A stretch of 64,000 nt of DNA from a virus, in IMG/VR virus record IMGVR_UViG_3300037475_000032, positions 32,001 through 96,000 of that record. One strand, given 5' to 3'. The notes below the pieces were generated by a model that saw only the letters and a list, made by a program, of their open reading frames with translations, was not told where the DNA came from and searched no databases. Made by a program: the position numbers and the translations under genes. Positions 1 through 64,000 of the stretch are shown here, one piece after another; within the stretch, counting starts at the first letter, position 1; each line of letters begins with the position of its first letter.

Positions 1-2
1 TC

Positions 3-893
3 TTGCGTAGCATCGAAGAACTGGACATCCTCGTCCCGGTCGTGGGTCAGTCACAGGAAGATGTTACGGACGCTGCTCAGCTAGCCATCTTCCAGACCGT
101 CCAGGACCACGAGGCTTTCATGAACGGTCAGCAGCAGTACATCGTCGGTATTCTTGGCGAGGACTCGTCTGCATCTGACACCGTTGCTTCGATGTCCACG
201 ATTCGCTCGCACGCTGTTACGCTCCAGAGCCGCTACGGCGGAGAACTGAACCAGCAGAACGTACTCGTCAACACGTCTGCCTTCGGTGTCCCGCTCCCGA
301 GCGTCAACACCACTCTTGCCGTTGGTGGTCAGTACATGGCAGCCGCTATTGCTGGTGCTGTTGCTGCCCGTCCGCCGAGCGCAGGACTTACCAAGAAGGC
401 CATCGCTGGATTCTCAGCCGTTCTCGACACTCGCTTGCTCAGTGACAAGAACATCGATGCTGAAACTGGCCTCATGGTCATTGAACAGAAGAAGACCAAC
501 GTCCTCTGCCGCCAGCAGTTGACGCTCGACACGACCAGCACCGCCCGCAAGGAACTTTCGGTGGTTCGTGCCAAGTTCATCATGATCGAAAGCATCCGCG
601 AGACCCTTGAAAACGAGGTCATCGGTCAGATCATCGCAGATGCCAACTCCCCGTACGTTGTCCGCTCGGCCATCAACGCCGTTCTGTCTGCTCTCCAGCA
701 GGCCGGAGACATCGTTAGCTACTCGCAGGTTCAGGCTTCACTCTCAAGCCTCGAACCGACCACGATCTCAGCTAGCTTCTCCTACAGGCCATCATTCCCG
801 GTCAACTACGTCACCGTATCCTTCTCCCTCGATCTCTCGACGCAGACGGTTACAGCATCGAGTGAAACAACAAACACGGAATCTACACTGTAA
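3..893 (+). CDS. Tail sheath protein, C-terminal part (5' truncated by window)
   Basis: Sheath C-terminal-like motifs (ELSVVRAKF..IRETLE..IGQ; PSFPVNYV); directly upstream of tube gene. Confidence 0.8.
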   Translation: MRSIEELDILVPVVGQSQEDVTDAAQLAIFQTVQDHEAFMNGQQQYIVGILGEDSSASDTVASMSTIRSHAVTLQSRYGGELNQQNVLVNTSAFGVPLPSVNTTLAVGGQYMAAAIAGAVAARPPSAGLTKKAIAGFSAVLDTRLLSDKNIDAETGLMVIEQKKTNVLCRQQLTLDTTSTARKELSVVRAKFIMIESIRETLENEVIGQIIADANSPYVVRSAINAVLSALQQAGDIVSYSQVQASLSSLEPTTISASFSYRPSFPVNYVTVSFSLDLSTQTVTASSETTNTESTL

Positions 894-899
894 TAGACA

Positions 900-1547
900 A
901 TGGGTGCTGCTTTCAGAAATAGAGTCCGCGTTGGTGGTATCTTCACCATCTTCACCTTCGGTGGACAGCCGATCACGTTCTGCCAGCAGGTGGCGCATCA
1001 GTCACCGCAGCCTGTGGGCCAAGGAGCATCGGCTATTCACCCCATGGACGAGCCATACCCGGTGGAGATCATCACTCCTGCCGCTGCCGGTATGGGTCAG
1101 CTTACCCTCAACCTCTACGAGCTATTCGGCTCCGGTGGCTCGTCATCCAAGGTCTGGGACCGCCTGGGTGCTTCATTCGGTGGATCTACGTCCGCCTCCA
1201 GCCCCTTCGGCTCGACTACGGAAACCAACACTTCAACCAACATCACGCTTGGTGGAGACGGCGTATTCCAGAACGCCACGGACATCGTTGACATCTTCGT
1301 CCGTCAGGCTCAGGCTAACCCGAGCCAGTTGAACATCGTCAAGTACATCCGCCCGCTCTCAGCAGGCGGCTCGCCACTGCCATATACGGAAGAGTACAAC
1401 GGCTGCATCATCACCAACGTAGTTGATGGTGAGCAGATCGAAGTAGGCACGCTTGAGGTAATCAAGCAAGTCACAGTCGCATACAGGTATGTAACACGTA
1501 ACGGCCAGCCAAACCCGGCCTTCGCCGTTCGTGACAACCCGATCTAG
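900..1547 (+). CDS. Tail tube protein
   Basis: Follows sheath; C-terminal YNGCIITNVVDGEQIEVGT..VTVAY typical of myovirus tubes. Confidence 0.65.
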   Translation: MGAAFRNRVRVGGIFTIFTFGGQPITFCQQVAHQSPQPVGQGASAIHPMDEPYPVEIITPAAAGMGQLTLNLYELFGSGGSSSKVWDRLGASFGGSTSASSPFGSTTETNTSTNITLGGDGVFQNATDIVDIFVRQAQANPSQLNIVKYIRPLSAGGSPLPYTEEYNGCIITNVVDGEQIEVGTLEVIKQVTVAYRYVTRNGQPNPAFAVRDNPI

Positions 1548-1581
1548 TCAGTAAGGCTCCGGTAGGAGCAAGGAGAACAAC

Positions 1582-2139
1582 ATGGCAGATATCGCACTGG
1601 AGGAGCCCGAGCGCATCGACCCGTTCGAGATCTTCTCCCCTCAGATACGCGAAAGCGTGCGTGGCCTCGCATACGTTGGCAACCTGGAGAAGACCGTCAA
1701 GTTCTGCGGTCACTCGTTCACCCTTCGCACTCTCAGGCCCGCCGAGAAGGCAGCCATCGCCACAGCCGTTCAGCCGTGGCGCAACACCCTCATCGAGTCG
1801 GTCGTGTGGGCCAACGCCCATGTCGGCCTAGCCCTCGTGGCAGTCGATGACGATGACGCCTTCTGTCCCCAGACAGGACCGGAGCTAAGCAGCTTCGCTC
1901 GTGCCCGACTCAACTTCCTCACCAACTCCGAGACGGGTTGGTATCAGCCCACGCTCGACTTCCTCTACACGACCTACTTGGGTCTTGAGAATGAAGTCTT
2001 GCAGGCCATTGACGAGCTACAGGATTTAGCAGAGAGGAGTCAGCAGTCCTCTTTGCCCTCTGCCGATTCCTTGACCGATCCGGGCACCTCAGCCGACGAG
2101 ACCAGTTCGGCAATCCCATCTGCGGAGCCTTCCAGCTAG
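1582..2139 (+). CDS. Tail assembly chaperone (G form)
   Basis: AAGGAG RBS; lies between tube and tape measure; contains slippery site. Confidence 0.7.
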   Translation: MADIALEEPERIDPFEIFSPQIRESVRGLAYVGNLEKTVKFCGHSFTLRTLRPAEKAAIATAVQPWRNTLIESVVWANAHVGLALVAVDDDDAFCPQTGPELSSFARARLNFLTNSETGWYQPTLDFLYTTYLGLENEVLQAIDELQDLAERSQQSSLPSADSLTDPGTSADETSSAIPSAEPSS

Positions 2140-2366
2140 AGCTATTGAAGTATCTGCAACTCCAGGAGGACAAGCTACGCACCGCCGAGCGCGAAGGAGA
2201 ACTGGAGCGCAACGTGTTCGCAGCCAATCCCGGCTTGTGGAAGGAGATGTTCTCGCACGAGGAGCCCGGCATGGACGAGAACGGGATGATGTGGGCCGAA
2301 ACACCGGAGGAACTTGAGGAGATAGCTCAGGAGATGGAACGCCAGGGTTGGGTTCCAGGGACCTAG
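1582..2366 (+). CDS. Tail assembly chaperone GT form via -1 frameshift at G_GAT_TTA (2022-2028)
   Basis: -1 frame is open from 2013 to 2366, starting just before the heptamer. Confidence 0.65.
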
Positions 2367-2731
2367 AGGTTGTGGATGCTGCGAGTGTGGGCGGCCATCG
2401 CGTAGTTGCCTTCCCGTTCGTAGGCTTCTGCGCGAAGCAGATGCGGGTTGACGACCGGGACGACAGGGGCCACCTTCTTGGGGCGGTTGAAGTAGAGCAC
2501 GAGCAGCACCACGGCGATGGCGAGGACCAGAAGCCCCAGCAGAGCCGAGAAGCTAAACAGGTAGTAGAGACCGACGAGGAAGGCGATGGCGGCGATCTTG
2601 ACACCCAGCAGGGCGGCCACGAAGGCGATCCCGCTACCCAGGTCCCCGAAGCTACCGAAGCCCTCCTGGTGGATGGTGGAGTCAAGGTCTCCCTTGACGA
2701 CGATGCTGGAAGTGCTTCCGATTGTGCTCAT
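2363..2731 (-). CDS. Small membrane protein (122 aa), moron-like
   Basis: Two to three hydrophobic helices; own promoter; antisense within tail operon. Confidence 0.75.
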   Translation of the reverse strand: MSTIGSTSSIVVKGDLDSTIHQEGFGSFGDLGSGIAFVAALLGVKIAAIAFLVGLYYLFSFSALLGLLVLAIAVVLLVLYFNRPKKVAPVVPVVNPHLLRAEAYEREGNYAMAAHTRSIHNL

Positions 2732-2737
2732 AGAAGT

Positions 2738-2766
2738 AGTATAGCCTAAGTTATGACCTATGTCAA
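2738..2766 (-). promoter_or_regulatory. SigA-type promoter, leaderless transcript
   Basis: TTGACA-17 bp-TATACT, with ATG 6 nt downstream of the -10. Confidence 0.85.
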
Positions 2767-2818
2767 GGATCAGGGCTTTCCTAAACGAATAGGCTATAGC
2801 GCGCCCTAATAGACGAGG

Positions 2819-5107
2819 ATGCCGCCACGCGATAACACCGAACAGGACATGCCTGTAGCAAGCGCACAGGTCCCGCGTGCGACTTTGCAGGCCCTCAACC
2901 AGCTTACCCGTCAGATCGAGTCTCTGAACGATTATCTGGTGGCCCAGAGGTCCCCTACGGCCCAAGGACAGATCCAGGGCGAACTACAGCAGGTCGCATC
3001 TCGTCAGAGGGCCGCTCAGGTGGCTCCTACGATGCCTCCGACCTTCGCCGGAGGCACAACGACCACAGGTGGTGTCGTGCTACCCGGAGGGGTTGTGGGT
3101 CCGCCACCTCCTGCCCCGCCTCCGCCTCGTCCTTACCTGCCCGAACCAAGCGAGGTCTCGTTCCGCAACCGCCTCAAGGAAGGGAAGAAGCGAGTTGGGG
3201 AAGAAGGCCAAGGGAACGCTTTCAATCGCTTCTCAGAAGGCTTCCTGGAACCGAAAACACGCTCGGCTCGACCAACGGCCACACCGCCTCCACCTGTGCC
3301 TAACGAAGGCCCCGCAGGTAACAGCGAAACGATCCCGCCAAACGCACTGCCGCCGAACGCTCCAGGCGTCACACAGTCTGGAAGCACACGCACGCCCTCA
3401 GGTGTCATTCCGGGTATGTCGCAGCAGGAAGTCTCGAAGCTGCAACGAGAGGGATTCGAAATCCCTCAGTTCGGTGAGTGGCAGCTTGACACGAAGCTCA
3501 AGATGGCCCGCGATTGGATCGGTCAGTACGCCACCAACAAGGGTGCTTATGACCAGGAAGGTAACTGGCAATGGGGCGGCTCGATTGATGAACACGGTAA
3601 CTTCCAGGCCGGATCAGGTAAGTCCGCCGTGGGACAGACTGCCGCCACGGTCTCCGGTTACCTCAACTACGCCGCTTCACACGCTGCTCAGATCCACGCT
3701 ATCCGCCGCTCCTTCGATAGGGTGATGAACTTCGGCTCCGGGATGCAGCAGACCGGAGAACAGCTAGGTTATTCACCTCAGAGCGGTCTTGGTCCTTCGT
3801 CCATCTTCGGGTTCCGCAACCCGCTAGCGCCCTACACGTCAGAAGCCGGTCAGCAGGGAGCCGGTATCCGCTGGGATGCGGAGAAGATGACCCGACTCGG
3901 CACGGGAATCACCTCGGCCCAGGCCAAGGAAATCTACGGCTCGCTCGCGGGCATGGGATTCTCCAATCAGCAGCACGACGCCTTGGGTCTTACGACAGGA
4001 GGTGATTTGGAGAACATCGCCACTCAGCTTGTCGCCCCGATGGTCAAGAACACGGGAATGAGCCCAGAGGTTGCCTCTCAGTTTGCCAACGCCCTGCGTA
4101 ACGGTAACACCTCGATTCAGGAACTATCCAAGACCCTCACCAACTTGCCCGAAGCCGCCCACACGGCACGCGAGGGCATCAATGAATACACCGAATCCCT
4201 CCAGGGCTTTGCGGAACAAGCTGAGCAGATGGGAGCCACGAAGCAGCAGGGCTATCAGAGCGGCATGGCCTTTACTCAGTCTACGGGCCTCGATCCCCGC
4301 TTGCTCGGCCAGATGCAGCAGAGCCCATTCTTCCAGGGCTTGGCTCTTACCCAGATGGGTGTCCTCCCGTCCGGGATCGGGGCACTTCCAGGAGGTTCAC
4401 AGGTTGGGCTCACAATGCAGGCCATGAAGATGGCGATGAACGCTACACAGGGCCTCAACCAGAACAAGTACCAGACCATCGGGGGTAAGAGAGTCCTCGT
4501 CCAGTCAGGCTCGCAGGCGCAGCAGGATCAGGCCGCTCAGTTGCTCGGCATGAGCCCAGAAGAGTTCCAGCGTCTATACCGCAACCAGGGCCAGAACACG
4601 GCTTCCGCCAACGCTCTCACGCTCTTGCAGGCAGATACGGCTCAGGGATGGAAGAACGAGCTTGCAGGAGCCATGCAGAAGTCACACGGCAACCTCACGA
4701 AGGAACAACGTGAAAAGCTCCAGAAAGGTGGCGAAGGGATCACTGGTTGGAACCAGATCTCTCAGCAGCTACTCAACGCGGGCATCAGCAAGAAGGAAGT
4801 GGGGAGAATCGGCAGTGAGGGATTCGACAAGCGTGCCAGCGACGTGGAAAACCTCCTAGCGAAGCTCAACAAGCAGTCCATCTCCGAAGAAGGTCAGAAT
4901 AAGGTACAAGTCCAGTTCACTGGTGCCGCCGCCAAGTTCTTCCAGCAGGTGCCGATCTCACCCGCGAAGGCAGCCTCGAACGCAGGAGGTCAGTCGATCA
5001 CGAGTCTCGCTACGTCACCGCTTACACAGGCCCTCACTTCCATGAGTCCGCTCGGTCCTCTGACAACGGGGGCGTCGATAGCGTCTGACATAGCAGGCAT
5101 CCTCTAA
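2819..5107 (+). CDS. Tape measure protein
   Basis: 762 aa, A/G/Q-rich, follows chaperones. Confidence 0.7.
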   Translation: MPPRDNTEQDMPVASAQVPRATLQALNQLTRQIESLNDYLVAQRSPTAQGQIQGELQQVASRQRAAQVAPTMPPTFAGGTTTTGGVVLPGGVVGPPPPAPPPPRPYLPEPSEVSFRNRLKEGKKRVGEEGQGNAFNRFSEGFLEPKTRSARPTATPPPPVPNEGPAGNSETIPPNALPPNAPGVTQSGSTRTPSGVIPGMSQQEVSKLQREGFEIPQFGEWQLDTKLKMARDWIGQYATNKGAYDQEGNWQWGGSIDEHGNFQAGSGKSAVGQTAATVSGYLNYAASHAAQIHAIRRSFDRVMNFGSGMQQTGEQLGYSPQSGLGPSSIFGFRNPLAPYTSEAGQQGAGIRWDAEKMTRLGTGITSAQAKEIYGSLAGMGFSNQQHDALGLTTGGDLENIATQLVAPMVKNTGMSPEVASQFANALRNGNTSIQELSKTLTNLPEAAHTAREGINEYTESLQGFAEQAEQMGATKQQGYQSGMAFTQSTGLDPRLLGQMQQSPFFQGLALTQMGVLPSGIGALPGGSQVGLTMQAMKMAMNATQGLNQNKYQTIGGKRVLVQSGSQAQQDQAAQLLGMSPEEFQRLYRNQGQNTASANALTLLQADTAQGWKNELAGAMQKSHGNLTKEQREKLQKGGEGITGWNQISQQLLNAGISKKEVGRIGSEGFDKRASDVENLLAKLNKQSISEEGQNKVQVQFTGAAAKFFQQVPISPAKAASNAGGQSITSLATSPLTQALTSMSPLGPLTTGASIASDIAGIL

Positions 5108-5889
5108 TGACGGTTGCCAACCCTACTAACAACCGCTGCAACCTTCTCTTCTCGCATCCACAGGTGGGATCTATCACCGTGGACACAGGAGCAGACGAAA
5201 TCGGTTGGGCCTACAACCTGAATACCGCCAACTTCCCTACGTTCGGAGGCGAGGTGGTTCAGATCCTCAGCGTGTACATTGACGACCTGCTCATCAAGGG
5301 CACCATCCGCACGTACACGGACATGGAGGAAATCTACAACTTCTTCGCCTCCTACATGCTCATCGCTACGCAGGGAAGCAAGGGAGTGGGGTCCTATGAC
5401 CAGACGCCCATGACGATGACCTACTCGCCGCGTCAGTGGACCTTCTCCATCCAGCCGATTAGCACGCCGGGATTCACCTACGACCGCGAAACCGTCGCCC
5501 CGCAGTGGCAGCTACAGGCCCACATCGTAGACAATACACCCGATGTAGAAGCGCTCAAGGACATGGTTGTCACACAGGTACTTCACGGAGAGGACAACCA
5601 GAACTTCGCGCTCTCCGGCATCATCTCTCCCGATTCCGGGGACCCAGCCAACAATCCCTTCTCCGCACCCGGAACCACGCAGGGCAACACGTTTAAACCC
5701 CTTACGGAAGCCCAGACCCAGGAAGACATCGGCAAGTACGCCGACTACTACAACTCCCTTATCCCATCTTACATGAAGGGCGATTACTCGTCGGTCTTCT
5801 CCGAAATCGGCTCCAAGCCCGCCTTCGGCACCACCTCCGCCCCCACAAAGGGCGAACAGTCAATCACCGGCGCTACTCAGAACAAATAG
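5107..5889 (+). CDS. Minor tail / baseplate protein
   Basis: Synteny; TAATG coupling to tape measure. Confidence 0.55.
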   Translation: MTVANPTNNRCNLLFSHPQVGSITVDTGADEIGWAYNLNTANFPTFGGEVVQILSVYIDDLLIKGTIRTYTDMEEIYNFFASYMLIATQGSKGVGSYDQTPMTMTYSPRQWTFSIQPISTPGFTYDRETVAPQWQLQAHIVDNTPDVEALKDMVVTQVLHGEDNQNFALSGIISPDSGDPANNPFSAPGTTQGNTFKPLTEAQTQEDIGKYADYYNSLIPSYMKGDYSSVFSEIGSKPAFGTTSAPTKGEQSITGATQNK

Positions 5890-5913
5890 AGCCGGTCGCA
5901 GCGTAATCAGTGA

Positions 5914-6741
5914 ATGGCAAACGCACCTTACACAGGCGGCACCCCCTATAGCTACAGCACGGGCGCTACGGGCAATATCCCCGTCTACGGCGTGCCTTTG
6001 CCAAACCATGCCGGAGTCTCGTTCAGGCCCGACACTGGATATGACACCACGGCAGTCAAGATCAACCAGGCCCGTAGAGAAACGGCCGAAGGTCGTTTCA
6101 ACGGACGCCTCCACGACGGCACTTGGTACGTGGACTTCTTCGTCACCAAGATCAGCATTGACGTGGGGCTTGCCGGTAGCACCGGACAGTCTCGATTCAC
6201 TCGTGACTTCTACCCGCACAACATGGTCATGCCGTCGTTTGCTGTCGAAGGTCAGTGCATGGACCAGAACGACTACGGGACACTTATCGAGTTCGTTCAT
6301 CAGGCTCAGCAGAAGGGCGTCTATGACGGCACCCTTCTACAGCTTGATGTTGCCGGAAATGGCCTCTCGGTCAGGCGTCCGATCATGAAGGGCAGCCACA
6401 AGCCCATTCATGCACAGGGGTTCATTCGCAACATGCCCCGCAAACACGAACGCTTCGTGTACGCCCCGACATTTCAGTTCTCATTCGTTGTCTCCACGAT
6501 GTTCGAAGGCATCTACCAGGAGTCAACCGCATCGAGCCCGGAACAGGAATCGTGGGCTCAGATCCTTGCTGGCCTCGTCGCCCGTACACCAATCAACGAA
6601 GAAGGCGGAGCGGACCAGGAACTAGCCGGTCCTCCGCTCGCAGGTGGACTTGGCGCACCGGGCGCTACTGCTCCGCCACCGTCCGGGAATGGTGTCTTTG
6701 GCCCGCTTGGATCGGAAACCGAAAGGCTCGGGAATCTCTAA
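5914..6741 (+). CDS. Minor tail / baseplate protein
   Basis: Synteny; late motif at start. Confidence 0.55.
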   Translation: MANAPYTGGTPYSYSTGATGNIPVYGVPLPNHAGVSFRPDTGYDTTAVKINQARRETAEGRFNGRLHDGTWYVDFFVTKISIDVGLAGSTGQSRFTRDFYPHNMVMPSFAVEGQCMDQNDYGTLIEFVHQAQQKGVYDGTLLQLDVAGNGLSVRRPIMKGSHKPIHAQGFIRNMPRKHERFVYAPTFQFSFVVSTMFEGIYQESTASSPEQESWAQILAGLVARTPINEEGGADQELAGPPLAGGLGAPGATAPPPSGNGVFGPLGSETERLGNL

Positions 6742-9512
6742 TGGCAGAGAGGCTAGTCTACGCCCCGAAGGCATGGGTCTACACTAAGGATGCCAACGAA
6801 AACATCTACGACCTAACGAACTACGTCACGGCCGGTCAAGTGGATCGTCTCGTTAACCAGGTCTCAACGGCCTCGATCACGCTCCGCAACCCCCAGAAGA
6901 TCTTCACCTCACCGGCTACGGGCGTAGCCTTCCATCCCCAGGACCCAATCACCATCTTCCTCCAGCGCAAAGCCGGGAAGCCCGTGCGCGTCTTCACCGG
7001 ATACCTGGATGAAACTCCGTACTACCAGATGTATCCGGGCACGATCACCCTCAAGGCATCCTGCACGCTCAAGAAGCTGCTCTACACGTTCTTTGATCCG
7101 GCTCTCCCGTATGTGACGAGCTTCTTGGAGCAGTACGGCTGGATCAACAAGGGTGACGGCACAATCGTCTCCTCACAGGCGTACTCAACGGGCCAGGACG
7201 GCAATCCAACGTCACAGGGACTCGTCCCCTTCTCCGCCGATGGCAAGACCGCAAACCTCAACGATGGCTCGATGGGGAAGCTGCTTTGGGCGGTCCTCTA
7301 CCACATCGCCGATTGGCACACAGAGAAGATCTACGTCGAGGCGATCCCGGAAGGCGTCCCGAAGCTGATGGCCTCCCTCATGAAGGACTTTGACAAGGGT
7401 CAGGAAGTGACTCAGAAGGAGTTTGAATACTTCATGAAGAAGATCATCGGCGTCTCGTCACAGGGCTCCGGTGGCTCGAACGAAGGAGGGACTGCCACGC
7501 CATCAGGTCCGGTTGCCGGGCTTGACAAAATCGTACCGCTCGTGGAGAGCACTGCCAAGAAGTACAACATCCCTACTGAAATGGTGTTGGCGACCATGTA
7601 CGTGGAGACCAACATGTCGGACAAAGACGATCCGGGCAACCCTCACTTCGGATGGTTCCAGGTCCAGACGGCCGCTCCGCCCTACGCCTACGGCCCATGG
7701 TCACACACGACTCCGACTGTTGAACAAGCCCATGACTTGGGTCTTGCCTGTGATGCCTTCTGTCAGGCCGCTGCCGGATGGGCCAATGCCGAACCGTCAC
7801 TCCGCACCGCTCCCTACTTGCAGTGGGCCATGAAGGTGCAGGGAGTGAACGAAGGCAACAACCCACGCTACCCAGAAACGTGGAGTGGCTACATCGCCAC
7901 GGCCAAGAAAAACATCTCTGAATTCGGAGGTGAAGGCAATCTTGCTCTCAATCCCGGCACTACCAATCTGGGAATCACGGAAGAACAACGTGGCTCGACA
8001 GACAAGAGTGGCAAGGGTGAATCTGGTGAAGGACTCACTCACTACCAGGCCATCATCGCCAAGTGCAACGAAATCGATGAAAAGCACTACACGTACGTTT
8101 ATGGCGGAGGACATAATCCTCAGTACGCGCCTACGGGTGGAGGATACGACTGCTCGGGCTCGGTCAGTGCAGTTCTCCACGGCGCAGGCTACGAACTTGG
8201 AGGACCGCAGGTCGCTTCGTTCTACGAGACGTGGGGAGAACCAGGACCGGACCCAAAGGGACAGGTCACGATCTTCGCCGCCAAGGACGGCTCCCACGTC
8301 TTCATGAAGGTCGGGGGGCGCTACTGGGGAACCTCGGATGGTCATAACGGAAACCCGAACCAGCCGGGAGGACAGGGACCCGGATGGCTACCGGAAGCCG
8401 CAGGAGAAGGCTATCTAGCTGGCTTCACTCAGATTCATCCTCCGGGACTTGAAAAGCCCGCGAACGTCAAGATCACGGGGAACACTAGCGTTCCTGGAGA
8501 AGGAGGCGCAGAAGGCGGAGGAGAAACGGGCTCCAGCACCCAGAACATGATGAGTGAGGCATCCGCTACTGCCTTCACGAACGAAATCTCCTTCCCCAGT
8601 GTCGAGGAACAGGTTGTGGCCGTCGCTCTCACGGGCCAGAAGTCACTCATGAACGACAAGAGCGTCATGCCGTTTGTTCAGCAGCTAGCGCAGGCATCCA
8701 TGCGTAACTTCATGTCCCTTCCTAACGGTGACTTCTTCGCCTTCTACCCGGACTACTTCGGCGAGATGGGCCACCGCAAGCCCTACTGGCTAATCGATGA
8801 CATCGAGGTGCTTGGCGGAGGCATCAACCTCACGGACGACAACCTCGCTACTCACGTCTTCGCCGTAGGTGACAACACATGGCCGGTCAACAACGAACTG
8901 CTCAACATGCTTTTCAGCGCCGGTACGATCAGCGTCTTCAACGCTTTCGAGTCAGCAGGCGTGCTCGACCGCACGGCTGAAAACGTCGCCAACAACAAGA
9001 ACAACCCCGGCTTCTCCAGCGTCATGGACAAGGGAGAGGCGGTCAAGTTCTTGCAGCGCTACGGGGCACGTCCACTCGTGCTCGACTTCCCGATGGTGCG
9101 CTCTCCGATGTTCGAGATGTTGATGGCCTATCAGCAGTTCATGATGGCTTGGTCCCGTCAGTTCATCACCCCATTCACCTTCACCTTCATGCCAGAGATC
9201 TTCCCAGGCGGCAAGGTTGGCTTCCCGGATCACGGCTTGCAGATGTACGTGGAATCCGTCCAGCACTCCTGGGACCTTGAAAGCGGCTTCACCACGACCG
9301 CTCAGTTGTCGGCCCCATCGTTGCTCGAAGGTGTCACGTCCGTCATCAACCCGAACCTACCGCCCAACATGGTGAGCGCCCTTGTGGAGCCGCTACGTGG
9401 TGAAACGGCCTCGACCAACGAAAAGGGCCAGCAGATCAAGAAGCCAATCGCCAAGTCCAAGGCTGGTCTCTCCAAGACTGCCTCCAACCCCGGCACGACC
9501 TTCAACGGATAA
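6741..9512 (+). CDS. Baseplate hub with lysozyme-like and NlpC/P60 peptidoglycan hydrolase domains
   Basis: ATMYVET..GWFQ (transglycosylase-like); YVYGGGH..YDCSGSVS..HVFM (NlpC/P60); hub-like N and C termini. Confidence 0.75.
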   Translation: MAERLVYAPKAWVYTKDANENIYDLTNYVTAGQVDRLVNQVSTASITLRNPQKIFTSPATGVAFHPQDPITIFLQRKAGKPVRVFTGYLDETPYYQMYPGTITLKASCTLKKLLYTFFDPALPYVTSFLEQYGWINKGDGTIVSSQAYSTGQDGNPTSQGLVPFSADGKTANLNDGSMGKLLWAVLYHIADWHTEKIYVEAIPEGVPKLMASLMKDFDKGQEVTQKEFEYFMKKIIGVSSQGSGGSNEGGTATPSGPVAGLDKIVPLVESTAKKYNIPTEMVLATMYVETNMSDKDDPGNPHFGWFQVQTAAPPYAYGPWSHTTPTVEQAHDLGLACDAFCQAAAGWANAEPSLRTAPYLQWAMKVQGVNEGNNPRYPETWSGYIATAKKNISEFGGEGNLALNPGTTNLGITEEQRGSTDKSGKGESGEGLTHYQAIIAKCNEIDEKHYTYVYGGGHNPQYAPTGGGYDCSGSVSAVLHGAGYELGGPQVASFYETWGEPGPDPKGQVTIFAAKDGSHVFMKVGGRYWGTSDGHNGNPNQPGGQGPGWLPEAAGEGYLAGFTQIHPPGLEKPANVKITGNTSVPGEGGAEGGGETGSSTQNMMSEASATAFTNEISFPSVEEQVVAVALTGQKSLMNDKSVMPFVQQLAQASMRNFMSLPNGDFFAFYPDYFGEMGHRKPYWLIDDIEVLGGGINLTDDNLATHVFAVGDNTWPVNNELLNMLFSAGTISVFNAFESAGVLDRTAENVANNKNNPGFSSVMDKGEAVKFLQRYGARPLVLDFPMVRSPMFEMLMAYQQFMMAWSRQFITPFTFTFMPEIFPGGKVGFPDHGLQMYVESVQHSWDLESGFTTTAQLSAPSLLEGVTSVINPNLPPNMVSALVEPLRGETASTNEKGQQIKKPIAKSKAGLSKTASNPGTTFNG

Positions 9513-9515
9513 CTC

Positions 9516-10430
9516 ATGGGATTCGATCTAAACGAAGTCGAAAAGTACGGATGCAAGATCATCACGGTCGAACCGGCTCAGCGCCGAGTCGAGGGTGTCA
9601 TCAAGTCGGGTGCCGTTGTGCAGGTAGCCGTCTACACAGTCGATCCGTTCTTCCGCTGGCCCAAGGTCGGGGAGAACTGGATGATCCGTCGAGAGAACGG
9701 CACATGGTTTCTTGACAGCAAGTGGCAGAACCAGGAAGGTGAATCGGAAGCCAACCCGACGATCATCAACAACCTCAACGAAGGCGACGCTCTCATTGAC
9801 ACTCCCACAGGGAATGTCTACCTCACGTCGGGCAATCTCTTGGCTTCTGAGCCTTGGACTACGACCAAGATCGAAGAAATGATCTCGGCTGCGAAACCGC
9901 AGCTTGTATCCGTCCTTCCCACACCTAAAGATGGTCTTGAGGTTTACTTCCAGAACTCCATCATGGCGACTGCGGGCGTCATCTGGCATTTGCGCTACAG
10001 AGAAGCCTCTGCGCGTGCTCACAAGTGGGAGTATCTTGGCGGAGCTAACCTCAACTTCGGTCAGTCGGGGATCGTCCACAACACGGTTTCTGGAGAATGG
10101 AAGCGTCCGGGCTCTGGCGAAATCACTCCGCCTCTTGCAGGAGAATATGAAGTCATTCAAGAGGGTTGGTTCCTTGGTAACACGGCCGGAGGGACGAACT
10201 TTGCCATGACTATGGCAAAGGTATCGGCGCTCAATACCCCGTTGACCAGCGTTGTACTAGAGGTGACTGATACCGCTGGTGGTGGATCGCAGTATAACAC
10301 GCTCACTCAGCACGCTTACGCCACATTGCCCGCAGAACCCGTTACGGGAATCACGACCCTTTCGGCAACCACATACGAATACACGGTCGAGTCTCTACAG
10401 AACTTCCTCATACCGCGATGCGTGGGGTAA
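9516..10430 (+). CDS. Baseplate spike / minor tail protein
   Basis: N-terminal OB-like WPKVGENW motif; follows hub. Confidence 0.5.
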   Translation: MGFDLNEVEKYGCKIITVEPAQRRVEGVIKSGAVVQVAVYTVDPFFRWPKVGENWMIRRENGTWFLDSKWQNQEGESEANPTIINNLNEGDALIDTPTGNVYLTSGNLLASEPWTTTKIEEMISAAKPQLVSVLPTPKDGLEVYFQNSIMATAGVIWHLRYREASARAHKWEYLGGANLNFGQSGIVHNTVSGEWKRPGSGEITPPLAGEYEVIQEGWFLGNTAGGTNFAMTMAKVSALNTPLTSVVLEVTDTAGGGSQYNTLTQHAYATLPAEPVTGITTLSATTYEYTVESLQNFLIPRCVG

Positions 10431-10436
10431 TAGGTG

Positions 10437-10916
10437 ATGAGCTTTAGCCTTTTGATCGAACACGGGGACTTGCCGCTCAACGGCACCTCTTTGGCAACCG
10501 TCGAAGGAGCGCACAAGCTCACCCAAGACCTGATGTGCGGGATCATGACCCCGATGGGGACTGACGAAGCCCATCCCGACTTCGGATCGCTCCTAGAAGG
10601 TGGCTTCACGGACGATGGACGCTACGTGGAGGGAGTCATCGGAAGTGAGGACTGGAACCGTGTGGCCCTCGTGGTGCAGTCTGAAATCCAGCGCATCTGC
10701 AATGAATACCAGCTACAGCAGATCTCTCGCAACCGCAATGACGCCGCAGTCTACGGAAAGACGACCCTGACGCCCTCCGAGATGCTTGTCGCCGTGGATG
10801 GGATTCAGCTACAGCAGGCGGAAGACAATCTACTCGTGACAGTGACCCTCAAGACCGGGAATGGACCGATCCAGGTTAACGTTCCAGTCGCAAGCGGGAC
10901 CGTAATCGGTACTTAG
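10437..10916 (+). CDS. Baseplate wedge protein (gp25/GPW-like)
   Basis: TPMGTDEAHPDFGS motif; precedes baseplate J. Confidence 0.7.
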   Translation: MSFSLLIEHGDLPLNGTSLATVEGAHKLTQDLMCGIMTPMGTDEAHPDFGSLLEGGFTDDGRYVEGVIGSEDWNRVALVVQSEIQRICNEYQLQQISRNRNDAAVYGKTTLTPSEMLVAVDGIQLQQAEDNLLVTVTLKTGNGPIQVNVPVASGTVIGT

Positions 10917-10917
10917 T

Positions 10918-13554
10918 ATGGCTACGACGACCCAATCAGAATTCGCACAGCAGTTGATCGCGCAGCTTAGGCTCCTCAACCCCTCCGTATCGGCCCTTGT
11001 AGGGACTCCTGAGCGCTTGATCCTAGATACTGTGGCCCAGGCCCTATCTGACTCTCAGATCGACCTCATAGGGCTCCAGAACGCCCTCAACATCGATACC
11101 AAGTTTGGGTCCAATCTCGACGCCTTCTTGGCGATGTTCGGATTTGCCCGTCAGACGAGTGCCAAGGCTAGCGGATTCGTCGTGTTCAGCCGCTCTAGCG
11201 TCGCCAACGTCAACATCACCATCCCACAGGGAACGCTCCTCCAGTGCAACGTCGTGACGCCCGAAGGAGTGAATGTACAGTTCACCACCACTTCGGCCGC
11301 CATCCTTGCAGCCGGGACGCTCCAGACGAGCCCCGTTCCCATCGAAGCCGTCAACCCCGGATCGAACGGCAACGTAGCTGCCAACACCATCACGATCATG
11401 ACGGGTAAACCGACCCTTGGGATCACGGCCGTCACCAACCCAGCAGCTACGAGCGGCGGCCAGGATCAGGAGGACGACAACAGCCTCAAGGTCAGGTTCA
11501 AGAACACCGTCTTCCGCAACCTCGCTGGTACGGAAGATCAGTTCCTTGCTCTCGCTGTCTCTACCGCGTTTTCTCAGAAGGCAAACGTCGTTGGCCCGAT
11601 CTCCCAGTACCAGGAGTACGTGCAGGTGCCAGCTACACAGGACTCGGAAGCCTACGCCTACGGTGGAGGCACTTCCTACTCCGGCACGCCGCCGTTTATC
11701 ATAACGACGGGCTCCACTACAGCCTCATCCACGACCCTTACTCTCCCGACAACGGCCGGAATCACGGCCACGATGCCGGTCATCATCTTTGGTGAAGGCG
11801 ACAACCCCGAAGAAGTCTTCTCCGGCACGGTCAACTCAGTGCTCACGGGCACGACCCTCAAACTGTCCGCCAACTGCTCCAAAACCCTCAACAACGTCGT
11901 TGTCTTCATCGGCACCCAGAACACGGCTGCCTACGTGGGCCAATGGACGACTGCGCTTTCGACCATCCCGTACGCAAAGAGCATTTGGAGCGCCAATCCG
12001 GTCTTCGTCTCCAATGGTCAGTTCGGTGTCGAAAACTACTTCTATCGCCAGGAAGTGGATTACAAGTTCAACTCCCCGGCTGCCTTCCAAGGAGACACGC
12101 TACGCGCGTACGTGGACGGCACAGGACTCAACCCGAAGACCAATGCTCTCGGGATGACGCAGCCGAACGTCACCCTCACCAACGTCTACACGGGCTCCAA
12201 CAACGCCGTCCAGGCTATTGCTCCAAGCCAAGTCGTCCTGTTGGAGTACGCCTACACGAGCACGTCATCGCGTAACGAACCGGCTCACAACGTCAACAAC
12301 GCCGTTGATGTGTACGTGGACGGGGGCAATGAGCAGCCAACGACCACCATCTTCACGGCCCCGACATCATCGGCCGGTGCAGCGTTCGTGGACAACCCCA
12401 CGAGCATGTACTACTACGAGAACTACCGCCGCGATGGTGAACCGACCAAGCGTCCGCTCGAAGGCAACCTTCTCACACCGCTCTACCAAGAGCCTGTCAC
12501 GAGCCTGCCGTCGCAGATCACCATTGGTGAATCGAACTACTACCTCGGGGAGCACTACTGGCTCGTCCACGACATCTCGGGCTACGCCGGAACCATCCGT
12601 GCTCGCAGTGGTATCGAGTGGAGCGCCGCTGTAGGTGGAGATAACACGTCTCTCGGCGTGCCGGTCAATGCGTTCGTCTCCCCACCGGCTTACAAAGGCA
12701 CGTTCTTCAACGCCCTTCCGGCTAACACCGCTGTCGAGGTGGAAAACTACACCTACGATCAGAACATCGCCGAACTCCAGGCCACGCTTGAAGGCGCTCG
12801 CCAGATCACCACGGACGTACTCGCCCACAAGGCGGTCCTTCGCTACTTCAAGCTCGATGTCACGGTTGTCTACAGCCCGTCAAGCTCCGTCTCGATGGTC
12901 AACAACGGTGTCCGCAACGCCGTTCAGACCTACCTCGAATCTCAGTACTTCGGAGCCGTCATCCGCCTCTCGGATCTTCTCCAGGTCATCCACGACGTTC
13001 CGGGTGTCGAAAATGTCCGTTGGTCCAACGACGTGCCCGCTACCTCATCGGCCATCAGGGTCTACGAAACCGACAACAACGGACTCCCGCTCCTACAGGC
13101 CACCATGGATCGTCGCCAGGTCGGTACAGCCTCCGCCAAGGAGATCCAGGGCCTATACGTCGCTGGTCAACCGAAACTAGGCCAGTTCAAGCTCACGTAC
13201 GGGGTCCACTCGCCTATCACTGTCACGATCTCCACCATGACGGCCTCCGCCATCCAGACCGCCATCAATGGCGTGCTTGGTGGAGGCACCGTTGCGGTCA
13301 CAGAGGATACGCGCTCGACCACAGAAGTTGCCTCACCCATTCGCTCGTTCCGCATCGAATGGAACACGAATGGCGCACAGGAACTTCCCCACATCACCAA
13401 CGAAATCAAGGAAGGTGAATACACCTTCGACACCGATTTCTTCTTGAGGGACGACGAGCTACCGACGCTCCCTGAAAACGCACAGACAACAGACACGGTT
13501 GCCGGTCTAATCATCCGACCACGCGCTGAGGGAACATGGCAGCGCGCGAACTAA
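10918..13554 (+). CDS. Baseplate J-like protein
   Basis: LDAF..MFG..R; IEAVNPGSNGNVAANTI; GGQDQEDD..L..R motifs. Confidence 0.85.
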   Translation: MATTTQSEFAQQLIAQLRLLNPSVSALVGTPERLILDTVAQALSDSQIDLIGLQNALNIDTKFGSNLDAFLAMFGFARQTSAKASGFVVFSRSSVANVNITIPQGTLLQCNVVTPEGVNVQFTTTSAAILAAGTLQTSPVPIEAVNPGSNGNVAANTITIMTGKPTLGITAVTNPAATSGGQDQEDDNSLKVRFKNTVFRNLAGTEDQFLALAVSTAFSQKANVVGPISQYQEYVQVPATQDSEAYAYGGGTSYSGTPPFIITTGSTTASSTTLTLPTTAGITATMPVIIFGEGDNPEEVFSGTVNSVLTGTTLKLSANCSKTLNNVVVFIGTQNTAAYVGQWTTALSTIPYAKSIWSANPVFVSNGQFGVENYFYRQEVDYKFNSPAAFQGDTLRAYVDGTGLNPKTNALGMTQPNVTLTNVYTGSNNAVQAIAPSQVVLLEYAYTSTSSRNEPAHNVNNAVDVYVDGGNEQPTTTIFTAPTSSAGAAFVDNPTSMYYYENYRRDGEPTKRPLEGNLLTPLYQEPVTSLPSQITIGESNYYLGEHYWLVHDISGYAGTIRARSGIEWSAAVGGDNTSLGVPVNAFVSPPAYKGTFFNALPANTAVEVENYTYDQNIAELQATLEGARQITTDVLAHKAVLRYFKLDVTVVYSPSSSVSMVNNGVRNAVQTYLESQYFGAVIRLSDLLQVIHDVPGVENVRWSNDVPATSSAIRVYETDNNGLPLLQATMDRRQVGTASAKEIQGLYVAGQPKLGQFKLTYGVHSPITVTISTMTASAIQTAINGVLGGGTVAVTEDTRSTTEVASPIRSFRIEWNTNGAQELPHITNEIKEGEYTFDTDFFLRDDELPTLPENAQTTDTVAGLIIRPRAEGTWQRAN

Positions 13555-13555
13555 C

Positions 13556-15574
13556 ATGGCATCCGAAGCTAACACCGTAACGCCCCCTGACTTCACCGGG
13601 GTTGTCAATCAGGAATTCTTCCTGGAGCCTCAGGGCGGCCCACAGGACCCGGTTTCCTACCTAGATCGTTTCCCTGAAACCATCTACAACAAGGGCCAGG
13701 ATTCAGTCCTCGTAGCCCTCATGTACACGCTGCTTGGTCCTGCCGGAATCGGATGGCTCAGGCAGAACTACCTCAAGGCACGTCTGGAGGTGGAAGCTAA
13801 CGGGCTCTCCACAGCCAATCTAGACGAACTCTACGCCAACCCTCTCTCATTCGCTCGTACGGCCGCTGAGACCTATGAGAACGACCCGGAAGGGCTTCTC
13901 ACGAACGCCGAATGGGAGAAAGTCAACGAATCTGATGCCGCCTACCGCAACAGGGCCATCGACTACCTCAAGGCTGTCAGGGCCGGAGGAACCCTCCAGG
14001 GAATCACGCTCGCTGCCAAGAGTGGGCTCAACATGCCCGTGGAGGTGGTGGAGAACTACCGCGCCCTCTACGACAACTTCTCCGATTCACCGCTGGGTCT
14101 CGAATGGATGGGTCTGACGCGCTCGACGGAAGAGGTAATCGTCTTGCCGCGTCAGAACCGCCCTCAGAGCGCCGTCCAGACGATCTCGTTCTCCAGCCCA
14201 GCCGTCCAGGGCTTTTTCACCATCGCTCTCCCGATGGGATCGGAAACCAACTCCACGACCGGGGAACTCGCCTACAATATCACCCGTAACCTCGTGCAGC
14301 AGGCGCTCGAAGCGCTTCCGGTCATTGGCAAGAACAACGTCATCGTGACAGGCGGCCCTCTCCCGGATGCAGCTATCGAAGTGTCCTTCACGGGCGAACT
14401 GGCAGACAGAGAAATCCCGGAGTTGCTTGTACGCCCCATTCCTACTGGCCCGAACGCCATGCTCAACGCCGAAGGTGAACTCGTTCACGCCCTTGTGGAA
14501 GTCGATCAGGTCGGAGTCGGAGCGGATGGTGAGATCGCCTCTATCCCGCCGATCAACTGGCATTACGCCACCAAGGCCATCGACAACATCAAGCCCATGA
14601 CGACCATCGTGACGCCCGGTAAAGCTCCTGGTGTCACCCAGCGTCAGGTCGCCAACGGCACCTTCACGGGATCGGCTTTCACCCAGGTCTTGCGCTATGT
14701 CACGGGCTCAACGTCCATCAAGTGGCCGCCTACGAGTGCCACTAACTGGATCGTCGCTGGCAAGGAGAAGGAGGCCCCCGTCTCCCAGTACGGCTCTAAG
14801 AGCAACTACGTCGGCTACCACAACGTAGCCAACATCGTCGCCTACACACAGCACGCACTCGAAGATGCCAACTACGAAACGGCCCAGTGGCCCACCGTGG
14901 AGGCGAAATACAAGGACGAACAGATCGGGACCTTCTCGCACTACCAGCAGGCCCTCTATCCGTTCCTCGCTGCCTTCAAGAACACAGACTTCACCTACGC
15001 TCCGCAGTACGCCTTGGCGAATCCGCCAAGCCCACTTACGGTGCAGTCAGTCGCTACCAACGGCAGTGCGGAATCCGTGCCGCTCATCGAAGGCATCTAC
15101 CCCACCTCCTACGGTAATCTGCCGGGCGTCCCGACCGTCTCGACCAAGGCACCGTTCTGGAGCGCCAACGAACGTACCGAAGGCACGGACTACCTGGAGA
15201 TCGACCTCGGAACCGTGCAGGCGGTCAACTTCATCAGCTTTGAAGCCTCCTCCAAGCCCTACAACATCGAAGTCGCCTACGATCTGCTTGACCTAGCGCC
15301 TGCACGCAAGTTCATCCCTGTCACCCTCATCCCCCAGACCGTAGCTCAGTCCGTCACAGCCCTTGGATACTCGGCCGGGAACATCAACCCGTGGGTCTCC
15401 GTCAACATCAACTTCACTAACTCACTGGGGTCCTTGATCTTCACTCGCTTCATCAGGATTGCTCTAGAGCGTCGTCTAGGGAAGGCTTCTCCCTTCGTGA
15501 CACGCGAAGGAGCCCTACTTCCTTACGGCCTTGAGGTACGAAACCTTCGTGTCGGACGCAACATCCCTAGTTAA
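13556..15574 (+). CDS. Baseplate wedge / minor tail protein
   Basis: DAAYRNR..GGTLQGI motif; C-terminal discoidin-like domain (DYLEIDLG). Confidence 0.6.
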   Translation: MASEANTVTPPDFTGVVNQEFFLEPQGGPQDPVSYLDRFPETIYNKGQDSVLVALMYTLLGPAGIGWLRQNYLKARLEVEANGLSTANLDELYANPLSFARTAAETYENDPEGLLTNAEWEKVNESDAAYRNRAIDYLKAVRAGGTLQGITLAAKSGLNMPVEVVENYRALYDNFSDSPLGLEWMGLTRSTEEVIVLPRQNRPQSAVQTISFSSPAVQGFFTIALPMGSETNSTTGELAYNITRNLVQQALEALPVIGKNNVIVTGGPLPDAAIEVSFTGELADREIPELLVRPIPTGPNAMLNAEGELVHALVEVDQVGVGADGEIASIPPINWHYATKAIDNIKPMTTIVTPGKAPGVTQRQVANGTFTGSAFTQVLRYVTGSTSIKWPPTSATNWIVAGKEKEAPVSQYGSKSNYVGYHNVANIVAYTQHALEDANYETAQWPTVEAKYKDEQIGTFSHYQQALYPFLAAFKNTDFTYAPQYALANPPSPLTVQSVATNGSAESVPLIEGIYPTSYGNLPGVPTVSTKAPFWSANERTEGTDYLEIDLGTVQAVNFISFEASSKPYNIEVAYDLLDLAPARKFIPVTLIPQTVAQSVTALGYSAGNINPWVSVNINFTNSLGSLIFTRFIRIALERRLGKASPFVTREGALLPYGLEVRNLRVGRNIPS

Positions 15575-15594
15575 GTTCTGCGGCCTAATAAGTG

Positions 15595-16434
15595 ATGCCC
15601 CTATCGATCTGCCAGAACTACAGCGGAGTCGTGATCGACCAGAATCACGCCCCTGCCTCTAGCACCGATTACCTCACCATCGGAAGCGCTTGGTGGTATC
15701 AGTCGTTCCGTCTGCCCGCCAACTACCGCTACGGCACCGAACCGGACGAATACCGCTACCCCGAACTCTCAGGCTTCCAGTTGTTCTGCGGGATCGATGA
15801 AGGCTTCGCATCCAGCGTCGAACTCAACTACACCTTCGACTACTACATCTTTGGCTCGGGTTGGAGCAACCTCGAAAAGGGCACGATCCAGGGCGCTCAT
15901 GCCTCCGGCCCGCAGGTCTGGATGGATGTCTTCTTCACCAACCCCGTCGAAATCACGAACACGATTGCCGGATCGCTCATTCGCTTCGGCTTCCAGTGCC
16001 CCAACCCCTCCGGTAAGGCAGTCGAGCGTGTCTGGTACTCCCAGCCAAACCCTCTCCCCACAGGTCAGGCGGCCCTTAGTCAGGACAGCTTCACTGAGCT
16101 TGAATCACCCCAGCACAACCACTACTCCTTCTGCTTCCGCACCCTTGGCCTCAGCGCCGACAGCGGGACGGACTTCCTCGGCAATCCCTACCGTTCCGTG
16201 GTCGTCCAGTCCACGGCCAACAACACCTCCACCACCAACGGGGTTAACTCCGGGTACTGGCTCTCCAGCCCTCAGCCGTCGCAGTTCGCCGTCGTCAGCA
16301 ACTACTTCGACGTGCGCCCTATTCCAGAGACCACCTACGGGCTCGTGAACGAGATCTTGAACCCCAGCTTCGAGTACGACAAGTTGGATACGAAGACGCC
16401 GTTCGGTTGGCACACGTTCGAAGGGGGGGTATAG
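15595..16434 (+). CDS. Minor tail protein (ends at the start of a CBM-like domain)
   Basis: Synteny; NEILNPSFE..GW near the C terminus. Confidence 0.6.
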   Translation: MPLSICQNYSGVVIDQNHAPASSTDYLTIGSAWWYQSFRLPANYRYGTEPDEYRYPELSGFQLFCGIDEGFASSVELNYTFDYYIFGSGWSNLEKGTIQGAHASGPQVWMDVFFTNPVEITNTIAGSLIRFGFQCPNPSGKAVERVWYSQPNPLPTGQAALSQDSFTELESPQHNHYSFCFRTLGLSADSGTDFLGNPYRSVVVQSTANNTSTTNGVNSGYWLSSPQPSQFAVVSNYFDVRPIPETTYGLVNEILNPSFEYDKLDTKTPFGWHTFEGGV

Positions 16435-16437
16435 GTC

Positions 16438-18927
16438 ATGCTCCCTAGCTCCGTTGTTCTACTCGACACGCTCGAACATGCCGAAATCAACTGGTTCGAA
16501 ACCGGGAACTGGTCGAAGATGGGATGGGCCGCAGATGCTATCGCTGCATCTGGAGAAGGCGCAACCATTACATCGGAATCTGCGACTGGCACGATCTTTG
16601 GTTCCTATTGGTCACATCAGGAATTCAACCACAGACAATTCGTGGAGTTTCAACAGGAATCGACCATCCACGAGCCATTCAGAATCGGTCCTCTGGGTAA
16701 AAACAAAGGCCAAGAAGAAATCACCGTGGGTGCGTTTGCTCTGTGGCTCTGTTACAACAACTCGACCCATTCGGGATATCGCTTCTACTTCAATAAGGAA
16801 GCGACCGTAGAAGAAGCTGACCCAACGTGGCAAGTGATGATTCGCAAGGTGACAAGCGGGTCGGAATCAACGTTGGCCGAAGTCAAAACAGTCGCTCTCC
16901 ATTCCGGCGAAAAGTACGCTGGTCAGCTAGAAGGCAAAGTACTTACGATCTGGAGAAAGAAGCCGTCTGAATTCGTCTTCAATGAAATCACTGAAAAAGG
17001 AGAAGAAATCCCCTTCCCATGGGAAGAACTTCTCAAAGTTACTGACAGTGGCTCGGCCTTCACATCGGGATTTGTAGGCTTCGATATCGAACGCCGCACA
17101 CAGCGCGGCAAAGCAGTTGCGCCTCATTTCACCACATTCAGCAACTCCTCATTCGAAGAATATGTTAGATCGGGTGCCGACGCTTCGGTCTCGACCGATG
17201 TATCCACGCGCATCATCACGAGGGGTCGCACCACTGCGGATTCGGCCGTAGAGACAGACGTGGGGAAGAAGGAAAGTCACGTCTCCAAGACCACAAGGGG
17301 AGACGCATCGGCGCTAGAAGACTTCTCTACCTTCTCCATGAAAGGCCATCAGTTCCTCTTGGAGTTTGCAAGAACTACGGACTCTGCTTCCAAGCTCGTA
17401 GCGCTTCCTCGCACCACTGCGGATTCGGCCGTTGTCGTAGATACGCTCGTAAGCTCCTTCTCGGCTCCGCCCATGAGGGTCGAAAACACATGGGCCGCTG
17501 GGGAAGGCAAGCAGTCACTTCGTTCAGTCTTCCACCTCGAACCCGGCAGACGTTTCGGTGTCGAGACGGCCACAGGCACAGGAGGTATGGGAGTCAAGGC
17601 CCAGAAGACCTACACGCTCTCAGCGGACTTCAATGTCAACCAGATCGAACCAGAAATGACGCTTGGCGTCGCTATCGCCTGGTTCACTGAAACCGGCACC
17701 TTCATGAGCCTTGCAGAAGGCAACCAGATCACATCGTCAGGACTTCATACCTCGACGGTCAGTGCAGAAGCACCCATCGGTGCCGCTTTTGCCTGCGCCC
17801 AGCTTGCTGTCACCAATCATGCTTCGATCAAACAGACCATCGATTTCTACTCCGACGACATCATTTTCACTGCTTCACCCACTCCGGTTCCTTACTTCGA
17901 TGGTGACACCATCGGTGTCAAGTGGGAGGGCCAGTTCGGGCAGTCTGGATCTGTACAGGTCGAAGATGGTGGGCCAGGTGAAAACACCGTGGTCATCGAT
18001 AGCGTCTTGCTCGATCCTCTCACTCCGAACATCGCCTTCTCCGTCTACTACTCCACTGAGGGCACCGCCGAAGAAGAAACCACGGAGACTGAATGGGAGA
18101 GGAAGCTCTGGACTCGCGTCCCCAAGACCTTCATCGCCAATCAGCGTCAGACCTACGTGTTCCCCGAACCGATCACGGCGAAGTTCGTCAAGATCGAGTA
18201 CAGCTTCTTGCAGGCCCAGAGTTACAACCCTGGACAGAATCAGCTACCGACGACGTACAAGAAGTTCCCCAAGTGGGTCGCAGACTTCTTCATCGCCCAG
18301 ATGGAGGAACCACAGTTCATCGCCAACACCGTGGGAGTCAAGTACGACGCTCTCGATTTCGCCTACAACTACTTCCTCGATGATCTCGGTCAGTTCCCCG
18401 CATCGCCGGTCCCGGCTCCAAGCTCAGAGACCTCGACGCTCACGCAGTTCTTCAACACCGAACTCGAAACTAACAAGGTAGACCCTGAAACGCTGGCGAA
18501 GATCAACCTCGTGATGCAGACGTACACGCAGCCTCCTGGAGCACAGGCATCCTCCAGCACCCTGCTTGGCAGCAAGGTGCGTCAGATCGCTCTCTCGACA
18601 GTCAACTACCCGGTCGAGAAAGAAGCCGTCACGCCCGCTGAAAACCTATCTGCGGTATCGACCCTCAGGCGAGACAACATCGTCTTTGAGCAGGGCCTAC
18701 CGATCATGTACTTCTTCCTCACCTGCCGTCACTACTACAAGGAACTGACCGCAATCTTCGAGCACAACCGAGCCTACTTTGCCGGGGTCAAGGAGATCGC
18801 GTTCATACGTGACAACTACACCACAACATATGACGGCGAACTTTACATCGAGACAGGTGGAGACGACACGAACACGGAACGCAACGACTTCGTAGTTGAA
18901 CCTGAAACAGGATGGTTCACGTACTAA
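16438..18927 (+). CDS. Minor tail protein with CBM-like domain; in frame with upstream gene
   Basis: 829-aa ORF; RTTADSA repeats; IDFYSDDI..PYFDGD. Confidence 0.6.
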   Translation: MLPSSVVLLDTLEHAEINWFETGNWSKMGWAADAIAASGEGATITSESATGTIFGSYWSHQEFNHRQFVEFQQESTIHEPFRIGPLGKNKGQEEITVGAFALWLCYNNSTHSGYRFYFNKEATVEEADPTWQVMIRKVTSGSESTLAEVKTVALHSGEKYAGQLEGKVLTIWRKKPSEFVFNEITEKGEEIPFPWEELLKVTDSGSAFTSGFVGFDIERRTQRGKAVAPHFTTFSNSSFEEYVRSGADASVSTDVSTRIITRGRTTADSAVETDVGKKESHVSKTTRGDASALEDFSTFSMKGHQFLLEFARTTDSASKLVALPRTTADSAVVVDTLVSSFSAPPMRVENTWAAGEGKQSLRSVFHLEPGRRFGVETATGTGGMGVKAQKTYTLSADFNVNQIEPEMTLGVAIAWFTETGTFMSLAEGNQITSSGLHTSTVSAEAPIGAAFACAQLAVTNHASIKQTIDFYSDDIIFTASPTPVPYFDGDTIGVKWEGQFGQSGSVQVEDGGPGENTVVIDSVLLDPLTPNIAFSVYYSTEGTAEEETTETEWERKLWTRVPKTFIANQRQTYVFPEPITAKFVKIEYSFLQAQSYNPGQNQLPTTYKKFPKWVADFFIAQMEEPQFIANTVGVKYDALDFAYNYFLDDLGQFPASPVPAPSSETSTLTQFFNTELETNKVDPETLAKINLVMQTYTQPPGAQASSSTLLGSKVRQIALSTVNYPVEKEAVTPAENLSAVSTLRRDNIVFEQGLPIMYFFLTCRHYYKELTAIFEHNRAYFAGVKEIAFIRDNYTTTYDGELYIETGGDDTNTERNDFVVEPETGWFTY
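17226..17432 (+). repeat. 24-bp direct repeat TCGCACCACTGCGGATTCGGCCGT (17226-17249, 17409-17432)
   Basis: Exact match; encodes RTTADSAV. Confidence 0.85.
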
Positions 18928-21302
18928 TGGCAAACGAACGAGTCAACATCCCGATCTCTGAGGACTTCTTGATCCGCAACATGCACGGCTACGACGTGTA
19001 TGAAGGCTCTGTGCGCGAAATCATGGCGAACCAGAACCACGTTGACATCCGCACGTTTGCCAACGAATCGGGTGAGTCGTGGACCACCGGAACCTTCGGC
19101 TCCAGCAGCGAAACCAACCACTTCCCTCGTCTCAAGCTCAACGTCATCCCAGGCTCGATTGAAAGCGCCTCGGTCACCCCTACCCACACGGTTGATCTTC
19201 TCACGGGCTTCGCGGCTACCGACTTCATCTCGATCTCGCTACCCTCCTTCCCGCTCAGCGTCATCAACACGACCACGAGCTTCATCGACTTCACTTCGCA
19301 CCCAGAAGGCAACTTTACCGAAGGTCCGACGATCTCCGTCCCCTTTAACTCCAGCCTTGCGACACTCACCAACGGCAACTGCGAATTCCGCATCGAGCGA
19401 GCGACTATCGAAAGCAACCCGCTCGTGAACCTTGAAAAGATCACGGCCGTTCGCTTCCGTATCCAGGGAACGGGCAGCGGCACGCTCACGCTCATGGGCT
19501 TCCGTCTCCTCGACTCCGAATGGCAGCAGGGACCCATCGATTACGACAACTGGAATGGTCGCTGGGACAACACGGTGCCTGCAAACGGCAATCCCTCCAA
19601 TCCTCCGGCCTTCGGGCAGCCTATCCTCTGGCGCTCAGATGATCCGAGTGGTGAAAATGACCCACGTCCTATCGATAGCCAGTTCGGGATCATCTTCTAC
19701 ACGGGTGCGCAGGAACACAACAACACCTTCTCCCTATTCCTCCGTGAAGTCTCTGAGGCGTTCTTGACGCAGCTAGACCTCGATGGCACGACGATGAGTG
19801 GCCTAGATGGCAAGCCACAACCCGACCTCGGAGTCAGTGAGTACGCCCCACGTCTCATGTCTGACATGGATCGCTTCGAGATGGAACAGCTTGACACCAT
19901 GGACATGTTCGACATCGAGCGTATCCCCGATCCAGTCTTCACCGGCTGGATTCAGTTCACCTTGCAGTGGGGTATCTCGAACTCCCTGACTGTCACCAAC
20001 TCATCCAACCCCGGATACGTCTTCAACAACGTCCCAAACCTTACCAGCAACACCCACTACCTGCTTGTCTGCACCCTCGAAGGCAACAACGCTCGTGCGC
20101 AGATCTACGAAGTGAACGGCACGACGTTCGCCATCAACCCCAGCGTCGTATTCGACACCACGCTCATCAACGACGACAACCTATTCAAGCGCCGCAAGGG
20201 TCGTGTGGGTTGGCAGGCCACGCTCGGAGACAACAGCGCCTACATCGCCCACATCCGTACACGCCACACCTCATTCGCCGAGTACATCTCGTCGCCGTTG
20301 AGTAGCGTCACGCCGGTCAAGGGAGCCCAGCTATTCGCGGACTACACGCAGAACACGGAGCTATGGGAGGGCTTCAATCCAGCCCCGCAGAACACGAAAA
20401 CCGGATCATCGCTCACACGAGACACGGCCCGCTCGACTTCGGGTGAAAGCTACCGCATCGACAACTACGGAGCCGTCAACCAGGGCTTTGAAACCAACCC
20501 CCTCAACTTCACTGACTTCACACAGTCAGAAATCTCGTTCGACCTCTGGTATCCAAGTGCTCTCATTCAGGAGGCAGAAGCGAAAGGTGAAACACCGGGC
20601 CTTCTCCTCCAGTTGATGGGCCTCTACCAGAACCCGACTTTCAGTCTCATCATGCCGGAGATCATCCCGGACCAGTGGCAGCATGTCAGTGGTATCAATC
20701 TCGCTAACTACGCCCTCAACCAGACGGGTGAATACGCGCTGCTCATCACTCAACCATCAGCCTCGGCGGGTAGCTGGTGGATCGACAAAATGAACGTCTT
20801 TGAGCGAGCCGTGCAGTGGAGCGCTCGATCCGTTGTCAGCAACCCGTGGGAAAGCAACTTCGCACCATGGACGGACTTCCGTGAGTTGGTGAACTCACAG
20901 ACGAGTGGCATCTTGTTCAGCCCTCAGGGCAAGGATCTCCAGATGCGAGGACGAGCCCTGCGCCAGGACGCCAATATCGTCGGGCCTCCCAAGCTCGTAC
21001 CCACATATGCGGAACTAGGACGCCTTGTGTGGCCGGAAAACGCCCTCAAAGGACTCACCCCTCCTACGGCTAACTACCCCAATCCAACGCAGATCGCGGG
21101 TCTCGAATACAGCTTCACAAGTTCGTCTACGCCGGGCACAGGGGGCATCGTGCTCTACGAATGGACCTTCGGGGACGGCGCACGCGCTACGGGTCCTCAT
21201 GCCACGCACACCTACTTGGCCCACGGAACCTACCAGGTAACTTTGACCGTTACTGACCGTAATGGACAGCAGGCCAACCACACCGAACCGTTGGTAATCT
21301 AA
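18927..21302 (+). CDS. Minor tail protein with C-terminal PKD domain
   Basis: YEWTFGDG..HTY..GTYQVTLTVTD. Confidence 0.75.
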   Translation: MANERVNIPISEDFLIRNMHGYDVYEGSVREIMANQNHVDIRTFANESGESWTTGTFGSSSETNHFPRLKLNVIPGSIESASVTPTHTVDLLTGFAATDFISISLPSFPLSVINTTTSFIDFTSHPEGNFTEGPTISVPFNSSLATLTNGNCEFRIERATIESNPLVNLEKITAVRFRIQGTGSGTLTLMGFRLLDSEWQQGPIDYDNWNGRWDNTVPANGNPSNPPAFGQPILWRSDDPSGENDPRPIDSQFGIIFYTGAQEHNNTFSLFLREVSEAFLTQLDLDGTTMSGLDGKPQPDLGVSEYAPRLMSDMDRFEMEQLDTMDMFDIERIPDPVFTGWIQFTLQWGISNSLTVTNSSNPGYVFNNVPNLTSNTHYLLVCTLEGNNARAQIYEVNGTTFAINPSVVFDTTLINDDNLFKRRKGRVGWQATLGDNSAYIAHIRTRHTSFAEYISSPLSSVTPVKGAQLFADYTQNTELWEGFNPAPQNTKTGSSLTRDTARSTSGESYRIDNYGAVNQGFETNPLNFTDFTQSEISFDLWYPSALIQEAEAKGETPGLLLQLMGLYQNPTFSLIMPEIIPDQWQHVSGINLANYALNQTGEYALLITQPSASAGSWWIDKMNVFERAVQWSARSVVSNPWESNFAPWTDFRELVNSQTSGILFSPQGKDLQMRGRALRQDANIVGPPKLVPTYAELGRLVWPENALKGLTPPTANYPNPTQIAGLEYSFTSSSTPGTGGIVLYEWTFGDGARATGPHATHTYLAHGTYQVTLTVTDRNGQQANHTEPLVI

Positions 21303-21766
21303 TGACCGCCTCCATCAGCCAAATGCCGAAACCACAAGTGCCGACGCTCTGCAACTTCTGGTGGAACGCTGATGGTCCTCCTATCTCCTACACGGTGGGA
21401 GGCGAAACCTTCCCGTACCAGCATCAGGCAGACGGTCATACTCGCGCGAGCGACTACCGCTACGAAATCCTCACTACGCCCCTGTACGTGTCGATTGCCT
21501 TTGACGCCATAGGTGCCGCCAACCCCGAACACCCCAAGGTCATCCCACCTCCGGGCGTGACGGTCATCCAGTACCTATGGAACTTCGGAGACGGGACGAT
21601 TGGCTACGGGCCTCAGCCCGCCCACACCTTCACGGCCGCTTCGCCCGACACCCAGGTTAACCTCACTGTCACGGACTCCAGGGGACTCCAGTCCTCGTGC
21701 GGCAAGTCCCTCAATCTCATCTACCTCCAGTTGGCAGCCGAGATCGCGTACAAGATTCGTCACTAG
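21302..21766 (+). CDS. PKD-domain virion protein
   Basis: YLWNFGDG..HTF..VNLTVTDSRG. Confidence 0.75.
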   Translation: MTASISQMPKPQVPTLCNFWWNADGPPISYTVGGETFPYQHQADGHTRASDYRYEILTTPLYVSIAFDAIGAANPEHPKVIPPPGVTVIQYLWNFGDGTIGYGPQPAHTFTAASPDTQVNLTVTDSRGLQSSCGKSLNLIYLQLAAEIAYKIRH

Positions 21767-21793
21767 GTTTGCATCCAGACGCCTATCGCGTCA

Positions 21794-23761
21794 CTATGTT
21801 GCGCCAAGCAGGATGTACAGCAAATCTTCACGGGTCAACTTGGCGGACATCGACTCCTCGAAAGCGGCTCCGTCATAGAGGGCCTTGTGGTAGCCGTGCT
21901 TGGTGGCGATGATGTCCTGCTTGCGTTCCTCAATCGAGTCCGCCATGAGCAAGTCGTACCAGTAGTTGAACGGGAGGATAGAGTCGGCCCTGACGTTACG
22001 CATCCTCTGACGCTTGCGGACCCACGTCCACGGCAGGTTGTAGTTGACACCTACGGCGGCCTCTGGAAGGTCAATGGAGTCGGCTCCACGATCACTGGAG
22101 AGGAAGACTCGGATGCTTGGATCTTCACGGAATCGGTCCTTGGCGGCATCGGCCTGTTTCTGCGAGCCCTCGTACGTGACATAGCTAACGCCCCATTCAT
22201 CGAGCGCCGTGGTGAGCGGCTTCATCCCGTAGCTGGCCCAGGTCATGAAGATCAGAACCTTCTCATCCGGGTGCTTCTCCAAGATGATCTCCCTCAGGGT
22301 CTCCAACTTCGTGTGTCCCTTGTCCGTGGGTGCCTTCGGAAGGGCCTCCAGGAGCGTCATAGCGACCTCTGAGCCCTTTGGACCCGTCAGGGCAGGCAAC
22401 CCCTCCATATCGTCCTCGAATTCGCTTAGGAGCAGTTCGAAGGCATTACGATTCTTGGCCGACTCCACGATCATGGATGGCGCATCGCAGACCATCTGCA
22501 TGACCTGGATGAGTGAGAGAACGCACGAGTCATCGAAGTCGGCCTCGATCATCTCCTTGGCCTTCCCCGTGAGTACGTCATAGACGCGCCTCTGCGTCGG
22601 ATGCCAGTCGATGAGCAGCGGGTCCTCAATCACCTTGGGGAAGTACTTGGCAACCTCCGGGTCATCTCGGCTCACGCGATGGGTCATGTGTTCTAGGCGT
22701 GGCTCCAGCTTGTCGAGGTTGATCCACTTCTCGGGCTTATGGGAGAACGGATTCTTGTAGCCCACGTACTCCCCCTCGAACTCCTCGACACGACCCAGGA
22801 GTGGCGGATTCATCATGCGGATGCAGTTGAACTGCCCTTCGGGCGAATTCTCAATGGGAGTAGCCGATAGCTCGAACTGTCGCATCCAGGCAGCACGCGA
22901 CAGCGCACCCTCAAGACCTTCCTCCTTCGAGGTAAAGCGACTCCATAGGCACTTCTTGACGGCCTTGTAGAGGATCGTGTTGCGGTTGCTCAGACGAGTT
23001 GGCATCTCGTCCCAGAAGAACAACACATCGCGGTCCTCAAGCACCACGGCGAAGAACTCGTGATCCTCACGGTACTTCTCGTAGTTGGTGATCGCTACGA
23101 CTTTCTCACCTGCCATGAGGCGGTCCTGGATTTCCTCATAGATCTTCCAGCGACGCTTAGGCGGCCCATCGATGATGACCGACTCCACATCCGCTAGGCG
23201 CATGAGCTTCTTCTGCATGTCACGCTTGTTGTTCGACTTGACGACAACGAACGCGAGATCAAATGGGTGACCATGCTCCATATGCCACAGGATGGCGCTG
23301 GCGATGAAGGCGGTCTTACCTGTGCCGGTATCCCACACCACGCATCCGGCGTTTAAACGCTCGTCTCGGATGAGCTTGTTGAATCCGGTAATCTGCCACG
23401 GAAGCATCCCGTTCTGCGTACCCTCAAGGGTAGAGTTGAGGGAGAACGGTGGAAGATCGTGCAGATGGTCGTAGGCGTGCAGGATGTCTTCGGGCGGATC
23501 GGTGAAGACCACCTGATACCCCGACTCCTGCGCATACGAGAGGAAGTTGTCTAGACCCGCAGGTGAGACCGTGCGGTAGTGACCGATGATCTCCTCGAAG
23601 TCAAAGAAGAAGTCCGGCTGTAGTGACTCCACGGACCATCGGCCTTGGAAGTCCTCGCTCGGCGAGAGAAAGAGCCACAGACCTTGGTCGTCACGAGACA
23701 GACCATCTAGTCTCTCGACTAGCGCCTCATCAAGAAGGTGATATCTCTGTCCATCGACCAT
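21794..23761 (-). CDS. SNF2-family helicase
   Basis: WDTGTGKT, WDEM, SATPIEN, DSIDL, NYNLPW motifs. Confidence 0.85.
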   Translation of the reverse strand: MVDGQRYHLLDEALVERLDGLSRDDQGLWLFLSPSEDFQGRWSVESLQPDFFFDFEEIIGHYRTVSPAGLDNFLSYAQESGYQVVFTDPPEDILHAYDHLHDLPPFSLNSTLEGTQNGMLPWQITGFNKLIRDERLNAGCVVWDTGTGKTAFIASAILWHMEHGHPFDLAFVVVKSNNKRDMQKKLMRLADVESVIIDGPPKRRWKIYEEIQDRLMAGEKVVAITNYEKYREDHEFFAVVLEDRDVLFFWDEMPTRLSNRNTILYKAVKKCLWSRFTSKEEGLEGALSRAAWMRQFELSATPIENSPEGQFNCIRMMNPPLLGRVEEFEGEYVGYKNPFSHKPEKWINLDKLEPRLEHMTHRVSRDDPEVAKYFPKVIEDPLLIDWHPTQRRVYDVLTGKAKEMIEADFDDSCVLSLIQVMQMVCDAPSMIVESAKNRNAFELLLSEFEDDMEGLPALTGPKGSEVAMTLLEALPKAPTDKGHTKLETLREIILEKHPDEKVLIFMTWASYGMKPLTTALDEWGVSYVTYEGSQKQADAAKDRFREDPSIRVFLSSDRGADSIDLPEAAVGVNYNLPWTWVRKRQRMRNVRADSILPFNYWYDLLMADSIEERKQDIIATKHGYHKALYDGAAFEESMSAKLTREDLLYILLGAT

Positions 23762-24062
23762 TCTCTCTGACCTCGATCCTCAGGTTTCCTTCCGCCATCA
23801 TGGAGTCGATGTCGGGGGCGCAGGTAGCCATCTTACGAGCCCATAGCTGGAACTCTTTTGACTTCGCCATGCGGACGAACGCATTGCGCTTGTTGAGCCC
23901 CTGCGTACGCTCCTCACGGCTTTCACCCCTTGCGCCGCTAGGCTCATGGATGATCCTGACCGCTGTATCTCGCTTGTTCTGGTTCTGACCGCCCGGACCT
24001 CCGGCACGAAACGTTTGCACGATGCAGTCCTTGATCGTGACGGTCGAGATCTTCTCGCGCAT
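23730..24062 (-). CDS. RF-1 domain (GGQ) peptidyl-tRNA hydrolase, ArfB-like
   Basis: FRAGGPGGQNQNKRDTAVRIIH; no codon-recognition domain. Confidence 0.9.
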   Translation of the reverse strand: MREKISTVTIKDCIVQTFRAGGPGGQNQNKRDTAVRIIHEPSGARGESREERTQGLNKRNAFVRMAKSKEFQLWARKMATCAPDIDSMMAEGNLRIEVRENGRWTEISPS

Positions 24063-24844
24063 CACTCCACTATATCAGCGTCGTCGGGTGCCTCTTCGGC
24101 TTCGATAGGAGGCGGTAGCTGCAAGCCCTCCTCGACGGCGAACTCGACATCATCCATCTGACGCAGACGCCTAACTTCGTTGACGATCTTCTGGTTCGTT
24201 TCATCGTCGCAGACGTTCTTGACGGCTCGGATGAAGATGCGAAGTGAAGTCTCGGCCTCATCGCCCTTGACCTGCGACGAGTTGGATTCCATCTCGTTGA
24301 CGAGCTTTATCATCTGGATGAGATCACGGACCTCAGCCGTGACCACGCCGTTGATGACATCCTCGTACGTCTTGCCGATGAGTACCTTCAATACCCCTCG
24401 GCTTGTCAACGCCCCCTGAACCCCTTCGCGGTAGTTCTGTTTGATGAGATCGGCCTCTTCCTCAAGCTGAGCACGCACAACGGCGTCATCAATCGCCATG
24501 TGCTTCTTCGAATGGTTGGAGATGGAGCGTCGGTCGATCTTCTCGCCGTTGGCATCCGGTGGGATGGACTCAGCTAGGGCCGAGAGGGAAACCATTCCCT
24601 TCACTAGCTGGCGCTCGATGTAGACGCGATACTCGCTTGTACATACCTTGCAGCGTGGCTCCGTAATCATCGGCGGAGCAAGCGCCTTCTCCCTCATGGC
24701 GATCTCGAAGCGATCCTCGTCCTGCCATGACTTCTGGAGATCCTTGCCGGTGGTTTTATCCAACACCTCACGGCGCTTCTTGCGCTCGATGTCGCTGACT
24801 CCTACCTCTCCATCGGTGTCTACGTCGCGTTCTAGATCGGGCAT
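24062..24844 (-). CDS. Hypothetical protein (CxxC, HTH-like)
   Basis: Coupled ORF with genome-like codon usage. Confidence 0.6.
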   Translation of the reverse strand: MPDLERDVDTDGEVGVSDIERKKRREVLDKTTGKDLQKSWQDEDRFEIAMREKALAPPMITEPRCKVCTSEYRVYIERQLVKGMVSLSALAESIPPDANGEKIDRRSISNHSKKHMAIDDAVVRAQLEEEADLIKQNYREGVQGALTSRGVLKVLIGKTYEDVINGVVTAEVRDLIQMIKLVNEMESNSSQVKGDEAETSLRIFIRAVKNVCDDETNQKIVNEVRRLRQMDDVEFAVEEGLQLPPPIEAEEAPDDADIVE

Positions 24845-25021
24845 TTAGGCGAAGGGTCCTAGTAGTGACGGGTGCGTGGCAGTTCTTGATGCGAGAGCGT
24901 GCGTCTCTTCAATGCGCTTGTAGATGTCCAAGATGGCATCGACAATCGGAGCTAGACCCTCCGGGTAGCCTTCGTCTCGGTACTGTTCGAGATTCTGACG
25001 TGGCGGTAGCTTACTCGTCAT
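24845..25021 (-). CDS. Hypothetical protein
   Basis: Operon packing; GAGGA RBS. Confidence 0.5.
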   Translation of the reverse strand: MTSKLPPRQNLEQYRDEGYPEGLAPIVDAILDIYKRIEETHALASRTATHPSLLGPFA

Positions 25022-25391
25022 CGTCCTCAATGACTCCGTGTAGATAGCCCTCTTCCCAAAGCTCGATCCACTCGGGCGGCTGCGGGAACCACTCAGGGGC
25101 GTTACCGTCCCATGCGCCGCTGCGCTGAGCTAGCTCCACACTCACGTAGCCAAGGGCAACAATACCCCTGTCGTGCTCGTCCTTGACCGCCTGACGGAGC
25201 TTGTCGGCCTCTTGCCTTGCTCCAGCGTCACGGCCGGTCTCGATGGCGTTGGCGAACCAGCCAACCAGGAAGTCGAGATCCCACTTCTGATCCTCGCCTA
25301 GCGTTACCACCTTGGCGAATTCCTGAGCCCACACCGTAGCATCGGTGTTGCCCTCTAGTCTGACTGATATTCCCTGATGCTCTGCTGACAT
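25011..25391 (-). CDS. Hypothetical protein
   Basis: AAAGGA RBS; DATVWAQEF..GWFANAIETG. Confidence 0.6.
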   Translation of the reverse strand: MSAEHQGISVRLEGNTDATVWAQEFAKVVTLGEDQKWDLDFLVGWFANAIETGRDAGARQEADKLRQAVKDEHDRGIVALGYVSVELAQRSGAWDGNAPEWFPQPPEWIELWEEGYLHGVIEDDDE

Positions 25392-25465
25392 TCGTCTGTC
25401 CTTTCGTGCGTCACTTATGACGCCTTAACCCCGATTTGGGGCCATAAAGCGTCAAAACTGGTGCC

Positions 25466-26017
25466 TTAGCGGTAGAAGCTGGCCCCGTTCTTGACCCTCT
25501 GTCCCTTGGTGTTCACCTTGCGTCCATCCGGGTGCGTGCGGTTGTACATGCCGGTTGTGGGTCGGCCGAAGCGGTCGTTCGTGAACGCTGGATCGGGAGT
25601 CCCGGCTTCCACATAGATCTCACGACGCTGGCGATTGTAGAGGTGGCTCTGGAATAGGATCGGGTTAACCCCTCGGATGTCACGGCGGGGTCCCTCTCCC
25701 TTGTACCAGCGATGGCCCTTCTCACACCTTAGCTCCGGGAAGTCGAGGTAGAGTTGATTCTCTTCCTCATCCAGAAGCGGATTGCCGTCGTTGTCGAACT
25801 GAGCCACGGACTCAACATGCCCGGTCTCGTCCCCATAGGGAAGGCTGTCAGGATCGTTTTCCTTGCACTCACGGCATAGCTCTCGATTGGCGTCTGACCT
25901 CAAAAGCTGATCGGCAAACTCCTCCAACTCAAGCGCAGTGTATTTCTGGCCTGGGACGAACTCGGGGGCTTCGTCCTCGAATCCCTCATCGGGAATGTCC
26001 TCATCCTCAAGACTCAT
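25466..26017 (-). CDS. Hypothetical Zn-binding protein, paralogous to C-domain of HNH at 45581
   Basis: CREC..CEKGH; GMYNRTHPDGR..SFYR. Confidence 0.65.
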   Translation of the reverse strand: MSLEDEDIPDEGFEDEAPEFVPGQKYTALELEEFADQLLRSDANRELCRECKENDPDSLPYGDETGHVESVAQFDNDGNPLLDEEENQLYLDFPELRCEKGHRWYKGEGPRRDIRGVNPILFQSHLYNRQRREIYVEAGTPDPAFTNDRFGRPTTGMYNRTHPDGRKVNTKGQRVKNGASFYR

Positions 26018-26423
26018 CTTCTACCTCGGCGAAGTACCTCTTTGCAAGCTGGATGCAACCAGCCTCGACGTACTGACCAACACTCACGGTGGTAATCCCC
26101 ATGATCTTGGCTACGTCCTTCTGCTTCATGTCCAGGATCACATTGTAGAAAATGGCCTCGCGCTTACGCGGCGCTAGCTCTTTCAGTCCAGTGTGCAAAT
26201 CCCAGAACGAGATTGCGATTGTCTGCTTTGTGCGTTCTCCCTTATCGTTCTCGACCCAGTAGCTATGCTCTAGGACGTGCTTACGACCGTCTGCTCCTGC
26301 CTGCGATAGCCCATAACCACCAACAAGCTCGCGGAACTCCGTGTAGTGCCTAAGTACCTCTCGTAGTATGCGATGTGGAGGGACGATCCCTGATTGTTTG
26401 TTCTTCTTGACAGCGGTTGTCAT
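26007..26423 (-). CDS. Sigma-70 region-4 HTH protein (sigma factor-like)
   Basis: LKELAPRKREAIFY..MKQKDVAKIMGIT; TGcTATACT extended -10 upstream. Confidence 0.7.
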   Translation of the reverse strand: MTTAVKKNKQSGIVPPHRILREVLRHYTEFRELVGGYGLSQAGADGRKHVLEHSYWVENDKGERTKQTIAISFWDLHTGLKELAPRKREAIFYNVILDMKQKDVAKIMGITTVSVGQYVEAGCIQLAKRYFAEVEDES

Positions 26424-26449
26424 ACCTGCTACGCAGTATAGCACTGCTT

Positions 26450-26962
26450 TCACTTGTTACTGTGACCCAAGTACCAAAGGCCGATTGCGAGGGCGTCGGT
26501 CTCCTCAAAGACCTTGACCCACTCAGATACCCTCGACTTGAGTTGAGGTAACAGCGAGATGACGCCGTTGCGAACTTGCTGCTTCGTGATCTTCTTGCCT
26601 CGTCCTCGAATGGCAATCTCGGATTGCACCGAACGAGCCATTACCTGTGAGACCGGGATGCCCCTCTGGATGGCTATGGCGTGCAGCGTCGTTGCCTGCA
26701 CATTCGCCAAGTAGCCCTGCTCCGGGATATTGAAGCCACGAGAGGGCACAACCTCAGTGACAACATGCTCCGGCCTCCACCAATCAAGAAGCTCCTGGCT
26801 TTCCTGAACCCAGAACCTAGCCAAATCTAGGCGGTACTCTTGAAACCCTACGGTGTCTCCTCGTGGGAAGTGAATCACGCCTGAGGCTAGGTACTTGGGT
26901 CCTGTCTCCAGAACCGCCCACCCCGCTCGCTTTGCTCCTGAGTCGATACTTAGCACCCTCAC
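26450..26962 (-). CDS. ruvC: RuvC-like Holliday junction resolvase
   Basis: VLSIDSG..GWAV; VVTE; TDALAIG. Confidence 0.85.
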   Translation of the reverse strand: MRVLSIDSGAKRAGWAVLETGPKYLASGVIHFPRGDTVGFQEYRLDLARFWVQESQELLDWWRPEHVVTEVVPSRGFNIPEQGYLANVQATTLHAIAIQRGIPVSQVMARSVQSEIAIRGRGKKITKQQVRNGVISLLPQLKSRVSEWVKVFEETDALAIGLWYLGHSNK

Positions 26963-26979
26963 ACCTATTACGACCCCGT

Positions 26980-27798
26980 TTAAACAGGCAAAGGAAAGTG
27001 TTCATCGTCATCCTTTGTGATCTCGATGTCATGGTCAAGGCACTCGGAGATGAATTCCCACTTGCCGTAGATGGCGTCGATGAGTGCCTGATCGCGTTCG
27101 TACTCGAACTCCTTGAAGTCATGCGGGGCGTCCTTGTTGATGGCGACGATAAGTCCATGCTCCAGATCGAAGAAGTCCATGTACATATTGATCTGGCACT
27201 TGTACTTGTCTGCCGCCCACGGAGGAACGTCCGGGAGCTTGTATTGCGCCGATGCCATGGTCTTGAAGTCCACGACACCTTCCCAGCCGCCCGGTAGCTT
27301 GCACGGGGCTATGTCACCTGATCCGGTAGCCCAGTGGTAGGGCTTGGGGAAGCGGAAGCCATCTCCTGAGCCGCCGAAGTAGTAGGTATTGGGGATTCCC
27401 CATTCCTTCTTGCCCCTACGCTCGATGTCGTTGGGTCCGGCGAACCCAAGCTCCACGGAGAGGTGTTGGAGTAGCTGATGCCAGTAGTGACCCACCATGA
27501 ACGCCTTGCGGGTTTCAGCTTTGATGGCTTCGGGCTTGGCGTCAACGTGATCCTCGAACTGGCTCCCCTGACTGTCCCTCACCTCCCACTCCTGCGTCAG
27601 CATCTTCGCCTCGGCGAACAATGCACTGACAGGGGGCATACAGTGACCGCTCGGGTGCCAACCTGAGTCGGCGATCTTCGGCTCGTACCTGAACTCCCAT
27701 GGAGCGTCGAAGGTCGTCAGGGCCTTATCCAGGAAGGGCACTAGCTTGTAGCGCTTCCCCAGGTTCTTCACGAGCTTGGACTTGTCTAGCTTCTGCAT
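26980..27798 (-). CDS. Cas4/RecB-like PD-(D/E)XK exonuclease
   Basis: HPSGHC; GHYWH; GSGD..VVDFKT; QINMYM. Confidence 0.75.
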   Translation of the reverse strand: MQKLDKSKLVKNLGKRYKLVPFLDKALTTFDAPWEFRYEPKIADSGWHPSGHCMPPVSALFAEAKMLTQEWEVRDSQGSQFEDHVDAKPEAIKAETRKAFMVGHYWHQLLQHLSVELGFAGPNDIERRGKKEWGIPNTYYFGGSGDGFRFPKPYHWATGSGDIAPCKLPGGWEGVVDFKTMASAQYKLPDVPPWAADKYKCQINMYMDFFDLEHGLIVAINKDAPHDFKEFEYERDQALIDAIYGKWEFISECLDHDIEITKDDDEHFPLPV

Positions 27799-28136
27799 GA
27801 GTCGTCATCGACCCTACGCACTACTAGGTCGATCCATCCTTCCCTGTTAGCGAGTATGCTATCCGGTTCGTAGTAGCGTAGCGCAAGCGCCGGATGTCTA
27901 CTCTCTTCGTATGCCTCCTCCGCGATCTTCTCCATCTGTTGAACGAAGATCGGGAGTTTGCTTGGCCTCGTGGGTCCCCCCGTTACCTTGCACTCAAACA
28001 GAGTATCGTCGCAACGGACATCCCCGGCATCGTTGTCGGCTGCTCCTGACGAAGCGGACCTCTTACCCCCGTAGGTGGCGGCGATGAAGTCCTCTTGTCT
28101 GACAGAGAGATCCTTTGTGCTACCTCTCTTCGCCAT
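27786..28136 (-). CDS. PD-(D/E)XK nuclease / Holliday junction resolvase-like
   Basis: SSGA..AGDV..LFECK. Confidence 0.65.
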   Translation of the reverse strand: MAKRGSTKDLSVRQEDFIAATYGGKRSASSGAADNDAGDVRCDDTLFECKVTGGPTRPSKLPIFVQQMEKIAEEAYEESRHPALALRYYEPDSILANREGWIDLVVRRVDDDSCRS

Positions 28137-28356
28137 CACGTTCACCCCACCAATCCGAGAACTCGCCGGGATAGAGGCCGTGAAGGATGTGTTGCTTGAC
28201 AAAGGATTGCAGCACATGAACGGCCTCGGCTAGCTCCTGATTGTTGTAAATGAGAGTCCTCCCTGTCTCAAATCCATCCTCGAAGTTCTCGATGTCCTTA
28301 ATGGCATCCATCGCATCGATAATGCGCTCCCAGGCATATCTCTCACCATCGTTCAT
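28120..28356 (-). CDS. Hypothetical protein
   Basis: Operon packing. Confidence 0.5.
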   Translation of the reverse strand: MNDGERYAWERIIDAMDAIKDIENFEDGFETGRTLIYNNQELAEAVHVLQSFVKQHILHGLYPGEFSDWWGERDGEER

Positions 28357-28384
28357 TGCGCCAATGCGAATTTGATGGCTATAA

Positions 28385-29527
28385 CTACTCGTCTCCATCG
28401 TCATCCTTGTCATCGACTTCGGGCTCAGCCGTTACCTCGGCATCTAGAACCTCTTCGTTCTTCTCGGCGGCCTCAAGCTCGTTTTCCACCATACGAGCTA
28501 GCACCTCTTGGCGCAACACCTCTGCGCCCTCTGGATGCTCGGACAAGTACTGCTCCAAGGCGTTCTTACCCTGTAGCTTGCCTCCGGGGAAGCTCGGGTG
28601 CTTGAGCCATGCGCCGCTACCTTCAATGACGCCCGCTACCTTGGCTACACGGATGATGTCGGCGGCCTTGTCGATGCCGAACCCGTACTCCTCGGTCTCG
28701 ATGTGGAAGAAGTCGAAGCGAGCGGAGGTGTTAACCGCCTGTGCCATCTTGTTCTTGATGAAGGAGGCAACAAGTTCCCTCCCGACCATGACGGGTTTGT
28801 CCTCGCCCGCGATCTTTGCCATGTAGCGCTGCTTCCCAGGCTTCAACTGAATCCTGATCTGGCAGTCGTGCTTGAGGGCTTCGCCTCCGGGTGACTCCAT
28901 GGGCGTACCCTGCCCAGGCTTCACACGAATCTTCGTGTTGTGACGTTGCTGGTTGATGAGCATGAGCCCTTGGTTATTCTTGTACAGCCTCGGCATCACG
29001 ACGTTAAGTCCGGTGGTGATGACACCTGAGGCACCGAACGCCTTCTTCTTGCCGCCCTCCTCGGTCTCCGATTCACTCGCAAGAGCACCAATGGAGTCAA
29101 ACAAGATGTAGTCCACCAATCCCCCGTACACGAGATCATGAAGCATCTCGAACGCCTCCTCGGCGTTATCCGGGTGATTGATGAGCAGAAGGTCGGGATC
29201 GAGCCCATGGAGCCTCTGAGCCCATTCTGCGTCGAAGTGAGGCTCGACCGCGATGATGGCCGGGAGCTTGCCCTGCTTCTGCACATTGGCTAGCACAGAG
29301 TAGCCTATGGCGCTAGTCTTCCCTAGCCCATTGGACCCGAATACCTCCACGGCGAATCCGTAGGGGAAGCCTCCGATACCCAGGCGGTAGTCAAGTGTGA
29401 GGGAGCCTGAGGGGACAACGTTGAAGTTGTACCTCTCGTTCCCGATGCGGGCAGCCTTGTCGCCGAACTTTTTGTTCGTGTCGTTGCGCGCCGCTTCTAG
29501 CTTCTTCTTAGTCGCCGTCTTGTTCAT
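28385..29527 (-). CDS. recA: RecA-like recombinase
   Basis: SGSLTLD..LGIGG; GSNGLGKT; FDSIGAL; SPGGEALK; KNKMA. Confidence 0.92.
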   Translation of the reverse strand: MNKTATKKKLEAARNDTNKKFGDKAARIGNERYNFNVVPSGSLTLDYRLGIGGFPYGFAVEVFGSNGLGKTSAIGYSVLANVQKQGKLPAIIAVEPHFDAEWAQRLHGLDPDLLLINHPDNAEEAFEMLHDLVYGGLVDYILFDSIGALASESETEEGGKKKAFGASGVITTGLNVVMPRLYKNNQGLMLINQQRHNTKIRVKPGQGTPMESPGGEALKHDCQIRIQLKPGKQRYMAKIAGEDKPVMVGRELVASFIKNKMAQAVNTSARFDFFHIETEEYGFGIDKAADIIRVAKVAGVIEGSGAWLKHPSFPGGKLQGKNALEQYLSEHPEGAEVLRQEVLARMVENELEAAEKNEEVLDAEVTAEPEVDDKDDDGDE

Positions 29528-29690
29528 TCTGCTTTTCCTCTAGCCATCGGAAGTACTCCTCTTCCTGTTGTTTCGCGTACTCACGCTCCAAGTGCTCGTG
29601 ATACATGCGTTCCTCATACGCTTCCTGCTCCATCTGAGCCTCTATCCAGGCGTCATCATTGGGGTAGGGATCTTGGGGCCAAGTGCTCAT
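29508..29690 (-). CDS. Hypothetical protein
   Basis: Overlapping start/stop with dnaE and recA. Confidence 0.5.
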   Translation of the reverse strand: MSTWPQDPYPNDDAWIEAQMEQEAYEERMYHEHLEREYAKQQEEEYFRWLEEKQNEQDGD

Positions 29691-32600
29691 GTCAGTAGGT
29701 GTCCTGATCGGAAGTGATAACCCTCGTTGCGTTTGTCGTTGGGGGCAGTGTGCCTAACGGTGAAAATGCCCATCTGCCTCGGCTTGAACAGGAACTTACT
29801 CTTCTTCCAGTTGTCGGAGAAGACCGCAAACGTCAACTCGTCGCCGTCGTACTCGATGGTAACAATCCCCATCGCCGCACCGCTTGAGCGGACCTTCGTT
29901 GGTCGTATATCAGTGATGATACCAGGTAGCGTGTACTCCAAGTACCTCTTTCCAGGCGGGGTCTCCTCACCACTGTCATCTACCCAATCGTACAGTTCCT
30001 CAGCCTCAGCCCACGACATGCACGCCTCTTGGTAACCATCGCACGCCTCGATCTCATCGAGGTTGTTGGCGATTACTTCTTCCGAGTTGTCAGTAAGGAT
30101 CACACTGAGGAACTTCTCCTCAAGTTCCTGCTTTTCTCTCAGCGACACCTCACGCTCCTCAAGGCCATCCCAGGCTCCGGCTTCGTAGATGGCGACGATC
30201 TTATTGGAGGTGATCTGCTGCTTAGGTGACTTCCAATCGCTGGGGAAAGGATCGCCGTCCTTGAGGCGCTGCTTCTTCTCCTTGAGGGCGTAGTCGTTGT
30301 CGTGCTCAAGCTGAGCAACCATCGTGTCCGGCGATGAGATGTCGTACTCAAGCTCGTCACGGAGATACAAGAGGTAGTCTCCCGCCGAGCCTACTCCACT
30401 CACGTCACCGAAGCCGAAATACACATCCTCGTCCACCTTGGAGATGCGACCCTTCGAGTAACGAATGTCGGGAGGGAGAATACTGATCTTCTTGCGCCTC
30501 GCCTCCTTGATGTACTGGGGCATCAACTCCTTGCGCTTCTGGCTCTCGATGGTACGGATACACGCGATGTAGAACTCGGACATCCCGTAGTACTTGGCAA
30601 AGAGGCAGCGGAAGGCGATGATCCCGTAGGCAATAGAGTGGGACTTGTTGAAGGAGTAGGAGGCGAACCCTTCGATGCCTTTCCAGACCTCCGTAGCGAT
30701 CTCCTTGGAGAAGCCCTTGGACATCGCCACCTCAAGGAAGCCCTTCTTGTCCCAGTCCTTGAAGCCCTCGAAGATTTCACTCAGCTTCTCCGGCTGCTTC
30801 TTTCCGAGAATCTTCCTCACGGCGTCAGCGTCACCAAGGGAGTATCCAAGCTCCCACATGAAGCGGATGATCTGCTCCTGGTACACGAACAAGCCGTAGG
30901 TGGGCTTCAAGATTTCTTCGAGCATCGGGTGTGGGTACACCACGGGCTCTCGACCCTCTCGACGGGCCACGTACTTGTTTGGGATGCCGTCTCGCAGCGG
31001 CCCTGGTCGATTGAGGGCCACAAGGATTCCAAGATCCTCGACTGAGCGTGGCTTTAGCTTCTCCGTCAGTATCTTGCCGCTAGGCGTCTCGATCTGGAAG
31101 ATACCGGCTACGAAGCCTTCTTCCAGTAGGTCCCACATCTCGTCCGGGTACTCCTCGCGGTCTAGTCCGCTCCAGTCGAAGTCGATGCCTTGTTCACGCA
31201 TCTGGTCTTCCCACTCCGAGAGTGTGTCGAGGGTACGGAGTCCCAGGACATCGAGCTTGAGCAGCTTGAGGATGTCGATGGTCTTCATGGGGAACAGCGT
31301 GGCCGGGATGCCTTCCGCCTTGCCTCCACGGAGGTAGGCGGGAGCGTAGTCGTCCAGGTCGATGTCGGAGACCACGATGCCCGATGGATGGATGCCGTAG
31401 TTGGAGTTACGAGAACAGGCGTGTTCACACATCTCGATGAACTTGCGTCGCTTCTCGTTGTTGCCGACCCACTCGTCAATCTCGTCACCAACACAGTCCT
31501 TCACGAAGATGACCTTGGGCTTCCCATCCGAGTTGTACTTCTCGATCTCAGGGTCCCATCCGATCTGATCGGTTCCGTGAATGGAGATGTCCTTGGTCTT
31601 CCCCACGATGTTCTTGATTTCCCTCTCTTCCTCAAAGGATATCCCGCATGAGATCGACAGTTTCTCGATGGTGGCGATGGGCTTCATGCGCGTGATCGTG
31701 CCGATGGAGCACACACGCTTCTCACCCCAGCGGTCGATCAAGTACTGACGGATGTCGGGTCTCTTCGAGCGGGCGAAGTCGGAATCGATATCAGGGAACC
31801 CGTCCGTTCGTCCCTTGTTCCAGAATCGCTCAAAGAACAGGTCGTAGTACAACGGGTCTACGTCCGTAATACCGAGCGCGTAGGCGACGATACATCCGGC
31901 TGACGATCCACGTCCTGGACCACGGGCGATGTTTTCAGCGTCACAAAACCTCACCACATCCCAGGCCATAAGGAAGTAGTGCTCCAAGCCATCCTCAAGC
32001 AACACCTCGATCTCTCGGGCGGCTCGCTCCCACGCTTCGGTCTCCAGATCCGTTCCCTTGTAGATGCGGTCGATTCCCTCCTCCACAAGGCGGATAAACA
32101 GTTCCGTAGCATCCTCATCGTCATTGTCTGTCCATGGACAGTCCTTGGGAATGAACGTAGGCATGTGCGGACGGTCAACTGTGGGGAGATGGGCGTCGGC
32201 CTGCATCCCGATCTCCCAGGTGTTGGCAATCGCCTCATCCACCACGCTTTCAGGCAGATAGCTCAGGGCCTCGCGTACGGTGTCCTCGTCCTTGATGCAA
32301 ACGGCTCCAGGAGGGTGATACTGCTTGCGTTCGTCTACCGGCGTGTAGATCGACTGCTTCGTCTGCCCCGCAAGGTACATGTCATGGTATTCGTACTGCC
32401 ATGGGAAGGCGTAGTGTCCATCGTCGCCGTAGGTGATCCTGACTCCACGCTCTTGCGCAGCGTTCACTAGCAGTTCGTTGACCATCTGTGGCGTAATGGT
32501 CGCGCCCTCGTTATCCCTATCCGACCATTGAGCATCCCCTGGATAGGTCGTGATCTCGACAGTGAAGTTGTCCCCCAGGTTGTCCAAGTACCAGTTCAGG

Positions 32601-33049
32601 GGTCCTGTGTCGCCTTTCAGGAGTCCTTGAGGGACGAGACCTAGAGGACATGCGGAGGTGAACAGAATCCCCTCCTTGTACTTGATGATGTCCTCGTTCG
32701 AGCATCGGCCTACCTGGTGGAACTTGGCTCGATCCGCCGTGGAGTTGACCAAGCGCCAGAGGTTACGCAGACCTTCGTCCGTCATCGCTAGAGCAATGAG
32801 GTGGTGCTGATCGCGTTCCTTGGCCTTGAAGGTCTTGCCGATTTCAACGCCGTGATATAGCTCGGCCCCGAAGACGGGGTTAAGGTCACGCTTTCGCATG
32901 GCCGTGTCAAAGTCGATGTGACCACTAACTACTCCGTGGTCGGTTAGGCCGCAGAACGGGCAACCAATCTCCAACATTCGGTCGCCAATCTCATCGACGG
33001 TGGACCATCCGTCGAGAGATGAGAACTCACTGTGTACGTGTAGGCTCAT
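29687..33049 (-). CDS. dnaE: DNA polymerase III alpha subunit
   Basis: LHVHSEFSSLDG; GRGSSAG; PDIDSDF; KLDVLGL; YSFNKSH. Confidence 0.96.
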   Translation of the reverse strand: MSLHVHSEFSSLDGWSTVDEIGDRMLEIGCPFCGLTDHGVVSGHIDFDTAMRKRDLNPVFGAELYHGVEIGKTFKAKERDQHHLIALAMTDEGLRNLWRLVNSTADRAKFHQVGRCSNEDIIKYKEGILFTSACPLGLVPQGLLKGDTGPLNWYLDNLGDNFTVEITTYPGDAQWSDRDNEGATITPQMVNELLVNAAQERGVRITYGDDGHYAFPWQYEYHDMYLAGQTKQSIYTPVDERKQYHPPGAVCIKDEDTVREALSYLPESVVDEAIANTWEIGMQADAHLPTVDRPHMPTFIPKDCPWTDNDDEDATELFIRLVEEGIDRIYKGTDLETEAWERAAREIEVLLEDGLEHYFLMAWDVVRFCDAENIARGPGRGSSAGCIVAYALGITDVDPLYYDLFFERFWNKGRTDGFPDIDSDFARSKRPDIRQYLIDRWGEKRVCSIGTITRMKPIATIEKLSISCGISFEEEREIKNIVGKTKDISIHGTDQIGWDPEIEKYNSDGKPKVIFVKDCVGDEIDEWVGNNEKRRKFIEMCEHACSRNSNYGIHPSGIVVSDIDLDDYAPAYLRGGKAEGIPATLFPMKTIDILKLLKLDVLGLRTLDTLSEWEDQMREQGIDFDWSGLDREEYPDEMWDLLEEGFVAGIFQIETPSGKILTEKLKPRSVEDLGILVALNRPGPLRDGIPNKYVARREGREPVVYPHPMLEEILKPTYGLFVYQEQIIRFMWELGYSLGDADAVRKILGKKQPEKLSEIFEGFKDWDKKGFLEVAMSKGFSKEIATEVWKGIEGFASYSFNKSHSIAYGIIAFRCLFAKYYGMSEFYIACIRTIESQKRKELMPQYIKEARRKKISILPPDIRYSKGRISKVDEDVYFGFGDVSGVGSAGDYLLYLRDELEYDISSPDTMVAQLEHDNDYALKEKKQRLKDGDPFPSDWKSPKQQITSNKIVAIYEAGAWDGLEEREVSLREKQELEEKFLSVILTDNSEEVIANNLDEIEACDGYQEACMSWAEAEELYDWVDDSGEETPPGKRYLEYTLPGIITDIRPTKVRSSGAAMGIVTIEYDGDELTFAVFSDNWKKSKFLFKPRQMGIFTVRHTAPNDKRNEGYHFRSGHLLT

Positions 33050-33122
33050 GTATGTCCTTGGAATTCTCAGTGGTCACAGCCCTGCCACCTTCGTCCCGCG
33101 TTATCTATTTGAGCTTCGGCTG

Positions 33123-33449
33123 TTAGTGATCGACCATCTTGATGCCGTAGTTTTGTCCCCTCTTGATGAACGTCCATCTCTCGGACACTACGCCATGGTT
33201 GATGGAACCACGCTGAATCAAATCTAGCAGGTCAGTCGAGAACATCGTGAACTCGTGACCCTCCTCATCCTTGAGGGTAAAGTACTTGGCGGATCGGCCG
33301 GATGTCAACCCATCGAAGGTAAGGGTCGCGGTGAAGGCGTAGTTGTCCCTCCACTCATCAGCGCCCCAGTAGGTATCTTCGCGTCCTACCCAATGAAGCT
33401 GACTACCTTGGCGGAAGGGAATCTTGTATTCACCGCTACTCTTTGGCAT
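33123..33449 (-). CDS. Hypothetical protein
   Basis: GRSAKYF..KRGQNYG; operon packing. Confidence 0.6.
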   Translation of the reverse strand: MPKSSGEYKIPFRQGSQLHWVGREDTYWGADEWRDNYAFTATLTFDGLTSGRSAKYFTLKDEEGHEFTMFSTDLLDLIQRGSINHGVVSERWTFIKRGQNYGIKMVDH

Positions 33450-34653
33450 CCTCGGCCTCCTGCATACGTCTTTCTGAGATGTTGATGTAGTGATCGTCCA
33501 TCTCACATCCCACGAAGTTGTAGCCCTCCATGATAGCGGCTACTCCCGTCGTACCCGATCCCATGAAGAGATCTAGCACGATCCCATCGGGAGGAGTCAC
33601 AAGTCTCACCAACCACTGCATCAGACGGATGGGCTTGACGGTTGGATGGTCGTTATCGGCTCCCTTTTCCTTCTTCGTTGCCTTCGCGCAGAAGAAGAAC
33701 CTACTTGCCCCCCCGCTATCGGCATATGTGGAGTTGCCCTTGAATCCTCCGCCCCCGAACGATCCCCCTCCATACTGGAGACCTTGCTCCGCGTACTTCT
33801 CTCCGTAGTTGGTCTTCCAACCATTCCCTACATCACCACTCTGGAGATCCATGAGAGCTATCGGGCAACCTGCCGTACACTCATCCTCACAGTCCTCGTT
33901 ATGAGTAAGAGCCACGTTCGCGGGCCAACGCCCGGTCACCTCGGTTGTCTCGTAATCAGGACGCACTATCTGACCAAATCCCGACCACTGCTCTAGTCGG
34001 TTGATTCGGATGGTCTCGTTACCGATTCTACACTCATCGATGTTGATAGCTCCCGTGCCATGCGCTACGACATTGGCCGCCACTGTCCCCATGAGGGGCT
34101 TACGAGCCACTACGATGGGCTCCCAGCTAGGCTTCAAGGCCGTTCCCCAGCCATTCCACTTCTTAGCATCCTCTGTCTGGGGCTCGTAGGGACCAACTCG
34201 ATTGCCAGTTAGCTTCTCGCCGCCTTGCTTGTATTTCCCGTTCGGAAGGTGAGTGGATGCCGTAGGGATGGCTCGTCCACGATTGGGTCCTCCCTCCTTC
34301 TTGTCGATGGCAAGGGCGACGTTCTTGGACTTGGGGAATCCCTGTCCATGGACCCACATGAGGCAATCGCGGATCTCGAACCCTGCATCCTCGATGCCTG
34401 AGATAAGACGATGAAAGGTACGGGTGCCTCCGAAGGCCAGCATATGACCTCCGGGCTTGAGCACACGCAGGGCTTCTTTGCCCCACTCAGTACACCACTC
34501 CTGAAATGTCAATCCGTCACCATGGGAGTCCCAGGCGTGGCTCATGAATTCGATTGCGTAGGGCGGGTCACAGACGATGGAGTCAATGGAGCTATCCTCC
34601 ATCTCCTTCATCGAGTCTATGCAGTCGCCTTGGAATACGACCCACTCACCCAT
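33436..34653 (-). CDS. DNA N6-adenine/N4-cytosine methyltransferase (beta class)
   Basis: DPPY; HPTVKP; LDLFMGSGTTG. Confidence 0.92.
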   Translation of the reverse strand: MGEWVVFQGDCIDSMKEMEDSSIDSIVCDPPYAIEFMSHAWDSHGDGLTFQEWCTEWGKEALRVLKPGGHMLAFGGTRTFHRLISGIEDAGFEIRDCLMWVHGQGFPKSKNVALAIDKKEGGPNRGRAIPTASTHLPNGKYKQGGEKLTGNRVGPYEPQTEDAKKWNGWGTALKPSWEPIVVARKPLMGTVAANVVAHGTGAINIDECRIGNETIRINRLEQWSGFGQIVRPDYETTEVTGRWPANVALTHNEDCEDECTAGCPIALMDLQSGDVGNGWKTNYGEKYAEQGLQYGGGSFGGGGFKGNSTYADSGGASRFFFCAKATKKEKGADNDHPTVKPIRLMQWLVRLVTPPDGIVLDLFMGSGTTGVAAIMEGYNFVGCEMDDHYINISERRMQEAEDAKE

Positions 34654-35104
34654 ACAGTGTTCGCCTCGCCTCTCCAGCTAGTTGATCCGCTAGGTCGTTG
34701 TAGTGGCTATCCAGGTGACCCTTCACCCAGACCCACTCCACATACTCGTGCAGATCTGCGGCCTCCTGTAGGTCATCCCACAGGTCCAGATTCTTCTTGC
34801 GAGCATACGCGCCCGTGAACCCTCTACCGACAATCTCGCTGTCACAGTAAACGAGGACTTGGCATGGACCAAGGGCCTCCGCAAGGGAGATTAGTCCCTC
34901 GATCCATGCCTGCATCTCCATTCGATTGTTCGTGGTTTCAGCGACGGCTCCACTGCCCGTCTCCTGACCTCCATAACAATCGATGGCTACCCACGCCCAA
35001 CCTCCGGTCTCATCCTTGTAGTAGGATGATCCATCAGTGAACAGGGCAATCCCTTTGTCAGCGTTGAGGTTCACGGCTAGTTGGGCGGCCCGAAGACCGC
35101 CCAA
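34646..35104 (-). CDS. rnhA: Ribonuclease HI
   Basis: FTDGS; TNNRME; WVKGH..N..ADQLA. Confidence 0.9.
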   Translation of the reverse strand: MGGLRAAQLAVNLNADKGIALFTDGSSYYKDETGGWAWVAIDCYGGQETGSGAVAETTNNRMEMQAWIEGLISLAEALGPCQVLVYCDSEIVGRGFTGAYARKKNLDLWDDLQEAADLHEYVEWVWVKGHLDSHYNDLADQLAGEARRTLYG

Positions 35105-35110
35105 TCGCGC

Positions 35111-36244
35111 CTACTCGGTCTCTGCCGCCTTATCTGCTCGCTGCTTGGCGGCCTTCTCGCGGAGGGCGGCGAGTCTCACCTTTGCAGGGGACTCACTGGT
35201 GACCTCCTCATCCTTCGGCTTTGCTTTCGAGGCTGTTTTCCTCGTGCTTTTCGCACGAGTCTTCGGCTTCTCCTCGGGCTCTGGAGCGTCGTCATCGCCG
35301 CCCTCGGGCTCGGCAGGATCGTCTCCTGCGTCATCGTCAGCGTCCTTGCTGCGACGCTGCGACGGTCGAGCCTTGCGCTCAGTGGTTTTCTTGTCGCCCT
35401 TCTTGTTCTTCTTGCGCTTGTTACCGAACTTGTCCATGGACTCGTCAACGCCCTCGAACAACTCCTCGTAACGCTCCTCGTCCACAAGCTCCGTGATGCG
35501 CTTCTCCAAGAGAAGCGAACCGACGTGCTGTGCGGCCTCCAACGGCTCAAGGTCGGAGATTTCCTCCACTACCTTGTCGATGTCATCGAGGTAGTTGATT
35601 CCCTCAAGGAACTCGATGAAGTTGGAGAGATCGATCTCCTGGTCCACGTACCCGACTACCGTGTACGAGGTGTTCTGGTCCTTGCCGATACGGGTGATCT
35701 TCAAGGCCGTCTCGTGGATCGGTGCCTCGTCAGCGTCGTATGACTTCACAACGTTGAAGAAGTTGTACGGGGACTGTGCCACGATACCCACAACGGGGGT
35801 CGTGACCTCTTCCACCTCTCCGGTGTCCTCGCCGTCGTCATCGAAGACCTTGCGCTCGAACGTCTTGGTAGCGACCTCGAAGCCTCGTGGCCTCTTGCGT
35901 CCACCTACAAGCTCAAGCGTGGGCTCCAGTTCAACTGCGACTGCGAAGTCCGTCACTCGGATTGTGGCATCCCAGACCTTCTCGAACTTGTCGGCCTTCT
36001 CACCGAAGTACGGATCTGTCTTGGCGACGACCGTCTCGGGGAAGCCTCCCTCGGTCGGGATGAAGGGGACGACATCGAACTGCGGGATGTCATCGATTGG
36101 GTTGAGGAACAGGAGGTAACGTGCTTCCTTGTCGTCCTTCCAGAAGATGGACGGAAGGAATGGCTTGAACGATCCTCCCTGGCGGTTCTCGTTGGCGTCG
36201 ATAGCTTCCTGAATCGCATCAGCGCCGCGTCGGATTTCTCCCAT
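35111..36244 (-). CDS. Putative ssDNA-binding protein
   Basis: Replication cluster; KITRIG..TSY; long charged tail; own TGcTATGCT promoter. Confidence 0.45.
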   Translation of the reverse strand: MGEIRRGADAIQEAIDANENRQGGSFKPFLPSIFWKDDKEARYLLFLNPIDDIPQFDVVPFIPTEGGFPETVVAKTDPYFGEKADKFEKVWDATIRVTDFAVAVELEPTLELVGGRKRPRGFEVATKTFERKVFDDDGEDTGEVEEVTTPVVGIVAQSPYNFFNVVKSYDADEAPIHETALKITRIGKDQNTSYTVVGYVDQEIDLSNFIEFLEGINYLDDIDKVVEEISDLEPLEAAQHVGSLLLEKRITELVDEERYEELFEGVDESMDKFGNKRKKNKKGDKKTTERKARPSQRRSKDADDDAGDDPAEPEGGDDDAPEPEEKPKTRAKSTRKTASKAKPKDEEVTSESPAKVRLAALREKAAKQRADKAAETE

Positions 36245-36363
36245 GTTCATTTCCTTGTTCGTTTTGTCGGGGCTATTTCTCGGCCATTCATTGGCCGTTC
36301 CAGCCCATTCACTTGTGAGCATAGCAACCTTCACCCTTTCTTCAAGGGGGTCGGGTTAACTTT

Positions 36364-36516
36364 TTACTCGGGTCGCAAGACCTTGGCACGATCCTCGTCA
36401 CTGAGGCTCTTTGCGCTGGTCTTGCCGATGCGATGCAGGTTGGACTCAATGCGCTGATGCTCCTCAGGTGAAAGCACCTGTGCAGACTCAACGCCCTGTG
36501 TCTTCGTGAATCCCAT
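36364..36516 (-). CDS. 50-aa protein (MGFTKTQGVESAQVLSPEEHQRIES...), absent from ORF track
   Basis: Fills intergenic gap; start embedded in TAATAAGAGATG motif. Confidence 0.6.
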   Translation of the reverse strand: MGFTKTQGVESAQVLSPEEHQRIESNLHRIGKTSAKSLSDEDRAKVLRPE

Positions 36517-36533
36517 CTCTTATTACCTGACGG

Positions 36534-36767
36534 CTAGCAGATGTTTTCTGGCCTCGTGTAGTACGGTGGCCTGACGGTCGGAACCGGGTCCCCAAACGGG
36601 ATTCGTTCGCCTGGTTGAGGGAACGGATGATTCGGGTATGGTGGATGCGGAGGATGGTAGGGGCACACGGGCGGGAACAACGGTGCTCCACAGACCGGAC
36701 AGAACCTCGGCGGATGAAGGCCGTGCCATGGGAAAGAGTGGGTACAATGGTGGGTATGAACTTGCAT
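36534..36767 (-). CDS. Small Pro/His-rich zinc-ribbon protein
   Basis: FCPVCGAPL; TAATG coupling to primase. Confidence 0.45.
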   Translation of the reverse strand: MQVHTHHCTHSFPWHGLHPPRFCPVCGAPLFPPVCPYHPPHPPYPNHPFPQPGERIPFGDPVPTVRPPYYTRPENIC

Positions 36768-37852
36768 TACAACACCTCCGGTGTCTCGGCTAGGGCCAAG
36801 TGGCTCCTGATCGCTCGATAGGTCCCTTCGCCCTTGTGGTACTTCTCGTCTACGAAGTCACCAAGGTCTGATCCGGCCTTTCCTGGGACAGGTGGCAAGA
36901 TCTTTACCTCGATGTAGTTCTCCAAGTATTCCGTAGCGGTTTTGACAAAGTTCTCGCCTACGGAGTCGTTGTCGGGTGCCAGAATAACGCCCTGCTGGAG
37001 CCTGCGTAGGAGCCTTAGCTGAGGCTCCTTGATGCCCCCTCCGAAGTACGAGATAGCCGGGATGCCGTAGCGGGCCAGTAGCAGAACCGTGACGACGGAC
37101 TCCACGATCACGACCGGCTCTGAGGCTTCCTCGGCCTTGTCGAAGTTGAAGACTGTATCGGACTTAGGGAAGTCGCTCGTGTTCGTGTACTTGGCAAGCC
37201 ACTTCGGCGTATCGGTGTGGGCGGCATCCCAGTTCATCCAGCGATGCTGCCAGCCAACCAAACGACCTCTCCAGTAGTGTGGGAAGATGGCGGTCGGGCC
37301 GTAGTAGTCCTCGTCCTCCTTGATTGGTTGCCCGTCACGCATCTTGATGGGAGCAGGCTTCATCGCCACATTGGCGAAGCGCAGGTTGTACTCGGCAATG
37401 ATCTCGTCGTTTAGGCCACGGGTGTAGAACCAGTCAATCGGGTCATCGAACTTGTCAAGCACACGCTCGTTGAAGTAGGGCATCTTGGTCGCCCTACGCT
37501 CCGTGTCCTGCAACATCTCCATGAAGTCGTCCACGAACTCGGCATCGGAGCGCATGTCGCCCATGGCGAACTGACGAAGCCACTCAGTAGCCTCGTCCAC
37601 GTTCATGTCGAACTTCTCCATCGTCAGGGAGAGGAAGTTGCCTCCGCCACACACCCAACAGTTGTACACTCGTTCCTCACGATGGATGGCGAACTTGCCG
37701 GTTGTGTCCCCGTGCTTATGCTGTCCCCATAGGTCAGGACACTGACCGACATCGTTGTGGCCCTTGCGTTCCGTGGGCTCGAAGTCGATGGCCGTCTCGA
37801 AGGCGTCAACATCGATCTGATCCTTGAATTCGCTGTAGCGGTGCTTAGCCAT
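36767..37852 (-). CDS. dnaG: DNA primase (CHC2 + TOPRIM)
   Basis: CP..H..YNCWVCG; VIVES; PDNDSVG. Confidence 0.85.
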   Translation of the reverse strand: MAKHRYSEFKDQIDVDAFETAIDFEPTERKGHNDVGQCPDLWGQHKHGDTTGKFAIHREERVYNCWVCGGGNFLSLTMEKFDMNVDEATEWLRQFAMGDMRSDAEFVDDFMEMLQDTERRATKMPYFNERVLDKFDDPIDWFYTRGLNDEIIAEYNLRFANVAMKPAPIKMRDGQPIKEDEDYYGPTAIFPHYWRGRLVGWQHRWMNWDAAHTDTPKWLAKYTNTSDFPKSDTVFNFDKAEEASEPVVIVESVVTVLLLARYGIPAISYFGGGIKEPQLRLLRRLQQGVILAPDNDSVGENFVKTATEYLENYIEVKILPPVPGKAGSDLGDFVDEKYHKGEGTYRAIRSHLALAETPEVL

Positions 37853-38021
37853 CGTCCTCATCCTCTTCTATGCAGTCGGGATGGAAGAGACGAACCAAAC
37901 CAGTCTCGCCCTTGACCAACCAGAATTCGGAACCCATCGGCTCTCCACACGGGCACGGCGCAGCAAGTTCGGGATTGGCAAGCCAAGGCGGTATGACTGG
38001 GTTGACACCATCATCACTCAT
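37845..38021 (-). CDS. 58-aa protein (MSDDGVNP..CPCG..HPDC), absent from ORF track
   Basis: Fills gap between helicase and primase with overlaps. Confidence 0.5.
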   Translation of the reverse strand: MSDDGVNPVIPPWLANPELAAPCPCGEPMGSEFWLVKGETGLVRLFHPDCIEEDEDDG

Positions 38022-39252
38022 CATCTATACGTCCGTTGATATTGAAGCTGCACCCACGGGAGAGATCGACTGCCATCTCCCAGGAGGCGAACATCGAATT
38101 ACGTGAGATGAGTGTACCCAACTCCACGACGCTTGATCGTCTCATGTCCTTGCTCGCCCACATGCCAAGCGCCAGCGTGGCCGTCTCCTCAATGGCGGAT
38201 GACCCCTTGGCCTGCTGAATCACCGGCATCTCGTCACAGAACATGGCGGAGCGGTTGAACTGGTGGGCGATGCAGATAGGTCCGTCGTCAGAGAGATTGC
38301 GGGCACGGTTAAGGACGCCCCAGTACTGGCCGGGATCGTTTAGCTCACCAAGAGCACGTCCATTCTCACCCTCCACGTACTGCAACTGATCGATGAAGAC
38401 GATATCGGCTCCGGCGTCACGAGCTTTGCCAACAAGATGGTCAATGGATCGCTCACCCTCGGGTGGCTTGACGATCTTGTACATACCCATTCCATCTATC
38501 AGTTCCGATGCCTCCTTGATGCGTCCCCACTCGTCATCGGTGATGCGGTTGCGGAGGTAGTGCCACCACGGCACGTTCGCCAAGAGGCAACGCAGGCGCA
38601 TATCAGATTCCTCGGCTGGTAGCTCTAGTGAGTCCAGGTAGGCGCAAGCTCCGTTTTCGACATTCGAGACCAAGCCCTGGAGCATGAACCAGGACTTGTA
38701 TGTCTTGGGCGGGGCCACCATGAAGGTAAGACCTCTCTGTCCAAAGAAGTAGTCATCGACCTCCGGGAAACCGAAGCTGTGGCCCGGTCCTTGGAGCACC
38801 TTCTGGTCATATCGGTGACGGGCGCGCTGGAAGTCCCCGGTGCCGTACATTTCACCATGGCGGCTGAGCAGTGCCGCAAGCTCACGACCCTCCTTGATGA
38901 GCATATTGGGGATCTGAGCCGGGTCCTTCTTGTACTGCTCTCCAATATCCCTCAGAGCCTTGCGTCCCTGACCCTTCATGTAGCGGTCACGCAGGCGGTC
39001 TAGAAGGTCTCCTATGGCTGTCAGAGGCTCTGATAGTTCAAGGTCGAACTCCTCGGCAAGCACGGATGCAGTCGCAGGCTTACCTTCCCTACGGATGTGC
39101 TGATCCTGCCAGTGGAAGATCTCACGAATGTCATCATCGTTGATGAGATCGGGACTGATCCCCTCGCCACGAATCACGACCCACGACTCGGGGTCGGAGA
39201 GATGAGACAGAAGCTCCTCGTCTAGATCAAGTGCGTAAACGTCTTCTGCCAT
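38014..39252 (-). CDS. dnaB: DnaB-like replicative helicase
   Basis: APPKTYKS; SLEL; FIDQL; AHQFNR; SSAIEETA. Confidence 0.85.
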   Translation of the reverse strand: MAEDVYALDLDEELLSHLSDPESWVVIRGEGISPDLINDDDIREIFHWQDQHIRREGKPATASVLAEEFDLELSEPLTAIGDLLDRLRDRYMKGQGRKALRDIGEQYKKDPAQIPNMLIKEGRELAALLSRHGEMYGTGDFQRARHRYDQKVLQGPGHSFGFPEVDDYFFGQRGLTFMVAPPKTYKSWFMLQGLVSNVENGACAYLDSLELPAEESDMRLRCLLANVPWWHYLRNRITDDEWGRIKEASELIDGMGMYKIVKPPEGERSIDHLVGKARDAGADIVFIDQLQYVEGENGRALGELNDPGQYWGVLNRARNLSDDGPICIAHQFNRSAMFCDEMPVIQQAKGSSAIEETATLALGMWASKDMRRSSVVELGTLISRNSMFASWEMAVDLSRGCSFNINGRIDDE

Positions 39253-39253
39253 G

Positions 39254-39511
39254 TCATCCGTTTATGTCGGGTCCGTCGTACCTTGCGTATTCGTTATCTC
39301 TGACTAGCCTATCAAGCGCCAGTCTCACATCATCGGCGGGGTCCAAGTAGGTTCCGCAACCGTCGCAGCATGGGTCCTCGCCCTCGCAAGGCTCACCCTC
39401 ATTACCTTCGCTGTAAAGTTCCTCGTCTCTGTCCCAGCACGTCACCTCGAAGGGCTTGTTGAAGACTTCACAGGTGATTGAAGGACATGCGTAATCAATG
39501 ATCTGGCTCAT
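39254..39511 (-). CDS. Small Cys-rich protein
   Basis: CxxxxC..CxxC; operon packing. Confidence 0.5.
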   Translation of the reverse strand: MSQIIDYACPSITCEVFNKPFEVTCWDRDEELYSEGNEGEPCEGEDPCCDGCGTYLDPADDVRLALDRLVRDNEYARYDGPDING

Positions 39512-40103
39512 CGTCAACCTCCTCGGTTAGCCACTCTCTGGTAGCAGGGTCAAGCTCACCATCGACTTCCTCCGCTCCCTCTATCAGAGTGGGAGTGCAA
39601 TCCACTCTCTTGGGCTTCACGGGCCTGAGCCTTAGGTTACCATGCTCGTCAGCGATTAGCTCCGCTGTCTCAGTTCCCTGCTCATCCGCCCACTCGGCGT
39701 CCTCAGGAAGATCGAGCATGGGAACTGCACGAGTGACGATCTCACCTTCGACCGTGACCTCATCCACGACGGTTGCCTCGATGGAATCTGGATGCAGGGT
39801 GATGTCAACGCCGTCCGCATAGACCTTGTAGCCACCGGCAGGCTCCACGCCTTTCATCTTGTACTTGATGAGCAGCCTGCGAGCATCCACGAAGTTTGGA
39901 TCGGGCGAGCGAAGGATGCGCAAGCAGCGCTGATATGCGACTACGAGGTTGAGGGCCTTCTCCAAGTCCTCGACTAGCTGAGCCTGGATCTTCTTCAAGT
40001 TCTCCGACTCCCCGTACTTCTCATAGAGCAGTCGGCGTAGGGCCGCAATCTCGTCCTCTCGGGGCATCGGAACGGTGCTCAGCGGAAACTCGATCTCGCT
40101 CAT
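39495..40103 (-). CDS. Hypothetical protein
   Basis: Operon packing. Confidence 0.55.
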   Translation of the reverse strand: MSEIEFPLSTVPMPREDEIAALRRLLYEKYGESENLKKIQAQLVEDLEKALNLVVAYQRCLRILRSPDPNFVDARRLLIKYKMKGVEPAGGYKVYADGVDITLHPDSIEATVVDEVTVEGEIVTRAVPMLDLPEDAEWADEQGTETAELIADEHGNLRLRPVKPKRVDCTPTLIEGAEEVDGELDPATREWLTEEVDDEPDH

Positions 40104-40957
40104 GTGATTGGTCTCCTCTGGCCGTTCTCGGCCAACTCGGTATTCAGGTCCCAGATGCCTTCGCGTCGAGCGTCGTTACCCACAATCCCGATATGGGACT
40201 GCTTGGCTGCGAGCAGTGAGTAAGTGCGTTCGTAGTGATCGTCTAGCTCGGAAGGCTCTAGGTTGGAGGTAATGATGGTCACGCGACCGTAGTTGGTCCT
40301 GTAGCGAACCAACTCCTCAAACTTGGAGGCAAAGAGCCCGTGCTGAGCGGACGAGATCGGTTGCACGACCTCATCGAGAACTAGCATGGTGCTGTTCTTC
40401 AAGCGGTCTTCCATGCGCGCACGATCCTCATACGGAGATTCGTACAGCGACATGATGTCTCGGAAGTTGATGTAGAAGACCGACTCCCCACGCTTCACCA
40501 AGTCACGGGCTACGCGCGTGGCAAGGAAGGTCTTGCCGGTTCCCTGTGTCTTCGAGTAGTACCCCAAGCCAAGCCCGTAGACCCTGTTGTCATCCCAGTG
40601 TTCCAGGTACTTGGTCGTGTCGTCCCATGCTTGTGGGTCCCCATAGTAGTCCTCGGGGTCGAGACGCATGTACTCCTCGGGGATATGGGCTAGGAGGTAG
40701 TGACGAAAGAGGTTAACCTGACCCTCGCAGTCACAGACCTCAATGCCGTCGCGTCCCTCAAAGGTGCTCTCGGCCCACTCGTGGATGCCGGGTGCTACTT
40801 CTATCGGCTTCGCCCCACAGGTGGGGCAACGATGACTACTCCCCTGAGGACTCCTCTGGAGCAGTATCTCCACTTCCTCGAACTGCTGATTCGTCAGTCT
40901 CGGAAGTCTCAGCTTGGTCTCTGATCGCTTTGACAACTTCGGTGGCGTACTTGACAT
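40100..40957 (-). CDS. DnaC/IstB-like helicase loader
   Basis: Zn motif; GTGKTFLA; LVLDEV; TIITSN. Confidence 0.85.
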   Translation of the reverse strand: MSSTPPKLSKRSETKLRLPRLTNQQFEEVEILLQRSPQGSSHRCPTCGAKPIEVAPGIHEWAESTFEGRDGIEVCDCEGQVNLFRHYLLAHIPEEYMRLDPEDYYGDPQAWDDTTKYLEHWDDNRVYGLGLGYYSKTQGTGKTFLATRVARDLVKRGESVFYINFRDIMSLYESPYEDRARMEDRLKNSTMLVLDEVVQPISSAQHGLFASKFEELVRYRTNYGRVTIITSNLEPSELDDHYERTYSLLAAKQSHIGIVGNDARREGIWDLNTELAENGQRRPIT

Positions 40958-41495
40958 TCTCTCTATCCGTGCCTCTCAGGGGGAGTGCTGACTTGAAGTG
41001 ACCTTCAAGGATCTCAGGGACCTTACGGTCGATCACTGTATCATACGAACGGCCCTTCTCCAGGAGGGTCTTTCCGTCGTATGGAAGGTACAGGAGAATG
41101 TCATAGTCGAAGATGACCGTCTCCAACATTCCGAGCGCTGTCATGGCTGTGCGAGCGCGCACGAACTCGTCTATGTCATCCTGATTTATAGACGCCTCGT
41201 TGGCCTTGATCGCTGCGTAACAGATGGTCTCGTACATCGTGCCACAGGTAATGACGTTGTTACCCTTGGCTTCGGCCGCTTGCTCCAAGGTCCAACGGTG
41301 AAACAAGATCTGGTAGTTCTGCGCGTAGGTAGCGAAGTACCCGTAGGCGTACCCGGTCTGCTTTTCGAGCTTGGGAACGTAGTCATCCACGACCGTAGGA
41401 GGCTTGTCGAAGACGTGCTGGCCTAGTCCGTACGCTAGCTTGCGGGCGAACTTGCTCTTGCCTGCTCCGGGTGCTCCTATTACGCCGATCTTCAT
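40836..41495 (-). CDS. P-loop ATPase/kinase (NadR/AAA_28-like)
   Basis: KIGVIGAPGAGKS; YDILLYLP. Confidence 0.7.
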   Translation of the reverse strand: MKIGVIGAPGAGKSKFARKLAYGLGQHVFDKPPTVVDDYVPKLEKQTGYAYGYFATYAQNYQILFHRWTLEQAAEAKGNNVITCGTMYETICYAAIKANEASINQDDIDEFVRARTAMTALGMLETVIFDYDILLYLPYDGKTLLEKGRSYDTVIDRKVPEILEGHFKSALPLRGTDRENVKYATEVVKAIRDQAETSETDESAVRGSGDTAPEESSGE

Positions 41496-41773
41496 TGGGT
41501 GTTCTCTCTTTCGATCATGCTGATGAGGGTCATGGTAGCGCAGACCAAATCGTATCGTCTCTTACCTATACGACCTCCTCTATAAGCCTTCGACGCGATC
41601 TCGGTCACGTCATCGATCCCCAGCCTCCTATCCCCCGATGGATCTCGGGGGATGGTGACGAACCCTCCACGATCCCACTTACGCAGGGTGACTGGACTCT
41701 TGCCTAGCAGGCGTCCCAGGTCAGTGATCGTGAAGTGAAAACGCCAGTTCTTGGGGTCGGTTGTCGTTCGCAT
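41492..41773 (-). CDS. MerR-like HTH DNA-binding protein
   Basis: TITDLGRLLGKSPVTLRKWDR..PSGDRR. Confidence 0.75.
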   Translation of the reverse strand: MRTTTDPKNWRFHFTITDLGRLLGKSPVTLRKWDRGGFVTIPRDPSGDRRLGIDDVTEIASKAYRGGRIGKRRYDLVCATMTLISMIERENTQ

Positions 41774-42445
41774 CTAGCTGTCATCCTCAAGCTCCTCGGG
41801 CTTGGCGTCACGAGGGGCCTCCAGGCGTAGTGTCACGGGTGCCGGGACGAGGTAAGGCTGCATCTTTGCCATATCGGCATCAGACATTTCCTCAGGATCG
41901 ATGAGTACCCTCGGCCAGTCAGTACCCGACTGCTTGACCTCAACCCATCCCATCATCGTGGGGTAGTCGATGTCCGCAAACTCACAGAACTCTTGCAGTA
42001 GCTCCAAGTCCTTGTACGGGACTGGACGTGAAATCCTCTCCCATAGCTCAGGATCGTCGGCCTTCAACGCATCGTCGTCCAAGGATGGATTGCCCTGGAT
42101 GGCATTGCGTTGGTACACCCTGCCGTCTTCCTTGTTGACGTAGACGAACTTCTTGAGAGACGGGTCCTCTTCAAGCTGAACCTTCTCGTCATCATCGACG
42201 GAGACTACGCGCCAGCCGGGATACCACTTGGCAGCCCAGGTTTCAACGAGATCCCTTTGTCCGCCAAGGGTCCTCGGTATCCCCACACTTCTCTGCGCCA
42301 GAATTCCCTCCTCCAACGCCTTAGTCGCTGCCTCAAAGAACTCACCTCTCGATGTGTCTAGGTCTTTCTTGGCTGTCTTGTTGACCTCATGGTTGATACC
42401 CAGGTCAAGGGTAATCTCAATCAGGCTTCTGTCTTGGTCGCTCAT
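41774..42445 (-). CDS. Hypothetical protein
   Basis: Operon packing. Confidence 0.6.
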   Translation of the reverse strand: MSDQDRSLIEITLDLGINHEVNKTAKKDLDTSRGEFFEAATKALEEGILAQRSVGIPRTLGGQRDLVETWAAKWYPGWRVVSVDDDEKVQLEEDPSLKKFVYVNKEDGRVYQRNAIQGNPSLDDDALKADDPELWERISRPVPYKDLELLQEFCEFADIDYPTMMGWVEVKQSGTDWPRVLIDPEEMSDADMAKMQPYLVPAPVTLRLEAPRDAKPEELEDDS

Positions 42446-42753
42446 GCGTATTCAGTCGTTCTAGTAGTTGTGGAGCCGCATCGAGGGCATATCATGTCCC
42501 TCTCTTGCTCAGGGGTCTGTTGCTCAGGGCCACCTTTTGAGTCCCATCGACAGAGATTGTCGAACGCTTCTTGGATGTGTCGGCAGTGTCCTCGATATTC
42601 GTAGCCCTTGCAGTCGCATATGAAGTCATCGATCCCGTCCGTGGGGAGAGGAACCATGACCTGATGAATCACACCAGGTTCAGACTCCGACTCCAAATCG
42701 ACAGTCCACCAGGGTAGCGCAGATTCGCACTTCTGAACATGAACGAGATCCAT
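42442..42753 (-). CDS. SWIM zinc-finger protein (leaderless)
   Basis: CDCKGYEYRGHCRH plus CPRCG; TGcTATGAT 7 nt before ATG. Confidence 0.7.
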   Translation of the reverse strand: MDLVHVQKCESALPWWTVDLESESEPGVIHQVMVPLPTDGIDDFICDCKGYEYRGHCRHIQEAFDNLCRWDSKGGPEQQTPEQERDMICPRCGSTTTRTTEYA

Positions 42754-43091
42754 CCAGGCGATCATAGCACACCTCGTCAGCCTACCCGTGCGTGCGCCAT
42801 TTTCCCTTCCGAGTCTTCCTGACCGAGTATTCGATCCGAATACTTTCAGTGTGAGTGTGTGGTCGAGTCTTCCTACCACTCCTGCCTGATACTCCTTTCC
42901 CTTCTCTATCAATAATCAGCCGACACGCGCGCAGGCGCGTATAGCATAACCACACGGATTCTTCAAGTCCCCAGTATTCACCGATTCACTGTTATACTTG
43001 CGGCAAGCGAGCAACCCAGCTTCGCACTTAGCGGTCGTGGTGGGCGACCTATAACTCCTACTGAGCAAACTACGTCAATGAAGGATGGTCC

Positions 43092-44804
43092 ATGGAGGCA
43101 GCGTCACTACCCGTCGAATCGGGTCCCGAGCAGTACGAGTTGAGCCCGATAATCGCCGATGGAGACGCAATGAGCCAATGGGCGTTCAAGCAGTACACGG
43201 ACAAGTACTCTTGGAAGGACGAGGCTGGAGAACCTACTGAGATCTGGCCCGACACCGCTTATCGAGTCGTCAGAAACGTCCTTGGAGCGCTTGGATACAC
43301 GGATTCTCACCCTGACTTCCAAGCCTTGCTCCGTCTTATCACGCAACGCAAGTTTATCCCCGGTGGGCGCTACTTGGCCTCTGCCGGGCGTCAGATTCAC
43401 CAGACCAACAACTGCTTCCTCTACCGCTGTGAGGACTCAAGGGAGGGTTGGGCGGACCTAGTTCGCAAGTCCATTATGGGACTCTCATCCGGTGGTGGCA
43501 TCGGAGTCGTGTACAGCGATGTTCGTGAGAACGGATCGCTCATCAAGAAGACCGGAGGTGTAGCCACTGGCCCACTCTCCCCGGCGAACATGGTTAACGA
43601 GGTTGCACGCCACGTCATGCAGGGCGGTCATCGTCGTTCGGCCATCTGGGGTGGCCTTCATTGGGATCACCCAGATGTCTTCGACTGGATCAAGGCCAAG
43701 GACTGGAGCGAGGAGATTAAGGCAGCCAAGGCCAAGGACTTCAATGCACCGGCTCCCATGGACATGACCAACATCTCGGTCATTCTCGACTCGGAGTTTT
43801 TCTTCGCGTACCAGGAGAGGGCACACCCGAAGCACGATTGGGCCATGAGGGTCTATTGGGCCACGGTCAGGAGCATGATCTCCAACGGAGAGCCCGGATT
43901 CAGCGTGGATATCGGTCAGAACGCCCGTGAGAACTTGCGAAACGCCTGCACAGAGATCACCAGTGAGGATGATTCGGATGTCTGCAACTTGGGCTCCATC
44001 AACATGGCCCGTATCGAGAACAAGGACGAGTTTAAACAGGCTGTGAGGCTAGGGATGCTGTTCCTTATCGCCGGAACCGTCTACTCGGACGTGCCGCACG
44101 ACGAGGTACGCTTGACAAGAGAGAAGAATCGTCGTACAGGACTCGGCCTGATGGGCGTACATGAGTGGCTTCTAACCCGTGGATACCGCTACGAGATGAG
44201 CGACGAGCTAGCCGACTGGCTTGACATCTACAAGAACGATAGCGACCATCATGCCGAGCAGATCGCCAAGCAACACAACCTCTCCGTGCCGGTCAAGAAG
44301 CGAGCCATCGCCCCCAATGGCACTATTGGGATCATCGGCGAAACGACGACATCGGCAGAGCCGATCTTCTGTGTTGCCTACAAGCGTCGCTTCATCGACA
44401 ACGACCGCAAGTGGCGCTACCAGTACGTCATCGACCCCACCGCCCATCGCCTCATCACGGAGAAGGGCGTGCATCCTGACGACATCGAGGACGCCTACTC
44501 GCTCAGCTACAACGTCGAGCGACGCATCAGCTTCCAGGCCGACTTGCAGGACTACATCGATCACGGCATCTCGTCTACAATCAACCTTCCCTACCCAATC
44601 GTGGATGAGCAAGAGGTCAAGGACTTCGGGCTCACGCTCATGAAGTACCTGCCCCGCTTGCGTGGGATCACCTGCTACCCCGATGGAGCCCGTTCAGGAC
44701 AGCCACTAGAAGCGGTCCCGTACGACATCGCCAAGGACCACACGGGGGTCACGCTAGACGAGGATCGAGACCAGGCTTGTGCTTCCGGCGCTTGTGGTGT
44801 ATAG
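43092..44804 (+). CDS. nrdJ: Class II (B12-dependent) ribonucleotide reductase
   Basis: FIPGGRYL; NNCF; RNACTEI; IAPNGT; ISSTINLP; C-terminal CASGAC. Confidence 0.9.
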   Translation: MEAASLPVESGPEQYELSPIIADGDAMSQWAFKQYTDKYSWKDEAGEPTEIWPDTAYRVVRNVLGALGYTDSHPDFQALLRLITQRKFIPGGRYLASAGRQIHQTNNCFLYRCEDSREGWADLVRKSIMGLSSGGGIGVVYSDVRENGSLIKKTGGVATGPLSPANMVNEVARHVMQGGHRRSAIWGGLHWDHPDVFDWIKAKDWSEEIKAAKAKDFNAPAPMDMTNISVILDSEFFFAYQERAHPKHDWAMRVYWATVRSMISNGEPGFSVDIGQNARENLRNACTEITSEDDSDVCNLGSINMARIENKDEFKQAVRLGMLFLIAGTVYSDVPHDEVRLTREKNRRTGLGLMGVHEWLLTRGYRYEMSDELADWLDIYKNDSDHHAEQIAKQHNLSVPVKKRAIAPNGTIGIIGETTTSAEPIFCVAYKRRFIDNDRKWRYQYVIDPTAHRLITEKGVHPDDIEDAYSLSYNVERRISFQADLQDYIDHGISSTINLPYPIVDEQEVKDFGLTLMKYLPRLRGITCYPDGARSGQPLEAVPYDIAKDHTGVTLDEDRDQACASGACGV

Positions 44805-44812
44805 TACCGGGA

Positions 44813-45199
44813 ATGATCCAGAACTTCGTTGACTGCTTCATCAAGGAGCAGAAGAAACTATTCGTAGACTACCATCCGGGCTCCTACGAGGCAATCGTAG
44901 AAGAGGTCATCAAGGCCATTAACCCGGACAGCGACTACGATCTGCCCGACCCTTCCCGCATCCACACGATTGATGACGGGGACTACCAGGGCACGCTTGT
45001 CTTCGTCATCGGGGCAGGTGGCTACCAGCCGCACCGCTACTGGGCTACGTCGGTTAGCTATGGCTCGTGCGGAGGCTGCGATACCCTCCAGGGCATCAGG
45101 GACGAGGGGCACACGGAAGATGGAGCGCCGACTGAGAGTCAGACGGCTGATTACCAGACCTTGGCCCTCCATCTCGTTCAGAGCTTGACGGAGATCTGA
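44813..45199 (+). CDS. Hypothetical protein
   Basis: DDGDYQG..YGSCGGCD conserved-looking motif. Confidence 0.6.
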   Translation: MIQNFVDCFIKEQKKLFVDYHPGSYEAIVEEVIKAINPDSDYDLPDPSRIHTIDDGDYQGTLVFVIGAGGYQPHRYWATSVSYGSCGGCDTLQGIRDEGHTEDGAPTESQTADYQTLALHLVQSLTEI

Positions 45200-45200
45200 A

Positions 45201-45569
45201 ATGCCCCCCCGCGAGGCAACTAAGCTCTGGCACGATGACGTGCGCCCTGCACCGGAGGGTTGGCGCTGGGCTCAGACCAACCAAGAGGCGCAGCACATAC
45301 TCGAATCCTTCGATGTCGTGGAGTGCTCCCTTGACCACGATCTAGGGGCACCTCTCGGCAACATCTTCGTGGCCGGACACTCCCCGGAGGGCACCGGCTA
45401 CGATCTTGTGCGCTGGATGATCGAGAACAATCAGGTCCCGGCCAAGGTCACGATCCATTCGTGGAGCTACGATGGCGCACGCCGCATGGCGAGGGCCTTG
45501 GAGGACGCCGGACACGCTCCTGTGGTCGCCCCGTACGAGGTTCCCCGAGAGATGAACTGGATCAGATAG
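45201..45569 (+). CDS. Cyclic-phosphate processing receiver-like domain protein
   Basis: LWHDDVRPAP; SLDHDLG; GTGYD; IHS. Confidence 0.7.
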   Translation: MPPREATKLWHDDVRPAPEGWRWAQTNQEAQHILESFDVVECSLDHDLGAPLGNIFVAGHSPEGTGYDLVRWMIENNQVPAKVTIHSWSYDGARRMARALEDAGHAPVVAPYEVPREMNWIR

Positions 45570-45580
45570 AATGGCCTTGT

Positions 45581-46399
45581 ATGGATCGGCCTTCCCAATA
45601 CCAGCGCTACCTCCAGTCTGAGCACTGGAGGGGCACGAAGGAAGCCTTCTGGAGCCAAGTTGAGAGGGCTTGTGAGGTATGTGGGAGCGAACATCAGCTA
45701 GAGGTGCATCACTGCTCCTACGCAAGGATCGGACGCGAGGAGTGGGGAGATCTAGTCGCTCTCTGTCGCCGCTGCCACGAGGCCGTCCATAGGCTCATTG
45801 AGAATGGTCAGGCCGAGCTTGAGAACGCTCATCTAGTACTCGATGGAGAAACGCCTGCATCGCCCCTGAGGATGCGTGGGAGGGTTAGGAGGGGCGATGT
45901 CTTGCAGGCCGACTCGGCAAAGCGACCCTTCGCGGCCAGTAGCGTCCCGCTCTTTGTCGAAGATGGCAAGACCTACACAGTCTCGGACCTAGACCACATC
46001 GCCACGCACATGCTCTGGATGCAGGGTGTTGGGGAGCACCGAATCCTCTTTACTCGTGCGCAGTGGAGGAACCGACTGACACCTGAGCTATTCGCCTCCG
46101 GGGACGTGATGGCCCCAGATCCCTCCTACACCTACGACCGCCATCACAACAGCATCGCGGGCATGTACAACCGCACCCATCCCGAAGGCCGTCAGTGGAA
46201 TAGTGAGGAGGAACGCAAAGAGTCGGGGCGCTCCTTCTACCGCAACACCAAAGTCACGGAGCATCGCGCTGTCGGCAAGTTCGTTTCGTCCTCGGCCCCA
46301 ACAATCACGAGGAACCTCACTAAACCGCTCTCCAAGCTAGAGATTGCCCTGATGGAGGCTGAGGAGAGGCGCGCAAAGAAAATCTTGAAGGCGGGGTAG
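45581..46399 (+). CDS. HNH endonuclease fused to a domain paralogous to 25466-26017
   Basis: CEVCG..LEVHH..DLVALCRRCH. Confidence 0.75.
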   Translation: MDRPSQYQRYLQSEHWRGTKEAFWSQVERACEVCGSEHQLEVHHCSYARIGREEWGDLVALCRRCHEAVHRLIENGQAELENAHLVLDGETPASPLRMRGRVRRGDVLQADSAKRPFAASSVPLFVEDGKTYTVSDLDHIATHMLWMQGVGEHRILFTRAQWRNRLTPELFASGDVMAPDPSYTYDRHHNSIAGMYNRTHPEGRQWNSEEERKESGRSFYRNTKVTEHRAVGKFVSSSAPTITRNLTKPLSKLEIALMEAEERRAKKILKAG

Positions 46400-46413
46400 T
46401 ATTTTGCTATCCT
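46385..46413 (+). promoter_or_regulatory. SigA-type promoter
   Basis: TTGAAG-17-TATCCT with TG extension. Confidence 0.6.
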
Positions 46414-46563
46414 TCCGTGGCGTAGGATATGAAGCACTTATGCAGAGCTATTTTGGACACCTGAATATCGAAGCAAAGGCTGGTTCGCCAGTCTCATAGC
46501 TCCTGGTCCCATATCACCACGATAGGTCCCAGGAGCCCTCCGAGAAAGATTTCTCAGGAGGGC

Positions 46564-46592
46564 TTCAACTTTTCAGGAGAGTGTGGTAGAGT
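46564..46592 (+). promoter_or_regulatory. Probable promoter of the tRNA array
   Basis: TTCAAC-17-TAGAGT with TG extension, about 50 nt before first tRNA. Confidence 0.5.
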
Positions 46593-46645
46593 CTCGAACG
46601 AAGCGGTCAGGCAGAGCCGCTAACATAGAAATCGCCAGCCAAGAT

Positions 46646-46718
46646 GCCCTTGTAGCCCAACGGACAAGGCACTCGCCTTCTAAGCGAGCGATTGGGGGTT
46701 CGATTCCCTCCAAGGGCG
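46646..46718 (+). tRNA. tRNA-Arg(TCT)
   Basis: Cloverleaf; TTCGA T-loop. Confidence 0.9.
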
Positions 46719-46899
46719 CTACCGGCTTTACTCCCACCGGACATACTCAACGGGAGTGCGCAGGGTAAAAACCTACGTTGGCAGCGGTAACCATACCGCA
46801 ATGCGGGGATGTGCTCCCGTGGCCCCTAAGCCTAACAGCCGGGGTCTAGTTGCCACAGTCGAGGTCGCGCCCGGAAAAGTAGTGTCCTGCGTTCAACAT

Positions 46900-46983
46900 G
46901 CGTGTCAGGTGACTATCGGTTTGTCTCAGCGGGCTGTAACCCCGTGGCCTCTGGCTTGGAAGGTTCGACTCCTTCGGCACGCA
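46900..46983 (+). tRNA. tRNA-Tyr(GTA)
   Basis: Cloverleaf with variable arm. Confidence 0.85.
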
Positions 46984-46987
46984 CTCT

Positions 46988-47070
46988 GCGCAAATGATGG
47001 AATGGTAGACATGCTGTCTTGAGGAGGCAGTGCCCTAACGGGCGTGAGGGTTCGACTCCCTCTTTGCGCA
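46988..47070 (+). tRNA. tRNA-Leu(GAG)
   Basis: Cloverleaf. Confidence 0.9.
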
Positions 47071-47074
47071 TCAT

Positions 47075-47156
47075 GCCGAAGTGATGGAATGGTAGACGTG
47101 CCACGCTTAGAACGTGGTGCCCTTGTGGCGTGCGGGTTCGACTCCCGCCTTCGGCA
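47075..47156 (+). tRNA. tRNA-Leu(TAG)
   Basis: Cloverleaf. Confidence 0.9.
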
Positions 47157-47158
47157 CT

Positions 47159-47231
47159 TGCAGTAAGGTGGTCTGGATGACCATTTGTGGCTCATATCCA
47201 CAAGAGGAGAGTTCGATTCTCTCTGCTGCTA
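47159..47231 (+). tRNA. tRNA-Met(CAT), 1:72 mismatch
   Basis: Cloverleaf. Confidence 0.75.
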
Positions 47232-47234
47232 TAC

Positions 47235-47316
47235 GTCTCTGTGGTGGAACTGGCAGACACGCACGGTTCAAACCCGTGTGCCATTTGGCGTGAGGGTTCG
47301 ACTCCCTCCAGGGACA
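47235..47316 (+). tRNA. tRNA-Leu(CAA)
   Basis: Cloverleaf. Confidence 0.9.
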
Positions 47317-47326
47317 TGTAGTACGA

Positions 47327-47399
47327 GGGGCTATAGCTCAGTTGGGAGAGCATCGCGCTGGCAGTGCGAGGGTCAGGGGTTCGAGTCCCCTTAGCTCCA
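47327..47399 (+). tRNA. tRNA-Ala(GGC)
   Basis: Cloverleaf; G3:U70. Confidence 0.92.
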
Positions 47400-47499
47400 T
47401 CGTCGCTTCCGGGTTGCCCGTGCCAGCGGGGACCGGACAAACACACTCCCTGGCAGGAGTGGAACAATACGGCCACAAGTGCCGGGCGGATGAAGTTTA

Positions 47500-47573
47500 C
47501 AGAACGTGGCGCAGCTTGGTAGCGTGCTCCCTTGGGGTGGGAGAGGTCGCGGGTTCAAATCCCGCCGTTCTGA
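47500..47573 (+). tRNA. tRNA-Pro(GGG)
   Basis: Cloverleaf. Confidence 0.9.
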
Positions 47574-47577
47574 CTGA

Positions 47578-47648
47578 CGGGGACAAGTGTTATGGCCGCA
47601 CGGGGCGTTTGGGGCGCTCTAGTCAGAGTTCGATTCTCTGGTCCCCGA
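47578..47648 (+). tRNA. tRNA-Pro(TGG)
   Basis: Cloverleaf. Confidence 0.85.
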
Positions 47649-47746
47649 TAGCGTTGATGGTAAGTCGTGTCTAGGTGACAGGTGCCGGATCACCACTCAT
47701 TGAGTGCCGGAACAACATCGAGTCAACCGTCGCGGTCAACGCATAG

Positions 47747-47820
47747 CAGGATATGGCGCAGTCTGGTAGCGCGCTCCCCTCGGACGGGAGAGGTCGGAGG
47801 TTCGAATCCTCTTATCCTGA
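47747..47820 (+). tRNA. tRNA-Pro(CGG)
   Basis: Cloverleaf. Confidence 0.9.
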
Positions 47821-47921
47821 TAGTCGGAAACCCTCGCGCAAGGGCGTATTGGAAGGGAGTCATGACCCCGAAGACATCGGAAGTAGCGGACAAAGGTACG
47901 CCTACCCGGTGCGGCTAACAT

Positions 47922-47993
47922 GCCTACATGGTGTAAGTGGTATCATCCTGACCTGGTACGTCAGTGTCCCGAGTTCGATTCTCGGTGTAGGCT
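47922..47993 (+). tRNA. tRNA-Thr(GGT)
   Basis: Cloverleaf. Confidence 0.88.
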
Positions 47994-47994
47994 T

Positions 47995-48186
47995 ATGGTA
48001 TGCAAGAGTGGAAAGAGAACATATCCCTCGAAGCGGCAAGCTGCTAAGCGAGCCGTGAATCTCAGCATCCAGGAAGGGAAGGGTCTTTGGCCGTACAAGT
48101 GCCCGGAATGTCCCGATTGGCACTTGACATCGAAACGGCCGTCGAAGCGCTCTTACAAGTGCCGCGATGGGACCCGCAACCGATAG
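47995..48186 (+). CDS. Small basic Zn-finger-like protein
   Basis: CKSGKRTY..YKCPECPDWHLTS. Confidence 0.6.
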   Translation: MVCKSGKRTYPSKRQAAKRAVNLSIQEGKGLWPYKCPECPDWHLTSKRPSKRSYKCRDGTRNR

Positions 48187-48189
48187 CTT

Positions 48190-48261
48190 GCCTGCTAGGT
48201 GTTTACGGTGGCACACTTCACTCGTAATGAAGAGGACGGGGCTCGAATCCCCGAGTGGGCT
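48190..48261 (+). tRNA. tRNA-Thr(CGT)
   Basis: Cloverleaf; T-loop CTCGAAT. Confidence 0.8.
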
Positions 48262-48266
48262 TAGAT

Positions 48267-48335
48267 GGGGTGTAGGTCATGGTGACCAATCGGATTCCAA
48301 ACCCGAAGGCGAGCGTTCGATTCGTTCACGCCCCG
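48267..48335 (+). tRNA. tRNA-Trp(CCA)
   Basis: Compact cloverleaf. Confidence 0.75.
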
Positions 48336-48445
48336 CTCGACGTGCTGCAAGCGACGGCTTGTAGAGTTGTGGTGCTGTAGTCGAAGGCACGCGCCAGCAA
48401 CAATGCTGCCCGTGGACAGGCTTAAAACCTCTCTCGCGGGCTTTT

Positions 48446-48519
48446 GGTTCCTTAGCTCAGTTGGTTAGAGCGCCGCCCTGTCAAGGCGGAGGTCACGGGT
48501 TCGAGTCCCGCAGGGACCG
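48446..48519 (+). tRNA. tRNA-Asp(GTC)
   Basis: Cloverleaf. Confidence 0.92.
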
Positions 48520-48525
48520 CTTCAT

Positions 48526-48597
48526 GCGTTCGTATGGTTAGTGGTAGACCCTCCGACTTTTAATCGGAAAGCTGGGGTTCGATTCCCCACGAACGCA
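48526..48597 (+). tRNA. tRNA-Lys(TTT)
   Basis: Cloverleaf. Confidence 0.85.
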
Positions 48598-48767
48598 CTA
48601 GACGTGGTGACCGTCTAAGAAGGTGTAGGCCCTTGTTAGGGTTGAACCTCGTAAACTCACCACCGCCCGGTTCCCTACACCGGCAAAGGCACGGTAGGGC
48701 GTGTCATGACAATAGAGGGGTTCACGTTCCCGTCAGGGAGTCGTGCTTCGTCTCGGCGGTTCTACTT

Positions 48768-48842
48768 AGACCCTTAGCTTAGATGGCCTAAAGCGTCGGT
48801 TTTACACACCGAAGATCCTGGGTTCGAAACCCAGAGGGTCTA
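48768..48842 (+). tRNA. tRNA-Val(TAC)
   Basis: Cloverleaf. Confidence 0.88.
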
Positions 48843-48883
48843 CTTGCGTCAGGTTCTTTTCCTCCTTTCTTCCTGACGCTTTT

Positions 48884-48955
48884 GGGCGACTAGCTCATTG
48901 GGAGAGCGCCTGCGTGACATGCAGGAGGTACGGGGTTCGATCCCCCGGCCGCCCA
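48884..48955 (+). tRNA. tRNA-Val(GAC)
   Basis: Cloverleaf. Confidence 0.88.
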
Positions 48956-48966
48956 CTGTAGTACAT

Positions 48967-49389
48967 GGGCCTGACAGGCTTCGACTTCATGAGAGGCTGT
49001 TGGCGTCATGCAGCGGTATGGACACACCTTAAGGTCCAACGTCATAATCGGCAACGATACAGACACGCTAGCAATCCCGGCATCGTTCCTTGCAGGTGAG
49101 CAGATGGCTCCTGCGGAGGTTCACGTCGGAGGCGCAGCACTCGCACTGGTTTAGACCCCAGTGCCGGGTTTCTCACACTCCCTGTGAACAGAAAGTGTGA
49201 GTGGTGCATCAGTGCAAGCTCGTACCGTAGTAATGCAGGATGGTAGCCCCGCGCGTTTTCCTAGTTTCCCGATATGAACTAGGTGGTGGAAAAGATGGCG
49301 GCAAGCCCGTCGTCCCCGGTAGTGAAAGCTGCTAGACAATGACCCAAAGAAGCGCATGGAACACGAGGGTTCGATTCCCTCCAGGTCCA
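48967..49389 (+). ncRNA. ssrA: tmRNA
   Basis: GGGCCTG/CAGGTCC-A acceptor with G3:U70; GG.TTCGAC 5' motif; T-arm; tag ORF 49050-49154 ending AALALV. Confidence 0.92.
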
Positions 49390-49393
49390 CTAT

Positions 49394-49465
49394 CTCCTTA
49401 TAGTCCAATGGATAAGACGACCGCCTCCTAAGCGGTAGATTCAGGTTCGACTCCTGATGGGGAGA
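49394..49465 (+). tRNA. tRNA-Arg(CCT)
   Basis: Cloverleaf. Confidence 0.88.
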
Positions 49466-49565
49466 CTCTTGTAGCGCCCTAGCCATTGCGAAGGGCTCGG
49501 TTGCGGGGAACGGACAGATAATCTCGCTTCCAAGTGGTCTGTCACTTGTGGTGTCTATGAGAAAT

Positions 49566-49653
49566 GGAAAGACGGCAACGGCTGGCGACGCAGCTTCCCT
49601 GCTAAGGAAGTGGTCCTTCATTGGGCCTATGGGTTCGATCCCCATTCTTTCCG
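49566..49653 (+). tRNA. tRNA-Ser(GCT)
   Basis: Cloverleaf; long variable arm; G73. Confidence 0.85.
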
Positions 49654-49805
49654 CTCAATCTTGGTCGTAGGCTATTCCCTACCACAGCTAGAGTTCGAAC
49701 TGGCAAGGGGAGTAAGACGATAGCCCCGCTGCGGAGCGGATCAGCCCGGATCTCGTGCCTACACAAAACGGACAGTAAGTAGCCGGGGCCTACCAAGATG
49801 TTCAT

Positions 49806-49877
49806 TCTCCTGTGGCGCAATGGCAGCGCGGCAGCCTGTTAAGCTGACGGTTGAAGGTTCGAGTCCTTCCGGGAGAG
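49806..49877 (+). tRNA. tRNA-Asn(GTT)
   Basis: Cloverleaf. Confidence 0.9.
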
Positions 49878-49879
49878 CT

Positions 49880-50233
49880 ATGGTTCGTAACTGTAAGAAG
49901 CACGGAGAGGTGAGACATCGATCTCGCGGAAAGCGAGGTTGGCGTTGTACTCTCTGCGCCAACGAATCAGTCTCGAACAGTCGCAGAAAGATCAAGCGTA
50001 TCCTTGTGGAAGAACACGGAAGCGCTTGCAAGATCTGTGGCTACAATCGTTGTATCGCGGCCCTTCACTTTCATCATGTCGATCCAGAGACTAAGAGCTT
50101 TGGGGTCGCGGCAGGAGGAAGTGCAAGGTCGCTCAAGAGAGCACGCGAAGAGGCCGCCAAGTGCGTCCTTTTGTGCTCGAACTGCCACGCCGAGATAGAG
50201 GCTGGCATTACGTCCCTGTGGCCGAATGGTTAG
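49880..50233 (+). CDS. HNH homing endonuclease
   Basis: CKICGY..LHFHHVDP..KCVLLCSNCH. Confidence 0.85.
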   Translation: MVRNCKKHGEVRHRSRGKRGWRCTLCANESVSNSRRKIKRILVEEHGSACKICGYNRCIAALHFHHVDPETKSFGVAAGGSARSLKRAREEAAKCVLLCSNCHAEIEAGITSLWPNG

Positions 50234-50282
50234 GTACGCGGCTGCAACCCGTGGTATGCAGGTTCGACTCCTGTCAGGGACT
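50212..50282 (+). tRNA. tRNA-Cys(GCA)
   Basis: Cloverleaf; U73; overlaps HNH stop. Confidence 0.88.
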
Positions 50283-50326
50283 TGCAGGTAGCGGCGTCTG
50301 CCTGAGATGGCTCAACGCCGCGCTTT

Positions 50327-50412
50327 GGAAGGTGACCGGCATGGACGAGGACACCGCCTTGAAAGCGGCTGGGGACTAACCGCCCTCAAGGGTTCGATTC
50401 CCTTACCTTCCG
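50327..50412 (+). tRNA. tRNA-Ser(TGA)
   Basis: Cloverleaf. Confidence 0.85.
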
Positions 50413-50443
50413 CTCCTATCCCCGCAAAGCAAAGGATTGTATC

Positions 50444-50857
50444 TTGAGAGCAGTCATGTACCTCTTTGCCAACAAAGGGCTCGGCATGTCGTCGGGCAAG
50501 ATGTCGGCACAAGTGGCCCACGCAGCGGTCGAGGCATTTCACATCAGCGATCCCGAGTTGGTTGCTCAGTGGTACGTCGGCGGCCATTACTGCAAGTACG
50601 TGATGGCAGCGGAGGATGAAGTTCACCTTCACACCATCAAGTACTACCTGGAGCAGCGGGGCTTCAAGACGAAGCTCATTGTCGATGAGGGTCACACGGA
50701 GATCCGTCCTCATACGGCTACGGCTCTGGGTGTCGAGATCGTGGACAAGGATGACGCTCATGTCGCTGCCACGTTCGGAGACTTCAAGATCTACCGCGAT
50801 CCTCCAGTGCGTCCTAAACCGGATAAGCTGAGGCGTCGTAGGTGGTATCACTCATAG
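50444..50857 (+). CDS. pth2: Peptidyl-tRNA hydrolase, Pth2 family
   Basis: LGMSSGKMSAQVAHAAV..IVDEGHTEI..TALG. Confidence 0.88.
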   Translation: MRAVMYLFANKGLGMSSGKMSAQVAHAAVEAFHISDPELVAQWYVGGHYCKYVMAAEDEVHLHTIKYYLEQRGFKTKLIVDEGHTEIRPHTATALGVEIVDKDDAHVAATFGDFKIYRDPPVRPKPDKLRRRRWYHS

Positions 50858-50882
50858 CAGTCAAGTCAAGGAGAAAAGAACA

Positions 50883-51086
50883 GTGGCACTACTCGCAAGA
50901 CAGGACAACACCCCCCCCGCACTCGCCGCTGAGCTAGATGCTCACAAGCAGCGCTATCAGGCGGGCCGCGCATCGGTCATCGAGCGTGGGACTCAGAGGG
51001 TCGCCCAGATCAAGCACCTCCAGAAGGAGCTTGAGGCTGAGGCTTCCGCCCATCAAGCTGTGTTGGAGCAAGCACACCAGTCGTAA
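50883..51086 (+). CDS. Small coiled-coil protein
   Basis: AAGGAG RBS. Confidence 0.55.
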   Translation: MALLARQDNTPPALAAELDAHKQRYQAGRASVIERGTQRVAQIKHLQKELEAEASAHQAVLEQAHQS

Positions 51087-51104
51087 GACAGCAAGGGAGT
51101 CGTC

Positions 51105-51320
51105 GTGTTTACCGAAGACGAGATAAAGGCATTGGTCGCGCACGCTGTACACATGGCACGCACGACGACTCCTGGAAATGTCTGCAATGAGGCAGTCGTA
51201 CAGCAGGTCATGAAGGAAGAGTTCGTGCCCGGACAGGGATGGAAGTCCAAGTACTTCACATCCGATGAGCGCCCGGAGACGGACTTGATCGATCTTTGGC
51301 TCTCAGAGCCACGTATCTAG
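51105..51320 (+). CDS. Hypothetical protein
   Basis: AGGGAG RBS. Confidence 0.5.
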   Translation: MFTEDEIKALVAHAVHMARTTTPGNVCNEAVVQQVMKEEFVPGQGWKSKYFTSDERPETDLIDLWLSEPRI

Positions 51321-51407
51321 GAAGGTACGCGAATGGTTAGCACGCTGCTTGGAAAGCAGTTGGTCGTTTAAACGCACGGCTTGTGGGTTCGAGTCCCATG
51401 CCTTCCG
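51320..51407 (+). tRNA. tRNA-Ser(GGA)
   Basis: Cloverleaf. Confidence 0.85.
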
Positions 51408-51411
51408 CTCT

Positions 51412-51496
51412 GGATAGTACGCGAATGGAAAGCAGCCTGCCTCGAAAACAGGTGTAGGGTGAAAGTCCTTTCTGGGTTCGAGTCCCAGGCTATCCG
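51412..51496 (+). tRNA. tRNA-Ser(CGA)
   Basis: Cloverleaf. Confidence 0.85.
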
Positions 51497-51499
51497 TAA

Positions 51500-51571
51500 G
51501 GCGATTTAGCTCACTGGTAGAGCGGCACGCTGAAAACGTGCGCGTACCGAGTTCGATTCTCGGAATCGCCA
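51500..51571 (+). tRNA. tRNA-Phe(GAA)
   Basis: Cloverleaf. Confidence 0.9.
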
Positions 51572-51594
51572 TCCATCCTGGTCCATAATAGGTG

Positions 51595-52077
51595 ATGCAA
51601 CCAGGAGATTTCATCCTTTGTCACCGTAAGGGGATCGTCAGCAGTATCATCCGTCTTGGTGAGCGCATACGCTTCCGTTCGGGTGACAGATGGTCCCACG
51701 TCGCCATCGTGGAGAACGATGAATGGATCATCGAGGCTCTGACGAAAGGCGTAGTGCGTTCACACATCTCAGTCTATGACAAGACCGAGAAGCTGCTTGT
51801 CAGCAGCGGCCTAGATGAGCACGACCGCCCGCAGGCTGTCGCCTTCGCTCAAAGCTGTGTGGGGCAGAAATACGGATGGCTCATCATCTTCGGAATCGCT
51901 CTGCGCTTCCTCACTCCGGGTCGAGGTCTTTGGTTCGGCTCAGATGGCAGTGAGATTTGCAGTGGCCTTGTGGCCCAGGCGTTGGTGCGTGGCCCGAAGA
52001 TCTTCAAGGTCAACCCTGCTAGCATCACTCCAGCGGAGTTGGCGGAAGAATACGCTGTACCGCACAAGAGCAAGTAG
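51595..52077 (+). CDS. Permuted papain-like NlpC/P60 (YiiX/YebB family) enzyme
   Basis: QPGDFIL..WSHVAI..IIEA..GQKY..ICSGLV. Confidence 0.8.
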   Translation: MQPGDFILCHRKGIVSSIIRLGERIRFRSGDRWSHVAIVENDEWIIEALTKGVVRSHISVYDKTEKLLVSSGLDEHDRPQAVAFAQSCVGQKYGWLIIFGIALRFLTPGRGLWFGSDGSEICSGLVAQALVRGPKIFKVNPASITPAELAEEYAVPHKSK

Positions 52078-52150
52078 GGGTTGGTAGCTCAACTGGCAGA
52101 GCAGGGGCCTCTTAAGCCCAAGGTTGAGGGTTCGATTCCCTCCCAACCCA
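52078..52150 (+). tRNA. tRNA-Lys(CTT)
   Basis: Cloverleaf. Confidence 0.88.
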
Positions 52151-52155
52151 CTCAT

Positions 52156-52227
52156 AGGAACATGGTGAAATGGTAATCACGACTCTCTGATACGGAGTTA
52201 TTCTGGGTTCGATTCCCAGTGTTCCTA
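52156..52227 (+). tRNA. tRNA-Ile(GAT)
   Basis: Cloverleaf. Confidence 0.88.
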
Positions 52228-52233
52228 CTGCAT

Positions 52234-52304
52234 GGCCCGGTCGTCCATGGGTAGGACCGTTGTTTCTCAGGCAACAAAACAGGGTTCGAGTCCCTGTCGG
52301 GCTA
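52234..52304 (+). tRNA. tRNA-Glu(CTC)
   Basis: Cloverleaf. Confidence 0.85.
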
Positions 52305-52462
52305 CTACTAATCAACCTCCTTGGAGGTAGATACAGGTCGGAGGTTCAGGTTGTCGCGCGCAGCCATCACGATCTCTGACCGGCCCGTGGATTCCCGTAT
52401 GAGGTGAGGTAAAATCTCACTGTGCCGTAACGGGATGGTGGAGGAAGCGACGGCGATTACGA

Positions 52463-52536
52463 CGCGGAGTGGAGCAGTCTGGAAGCTCGCTTGGCCCATA
52501 ACCAAGAGGTCGGGGGTTCGAATCCCTCCTCCGCTA
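52463..52536 (+). tRNA. tRNA-fMet(CAT)
   Basis: CGCGGAG start; C1 mismatch; GGAGCAG D-arm. Confidence 0.88.
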
Positions 52537-52600
52537 TACGGATGAAAACATGCACATGTACCCACTTCATGTGTACGTTTTCCTCCAATGATGTGTACAT

Positions 52601-52674
52601 TGCTCGTTAGGGGAATTGGCAGACCCGCTCGGCTCTGAACCGAGAGTATCCAGGTTCGACCCCTGGACGAGCAG
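52601..52674 (+). tRNA. tRNA-Gln(CTG)
   Basis: Cloverleaf; U1-A72. Confidence 0.88.
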
Positions 52675-52680
52675 CTTCTT

Positions 52681-52752
52681 TCCGGGATCGTACAATCGGC
52701 AGTACGGCGGACTCTGAATCCGCAAATCGAGGTTCGAGCCCTTGTCCCGGAG
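52681..52752 (+). tRNA. tRNA-Gln(CTG), second copy
   Basis: Cloverleaf. Confidence 0.88.
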
Positions 52753-52847
52753 CTAATACAGCGTCACCGTTGGGTGACCGGAGGTCCGTCAGATGGCGGC
52801 CGTACGGGTGAGCGCTACCGCTTTCGGGTGAGAGTCCCGACTTACAT

Positions 52848-52942
52848 GCGTCTGTAGCTGAATGGTAGAGTCGGCCTCAAAAACCGGCCACAGCACTGGG
52901 TTTTCACCCCAGCGGATGCGGGTTCAAGTCCCGTCAGGCGCA
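52848..52942 (+). tRNA. Atypical 95-nt tRNA, probably Glu(TTC) with a D-loop insertion
   Basis: Acceptor and T arms canonical; two anticodon-like arms. Confidence 0.65.
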
Positions 52943-52947
52943 CTCAT

Positions 52948-53022
52948 TGGGGAATAGAATATGCTGGTATGTTCGCCTGACTTTGAATCAGGAGGCCGTG
53001 GGTTCGATTCCTACTTCCCCAG
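52948..53022 (+). tRNA. tRNA-Gln(TTG)
   Basis: Cloverleaf. Confidence 0.88.
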
Positions 53023-53026
53023 CTTT

Positions 53027-53129
53027 GCCCTTGTGGCGGAATCGGCATACGCATCCGGCTTAAACCCGGCCACGCGAGCTTCCTCTCAACAAGGTCTCGC
53101 ACTTGAGGGTTCGACTCCCTCCAAGGGCA
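53027..53129 (+). tRNA. tRNA-Leu(TAA) with extended variable arm (103 nt)
   Basis: Cloverleaf. Confidence 0.8.
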
Positions 53130-53207
53130 CTTCGCCCCAGATCCGCCTCTGCTCGATACTGCGACGGCAGTGAGTATGCGCCTGGGGCCACGAATGTAGT
53201 GAACCAT

Positions 53208-53280
53208 GGCGTGGTTCGTATATCGGTCAATACTCCAGGTTGTGAACCTGGCAAGATGGGTTCGATTCCCATACCTCGCC
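53208..53280 (+). tRNA. tRNA-His(GTG) with G-1
   Basis: Cloverleaf; C73. Confidence 0.85.
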
Positions 53281-53282
53281 CT

Positions 53283-53356
53283 GTGAGCGATCCCGAAGTG
53301 GTCGAGGGTCCGGGTTGTGATTCCGGCGTAGGCGAGTTCGAGTCTCGTCGCTCACC
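53283..53356 (+). tRNA. tRNA-His(GTG), second copy
   Basis: Cloverleaf; C73; no encoded G-1. Confidence 0.82.
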
Positions 53357-53388
53357 CTTTTCTTCGTGCTCCTCATCCGTAATGGATG

Positions 53389-53724
53389 ATGTTCCGCAAA
53401 GGCAATACGGTCCCACTCAGAGAGTACTTCGAGGCTCTACGTGTTGCCGACCAACGAGCCCTCCAGATCAAGGAGGTAGCGGACAAGGATGCACTCAGGC
53501 TGGCTCGTGAGATCCAGACGTACAAGGACGAGAAGGCTAACGAGCTACGCAGTCAGATCGAGCGAGAACAAGGCGAACGTGCCACCAAGAAGGAACTGCA
53601 AGATCTGGCAGACCGCATCCAGGAGGAACGCCACACGGGCGGTCTCGATACACGCACATTGGTCGTTAGCATAGTCCTGATTCTTGTGGGTATAGCTGCG
53701 ATCATCGGGCCACATATTCACTAA
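53389..53724 (+). CDS. Coiled-coil protein with C-terminal TM helix (possible lysis accessory)
   Basis: Hydrophobic C terminus; late motif at start. Confidence 0.6.
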   Translation: MFRKGNTVPLREYFEALRVADQRALQIKEVADKDALRLAREIQTYKDEKANELRSQIEREQGERATKKELQDLADRIQEERHTGGLDTRTLVVSIVLILVGIAAIIGPHIH

Positions 53725-53728
53725 CTTT

Positions 53729-53802
53729 GCTCCTCTGGTGTAACGGTTAGCACAACTGGTCTTATAAGCAGTCAGGTCGGGGTTCAAATCCTCGGGGGAG
53801 TA
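53729..53802 (+). tRNA. tRNA-Ile(TAT), irregular anticodon stem
   Basis: Cloverleaf; ACTG-GT-CTTATAA-G-CAGT. Confidence 0.7.
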
Positions 53803-53814
53803 CTTGCAGCATAC

Positions 53815-53889
53815 GGGTGTGTACCAAATGTTGGCTTTGGAACTGGCTCTTAACCAGAGTACACGCAGGTTCGATTCCTGTCACGCCCA
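53815..53889 (+). tRNA. tRNA-Lys(CTT), second divergent copy
   Basis: Cloverleaf. Confidence 0.75.
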
Positions 53890-53935
53890 TGGGTGGTCCG
53901 CGAGGACATTGCGGGTTCGAGTCCCGTCATGGACA
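53890..53935 (+). pseudogene. 3' half of a Leu-type tRNA (variable arm, T-arm, acceptor strand)
   Basis: GTCC-GCGA-GGAC; GCGGG-TTCGAGT-CCCGT; CATGGAC-A. Confidence 0.65.
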
Positions 53936-54033
53936 CAACGCCGTTACCTGTGTGTACAGCAGGTGCGCTCGATTCTAGATAGAGCGAGGCCAAGTGCTCG
54001 TGTATGCTAACTGGTAAAGCAGCCCTAACGCTT

Positions 54034-54108
54034 GTCGCCATCGTCTAGCCTGGTTCAGGACGCGGCCCTCTCACGGCCGAAACACGGGTTCAAATCCCGT
54101 TGGCGGTA
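54034..54108 (+). tRNA. tRNA-Glu(CTC), second copy
   Basis: Cloverleaf. Confidence 0.88.
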
Positions 54109-54135
54109 CTTGCTCAGATGTGGTATCCTACCGCC

Positions 54136-54771
54136 ATGAGTCGCGCTAGACCATGGAGGGATCAGGAGACCGGACAAACCCACTGGTTTGACTACCGTTC
54201 TTCCTCCGCCACAGTCGAGCAACTTGAGATCTTGGCCGATGCAGAGGGTCTTGATCTTGACGACCTACTTGACGAGGGCCTGTCGCAAAGGCAGGTGTTG
54301 TTTCGGCTACATGCCGTCACTAACCTCATCCCGGAGAGAGTCCTGGAGCGCAGGCAAGAACGCCTCGAACGCTCCCAGGTCGAACCGATCTGCCGGATAT
54401 GCAGCTTGTACGGATGGGAGTGCGAGGGTAAGATCACTCGTCACCATTTCGTGCCAAGGTGGCTCATGCGAGAGCTTGATAGCTACCAGACCTACGCCGC
54501 GAAGGCGAGGTGTACCATCCCCGTGTGTGTCGGTCGCCACCGCGATCTTCACTACAGGGAAAGTGATATTGACAAGAGCATCGTTCCGTACCTAACGGCT
54601 GAGGAGAAGGAGCTAGCACGCATCCTACTCCAAGAGCTAAAGGACGAGCGTCCAACGATCTACGAGTTGATCGGCGGCGGAAGTACTGCGAGCTACGAGT
54701 ACCAGCTTGTCCGAGACTTTAGGCGAGGAGGTTTCGAGTCAGTGACACATGGAGAAATTGAAGGTCCATAG
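54136..54771 (+). CDS. HNH-like endonuclease
   Basis: CRIC..TRHHFVPR..IPVC..HRDLH; TGgTATCCT 6 nt before ATG. Confidence 0.65.
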   Translation: MSRARPWRDQETGQTHWFDYRSSSATVEQLEILADAEGLDLDDLLDEGLSQRQVLFRLHAVTNLIPERVLERRQERLERSQVEPICRICSLYGWECEGKITRHHFVPRWLMRELDSYQTYAAKARCTIPVCVGRHRDLHYRESDIDKSIVPYLTAEEKELARILLQELKDERPTIYELIGGGSTASYEYQLVRDFRRGGFESVTHGEIEGP

Positions 54772-54811
54772 CCTTACGCCGTGAGTGAGGGCGAAAATAC
54801 TCACTCAGCTA

Positions 54812-54884
54812 CTCCTCGTGGTCCAGTGGATAAGACGCTGCCCTGCGAAGGCGGAGATCGGAGGTTCGAGTCCTCCCGAGGAGA
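54812..54884 (+). tRNA. tRNA-Arg(GCG)
   Basis: Cloverleaf; CTGCC-CT-GCG-AA-GGCGG. Confidence 0.85.
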
Positions 54885-54973
54885 CTAGATGCGGTGGCCC
54901 AAGTGAGAGGCAGCCCGACAAGGGAAGAGTTGCCGGAATCCAAACCCGGCTCGCATCTGCTATTGTAGTTCTT

Positions 54974-55047
54974 GCCCATATCGCCTAACGGACATGGCAC
55001 CAGTCTTCGAAACTGGCACAATCCGGGTTCGACTCCCGGTGTGGGCG
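54974..55047 (+). tRNA. tRNA-Arg(TCG)
   Basis: Cloverleaf. Confidence 0.88.
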
Positions 55048-55302
55048 CTAGGAAGGTAGCTCCTTCCCAGAGGGACGAGAGAAGTCCGCGACAACCAAGA
55101 TGGACTGTGAGGGAGTTGCGGGGTAAGGTTCGCTACCGGCTTACATCTGGGCTATTCAGTCAACGCACCAGAGGGCCAAAGGGTAGGTCCCATCTCTTCG
55201 TTCCTTGTCTTTAGGCTCCTGCCGCTGACCTGAAAAGGCGGGAGTAGGTCAGAAGGCCCACGGTGCGCTACCAGCACTGCGATGTTCGCCCGTGGGACCC
55301 TT

Positions 55303-55374
55303 GGGGTAGTCGTATAACGGCGATTACAGCAGCTTGCCATGTTGCAGACGGGGGTTCGACTCCCCTCTACCCCT
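55303..55374 (+). tRNA. tRNA-Gly(GCC)
   Basis: Cloverleaf; U73. Confidence 0.85.
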
Positions 55375-55498
55375 CTTCGCCGCAGGCGATGGTGAGCGCA
55401 GTCAGGAGTGAGCACGCAGCAGCAAGTTAGTACGGTACAGTACGGTTGGGGACTCATAAACCCTATACTTGCGGCGCACGTCCGCACGTACTAATCAC

Positions 55499-55572
55499 GC
55501 ACTTGTAGCTCAGATGGTAAGAGCACTGGCTTGAAACCCCAGGTGTCGGAGAGTCGAAACCTCCCAAGTGCA
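55499..55572 (+). tRNA. tRNA-Phe(GAA), second copy with degenerate T-arm
   Basis: Acceptor and D arms perfect; T-loop GTCGAAA. Confidence 0.65.
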
Positions 55573-55863
55573 TGTAGTAGACGGCCGCTGTCCCTAGACT
55601 GGGGATAGAGGAAGTTCGGGACATCCTGGCCTGGGAAACTGGGTCGCTTCCGTAACCAGGAGGCATAGACAACTGACGTGTGGCGGGAGCCCTTGGCGCT
55701 TGAACCGAGCACGGTTGGTGAGGATGCAATCTCAAGCAGCGAAACCTAAGGGCTCTGCCTATGGTCATAGCGGGTTGGGAGCAGCGTGGGGATAACACCC
55801 TATACGCCACGCGCGAGCGTGAGAAAGATGGTCGTCCTAGACAGAATCCCGGCTACAGCTACA
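55573..55863 (+). ncRNA. rnpB: RNase P RNA (catalytic subunit), reduced S-domain
   Basis: CR-I GAGGAAGTTCGGGA (55608); CR-IV AGAAAGATG; CR-V ACAGAATCCCGGCTA (55841); P1-P5, P15 and P18(GCGA) all pair. Confidence 0.85.
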
Positions 55864-55867
55864 GTAT

Positions 55868-55939
55868 GCCTGCTAAGCATAAATGGTGATGCACTGGTCT
55901 TGTAAACCAGATAACTGGGTTCGATTCCCAGAGTAGGCT
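55868..55939 (+). tRNA. tRNA-Thr(TGT)
   Basis: Cloverleaf. Confidence 0.88.
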
Positions 55940-55968
55940 TCTCGCTCCATCCCTCGACTTAAGAGGTG

Positions 55969-56457
55969 ATGAGTGACTTTCGTGTGATCCAAGGATGCCC
56001 GTGTAACCCTACACTGGCCCCGTACATCGCCATGGTCTCTGAGGAGATCAACGGTGTCGTCAACAGTATCTATCGTGGTGCTGATGCCGAGTCGATCCTT
56101 CGAGCACACGGACACCAGAGTCAGGCCCAACTCTACAACGGTTGGATTCACAGGTTGCCGGGATACCTTCCCGCTAACCCTCCTGGCCGAAGCACTCACG
56201 AGCTTCGCTCCGATGGAGTCGCTTACGCGGGTCCGGTAGGTCGCAAGCTCGATTGGTGGCAGCAGGGCTTCGACGTGAATGACGATCAGGTCAATCACTG
56301 GAAGTCCGCAGCACGCAGCCATGGATGGGTACTCTTTCAGCCGTACAACAGCGGCTCCGAGTTCCACCACCTCAACTTCCATCAGCCTCCGCATCCGCCG
56401 AGTCTGAGAACGAGATTGAGGATCATCAAGTTGCGAGCGACGCTGCCACGTCACTAA
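55969..56457 (+). CDS. M15-family Zn peptidase (endolysin-type)
   Basis: SIYRG..QAQLY..ANPPGRSTHE..GFDV..SEFHHL. Confidence 0.7.
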   Translation: MSDFRVIQGCPCNPTLAPYIAMVSEEINGVVNSIYRGADAESILRAHGHQSQAQLYNGWIHRLPGYLPANPPGRSTHELRSDGVAYAGPVGRKLDWWQQGFDVNDDQVNHWKSAARSHGWVLFQPYNSGSEFHHLNFHQPPHPPSLRTRLRIIKLRATLPRH

Positions 56458-56461
56458 TCAT

Positions 56462-56533
56462 GGGGGATTAGTGCTAATGGGAACACGCTGCCCTTGCAAG
56501 GCAGAGTTACGGGTTCGACTCCCGTATCCTCCA
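56462..56533 (+). tRNA. tRNA-Ala(TGC)
   Basis: Cloverleaf; G3:U70. Confidence 0.9.
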
Positions 56534-56535
56534 CT

Positions 56536-56603
56536 GCGCACGTAGTCTAAGTAGGACGCCCGCCATGAGGCGGGTAGTGCAGGTCCGACCCCTGCCGTGT
56601 GCT
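56536..56603 (+). ncRNA. tRNA-Gly-like RNA lacking a canonical anticodon loop
   Basis: All stems pair; anticodon arm CCCGCC-ATGA-GGCGGG. Confidence 0.65.
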
Positions 56604-56607
56604 CTAT

Positions 56608-56678
56608 GCGGGTATGGTCTAATGGTATGACAAGTGCCTTCCAAGCTCTTGATGCCGGTTCGATTCCGGCTATCCGCT
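56608..56678 (+). tRNA. tRNA-Gly(TCC)
   Basis: Cloverleaf. Confidence 0.88.
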
Positions 56679-56784
56679 CTCTGTGAGCCCCAGACGCGCC
56701 ATCCGTGCGGGAATAGACGGCCGTCACCAATACCGGAATGTGTCTCGGGTGTAAACGACCATGAACACGGCGCTCATAGTACCC

Positions 56785-56856
56785 GGTTCCATAGTGAAAC
56801 GGCCATCACGCTAGCCTGTCACGCTGGAGGTAGGGGTTCGATTCCCCTTGGGACCG
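56785..56856 (+). tRNA. tRNA-Asp(GTC), second copy
   Basis: Cloverleaf. Confidence 0.88.
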
Positions 56857-57003
56857 CTTAGGCTATACAGACCGGGCACATCAGCCCGGACGCTGAGCTA
56901 ACTCTCGTCGTCCTTGCCATGTGCCGCACCCCGGATTAGGGAGTACATGGGCGTCGAGTTACACGAGTAGCCGATCATCCGTGCAAGCGGTAGGTGAAAG
57001 CCA

Positions 57004-57074
57004 CGCTCTCAGGCGATGGCAGCCAAACGGAGTCATAATCCGTCTAGGTGTGGGTTCGAGTCCCACGGGAGCGA
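57004..57074 (+). tRNA. tRNA-Met(CAT), third CAU tRNA
   Basis: Cloverleaf. Confidence 0.75.
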
Positions 57075-57149
57075 CTAACAACCGGGCGCGATATCCTCGA
57101 CACAGGACTCTCATCTTAGTTTTCTTTGAGTCCTGGCGCGGAATAAGTG

Positions 57150-57782
57150 ATGGCATCAAATCGCTATTTCGCAGACATCTCCTCGAATAACTCGTTCTTC
57201 GACGCTGAGGACTACCGTCGCGGTGGTCATCTCCTCGTAGCGATCAAGGCTACGCAGGGAACAGGCTACGTTAACCCCGACTACAAGAGGTGGGTCCTCG
57301 ACGCCCACAACCACGGGCTCGTCGTCCTCCATTACCACTTCGCCACGACCAACGACCCCATCGCCGAGGCCAACCACTTCCTTTCCACCACGAGGAACTA
57401 CTTCGGCAAGAGAGATTCGCTTGTCCTCGACCTTGAGGTCACGGCTCAGGACAACCCCGGTCAGGGCTACACGCTCACCAACCCGGTGAACTACCGCAAG
57501 TGGTTCGACACGCAGCTATTCCGTCACGGCCACAAGTCGATCCTGTACAGCTACGCTGCCTACCTACGTCAGTACGGCGCAGGGCTCAGGCCGATCTCGA
57601 AGAAGATCTGGGTCGCCGACTACGAGACCCATCCTCAGGGCGGATGGTGGGGCAACTCGTGGGCCTGGCAGTTCACGGATGGTGAACACGGGCCGAAGCC
57701 GCACTCGTGCATGGGTGTCGGACGCTGCGATGTCTCGCAGGTCAATCCGGCTACCTATCTTCGCTTGCGTCTCGGTCGCTAA
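57150..57782 (+). CDS. GH25 muramidase endolysin
   Basis: DISSNN; IKATQG; YHF; LVLDLE; WVADY; WQFT. Confidence 0.88.
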   Translation: MASNRYFADISSNNSFFDAEDYRRGGHLLVAIKATQGTGYVNPDYKRWVLDAHNHGLVVLHYHFATTNDPIAEANHFLSTTRNYFGKRDSLVLDLEVTAQDNPGQGYTLTNPVNYRKWFDTQLFRHGHKSILYSYAAYLRQYGAGLRPISKKIWVADYETHPQGGWWGNSWAWQFTDGEHGPKPHSCMGVGRCDVSQVNPATYLRLRLGR

Positions 57783-57824
57783 ATAGGTGGCGTGGAGACG
57801 CAATCCAACCTTCAAGGAGAACAC

Positions 57825-58202
57825 ATGGCAGAACCAGGAGCAGTAGCACCAACAGCCGCAGATCCGGCTATTCAGACCGCCGTCACAGACGTTGCGCAGG
57901 AGGTTCCTGCGGTCGTCAAGGACGTTGAGACCAAGAACGTCGCTGGCGTCGTATCAGCCGGTGAGTCCCTTTACTCGGAGCTTGCTCCGCTTGCCCCAAC
58001 CCTCCTACAGGAGGCCAAGGCTGGCTACAAGACAACCGAGTTCTGGGTCTTGATCGTATGGGAGGCCGCAACACAGACAGGAGCCTTGCATCTTCCGGGC
58101 ACCTGGGGCAAGCTCGTCGCCGGTATCGGCGGAGTCGCTTCCTACGTCCTCTCGCGTGGTCTTGCCAAGAGCGGCACACCGAACCAGACGCCTAGCGTCT
58201 AG
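57825..58202 (+). CDS. Putative holin
   Basis: GYKTTEFWV plus two TM segments; follows lysin; AAGGAG RBS. Confidence 0.6.
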   Translation: MAEPGAVAPTAADPAIQTAVTDVAQEVPAVVKDVETKNVAGVVSAGESLYSELAPLAPTLLQEAKAGYKTTEFWVLIVWEAATQTGALHLPGTWGKLVAGIGGVASYVLSRGLAKSGTPNQTPSV

Positions 58203-58225
58203 GCTCGACCAACAAGCGTTTAAAC

Positions 58226-58254
58226 GGGGAGCCTTCGGGCTCCCCTTTGCTTTT
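58226..58254 (+). terminator. Intrinsic terminator
   Basis: GGGGAGCC-TTCG-GGCTCCCC followed by T-rich tail. Confidence 0.85.
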
Positions 58255-58283
58255 CAGAGCAGTGCTTGAAGGTAATCAGCGAC

Positions 58284-58889
58284 ATGGCAATGACTACCTC
58301 ATTCATGGGTCTGCGAGCCTGGAATCAGTTGCTCGATGATTATGACCACGATCAGCTAACTGACAACTGGGCCAAGATCGACAATCACGATCACACGCCC
58401 GGTCGAGGAGTACTGCTCACAACCGAGAGCATCGCCAATGCCTCGATCACGCTTCCGCAGATGGCTTCTGCCTCTCTCGGCCTAGCAGCCGGGACCTTCC
58501 TTGCCACCACCTCCACCACGGCGCTTACGGCCAACGTCGAAGCCAAGGTGGCCTTCACCTCCAAGACCTACGATGTGTCTAGCTGGTTTGATGTCGTCAC
58601 GAACGTCGGGCGCTACACACCGCTCACACAGGGCTACTACAGGCTGTCCTCTACGATCTTCACGACTTCCACCAATGTCCTGCGAGCCATCATCTACAAG
58701 AATGGCTCCCCGTACCTCTACGGGGCCTATGGGAGCACGGCTGGAGCCGTGGGCTCAGCCCAAGTCACGGGAATCGTCCACACCAACGGCACAACCGACT
58801 TCTTCGAAATCTTCGCCCTCAGTACAGCTACCACGGCTCTGACGGGTGCGCAGTGCTACTTTGCCGGTGAGTTGATCGGGCTCGGCTAA
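58284..58889 (+). CDS. Virion fibre-like protein, C1q-like C-terminal domain
   Basis: GRYTP..GYY..IYKNG..NGTTDFFEIF. Confidence 0.55.
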   Translation: MAMTTSFMGLRAWNQLLDDYDHDQLTDNWAKIDNHDHTPGRGVLLTTESIANASITLPQMASASLGLAAGTFLATTSTTALTANVEAKVAFTSKTYDVSSWFDVVTNVGRYTPLTQGYYRLSSTIFTTSTNVLRAIIYKNGSPYLYGAYGSTAGAVGSAQVTGIVHTNGTTDFFEIFALSTATTALTGAQCYFAGELIGLG

Positions 58890-59851
58890 TGCCTATCCTC
58901 ACTCCCAACATAGGACTAGAGGCATGGGATCTTGGAGGCGACGACTTCGACCACTCCCAGCTTGCCAACAACTGGGTCGCCATCGATAACCACGACCACA
59001 CCCCTGGCCGTGGTCTGCGCATCACGTCACCAGCTATCGAACCTCTGAACGTGCTGACAGAGCACATTCAGCTTCTCAACATCACTCAGCCTCTCCTCGC
59101 TACGCCCTCAGTGGGAACGGCTCAGTTGTTCCCTCACAGCGTCACGAGAGAAATCCTCGCCGACCCGGCTGTCTACACGGAAAACATCGCCAATCAGCAG
59201 GTCACGTACGAAAAGCTCGACCCGACAGTCCTGCCGCTCGGCACAGTCGTTCTCTGGTATCGCAAGTCTGGGATGACGAACCTTCCGGGCGGTGGCTGGG
59301 AGATCTGCGATGGACGTGCGTGGTCATCGATCACCAACAGCCTGGGGTACACGACCGGCAACATCCCGGACATGCGAGACTCCTTCGCCATCGGGGCCGA
59401 CATCAACGGCATCGTGGCACCTGGCATCGGGCAGGCAGGGGGAGCCAACGAACGCAACTTCGCTCACTCCCACGGCGTTAACCCTCACGCTCACTCCGTT
59501 CCGCCCCACCTGCACGGGATCGCAGCAGACGGCAACCACACGCACGGCTTTCTTGGCGAAGACAACAACTACCACCAGCTTGTCCAGCAGCTTGTCCGTG
59601 CCCCGATCTCCGAAGCCGAAGTGCGAGATGCCTTGTTCAACCCCGGCATCCACCTTGATCGTACGCACGAATCGGTCATTCAGGAACCATCCCCGCTCCA
59701 GTTCACAGGGCTTCACTCACACGGCGGAGCCACGGGTGCATCGGCCGAATTCGCCACCTCATCCAACGGGAGCAACACGGACACTCAGCTAGGCCCCGTG
59801 GACATGCGACCCCAGTACGTCTCGCTCCTTTACATCATGAGGGTCCGATAG
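58889..59851 (+). CDS. Tail fibre protein with collar domain and HxH repeats
   Basis: PLGTVVLW..GWEICDG..PDMRDSF; repeated H.H motifs. Confidence 0.7.
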   Translation: MPILTPNIGLEAWDLGGDDFDHSQLANNWVAIDNHDHTPGRGLRITSPAIEPLNVLTEHIQLLNITQPLLATPSVGTAQLFPHSVTREILADPAVYTENIANQQVTYEKLDPTVLPLGTVVLWYRKSGMTNLPGGGWEICDGRAWSSITNSLGYTTGNIPDMRDSFAIGADINGIVAPGIGQAGGANERNFAHSHGVNPHAHSVPPHLHGIAADGNHTHGFLGEDNNYHQLVQQLVRAPISEAEVRDALFNPGIHLDRTHESVIQEPSPLQFTGLHSHGGATGASAEFATSSNGSNTDTQLGPVDMRPQYVSLLYIMRVR

Positions 59852-59944
59852 CACTAAATGTGACCTAACCCGTCAGGGAATAGGTGACATTGAAGCAGCC
59901 GGACAAGCGAAGGCTGCGCGTTAACCAACCATAAGGAAACATAG

Positions 59945-60865
59945 ATGCCTCCATTTCTACCCATCAGAGCCTTCAACCGCTCTCAGCGTCTTCGTATTGG
60001 TAACCAGCAGGTCACCAACAACGCTACGACCTACGTTGACCTTGGTCAGCTACCCGTCGCTCTAGGGCTTCACGCAACGACCGCCACCACAGGTGGTACG
60101 GGACTTGCCGAATCAACCCAGTACTTCTACGCCGTTACGGTTTGTGACGCTTACGGAGGCGAGACCCCGATCTCCGCCGTCGTCAACGTCACGACTGGAG
60201 CCGATCTCACAAGCGCCAACTCGCTCAACTGGATTCCGGTCACGGAGCAGTCAGGCAACTTCACGGCTACGGCTACCTCCTACAACGTCTACCGTGGAAC
60301 AGAAGAAGGCGTTCTCAAAAGGATCGCCTCCGGTGTCACGAACCACTTCTACACGGACACAGGCGTCAACTCGATCAAAAACCCCACCTTCTTGGGTGGC
60401 GGATCACCTCCGACGACCAACAACACCTACTACGCCGCTGAGACCAACCAGAGCGCTCGTAAGGATCTCTCTGCTCACTCGGCTATCGGTTCGTACTACA
60501 CCGTAGGTGGTCTCTCCAACTCCAACAGCGACACCGTTGTCAACAGCGGTGCTACGACAACGCCGACCAACTTGGTCATTGCCGTAGCCGCAGGTGAGTT
60601 GAAGGTGCGCAGCACGGGCGTCTTCATCCCGATTGCCGGTGGAAACACCACGCTTTCGGCCGCTTCGTCCACCGAAGATCGAACGGATCTCGTCTGGGTC
60701 AACGCTGCAACCGGAGCACAGGGCCACACGAGCGGTACTCCTGCTCCAGTTGGTCAGTCAGCACCTCCGGCTGTCCCGGCAGGTGACATTCCAGTCGCCG
60801 CATACCTCGTCGCTAAAAGCGCTACGGCCGCAGTTCTCGTTGCGGACTTGCGCCCACGTCCATAG
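59945..60865 (+). CDS. Virion structural protein (FN3-like domain)
   Basis: YFYAVT..GET..LNW..SYNVYRG..YTDTG; AAGGA RBS. Confidence 0.55.
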   Translation: MPPFLPIRAFNRSQRLRIGNQQVTNNATTYVDLGQLPVALGLHATTATTGGTGLAESTQYFYAVTVCDAYGGETPISAVVNVTTGADLTSANSLNWIPVTEQSGNFTATATSYNVYRGTEEGVLKRIASGVTNHFYTDTGVNSIKNPTFLGGGSPPTTNNTYYAAETNQSARKDLSAHSAIGSYYTVGGLSNSNSDTVVNSGATTTPTNLVIAVAAGELKVRSTGVFIPIAGGNTTLSAASSTEDRTDLVWVNAATGAQGHTSGTPAPVGQSAPPAVPAGDIPVAAYLVAKSATAAVLVADLRPRP

Positions 60866-60885
60866 TCACACCAACCAGGTAGAGT

Positions 60886-60916
60886 GGAGAGGTCCCATTT
60901 TTTGTGGGACCTCTTC
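60886..60916. terminator. Stem-loop, probable terminator
   Basis: GAGAGGTCCCA/TGGGACCTCTT inverted repeat. Confidence 0.55.
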
Positions 60917-60954
60917 GCGTTAAAGAGAGATAAGTCCTACCACAGGAGCCCAAG

Positions 60955-61413
60955 ATGAGTAATCAGCCCATGCCGACCATCACGTCACCTGACATGGAGG
61001 TCGATTCCGGGGTAGTCAAGACGCAGAAGCAGTTTTCTGACAACCTCACCCAAGACCTTACGGACGAAGAGATCCAGAAGTGTCTCCGCATCATCGTCCC
61101 GATTAAGACCAAGTGGGAAGGGCGCTTCGTTGCCCGCTTCACCCACAACGACAATCCCAGCGAAAAAGAGATTCACAAGTTCTTGGACGAGTTCGAGGAC
61201 GAGATCAAGACGAGCCTCGCTGAGCAGGTTAACGTGCTCGCCACGGTCGATACCACACCTCTGCTCCTGGGTGAACCTCCCGAGATCGAGTTCATCGGTG
61301 TGCTACCAGGACACTCTATGAACAAGTACGGATTCGACCACGAGAAGAAGACCTGGGAGGTTACCAAGGCGGCGCAGCTTGGCGAAGACTTCCTTGGACA
61401 GAAGGACGCATAA
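60955..61413 (+). CDS. Hypothetical protein
   Basis: AGGAG RBS. Confidence 0.6.
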   Translation: MSNQPMPTITSPDMEVDSGVVKTQKQFSDNLTQDLTDEEIQKCLRIIVPIKTKWEGRFVARFTHNDNPSEKEIHKFLDEFEDEIKTSLAEQVNVLATVDTTPLLLGEPPEIEFIGVLPGHSMNKYGFDHEKKTWEVTKAAQLGEDFLGQKDA

Positions 61414-61721
61414 TGCAGTTCGGGACACGAGTCAAGCTCACGAATAAGGCGATTCTCAAGGAGATCGAAAAGATAGCCGATGACGACCAGGATGTGGATA
61501 CGAAAGTCCTCTGGATCGTCTATGTCGCTTGTCTCCATAACCTAGAGGGCGTCATTGCCGGATTGTGGCCTGAGACGGACGTAGAGGCTCCTCCTGGCAT
61601 CCTGGAGATCGTCTGGGATACCTCTGACCCCGAGTGGCGAGAGTACTTGAACAAGCGAGACGAGGAGACGGGCTATCGCCCCTATGGCTGGTTCGAGGAC
61701 GAGCTAGAAGTCATCGAGTAG
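61413..61721 (+). CDS. Hypothetical protein
   Basis: TAATG coupling. Confidence 0.55.
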   Translation: MQFGTRVKLTNKAILKEIEKIADDDQDVDTKVLWIVYVACLHNLEGVIAGLWPETDVEAPPGILEIVWDTSDPEWREYLNKRDEETGYRPYGWFEDELEVIE

Positions 61722-63836
61722 ATGAGCCTCAACCTCCTCGATCAGGTAGAACAGACACTAGCGCCGACCAAGGTTGGCATAGTGGAGTTTGCCGAGTCTT
61801 CGGACTACTGCAACAAGCGTCTCTACCCCCGTCAGGCAACCCTTCTCAAGATCATCTTCTTGGAGGAGTTGACAGGGGCGGAGGAGGACGTTCTGGACTA
61901 CTGGATCGCCGGAGGCCGTAACGGTACTGAGATCACCATTTCACCCAACATCCGTGAGCGTATGCAGTACCTACGCGAAAACGGGTACTCGCACTTCCGC
62001 GAGGTTGATCTTGTGGGAGGCCGTCGTAGCTCCAAGGGATTCGTCACTGGACTCGCCATGGCTAAGGTCATGTGGGACTGCTTGCAGCTACAAGACCCAG
62101 GCGAGCACTACGGTATCGACCCCGAGAAGGATATCTACTTCTCATGCGTGGCTGGCTCGGAGCAGCAGGCCAAGGAGTTCCAGTACGCCGACCTTTCGAG
62201 CACGATTGAGACGTGTAGGGCCATGGAGCCCTACCTTGTGAAGTCGTTGGAGACCGAGATTCGAGTCGCCACGAGTACCGACCTTCGCAAGATCTCTCAA
62301 GCCAAGGCCCGAGGCAACCGCATCCAGAAGGATATCGCTCGCCTCAGGGGCAAGGCACTCGCCGCTAACGCCGGAACGCTTCGTGGATCAGCCACCATGG
62401 CTATCTGCATTGACGAGATGGCGCACATGATCCCCGGTGAGTCGAAGGCTGCCGCCGATCAGGTGTACAACGCTTCCGACCCGTCGCTTGACCAGTTCGG
62501 CCTTGACGGCATCATGTTCTGCAACTCGTCACCGTACACCAAGGTCGGGATGTTCTATGAGCGCTACCAGGCATCCCTCATTCCCTTCGACCCGAGCCGT
62601 CCGATTGACGAAGAGGTTGACCCGGAGGAAGGCGAGGTAGCCGCTAATGGCAACCCTCGAACCATGACTTTCCAGTACCCCTCATGGGCTCTATTCGAGG
62701 GCTACCAGTCGAGCAAACACGGCTTCAAGCGAGCCATCACCGTCTCCCCGGACTGGGACCCTGACGCCAAGACCGAGAGTGGCGAGTACGTCTGGAGTGA
62801 GCAAGACCAGAAGGCCATCCGTCAGGCCCGCTCCAAGGAGGCCGACAACCCCGAGACTTACAAGGTCGAGCGTAGGGGCAAGTTCGCTGAGGTAACGGAC
62901 GCCTTCCTCAACCCAACGATGGTGGATCGTATGTTCATGGGTACGCCGCACGAATGGGTCTACGAGACACCAGGCGATACGATCCCCAAGCTCCACTACA
63001 ACCCGCTACCGACCAACTGGGGACAGGGCGCTCTCAACACCTACCGCTACAAGTTCCACGTCGATCCATCGAGCACAACGGCTGGCTTCGGGTTTGCTAT
63101 TGGACACACGGAGATGTTCGACCGTTGGGATGGAGGGGTTGAGGAGCATGTCGTGTTCGACATCATCAAGCGCTGGAATCCCAAAGATTTCCCCGGAGGC
63201 GTCATCCGATGGGACCCGATCCTGGATGAAATCTTCTTCTACGCAGATCTTTTTAGACCGTTTGAGATCACCTTCGATCAGCACCAGTCGGCCGAGCCTA
63301 TTCAGCTACTCCAAGAGCGTTTGCAGGCTCGCAACATAGCCACGCGCGTTTACGAAAAGTTCGCCACCAATGAACTGAACTGGAAGCGTTGGGAGGTCTT
63401 CAAGACCGCCTTGTACCAGGGATTGGTCCATGGCCCATACGACACAGAGGATGCTCATTGGTGCGCTCAGGAGTTGAAGTTCTTGCAGCAGAACAGCACG
63501 AGCGGCAAGTTCCCTCGCGTCGATAGGCAGGAGATCGGCCCCGTCCAGACCAAGGATATGGCGGACTGCGTATCCGAGATCACCCATTCACTCATCGGGA
63601 ACCTGATGGTGAACCGCATGAGGGATCGCTTGTCGCAAGGTGCTCTGCTAGGTGGATCACCGGGCGGATACCGCATCGGTGGAGGCAATGGGCCGCCTGG
63701 AGGACCCGGACCTGTAGGCATCTCCGACTACTATTCGTCGCGCTCGAAGAAGGAGGCACGAGAGTACCAGAACCCATCTCGTGGGGTCGTGGGCGGAGGG
63801 CGCAACCGAATGGGCCGCAACAGGGCCAGATGGTAG
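61722..63836 (+). CDS. terL: Terminase large subunit
   Basis: LYPRQ; GRRSSK (Walker A); ICIDEMAH (Walker B); nuclease HVDP..FDQ..KDMAD. Confidence 0.85.
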   Translation: MSLNLLDQVEQTLAPTKVGIVEFAESSDYCNKRLYPRQATLLKIIFLEELTGAEEDVLDYWIAGGRNGTEITISPNIRERMQYLRENGYSHFREVDLVGGRRSSKGFVTGLAMAKVMWDCLQLQDPGEHYGIDPEKDIYFSCVAGSEQQAKEFQYADLSSTIETCRAMEPYLVKSLETEIRVATSTDLRKISQAKARGNRIQKDIARLRGKALAANAGTLRGSATMAICIDEMAHMIPGESKAAADQVYNASDPSLDQFGLDGIMFCNSSPYTKVGMFYERYQASLIPFDPSRPIDEEVDPEEGEVAANGNPRTMTFQYPSWALFEGYQSSKHGFKRAITVSPDWDPDAKTESGEYVWSEQDQKAIRQARSKEADNPETYKVERRGKFAEVTDAFLNPTMVDRMFMGTPHEWVYETPGDTIPKLHYNPLPTNWGQGALNTYRYKFHVDPSSTTAGFGFAIGHTEMFDRWDGGVEEHVVFDIIKRWNPKDFPGGVIRWDPILDEIFFYADLFRPFEITFDQHQSAEPIQLLQERLQARNIATRVYEKFATNELNWKRWEVFKTALYQGLVHGPYDTEDAHWCAQELKFLQQNSTSGKFPRVDRQEIGPVQTKDMADCVSEITHSLIGNLMVNRMRDRLSQGALLGGSPGGYRIGGGNGPPGGPGPVGISDYYSSRSKKEAREYQNPSRGVVGGGRNRMGRNRARW

Positions 63837-63885
63837 TCGCACCTACCTACCTTTATTCGCTGCTCAAACTTGGAAGTAACAGGTG

Positions 63886-64000
63886 ATGACCGATCTAGTT
63901 CCCACATTCGTCCGCAAGGAGGGCATGGTCTATGCCATCCTTGAGGATCGAGTGATCGCAAGCGGGAAGGACTTCAACAAGGTGGAGAAGTCCGCCGTTG
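63886..64000 (+). CDS. Partial ORF (MTDLVPTFVRKEG...), runs off window
   Basis: Starts in TAACAGGTGATG motif; open to window end. Confidence 0.55.
   Translation, partial: MTDLVPTFVRKEGMVYAILEDRVIASGKDFNKVEKSAV

Follow-up and report, generated by a model that had tools for sequence, protein, structure and literature searches.

In the complete 160,765-bp (~161 kb) genome of an uncultured phage, we describe a dense array of RNA genes that is likely to be a translation-supply island, combining 49 tRNAs, the rescue parts tmRNA and Pth2, and an RNase P RNA of the phage's own. The analysed window is a 64,000-nucleotide stretch of this genome, and coordinates refer to the window unless given as genome positions. 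The array of tRNA, tmRNA and RNase P RNA genes, with a few small ORFs, was delimited with ARAGORN and Rfam at 46646..57075 (~10.4 kb), and every RNA gene in it lies on the plus strand. A tRNA array, a tmRNA, Pth2 and a CCA-adding enzyme are each already known as phage cargo. RNase P RNA is viewed as a housekeeping ribozyme common to all cells. No publication on an RNase P RNA encoded by a virus came up in our literature searches, and a viral copy goes unmentioned in a 2024 review of the RNase P field.

ARAGORN called 46 tRNAs and the tmRNA, all on the plus strand between 46646 and 57075, and no tRNAs elsewhere in the 160,765-bp genome. Three further tRNAs that ARAGORN missed were recognised with Rfam (52848-52942, 53027-53129 and 55499-55572), bringing the total to 49 and representing all 20 amino acids, close to the 48 or so tRNAs of a preliminary description of this DNA. 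All 61 sense codons can be decoded by standard wobble rules, provided that the gene at 53729-53803 is tRNA-Ile(UAU), which is the identity of its orthologue in the related viral locus L154. None of the 50 tRNA and tmRNA genes of the array encodes CCA, and 24 gaps between adjacent RNA genes measure 0-11 nt, in agreement with the CCA-less genes and the spacing of 3-10 nt reported earlier. The discriminator is followed by C-U in 34 of the 50 genes and by U in 13. Position -1 is a U in 30 of the 50, against 21% T across the region; U at -1 is a known preference of bacterial RNase P.

The tRNAs for Gln, His, Lys, Glu, Asp, Phe and Met occur in duplicates that are only 57-72% identical to each other, and their divergence, already remarked upon, had led, together with the RNase P RNA, to the suggestion that the island replaces a host tRNA pool destroyed by anticodon nucleases. 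On this reading the nucleases would be of the PrrC, RloC, PARIS or retron type and the duplicates nuclease-resistant versions. Lys, Glu, Gln, His and Asp tRNAs are classes hit by known anticodon nucleases (for the concept, see PMC10264068 and PMC11464382), and the duplicates in these classes agree with such a role, as do the completeness of the set for decoding and the divergence itself, which in some duplicates extends to loop positions 32 and 38. However, the anticodon loops are otherwise canonical (U33 in 43/44, a purine at position 37 in 44/44), and the duplicated anticodons serve the most used two-codon-box codons of the phage, GAG, GAC, AAG, CAG and TTC (46, 37, 35, 34 and 29 per thousand, respectively). 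These are five of its eight commonest codons, so that plain codon supply explains the duplicates equally well. Moreover, neither RtcB, for which a search had been proposed, nor another repair ligase was found in the phage genome, and related RNase P RNAs also occur in viral arrays with only 2-12 tRNAs, as counted in the stretches examined. We consider replacement of a destroyed tRNA pool possible but unlikely.

The rescue components that had been placed in the array were recovered there. The tmRNA (48967..49390, plus strand) was called by ARAGORN and matches RF00023 over model positions 1-374 with 44.3 bits (E 4.5e-15), slightly short of the gathering score of 47. It has a 7-bp acceptor stem, and its likely tag ends in GGAALALV-stop, resembling the tag AGDSLLALV-stop (end LLALV-stop) of relative L002. 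The Pth2-type peptidyl-tRNA hydrolase gene (50444..50857, plus strand) matches PF01981 with 73.5 bits (curated cut-off 23; 2e-20) over profile positions 2-114 of 115. NCBIfam Pth2 models match it at 5e-19, under their equivalog cut-offs, and copies in five related viral contigs are 52-60% identical. A gene 23 kb away from the array, at 23730..24065 on the minus strand, had been described as an ArfB-like GGQ factor, and its RF-1 domain (Pfam, 7e-15) and GGPGGQ motif were confirmed. The ArfB equivalog model reaches 29.7 bits on this ArfB/PrfH-like protein, against a cut-off of 100 and over residues 12-41 only, with PrfH and RF1/RF2 models giving similar results; judged on these matches, 'short GGQ-domain protein' is the most fitting name for the product. 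In the relative L153, an RF-1 gene lies within the array and adjoins a homologue of the array gene at 54136..54771.

Two further ORFs of the array, both on the plus strand, encode HNH or HNH-like proteins. That at 49820..50233 matches PHROG HNH families (best 1.8e-30) and is probably a homing endonuclease. Phage tRNA arrays are mosaics that carry tRNA remnants and homing endonucleases. The ORF at 54136..54771 encodes a conserved protein with a Cys/His motif (CxxC...TRHH...CTIPxC...HxDLH) and has 301 homologues, none of them with a Pfam domain. Members of this family always lie within tRNA arrays, downstream of tRNA-Glu(CUC), and in L154 the family gene stands immediately before the RNase P RNA. 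An AF2 model of the protein (pLDDT 89.7) gave weak structural matches of HNH type (Z 3.0-3.7), and it may be called HNH-like by motif and weak fold matches only.

The RNase P RNA gene, also recorded in the preliminary description, is a reduced type-A form of 295 nt at 55573..55867 on the plus strand, identified by RF00010, by covariation and by a phage profile. It is wedged between two tRNAs. Its 5' end is set by the 3' end, at 55572, of the second, divergent tRNA-Phe(GAA) (55499..55572, plus strand; Rfam 52.3 bits), which has an atypical T arm with T-stem mismatches and is one of those missed by ARAGORN. Its 3' end coincides with the predicted 5' RNase P cleavage site of tRNA-Thr(UGU) (55868..55939, plus strand; ARAGORN and Rfam). 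RF00010 matches 55569-55870 over model positions 1-367 with 38.6 bits (E 1e-10), well below the gathering score of 100 bits, and copies in relatives score 39-55 bits; at such scores standard annotation overlooks the phage RNA.

Most elements of the catalytic domain could be located on the plus strand: P1 (55573-77/55859-63), P2 (55580-86/55830-36), P3 (55588-94/55602-08), P5 (55622-27/55721-26) and P15 (55730-33/55777-80) with the GGU motif of L15 (55773-75). CR-I (55608-20, GAGGAAGUUCGGG), CR-IV (55822-29) and CR-V (55841-55, ACAGAAUCCCGGCUA) follow in the correct order, and P4 with its bulged U is present between CR-I and CR-V. Three base pairs of P4 beside the catalytic bulge are substituted with retention of geometry: compared with the canonical P4 of L154, A-U has become G-C, G-C has become U-G and C-G has become G-C. 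The specificity domain is mostly absent. In the Rfam alignment ~94 nt that cannot be aligned replace ~140 model positions, three blocks of 15, 15 and 110 of these being left unaligned opposite 29, 25 and 40 nt. Only 93 nt separate the P5 strands; local hairpins covary with those of relative L002, but CR-II and CR-III were not recognised. As the region that docks the tRNA elbow in bacteria is replaced, the phage RNA may recognise its substrates differently or poorly. The RNA is derived from bacterial type A, with the catalytic domain (P1-P5, P15/GGU, CR-I, CR-IV and CR-V) kept.

Two motif scans of IMG/VR yielded 46 loci with both core motifs, reduced to a non-redundant set of 41 sequences (<93% identical) that includes the copy in the window. 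CR-I, CR-IV and CR-V were found in all 41, CR-IV (AGRNNNAU) at a fixed spacing to CR-V. Most of these loci are inside or adjoin dense tRNA arrays; about a dozen are flanked directly by tRNA at both ends, at least 12 have a tRNA closely 3' of the RNA, and the shortest relatives' RNAs measure ~190-200 nt. Covariation was assessed on a MAFFT alignment made without reference to a structure, over 39 pairs of P1, P2, P3, P4, P5 and P15. Pairing was 84.0%, compared to 65.0% in shuffled alignments (none of 500 shuffles reached 84.0%) and 34-43% in controls with slid partners, and the covariation score was 0.46 versus 0.16 and ~0.1, respectively. Changes on both sides were seen in 32 of the 39 pairs, with 297 double-change cells against 118 in shuffles. 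The eight pairs of P4 are 98.5% paired across the 41 sequences and its terminal pair covaries (AU 23, GC 13), and for P1 and P2 the cognate duplexes exceed non-cognate duplexes in stability by 4-6 kcal/mol. When 32 copies from the other phage class were made into a profile HMM, its sole match in the 160,765-bp genome was the RNase P RNA locus (E 7e-12).

The cultured Stenotrophomonas phage DLP6 (KU682439.2, 105774-106022) carries an unannotated copy, 3 nt upstream of a tRNA-Arg, with an RF00010 score of 54.7 bits (E 8e-16) and a compensatory GCG/CGC change in P4. In L154, an RNase P RNA with the canonical bacterial P4 stands at the corresponding point of the gene order and shares the junction with tRNA-Thr(UGU), the order 54136-family ORF, RNase P RNA, tRNA-Thr(UGU) being kept. 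One family member gave a blastn match to Salmonella rnpB. The P4 variant of the phage hardly occurs among 185,579 prokaryote genomes, with 0 and 3 matches in the two size classes scanned; all three matches are short MAG contigs, and two of the three carry tRNA clusters. A search of L153 at E ≤ 0.001 gave no RNase P RNA, so the RNA appears dispensable for some tRNA-array phages. Taken with this comparative evidence, the RNase P RNA gene of the phage looks real despite its sub-threshold score.

An RNase P-like RNA could also be something other than a working ribozyme: a decoy that titrates host RnpA and thereby blocks the maturation of host tRNAs, or a structured spacer serving as a processing handle only. 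The mostly missing specificity domain and the failure to find a phage protein subunit would fit, as would the fact that the RnpA-binding side (P2, P3, CR-IV and CR-V) is the best conserved part. However, CR-I, the L15 GGU and the catalytic P4 helix including the bulged U, whose conservation a mere decoy or spacer would not need, are invariant or compensated in the 41 sequences and in DLP6, and the genes are located among their presumed substrates; we think a decoy or spacer improbable. That the RNA is a functionless passenger, a decaying fragment of host rnpB captured with host tRNA genes, would accord with the mosaic arrays, their tRNA remnants and homing endonucleases, and the low Rfam score, but is hardly credible given a fold that dozens of divergent phages maintain through compensatory changes, a P4 variant nearly missing from prokaryotes and the conserved gene order around the RNA.

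The island had been portrayed as a self-contained tRNA production and rescue module. A co-oriented island for production and rescue stands; to call it self-contained is too strong. No rnpA (PF00825) was found in the phage genome or in five other carriers of the RNA, and in the phage we found neither an RNase Z-type fold nor a match to two large aminoacyl-tRNA synthetase families, so 3' trimming, charging and probably the protein subunit of RNase P must come from the host. The suggested search for a CCA-adding enzyme was successful: a class II enzyme is encoded outside the window, in a 1163-aa ORF at genome positions 108210-111701, with the Pfam domains PF01743 (PolyA_pol head, 93 bits), PF12627 (RNA-binding, 37) and PF01966 (HD, 38) within residues 716-1152. 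A strong match to this enzyme co-occurs with CCA-less arrays and not with arrays that encode CCA.

For the translation-supply island that we favour, transcription of the array most likely yields long precursors with many tRNAs each. The RNase P ribozyme would remove the 5' leaders from pre-tRNAs of the phage, probably with host RnpA as its protein partner because the phage has no rnpA; with no rnpA in the other five carriers either, activity in vivo rests on this assumed partnership. Placed between two tRNAs, the ribozyme would be released by the same cuts that free its neighbours. Across spacers of 0-11 nt these cuts would also leave very short 3' trailers, to be trimmed by host nucleases, and the ends would be completed by the phage's own CCA-adding enzyme. 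The likeliest benefit would be processing capacity and independence from the host while 49 tRNAs are expressed together.

The phage RNA shares P1-P5, P15, CR-I, CR-IV, CR-V, the bulged-U P4 and the L15 GGU with bacterial type-A RNase P RNA (RF00010; E. coli M1 RNA, rnpB). It differs in being virus-encoded, 295 nt long and located inside its own substrate array, with the specificity domain replaced, three P4 pairs substituted and no rnpA in the genome. Type T RNase P RNA of the archaeal Thermoproteaceae and engineered 'mini' RNase P RNAs also consist of a catalytic core with most or all of the specificity domain gone; those RNAs are archaeal or made in the laboratory while that of the phage is bacterial-type and viral. 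Engineered cis conjugates of RNase P RNA and pre-tRNA, for example those of PMC3378863, have the substrate covalently 3' of the ribozyme; in the phage this arrangement is natural, tRNA-Thr beginning 4 nt past the 3' strand of P1. Theta (HDV-like) ribozymes, for which a role in tRNA maturation was proposed, are likewise phage-encoded and adjoin tRNA genes of gut phages (PMC10879173). They are small cis self-cleavers, whereas the phage RNase P RNA belongs to another class and is predicted to act in trans on 5' ends; at E ≤ 1, the array gave no HDV-like match with Rfam.

Cluster C mycobacteriophages (Bxz1 type) and other large array phages share the co-oriented tRNA array with tmRNA, a genome of ~155-160 kb and a DnaE-like polymerase, the DnaE-like protein of the window being 29-32% identical to Rhodococcus and Gordonia phage proteins. 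In contrast to theirs, the tRNA set described here decodes all codons and is wholly CCA-less. The RNase P RNA had been presented as an addition to arrays of this type, and indeed no RF00010 match at E ≤ 0.01 was obtained in Bxz1, Rhodococcus phage E3 or the Gordonia phages SCentae and Skog, with DLP6 matching as the positive control.

A bolder reading, to which we give little credence, is that phages keep an RNase P ribozyme lineage of their own, with some members of barely 190-200 nt and a P4 variant unseen in cells in many of them. These RNAs would be catalytically active and mature the 5' ends of viral pre-tRNAs independently of host rnpB, either protein-free or aided by a protein of the phage, for which the uncharacterised 54136-54771 family, with its constant position next to the RNA, would be a candidate. 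If true, they would be the first example of an RNase P encoded by a virus and a naturally occurring minimal version of the enzyme. If the phage RNA is active, viruses would carry one further piece of the translation apparatus, an RNA enzyme, and standard annotation would be shown to overlook phage RNase P RNAs, none of which reaches the Rfam threshold. The working of the catalytic domain without the specificity domain could then be studied in natural minimal RNase P RNAs, and the question of why phages carry tRNAs would become testable in the cultured Stenotrophomonas phage DLP6.

Between a tRNA-Phe gene that ends at 55572 and a tRNA-Thr(UGU) gene that starts at 55868, the Rfam model of bacterial type-A RNase P RNA (RF00010) matched end to end. 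The match scored 38.6 bits (local E value 1e-10), and the gathering score of the model, 100, lies far above this. The elements follow in their bacterial order: P1, P2, P3, CR-I (GAGGAAGUUCGGG), P5, P15 with the GGU motif, CR-IV (AGAAAGAU) and CR-V (ACAGAAUCCCGGCUA). In the specificity domain, model blocks of 15, 15 and 110 positions (about 140 in all) remained unaligned, facing 29, 25 and 40 nt (about 94 nt) in the phage RNA. A related viral contig that was reached via a neighbouring protein, L154, carries a 397-nt copy with a canonical bacterial P4 at the same position, directly 5' of tRNA-Thr(UGU). A reading in which the P4 of the window copy is short of one base pair was rejected by comparison with L154, as the two helices have the same length and bulge, with three pairs substituted.

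Since RNAalifold on a MAFFT alignment recovered P4 as the sole helix, 39 pairs of P1, P2, P3, P4, P5 and P15 were defined on the window copy and then counted on a MAFFT alignment of viral RNase P RNAs that was fitted to no structure. The P1 of the window copy sits one column off the majority in this alignment, and P1 was therefore counted in the majority register. At these positions 84.0% were paired, against 65.0% after shuffling (a value of 84.0% was reached in none of 500 shuffles) and 34–43% with slid partners. Double-sided changes were seen in 297 cells versus 118 in the shuffles, and the covariation score was 0.46 versus 0.16 for shuffled and about 0.1 for slid pairs. P4 hardly varies, with a terminal pair that alternates between A-U (23) and G-C (13); in P1 and P2, cognate duplexes are 4–6 kcal/mol more stable than non-cognate ones. 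A sequence-only profile of 32 copies from the other phage class, built without the window copy and the eight relatives closest to it, had exactly one match in the genome, at 55601–55858 of the window (E 7e-12). The presence of an RNase P RNA in the array, as proposed in the preliminary description, is thus confirmed by the end-to-end RF00010 match, by covariation and by an independent profile.

Searching IMG/VR with two motif scans revealed at least 46 loci that include both core motifs, 140–573 nt apart. The matches listed comprise 41 non-redundant sequences at 93% identity, the window included, and range from about 190–200 nt to more than 600 nt, the largest being that of the viral locus L116. 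The homologue on L002, a 160-kb contig reached through Pth2, shows visible base-pair compensation in P3 as well as in a GNRA hairpin. Among the matches listed, most loci lie in or beside dense tRNA arrays of up to 35 tRNAs per 10–20 kb, and in about a dozen a tRNA abuts both ends of the RNase P RNA. Two copies hold large insertions: the one in L116 (11461–12118), of about 350 nt, resembles an HNH-type frame, and the one in L014 (11954–12453) measures about 200 nt. The ribozyme gene may have been invaded here by intron-like elements or homing endonucleases.

Comparing three RNase P RNAs with GenBank phages by blastn gave nothing usable for the window copy or for a mini form; leads came only from the loci L105 and L129. 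L105 matched a Salmonella rnpB annotated as 'RNA component of RNase P'. L129 led to the cultured Stenotrophomonas phage vB_SmaS-DLP_6 (KU682439.2, 105774–106022; L143, 2314–2562), whose tRNA array includes an unannotated RNase P RNA of 249 nt. This copy matches RF00010 with 54.7 bits (E 8e-16), lies 3 nt before tRNA-Arg(CCG) and shows GCG/CGC compensation in P4. At E ≤ 0.01, no RF00010 match was obtained for Bxz1 (cluster C), Rhodococcus phage E3 or the Gordonia phages SCentae and Skog, whereas DLP6, as the positive control, gave one. Among 185,579 prokaryote species (one genome each), the combination of variant P4 and variant CR-V had no match in one size class and three in another; all three are short MAG contigs, two of them with tRNA clusters. 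Because of this near-absence, the P4 variant is, judged by its distribution in sequence data, essentially viral. The open literature, including a 2024 RNase P review and the main phage-tRNA papers, yielded no description of an RNase P RNA encoded by a virus.

The array that surrounds the ribozyme gene was examined with ARAGORN, which predicted 46 tRNAs and one tmRNA at 46646–57075, all on the plus strand, and no further tRNAs in the rest of the genome. Three tRNAs that ARAGORN missed were identified with Rfam. The total is therefore 49 rather than the 48 or so first estimated, and coverage of all 20 amino acids by co-oriented genes stands. The three additional genes are likewise on the plus strand. 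The first, tRNA-Glu(UUC) (52848–52942; 59.9 bits), carries an additional hairpin of some 24 nt in its D loop. In L154 (378–472) and the related locus L005 (831–926) length and anticodon of this gene are kept while the insert sequence differs, and this constancy is why the extra arm seems to be under selection. The second, tRNA-Leu(UAA) (53027–53129), which ARAGORN reported solely as an 'intron', measures 103 nt, and its variable arm, at about 33 nt, has approximately double the normal length. The third is a second tRNA-Phe(GAA) (55499–55572) with an atypical T arm.

All 61 sense codons are readable by standard wobble rules, provided that the plus-strand gene at 53729–53803 is tRNA-Ile(UAU). 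ARAGORN draws it with a 6-nt anticodon loop, an alternative drawing has a 7-nt loop on a weak stem, and the orthologous gene, at the corresponding position of L154, is tRNA-Ile(UAU). Another plus-strand tRNA-like gene (56536–56604), for which ARAGORN gives a 6-nt anticodon loop, CAUGAG, is without clear identity. The divergence noted earlier between duplicated Gln, His, Lys, Glu, Asp, Phe and Met genes was upheld, with a mutual identity of only 57–72%; anticodon loops are canonical. Five of the eight codons that the phage uses most are read by duplicated tRNAs; codons in equal use, such as AUC and GCC, have a single tRNA. The close packing, described as often 3–10 nt, was also seen here: 24 of the gaps separating adjacent RNA genes measure 0–11 nt. 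A T-arm remnant, GCGGGTTCGAGTCCCGT, is found in the spacer 53890–54033, and decayed tRNA copies are therefore present in the array. Between the two tRNA-Val genes, TTTT follows a perfect hairpin of 8 bp (48844–48883; folding z about -9), which may serve within the array to end transcription or to direct processing.

None of the 50 tRNA and tmRNA genes encodes CCA, in agreement with the preliminary description. The discriminator base is followed by C-U in 34 of the 50 and by U in 13, and position -1 is U in 30. Such a trailer follows the discriminator in nearly all genes of CCA-less arrays (48 of 50 in the window; also in the loci L002, L019, L138 and L005). The trailer may signal 3' processing or partly mimic CCA for the GGU motif of the ribozyme.

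Two processing enzymes had been suggested as worth seeking in the rest of the genome, and one was found. At genome positions 108210–111701, beyond the window, a 1163-aa ORF has a CCA-adding enzyme as its C-terminal 450 residues, with a PolyA_pol head, an RNA-binding domain and an HD domain; RtcB had no match in the phage genome. The N-terminal 700 residues of this ORF have a weak, below cut-off YunG-like match and otherwise unknown regions, and the genome of a relative, G001, includes a similar frame of 1135 aa. The phage genome also had no match to Lactamase_B_2, the family that includes RNase Z, or to two large synthetase families, and RnpA was found neither there nor in five other carriers. 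The carriers fall into two classes. In the first, which includes most of them and DLP6, CCA is encoded on at least 90% of array tRNAs; in the second, the group of the window, arrays are entirely CCA-less with C-U or U trailers. Among five carrier records tested, only the CCA-less contigs of L002 and L007 had a CCA-enzyme match above cut-off, as does the genome of the window. The idea of a ribozyme specialised for CCA-less precursors was rejected, since the arrays of most carriers encode CCA. From this distribution of matches, the CCA enzyme, unlike the ribozyme, is an adaptation to CCA-less precursors.

The tmRNA (48967–49390, plus strand; ARAGORN) and Pth2 (50444–50857, plus strand; PF01981, 2e-20) were both verified within the array. 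ARAGORN gives the tag as ASSYRSNAGW*, probably in error; a different frame, with the end ...GGAALALV*, resembles the L002 tag AGDSLLALV*. The ArfB-like GGQ factor proposed at 23730 proved to be a 111-residue protein (23730–24065, minus strand) that has the GGQ domain and falls below the ArfB equivalog cut-off. One array of a relative, L153, includes both an RF-1 domain gene and Pth2, an arrangement that links the GGQ gene of the window, though distant, with the module. An HNH endonuclease is encoded at 49820–50233 (plus strand; PHROG, 2e-30). Between tRNAs just upstream of Pth2, relatives have sub-threshold matches to the manA RNA motif (about 40 bits; gathering score 55) in L002 (9267–9500), L005 (9146–9381) and L003 (265–529, minus strand); the window has the HNH ORF there and no such match.

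The plus-strand ORF at 54136–54771 encodes a protein with the motif CxxC...HH...CxxxxC...HxxxH, from a family of at least 301 members with no Pfam domain. Members invariably follow tRNA-Glu(CUC) within tRNA arrays, and the L154 member immediately precedes the ribozyme. No match was found in Pfam, NCBIfam or PHROGs. An AF2 model from five sequences was poor (pLDDT 60.6) and one from a deeper alignment reached pLDDT 89.7; the model had no Foldseek match in the PDB at E ≤ 0.001. VIA-align gave Z of at most 4.2 overall, with several HNH-type nucleases at 3.0–3.7 over residues 83–160. These predicted structural matches agree with the Cys/His motif and are a lead towards an HNH-like protein.

The window comprises bases 32001–96000 of an IMG/VR virus record, a complete genome that measures 160,765 bp and has direct terminal repeats; GC content is about 57%. 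The DnaE-like polymerase of the window is 29–32% identical to counterparts in Rhodococcus, Gordonia and Streptomyces phages, from which resemblance we tentatively infer an actinobacterial host. Megablast of the array found no close DNA-level relative among GenBank phages, and a scan for promoters and terminators gave a signal no higher than in its shuffles.

With components, conserved fold, family and context established, a working of the module can be proposed. Long precursors would be cut by RNase P at tRNA 5' ends, and the phage RNase P RNA would be freed by the same cuts that release its neighbouring tRNAs. It would add catalytic subunits, probably using host RnpA. The very short spacers would leave trailers of few bases, which the host would trim, with the CCA enzyme of the phage restoring the ends afterwards, and tmRNA, Pth2 and the GGQ protein would handle stalled ribosomes and peptidyl-tRNA. 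For the phage, the possible purposes of such a module are codon supply, independence from the host, or evasion of tRNA-cleaving defences.

Follow-up and report, generated by a model that had tools for sequence, protein, structure and literature searches.

The canonical RNase P RNAs (RPRs) contact the tRNA elbow with two interleaved T-loops (PMC10966300), and for archaeal type T RNAs (RF02357) there is a model of the S-domain with only one CR-III T-loop (PMC13462272). The alternative braces known for these RNAs are P6 in type A and the L5.1–L15.1 contact in type B, the latter being needed for activity (PMC5066622, PMC12974513), while the 11-nt receptor of type B sits in the S-domain and not, as in the phage RNA described here, in the catalytic domain (PMC3494683). 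As regards viruses, an RPR-like RNA of loose structural likeness is encoded by camelpox and orthopoxviruses and is inactive on pre-tRNA (PMC3001073); in the literature searched, it was the only earlier viral RPR candidate found. In a study of RPRs in CPR bacteria, only tRNAs and tmRNA were found in megaphages at standard thresholds (PMC8172020). No phage RNase P RNA was found described in the literature searched, which left out most subscription journals.

The locus considered here lies in a 64-kb window (the whole stretch of DNA analysed), corresponding to positions 32001–96000 of a complete 160,765-bp IMG/VR phage genome with direct terminal repeats. The genome carries baseplate, DNA polymerase, ribonucleotide reductase, endolysin and terminase genes, and a search for a tyrosine integrase found none. 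Judged by terminase, the nearest deposited relatives are Rhodococcus phage E3 and Gordonia and cluster C Mycobacterium myoviruses, at 33–36 % identity only, and the sequencing runs that contain the RPR stretch are mostly from soil. A provirus carried by a 603-kb contig of Ca. Solirubrobacter pratensis (Actinomycetota, Thermoleophilia) is more closely related (L256, terminase 53 %), which makes an actinomycete the probable host of this phage. The RNA is carried, it appears, by a clade of ~160-kb soil myoviruses whose hosts are probably Actinomycetota.

Identity, structure and distribution of the RNA

The stretch 55573–55863 is almost certainly a real, divergent RNase P RNA gene of the RNase P clan CL00002. 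Among the Rfam models compared, bacterial type A scored best: RF00010 (RNaseP_bact_a) matches 55569–55870 with 38.6 bits (E 2.3e-10) over model positions 1–367, its full length, although this score lies below the 100-bit RF00010 cut-off, so that the RPR has no Rfam match at the gathering threshold. Orthologs reached 56.9, 63.4 and 46.4 bits. When a model of 66 pairs was applied to a 12-sequence ortholog alignment, 90.7 % of positions were paired and compensatory change was found in 43 pairs, a result equalled by 0/500 shuffles, slid controls giving 32–43 %. The RNase P landmarks quoted in a preliminary description of this stretch were all found in order and in their places, and its P1, P2, P3, P4 (with the bulged U) and P5 pairings are borne out by covariation in the 12 orthologs; of the checks that it proposed, cmsearch gave the sub-threshold match above and comparison of related phages revealed strongly covarying core helices. 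Homology, secondary structure, loop/receptor co-conservation and gene context are thus directly supported, and it is fairly likely on this sequence evidence that the RNA is of bacterial type A origin and acts as a pre-tRNA-processing ribozyme by the mechanism proposed below. The elements of the gene are as follows.

55573..55863, +, RNase P RNA gene (phage RPR); RF00010 match, covariation in 12 orthologs
55573..55578, +, P1 5' strand, pairs with 55858–55863; 100 % paired, 6/6 pairs compensatory
55580..55586, +, P2 5' strand, pairs with 55830–55836; 100 % paired, 3 pairs compensatory
55589..55607, +, P3 hairpin; 94.7 % paired, 4/5 pairs compensatory
55608..55621, +, CR-I / P4 5' strand, 3 bp + bulge + 5 bp, bulged U 55616; compensatory substitutions
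55622..55627, +, P5 5' strand (6 bp), pairs with 55721–55726; 94.4 % paired (12 orthologs)
55628..55645, +, P5.1-like 7-bp hairpin with GAAA tetraloop (55635–55638) at the place of the P6 5' strand, predicted clamp donor; clade conservation
55646..55664, +, P8-like hairpin with GUAAC-type loop; 84 % paired, 5/6 pairs compensatory
55672..55685, +, S-domain stems (P10/P11-like), pair with 55706–55719; P11 variants GCG/CGC, GAG/CUC, GUG/CAC
55686..55688, +, CR-II remnant (GGA), 3 nt; alignment
55689..55697, +, P12 stub, 3 bp, hypervariable; 96–106 nt longer in near-identical strains
55698..55705, +, CR-III-like 8-nt loop, predicted single T-loop UUGAA (55700–55704); alignment, same UUGAA in CR-III of host rnpB
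55727..55729, +, J5/15 (CAA), anchor adenosines; identical to host rnpB
55730..55780, +, P15 (55730–33/55777–80), L15 with GGU (55773–75), P16 (55739–40/55770–71) and P17; alignment
55745..55764, +, 11-nt GAAA tetraloop receptor in P17, CCUAAG 55745–50 / UAUGG 55760–64; residue pattern, clade conservation
55784..55807, +, P15.1-like hairpin; fold, similar in L249, variable in others
55808..55821, +, P18 with GNRA loop GCGA (55813–16); fold and sequence, GCAA in L249
55822..55830, +, CR-IV (J18/2); RF00010 match, alignment
55841..55855, +, CR-V / P4 3' strand; RF00010 match, covariation

The P4 helix, the normal centre of catalysis, is paired at all 8 positions in the 12 orthologs (100 %, 5 pairs compensatory), and 434/440 cells are paired across 55 RPR-like sequences, with compensatory variants within the clade. 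Its unusual sequence differs by three compensatory substitutions from the canonical form still present in L242, L249, L262 and L265, and in three clade members CR-I, P4 and the start of P5 are letter-for-letter those of the host rnpB. A 'slipped' P4 register was considered and rejected, since G-C occurs at the U-G position in L433 and L431, which fixes the normal register with U55616 as the bulge. The catalytic metals of the T. maritima structure are bound by the bulged U and by phosphates of P4, and the substitutions in P4 therefore need not impair chemistry. Catalysis by the phage RPR is considered likely, judging by its sequence.

J5/15 CAA, the 5' side of L15, the start of P5 and the CR-III loop agree with the rnpB of Solirubrobacter (L467), which has a GUAAC loop similar to that of the hairpin 55646–55664, for which the name P8 is presumptive. 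P15 is about 94 % paired in the 12 orthologs and is present as first described, but not with the 6 bp (TCTCAA/TTGGGA) assigned to it, which are not favoured: because several orthologs carry GGUA at that place, a 4-bp P15 with an open L15 is most likely. The GGU of L15, the element of RPRs that pairs with tRNA 3' ends, is kept. P18 is present in the sequence as CACGC-GCGA-GCGTG, although it varies among orthologs, and the mature 3' end of the RNA may extend as far as 55867.

Relatives were fetched by terminase and by pattern search, only a sequence model being used. Syntenic orthologs were found at L242, L243, L244, L247, L249, L256, L262, L264, L265, L431, L433 and L447, and on the other strand at L441; pattern searches yielded L287, L006 and the near-identical strain L307, and two further pattern scans gave no new members. 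L450 and L451 were set aside, as they look like ordinary host rnpB. Among the matches listed for a 15-nt CR-I variant, CR-V followed downstream in 40/118 viral cases, 32 of which lie within 500 nt of a tRNA, and in 0/120 cases from cellular genomes. A blastn search against 50,697 deposited phage records gave no homolog, and a weak search detected no RPR in the cultured distant relatives HyRo, Pupper and E3. The presence of the RNA is patchy, several relatives having none detectable.

Other viral RPR-like RNAs were also observed. At L045 (minus strand, RPR ~3330–3583 of the reverse complement), a distant viral RPR has by eye a tRNA-like stretch at the position of the S-domain, which was not called by ARAGORN, and at L035, L066, L087, L092, L097 and L102, CR-I and CR-V are 155–161 nt apart with essentially no S-domain. 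The prophage RPR of Ca. Solirubrobacter pratensis (L256:4434-4714 / L465) gives no match at all with RF00010 and lies beside 33 prophage tRNA/tmRNA genes.

Specificity domain and probable peripheral brace

The S-domain runs from the P8-like hairpin through two short stems and a 3-bp covarying P11 to GGA, P12 and an 8-nt U-N-N-N-A loop. This arrangement was recovered by script in 13/16 members (the pattern itself imposing the U and the A) and by eye in L307; it is doubtful in L006 and missing from L243. The 8-nt loop can be read as a single CR-III T-loop that lacks its CR-II partner, a sequence signature and not proof. P13 and P14 are absent and P7 and P9 apparently so, and the loss of these helices and of the interleaved double T-loop could cripple RNA-alone activity. 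At L243:1886-2262, the GAAA/receptor pair is kept, the CR-II/III module is lost and CR-I is altered.

The preliminary description had proposed an RPR with a minimised, rewired specificity domain of only about 90 nt and no canonical CR-II/III. The RPR and the reduction of its S-domain stand, and the canonical form of CR-II/III is indeed absent, although a reduced GGA and a CR-III-like loop remain; the length is strain-specific, orthologs having P12 loops of anything between 2 and 149 nt. The rewiring, on the other hand, does not hold. It had been attributed to a 10-bp helix (55687/55746) linking the S-domain to the P15 extension, which can be drawn here but is unconserved, being 50.9 % paired among orthologs, a chance level that 428/500 shuffles match; a 10-bp helix with at most one G-U also arises in 451/3000 shuffles of the 291 nt (15 %). 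In L307 and contigs of four independent runs, its 3' strand is unchanged while its 5' strand is replaced by 96–106 other bases. The 5' strand is in fact the CR-II remnant with the 3-bp P12 stub, and the 3' strand is half of the 11-nt GAAA tetraloop receptor.

The conserved long-range link is instead probably a contact between GAAA tetraloop and 11-nt receptor within the catalytic domain. The P6 pseudoknot (J5/7–L17) has no counterpart here: the GAAA hairpin directly follows P5 and the receptor lies in P17, whereas the host rnpB has the usual P6 strands. The CCUAAG/UAUGG pattern matches the published residue numbering of the receptor (PMC2275092). Among 55 RPR-like sequences, 9 have both GAAA hairpin and receptor and 45 have neither; the one remaining receptor-like match, in L045, is due to chance. 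All nine receptor-bearing members have the GAAA loop, on a stem of 7 bp in eight and 6 bp in L447. The stem varies in sequence while the loop is invariant, and the receptor varies only at the middle U of UAUGG (U/C/A). In eight members, 18 nt separate J5/15 from the receptor, against 17 nt in L447, the one with the shorter stem. The receptor motif arises anywhere by chance in 1.7 % of shuffles and is found in 0/31 rnpBs of Thermoleophilia. As the eight of these members that have a terminase form one clade (support 100/100), the 9/9 co-occurrence represents a single gain that was kept and not nine gains. Docking of the GAAA loop into the P17 receptor is, from these sequence patterns, likely.

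Relatives without the pair display, by eye, different solutions at the same two sites: L264 has a kissing pair of 6 bp, the pairing is P6-like in L265, L431 and L441, and L256, L433 and L287 combine GCAA/GCUAA loops with a tandem GA/AG loop. The GAAA/receptor clamp is probably a third solution to the brace otherwise provided by P6 or L5.1–L15.1, and the clade constitutes a natural swap series at one strut, from P6-type pairing and kissing loop to GCUAA-type loop with tandem GA/AG and GAAA with 11-nt receptor. Together with the single-T-loop S-domain, this series renders two questions testable, namely how small an S-domain may be and whether peripheral braces are interchangeable.

Gene context, proposed mechanism and alternative roles

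The RPR lies within a co-oriented tRNA/tmRNA array. The relevant neighbours are as follows.

46646..57075, +, co-oriented array of ~49 tRNA genes and tmRNA (48967–49390); CCA encoded in 0/49 tRNAs
50444..50857, +, peptidyl-tRNA hydrolase Pth2, inside the array; PF01981, E 2e-20
55499..55572, +, degenerate tRNA-Phe(GAA)-like gene abutting the RPR 5' end; Rfam 52.3 bits, identical in L307
55868..55939, +, tRNA-Thr(UGU), 4 nt past P1; ARAGORN
23730..24065, -, RF-1-domain (ArfB-like) protein of the phage translation kit; PF00472, 54.5 bits

The genome also encodes a CCA-adding-type enzyme of 906 aa with a C-terminal HD domain, located outside the window (genome 108981–111701; L455:127-2847). Its ~450 N-terminal residues have no Pfam match and give a weak acetyltransferase-like Atlas lead (0.83). 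Neither RnpA nor HARP was detected in the whole phage genome, which extends the earlier remark that the window lacks rnpA, and no ORF with an RNR-type motif was found. In the absence of both proteins, the RPR would use host RnpA or none, host RnpA being somewhat the more probable. Promoter and terminator scans around the RPR gave chance-level results. A tRNA-Thr lies within ~10 nt 3' of the RPR in seven clade members, this phage included, so that cleavage of this tRNA at +1 would also release the 3' end of the RPR. In soil metatranscriptomes from three studies there are contigs that span the RPR of a close strain, a weak indication as they also cover flanking and coding DNA; they attest presence in RNA libraries and do not prove a discrete transcript. 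RPR contigs were deepest in two runs, but contig data cannot rank genes by RNA depth.

The tRNAs themselves appear unexceptional. The D-loop GG is present in 49/49 checked and the T-loop is canonical in nearly all, and U stands at -1 in 28/46, against a background of 22 %. U at -1 is the usual determinant of RNase P cleavage, and by all three features the phage tRNAs look like ordinary substrates; the earlier suggestion of substrates that the host enzyme handles poorly is on this account unsupported.

Several features of the array were noted in their own right. The sequence N73-C-U follows 32/46 tRNA genes and CC/CCA none (p about 1e-28), a bias found clade-wide that may stem from 3' processing or from pairing with the GGU of L15. 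The upstream neighbour, earlier named tRNA-Phe, is a Phe(GAA)-like gene, although a degenerate one that was recognized by Rfam only and missed by ARAGORN; its T-loop is non-canonical and its anticodon stem contains a C-C mismatch, yet the gene is 100 % identical in L307 and is possibly a processing signal or tRNA mimic, and a normal tRNA-Phe lies at 51500. Two tRNA-Leu-like genes (CAA, UAA) with very long variable arms, at 52848–52942 and 53027–53129, were missed by ARAGORN, and tRNA-like genes at 53729–53803 and 56536–56604 have irregular anticodon loops, the former of which could be read as a UAU anticodon. At 55211–55300 (+), just upstream of tRNA-Gly, the predicted structure consists of an H-type pseudoknot with stems of 8 and 7 bp and, after it, a long stem; it is kept in a related strain without 55040–55223, and it has no Rfam match and no homolog among the fetched loci.

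The proposed mechanism begins with transcription of the RPR within the tRNA polycistron, from which tRNA processing on both sides would release it. The RNA would then assemble, most likely with host RnpA, and remove the 5' leaders of ~49 CCA-less pre-tRNAs and the tmRNA, alongside the phage CCA-adding enzyme. Catalysis would take place at the normal P4 centre, with the substrate held by J5/15, L15 GGU and the single CR-III T-loop, and the fold would be braced by the clamp from the P5.1-like hairpin to P17 in place of P6. Ca. Solirubrobacter pratensis has its own canonical rnpB (RF00010, 246.6 bits), which makes the prophage copy an additional one, and because the phage tRNAs also look ordinary, the need for the RPR is not obvious; the simplest reading is that it adds to, or backs up, the capacity for processing 5' ends in a large tRNA polycistron.

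A more ambitious interpretation would see a self-sufficient, self-releasing RNase P ribozyme of new architecture, stabilized by the clamp so as to need little or no host RnpA, with which the phage rebuilds its full tRNA pool (its ribozyme making the 5' ends and its CCA enzyme the 3' ends) once host RNase P or host tRNAs are shut down or destroyed; this is unlikely. It is quite unlikely that the RNA, although active, is specialized, its one T-loop and relaxed elbow recognition directing it mainly to non-standard RNAs (tmRNA, degenerate or long-arm tRNAs, polycistronic or host transcripts) and not to bulk capacity. Such a role would suit the reduced CR-II and the few odd tRNA-like genes of the array (55499, 52848, 53027, 53729, 56536), but most phage tRNAs have canonical elbows and U-1, and the position of the RPR tracks tRNA arrays, as in the 32/40 viral cases mentioned above among the matches listed.

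RnpA binds the P2–P4 region of RPRs, which is the best conserved part of the phage RNA. Together with the heavily reduced S-domain and the precedent of the inactive camelpox RNA, proposed as a decoy (PMC3001073), this conservation could point to a non-catalytic or weakly catalytic mimic, which would sequester host RnpA or compete for pre-tRNA and thereby damp host tRNA maturation or decoy an anti-phage nuclease. That possibility is distinctly improbable, as the bulged U, the J5/15 adenosines, L15 GGU and CR-IV/V are all kept and have more to do with chemistry and the binding of substrate than with the binding of protein, and a phage producing ~49 leader-bearing pre-tRNAs gains little by blocking RNase P. 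The low Rfam score (38.6 of 100 bits) and patchy presence might point to a captured host rnpB in decay or to an artefact of assembly, but this is hardly tenable given the completeness of the phage genome with its terminal repeats and the recovery of the RPR in independent assemblies and sequencing runs, and is largely refuted by the extent of compensatory change among phages with terminases of just 55–70 % identity.

Comparison with known RNase P RNAs and phage ribozymes

Although it belongs to the RNase P clan, the phage RPR falls outside types A, B and T by the defining tests of each. With type A (RF00010; E. coli M1 RNA, T. maritima, Solirubrobacter rnpB L467) it shares the order of P1–P5 and P15–P18, the P4 pseudoknot with bulged U, CR-I, IV and V, J5/15 CAA, L15 GGU, the P16/P17 arm, a GNRA-capped P18 and a P8-like hairpin. 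Unlike type A, it is viral, has the GAAA hairpin and receptor in place of the P6 pseudoknot, lacks P13/P14 and apparently P7/P9, has a CR-II of 3 nt and an extra P15.1-like hairpin, and possesses an 8-nt CR-III-like loop where type A has two interleaved CR-II/CR-III T-loops. The P5.1 hairpin that follows P5 and replaces P6, the P15.1-like hairpin and the 11-nt receptor recall type B (RF00011; B. subtilis, PMC5066622), but P16/P17 are kept and the GAAA loop co-occurs with the P17 receptor, not with P15.1. As in archaeal type T, the S-domain is minimal, with one long stem, a predicted single CR-III T-loop and no full CR-II; type T, however, needs Pop5, Rpp30 and Rpp29 and keeps P6, and the only relative whose host is known resides as a prophage in a bacterium of the Actinomycetota, the bacterial model also scoring best. 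As the phage RPR has bacterial features (P18, L15), the resemblance to type T is probably convergent.

RNase P RNA has been treated as a cellular gene; if active, the phage RPR would place in phage genomes a multiple-turnover ribozyme that belongs to the core translation machinery. One sequenced Solirubrobacter lysogen, assembly GCA_000425945.1, carries both host and prophage RPR. The camelpox RNA is likewise viral, but the phage RPR alone has a full covarying core and lies among its likely substrates. The theta ribozymes are also phage ribozymes tied to tRNA maturation, although they are small, HDV-like and self-cleaving, act in cis on 3' trailers and have an unrelated fold (PMC10879173). Phage RPRs are missed by standard annotation because they score below Rfam cut-offs, and in this, as in the loss of peripheral helices, they resemble the diverged RNase P RNAs of CPR bacteria, which are cellular and many of which lack the L15 motif that the phage RPR keeps (PMC8172020).
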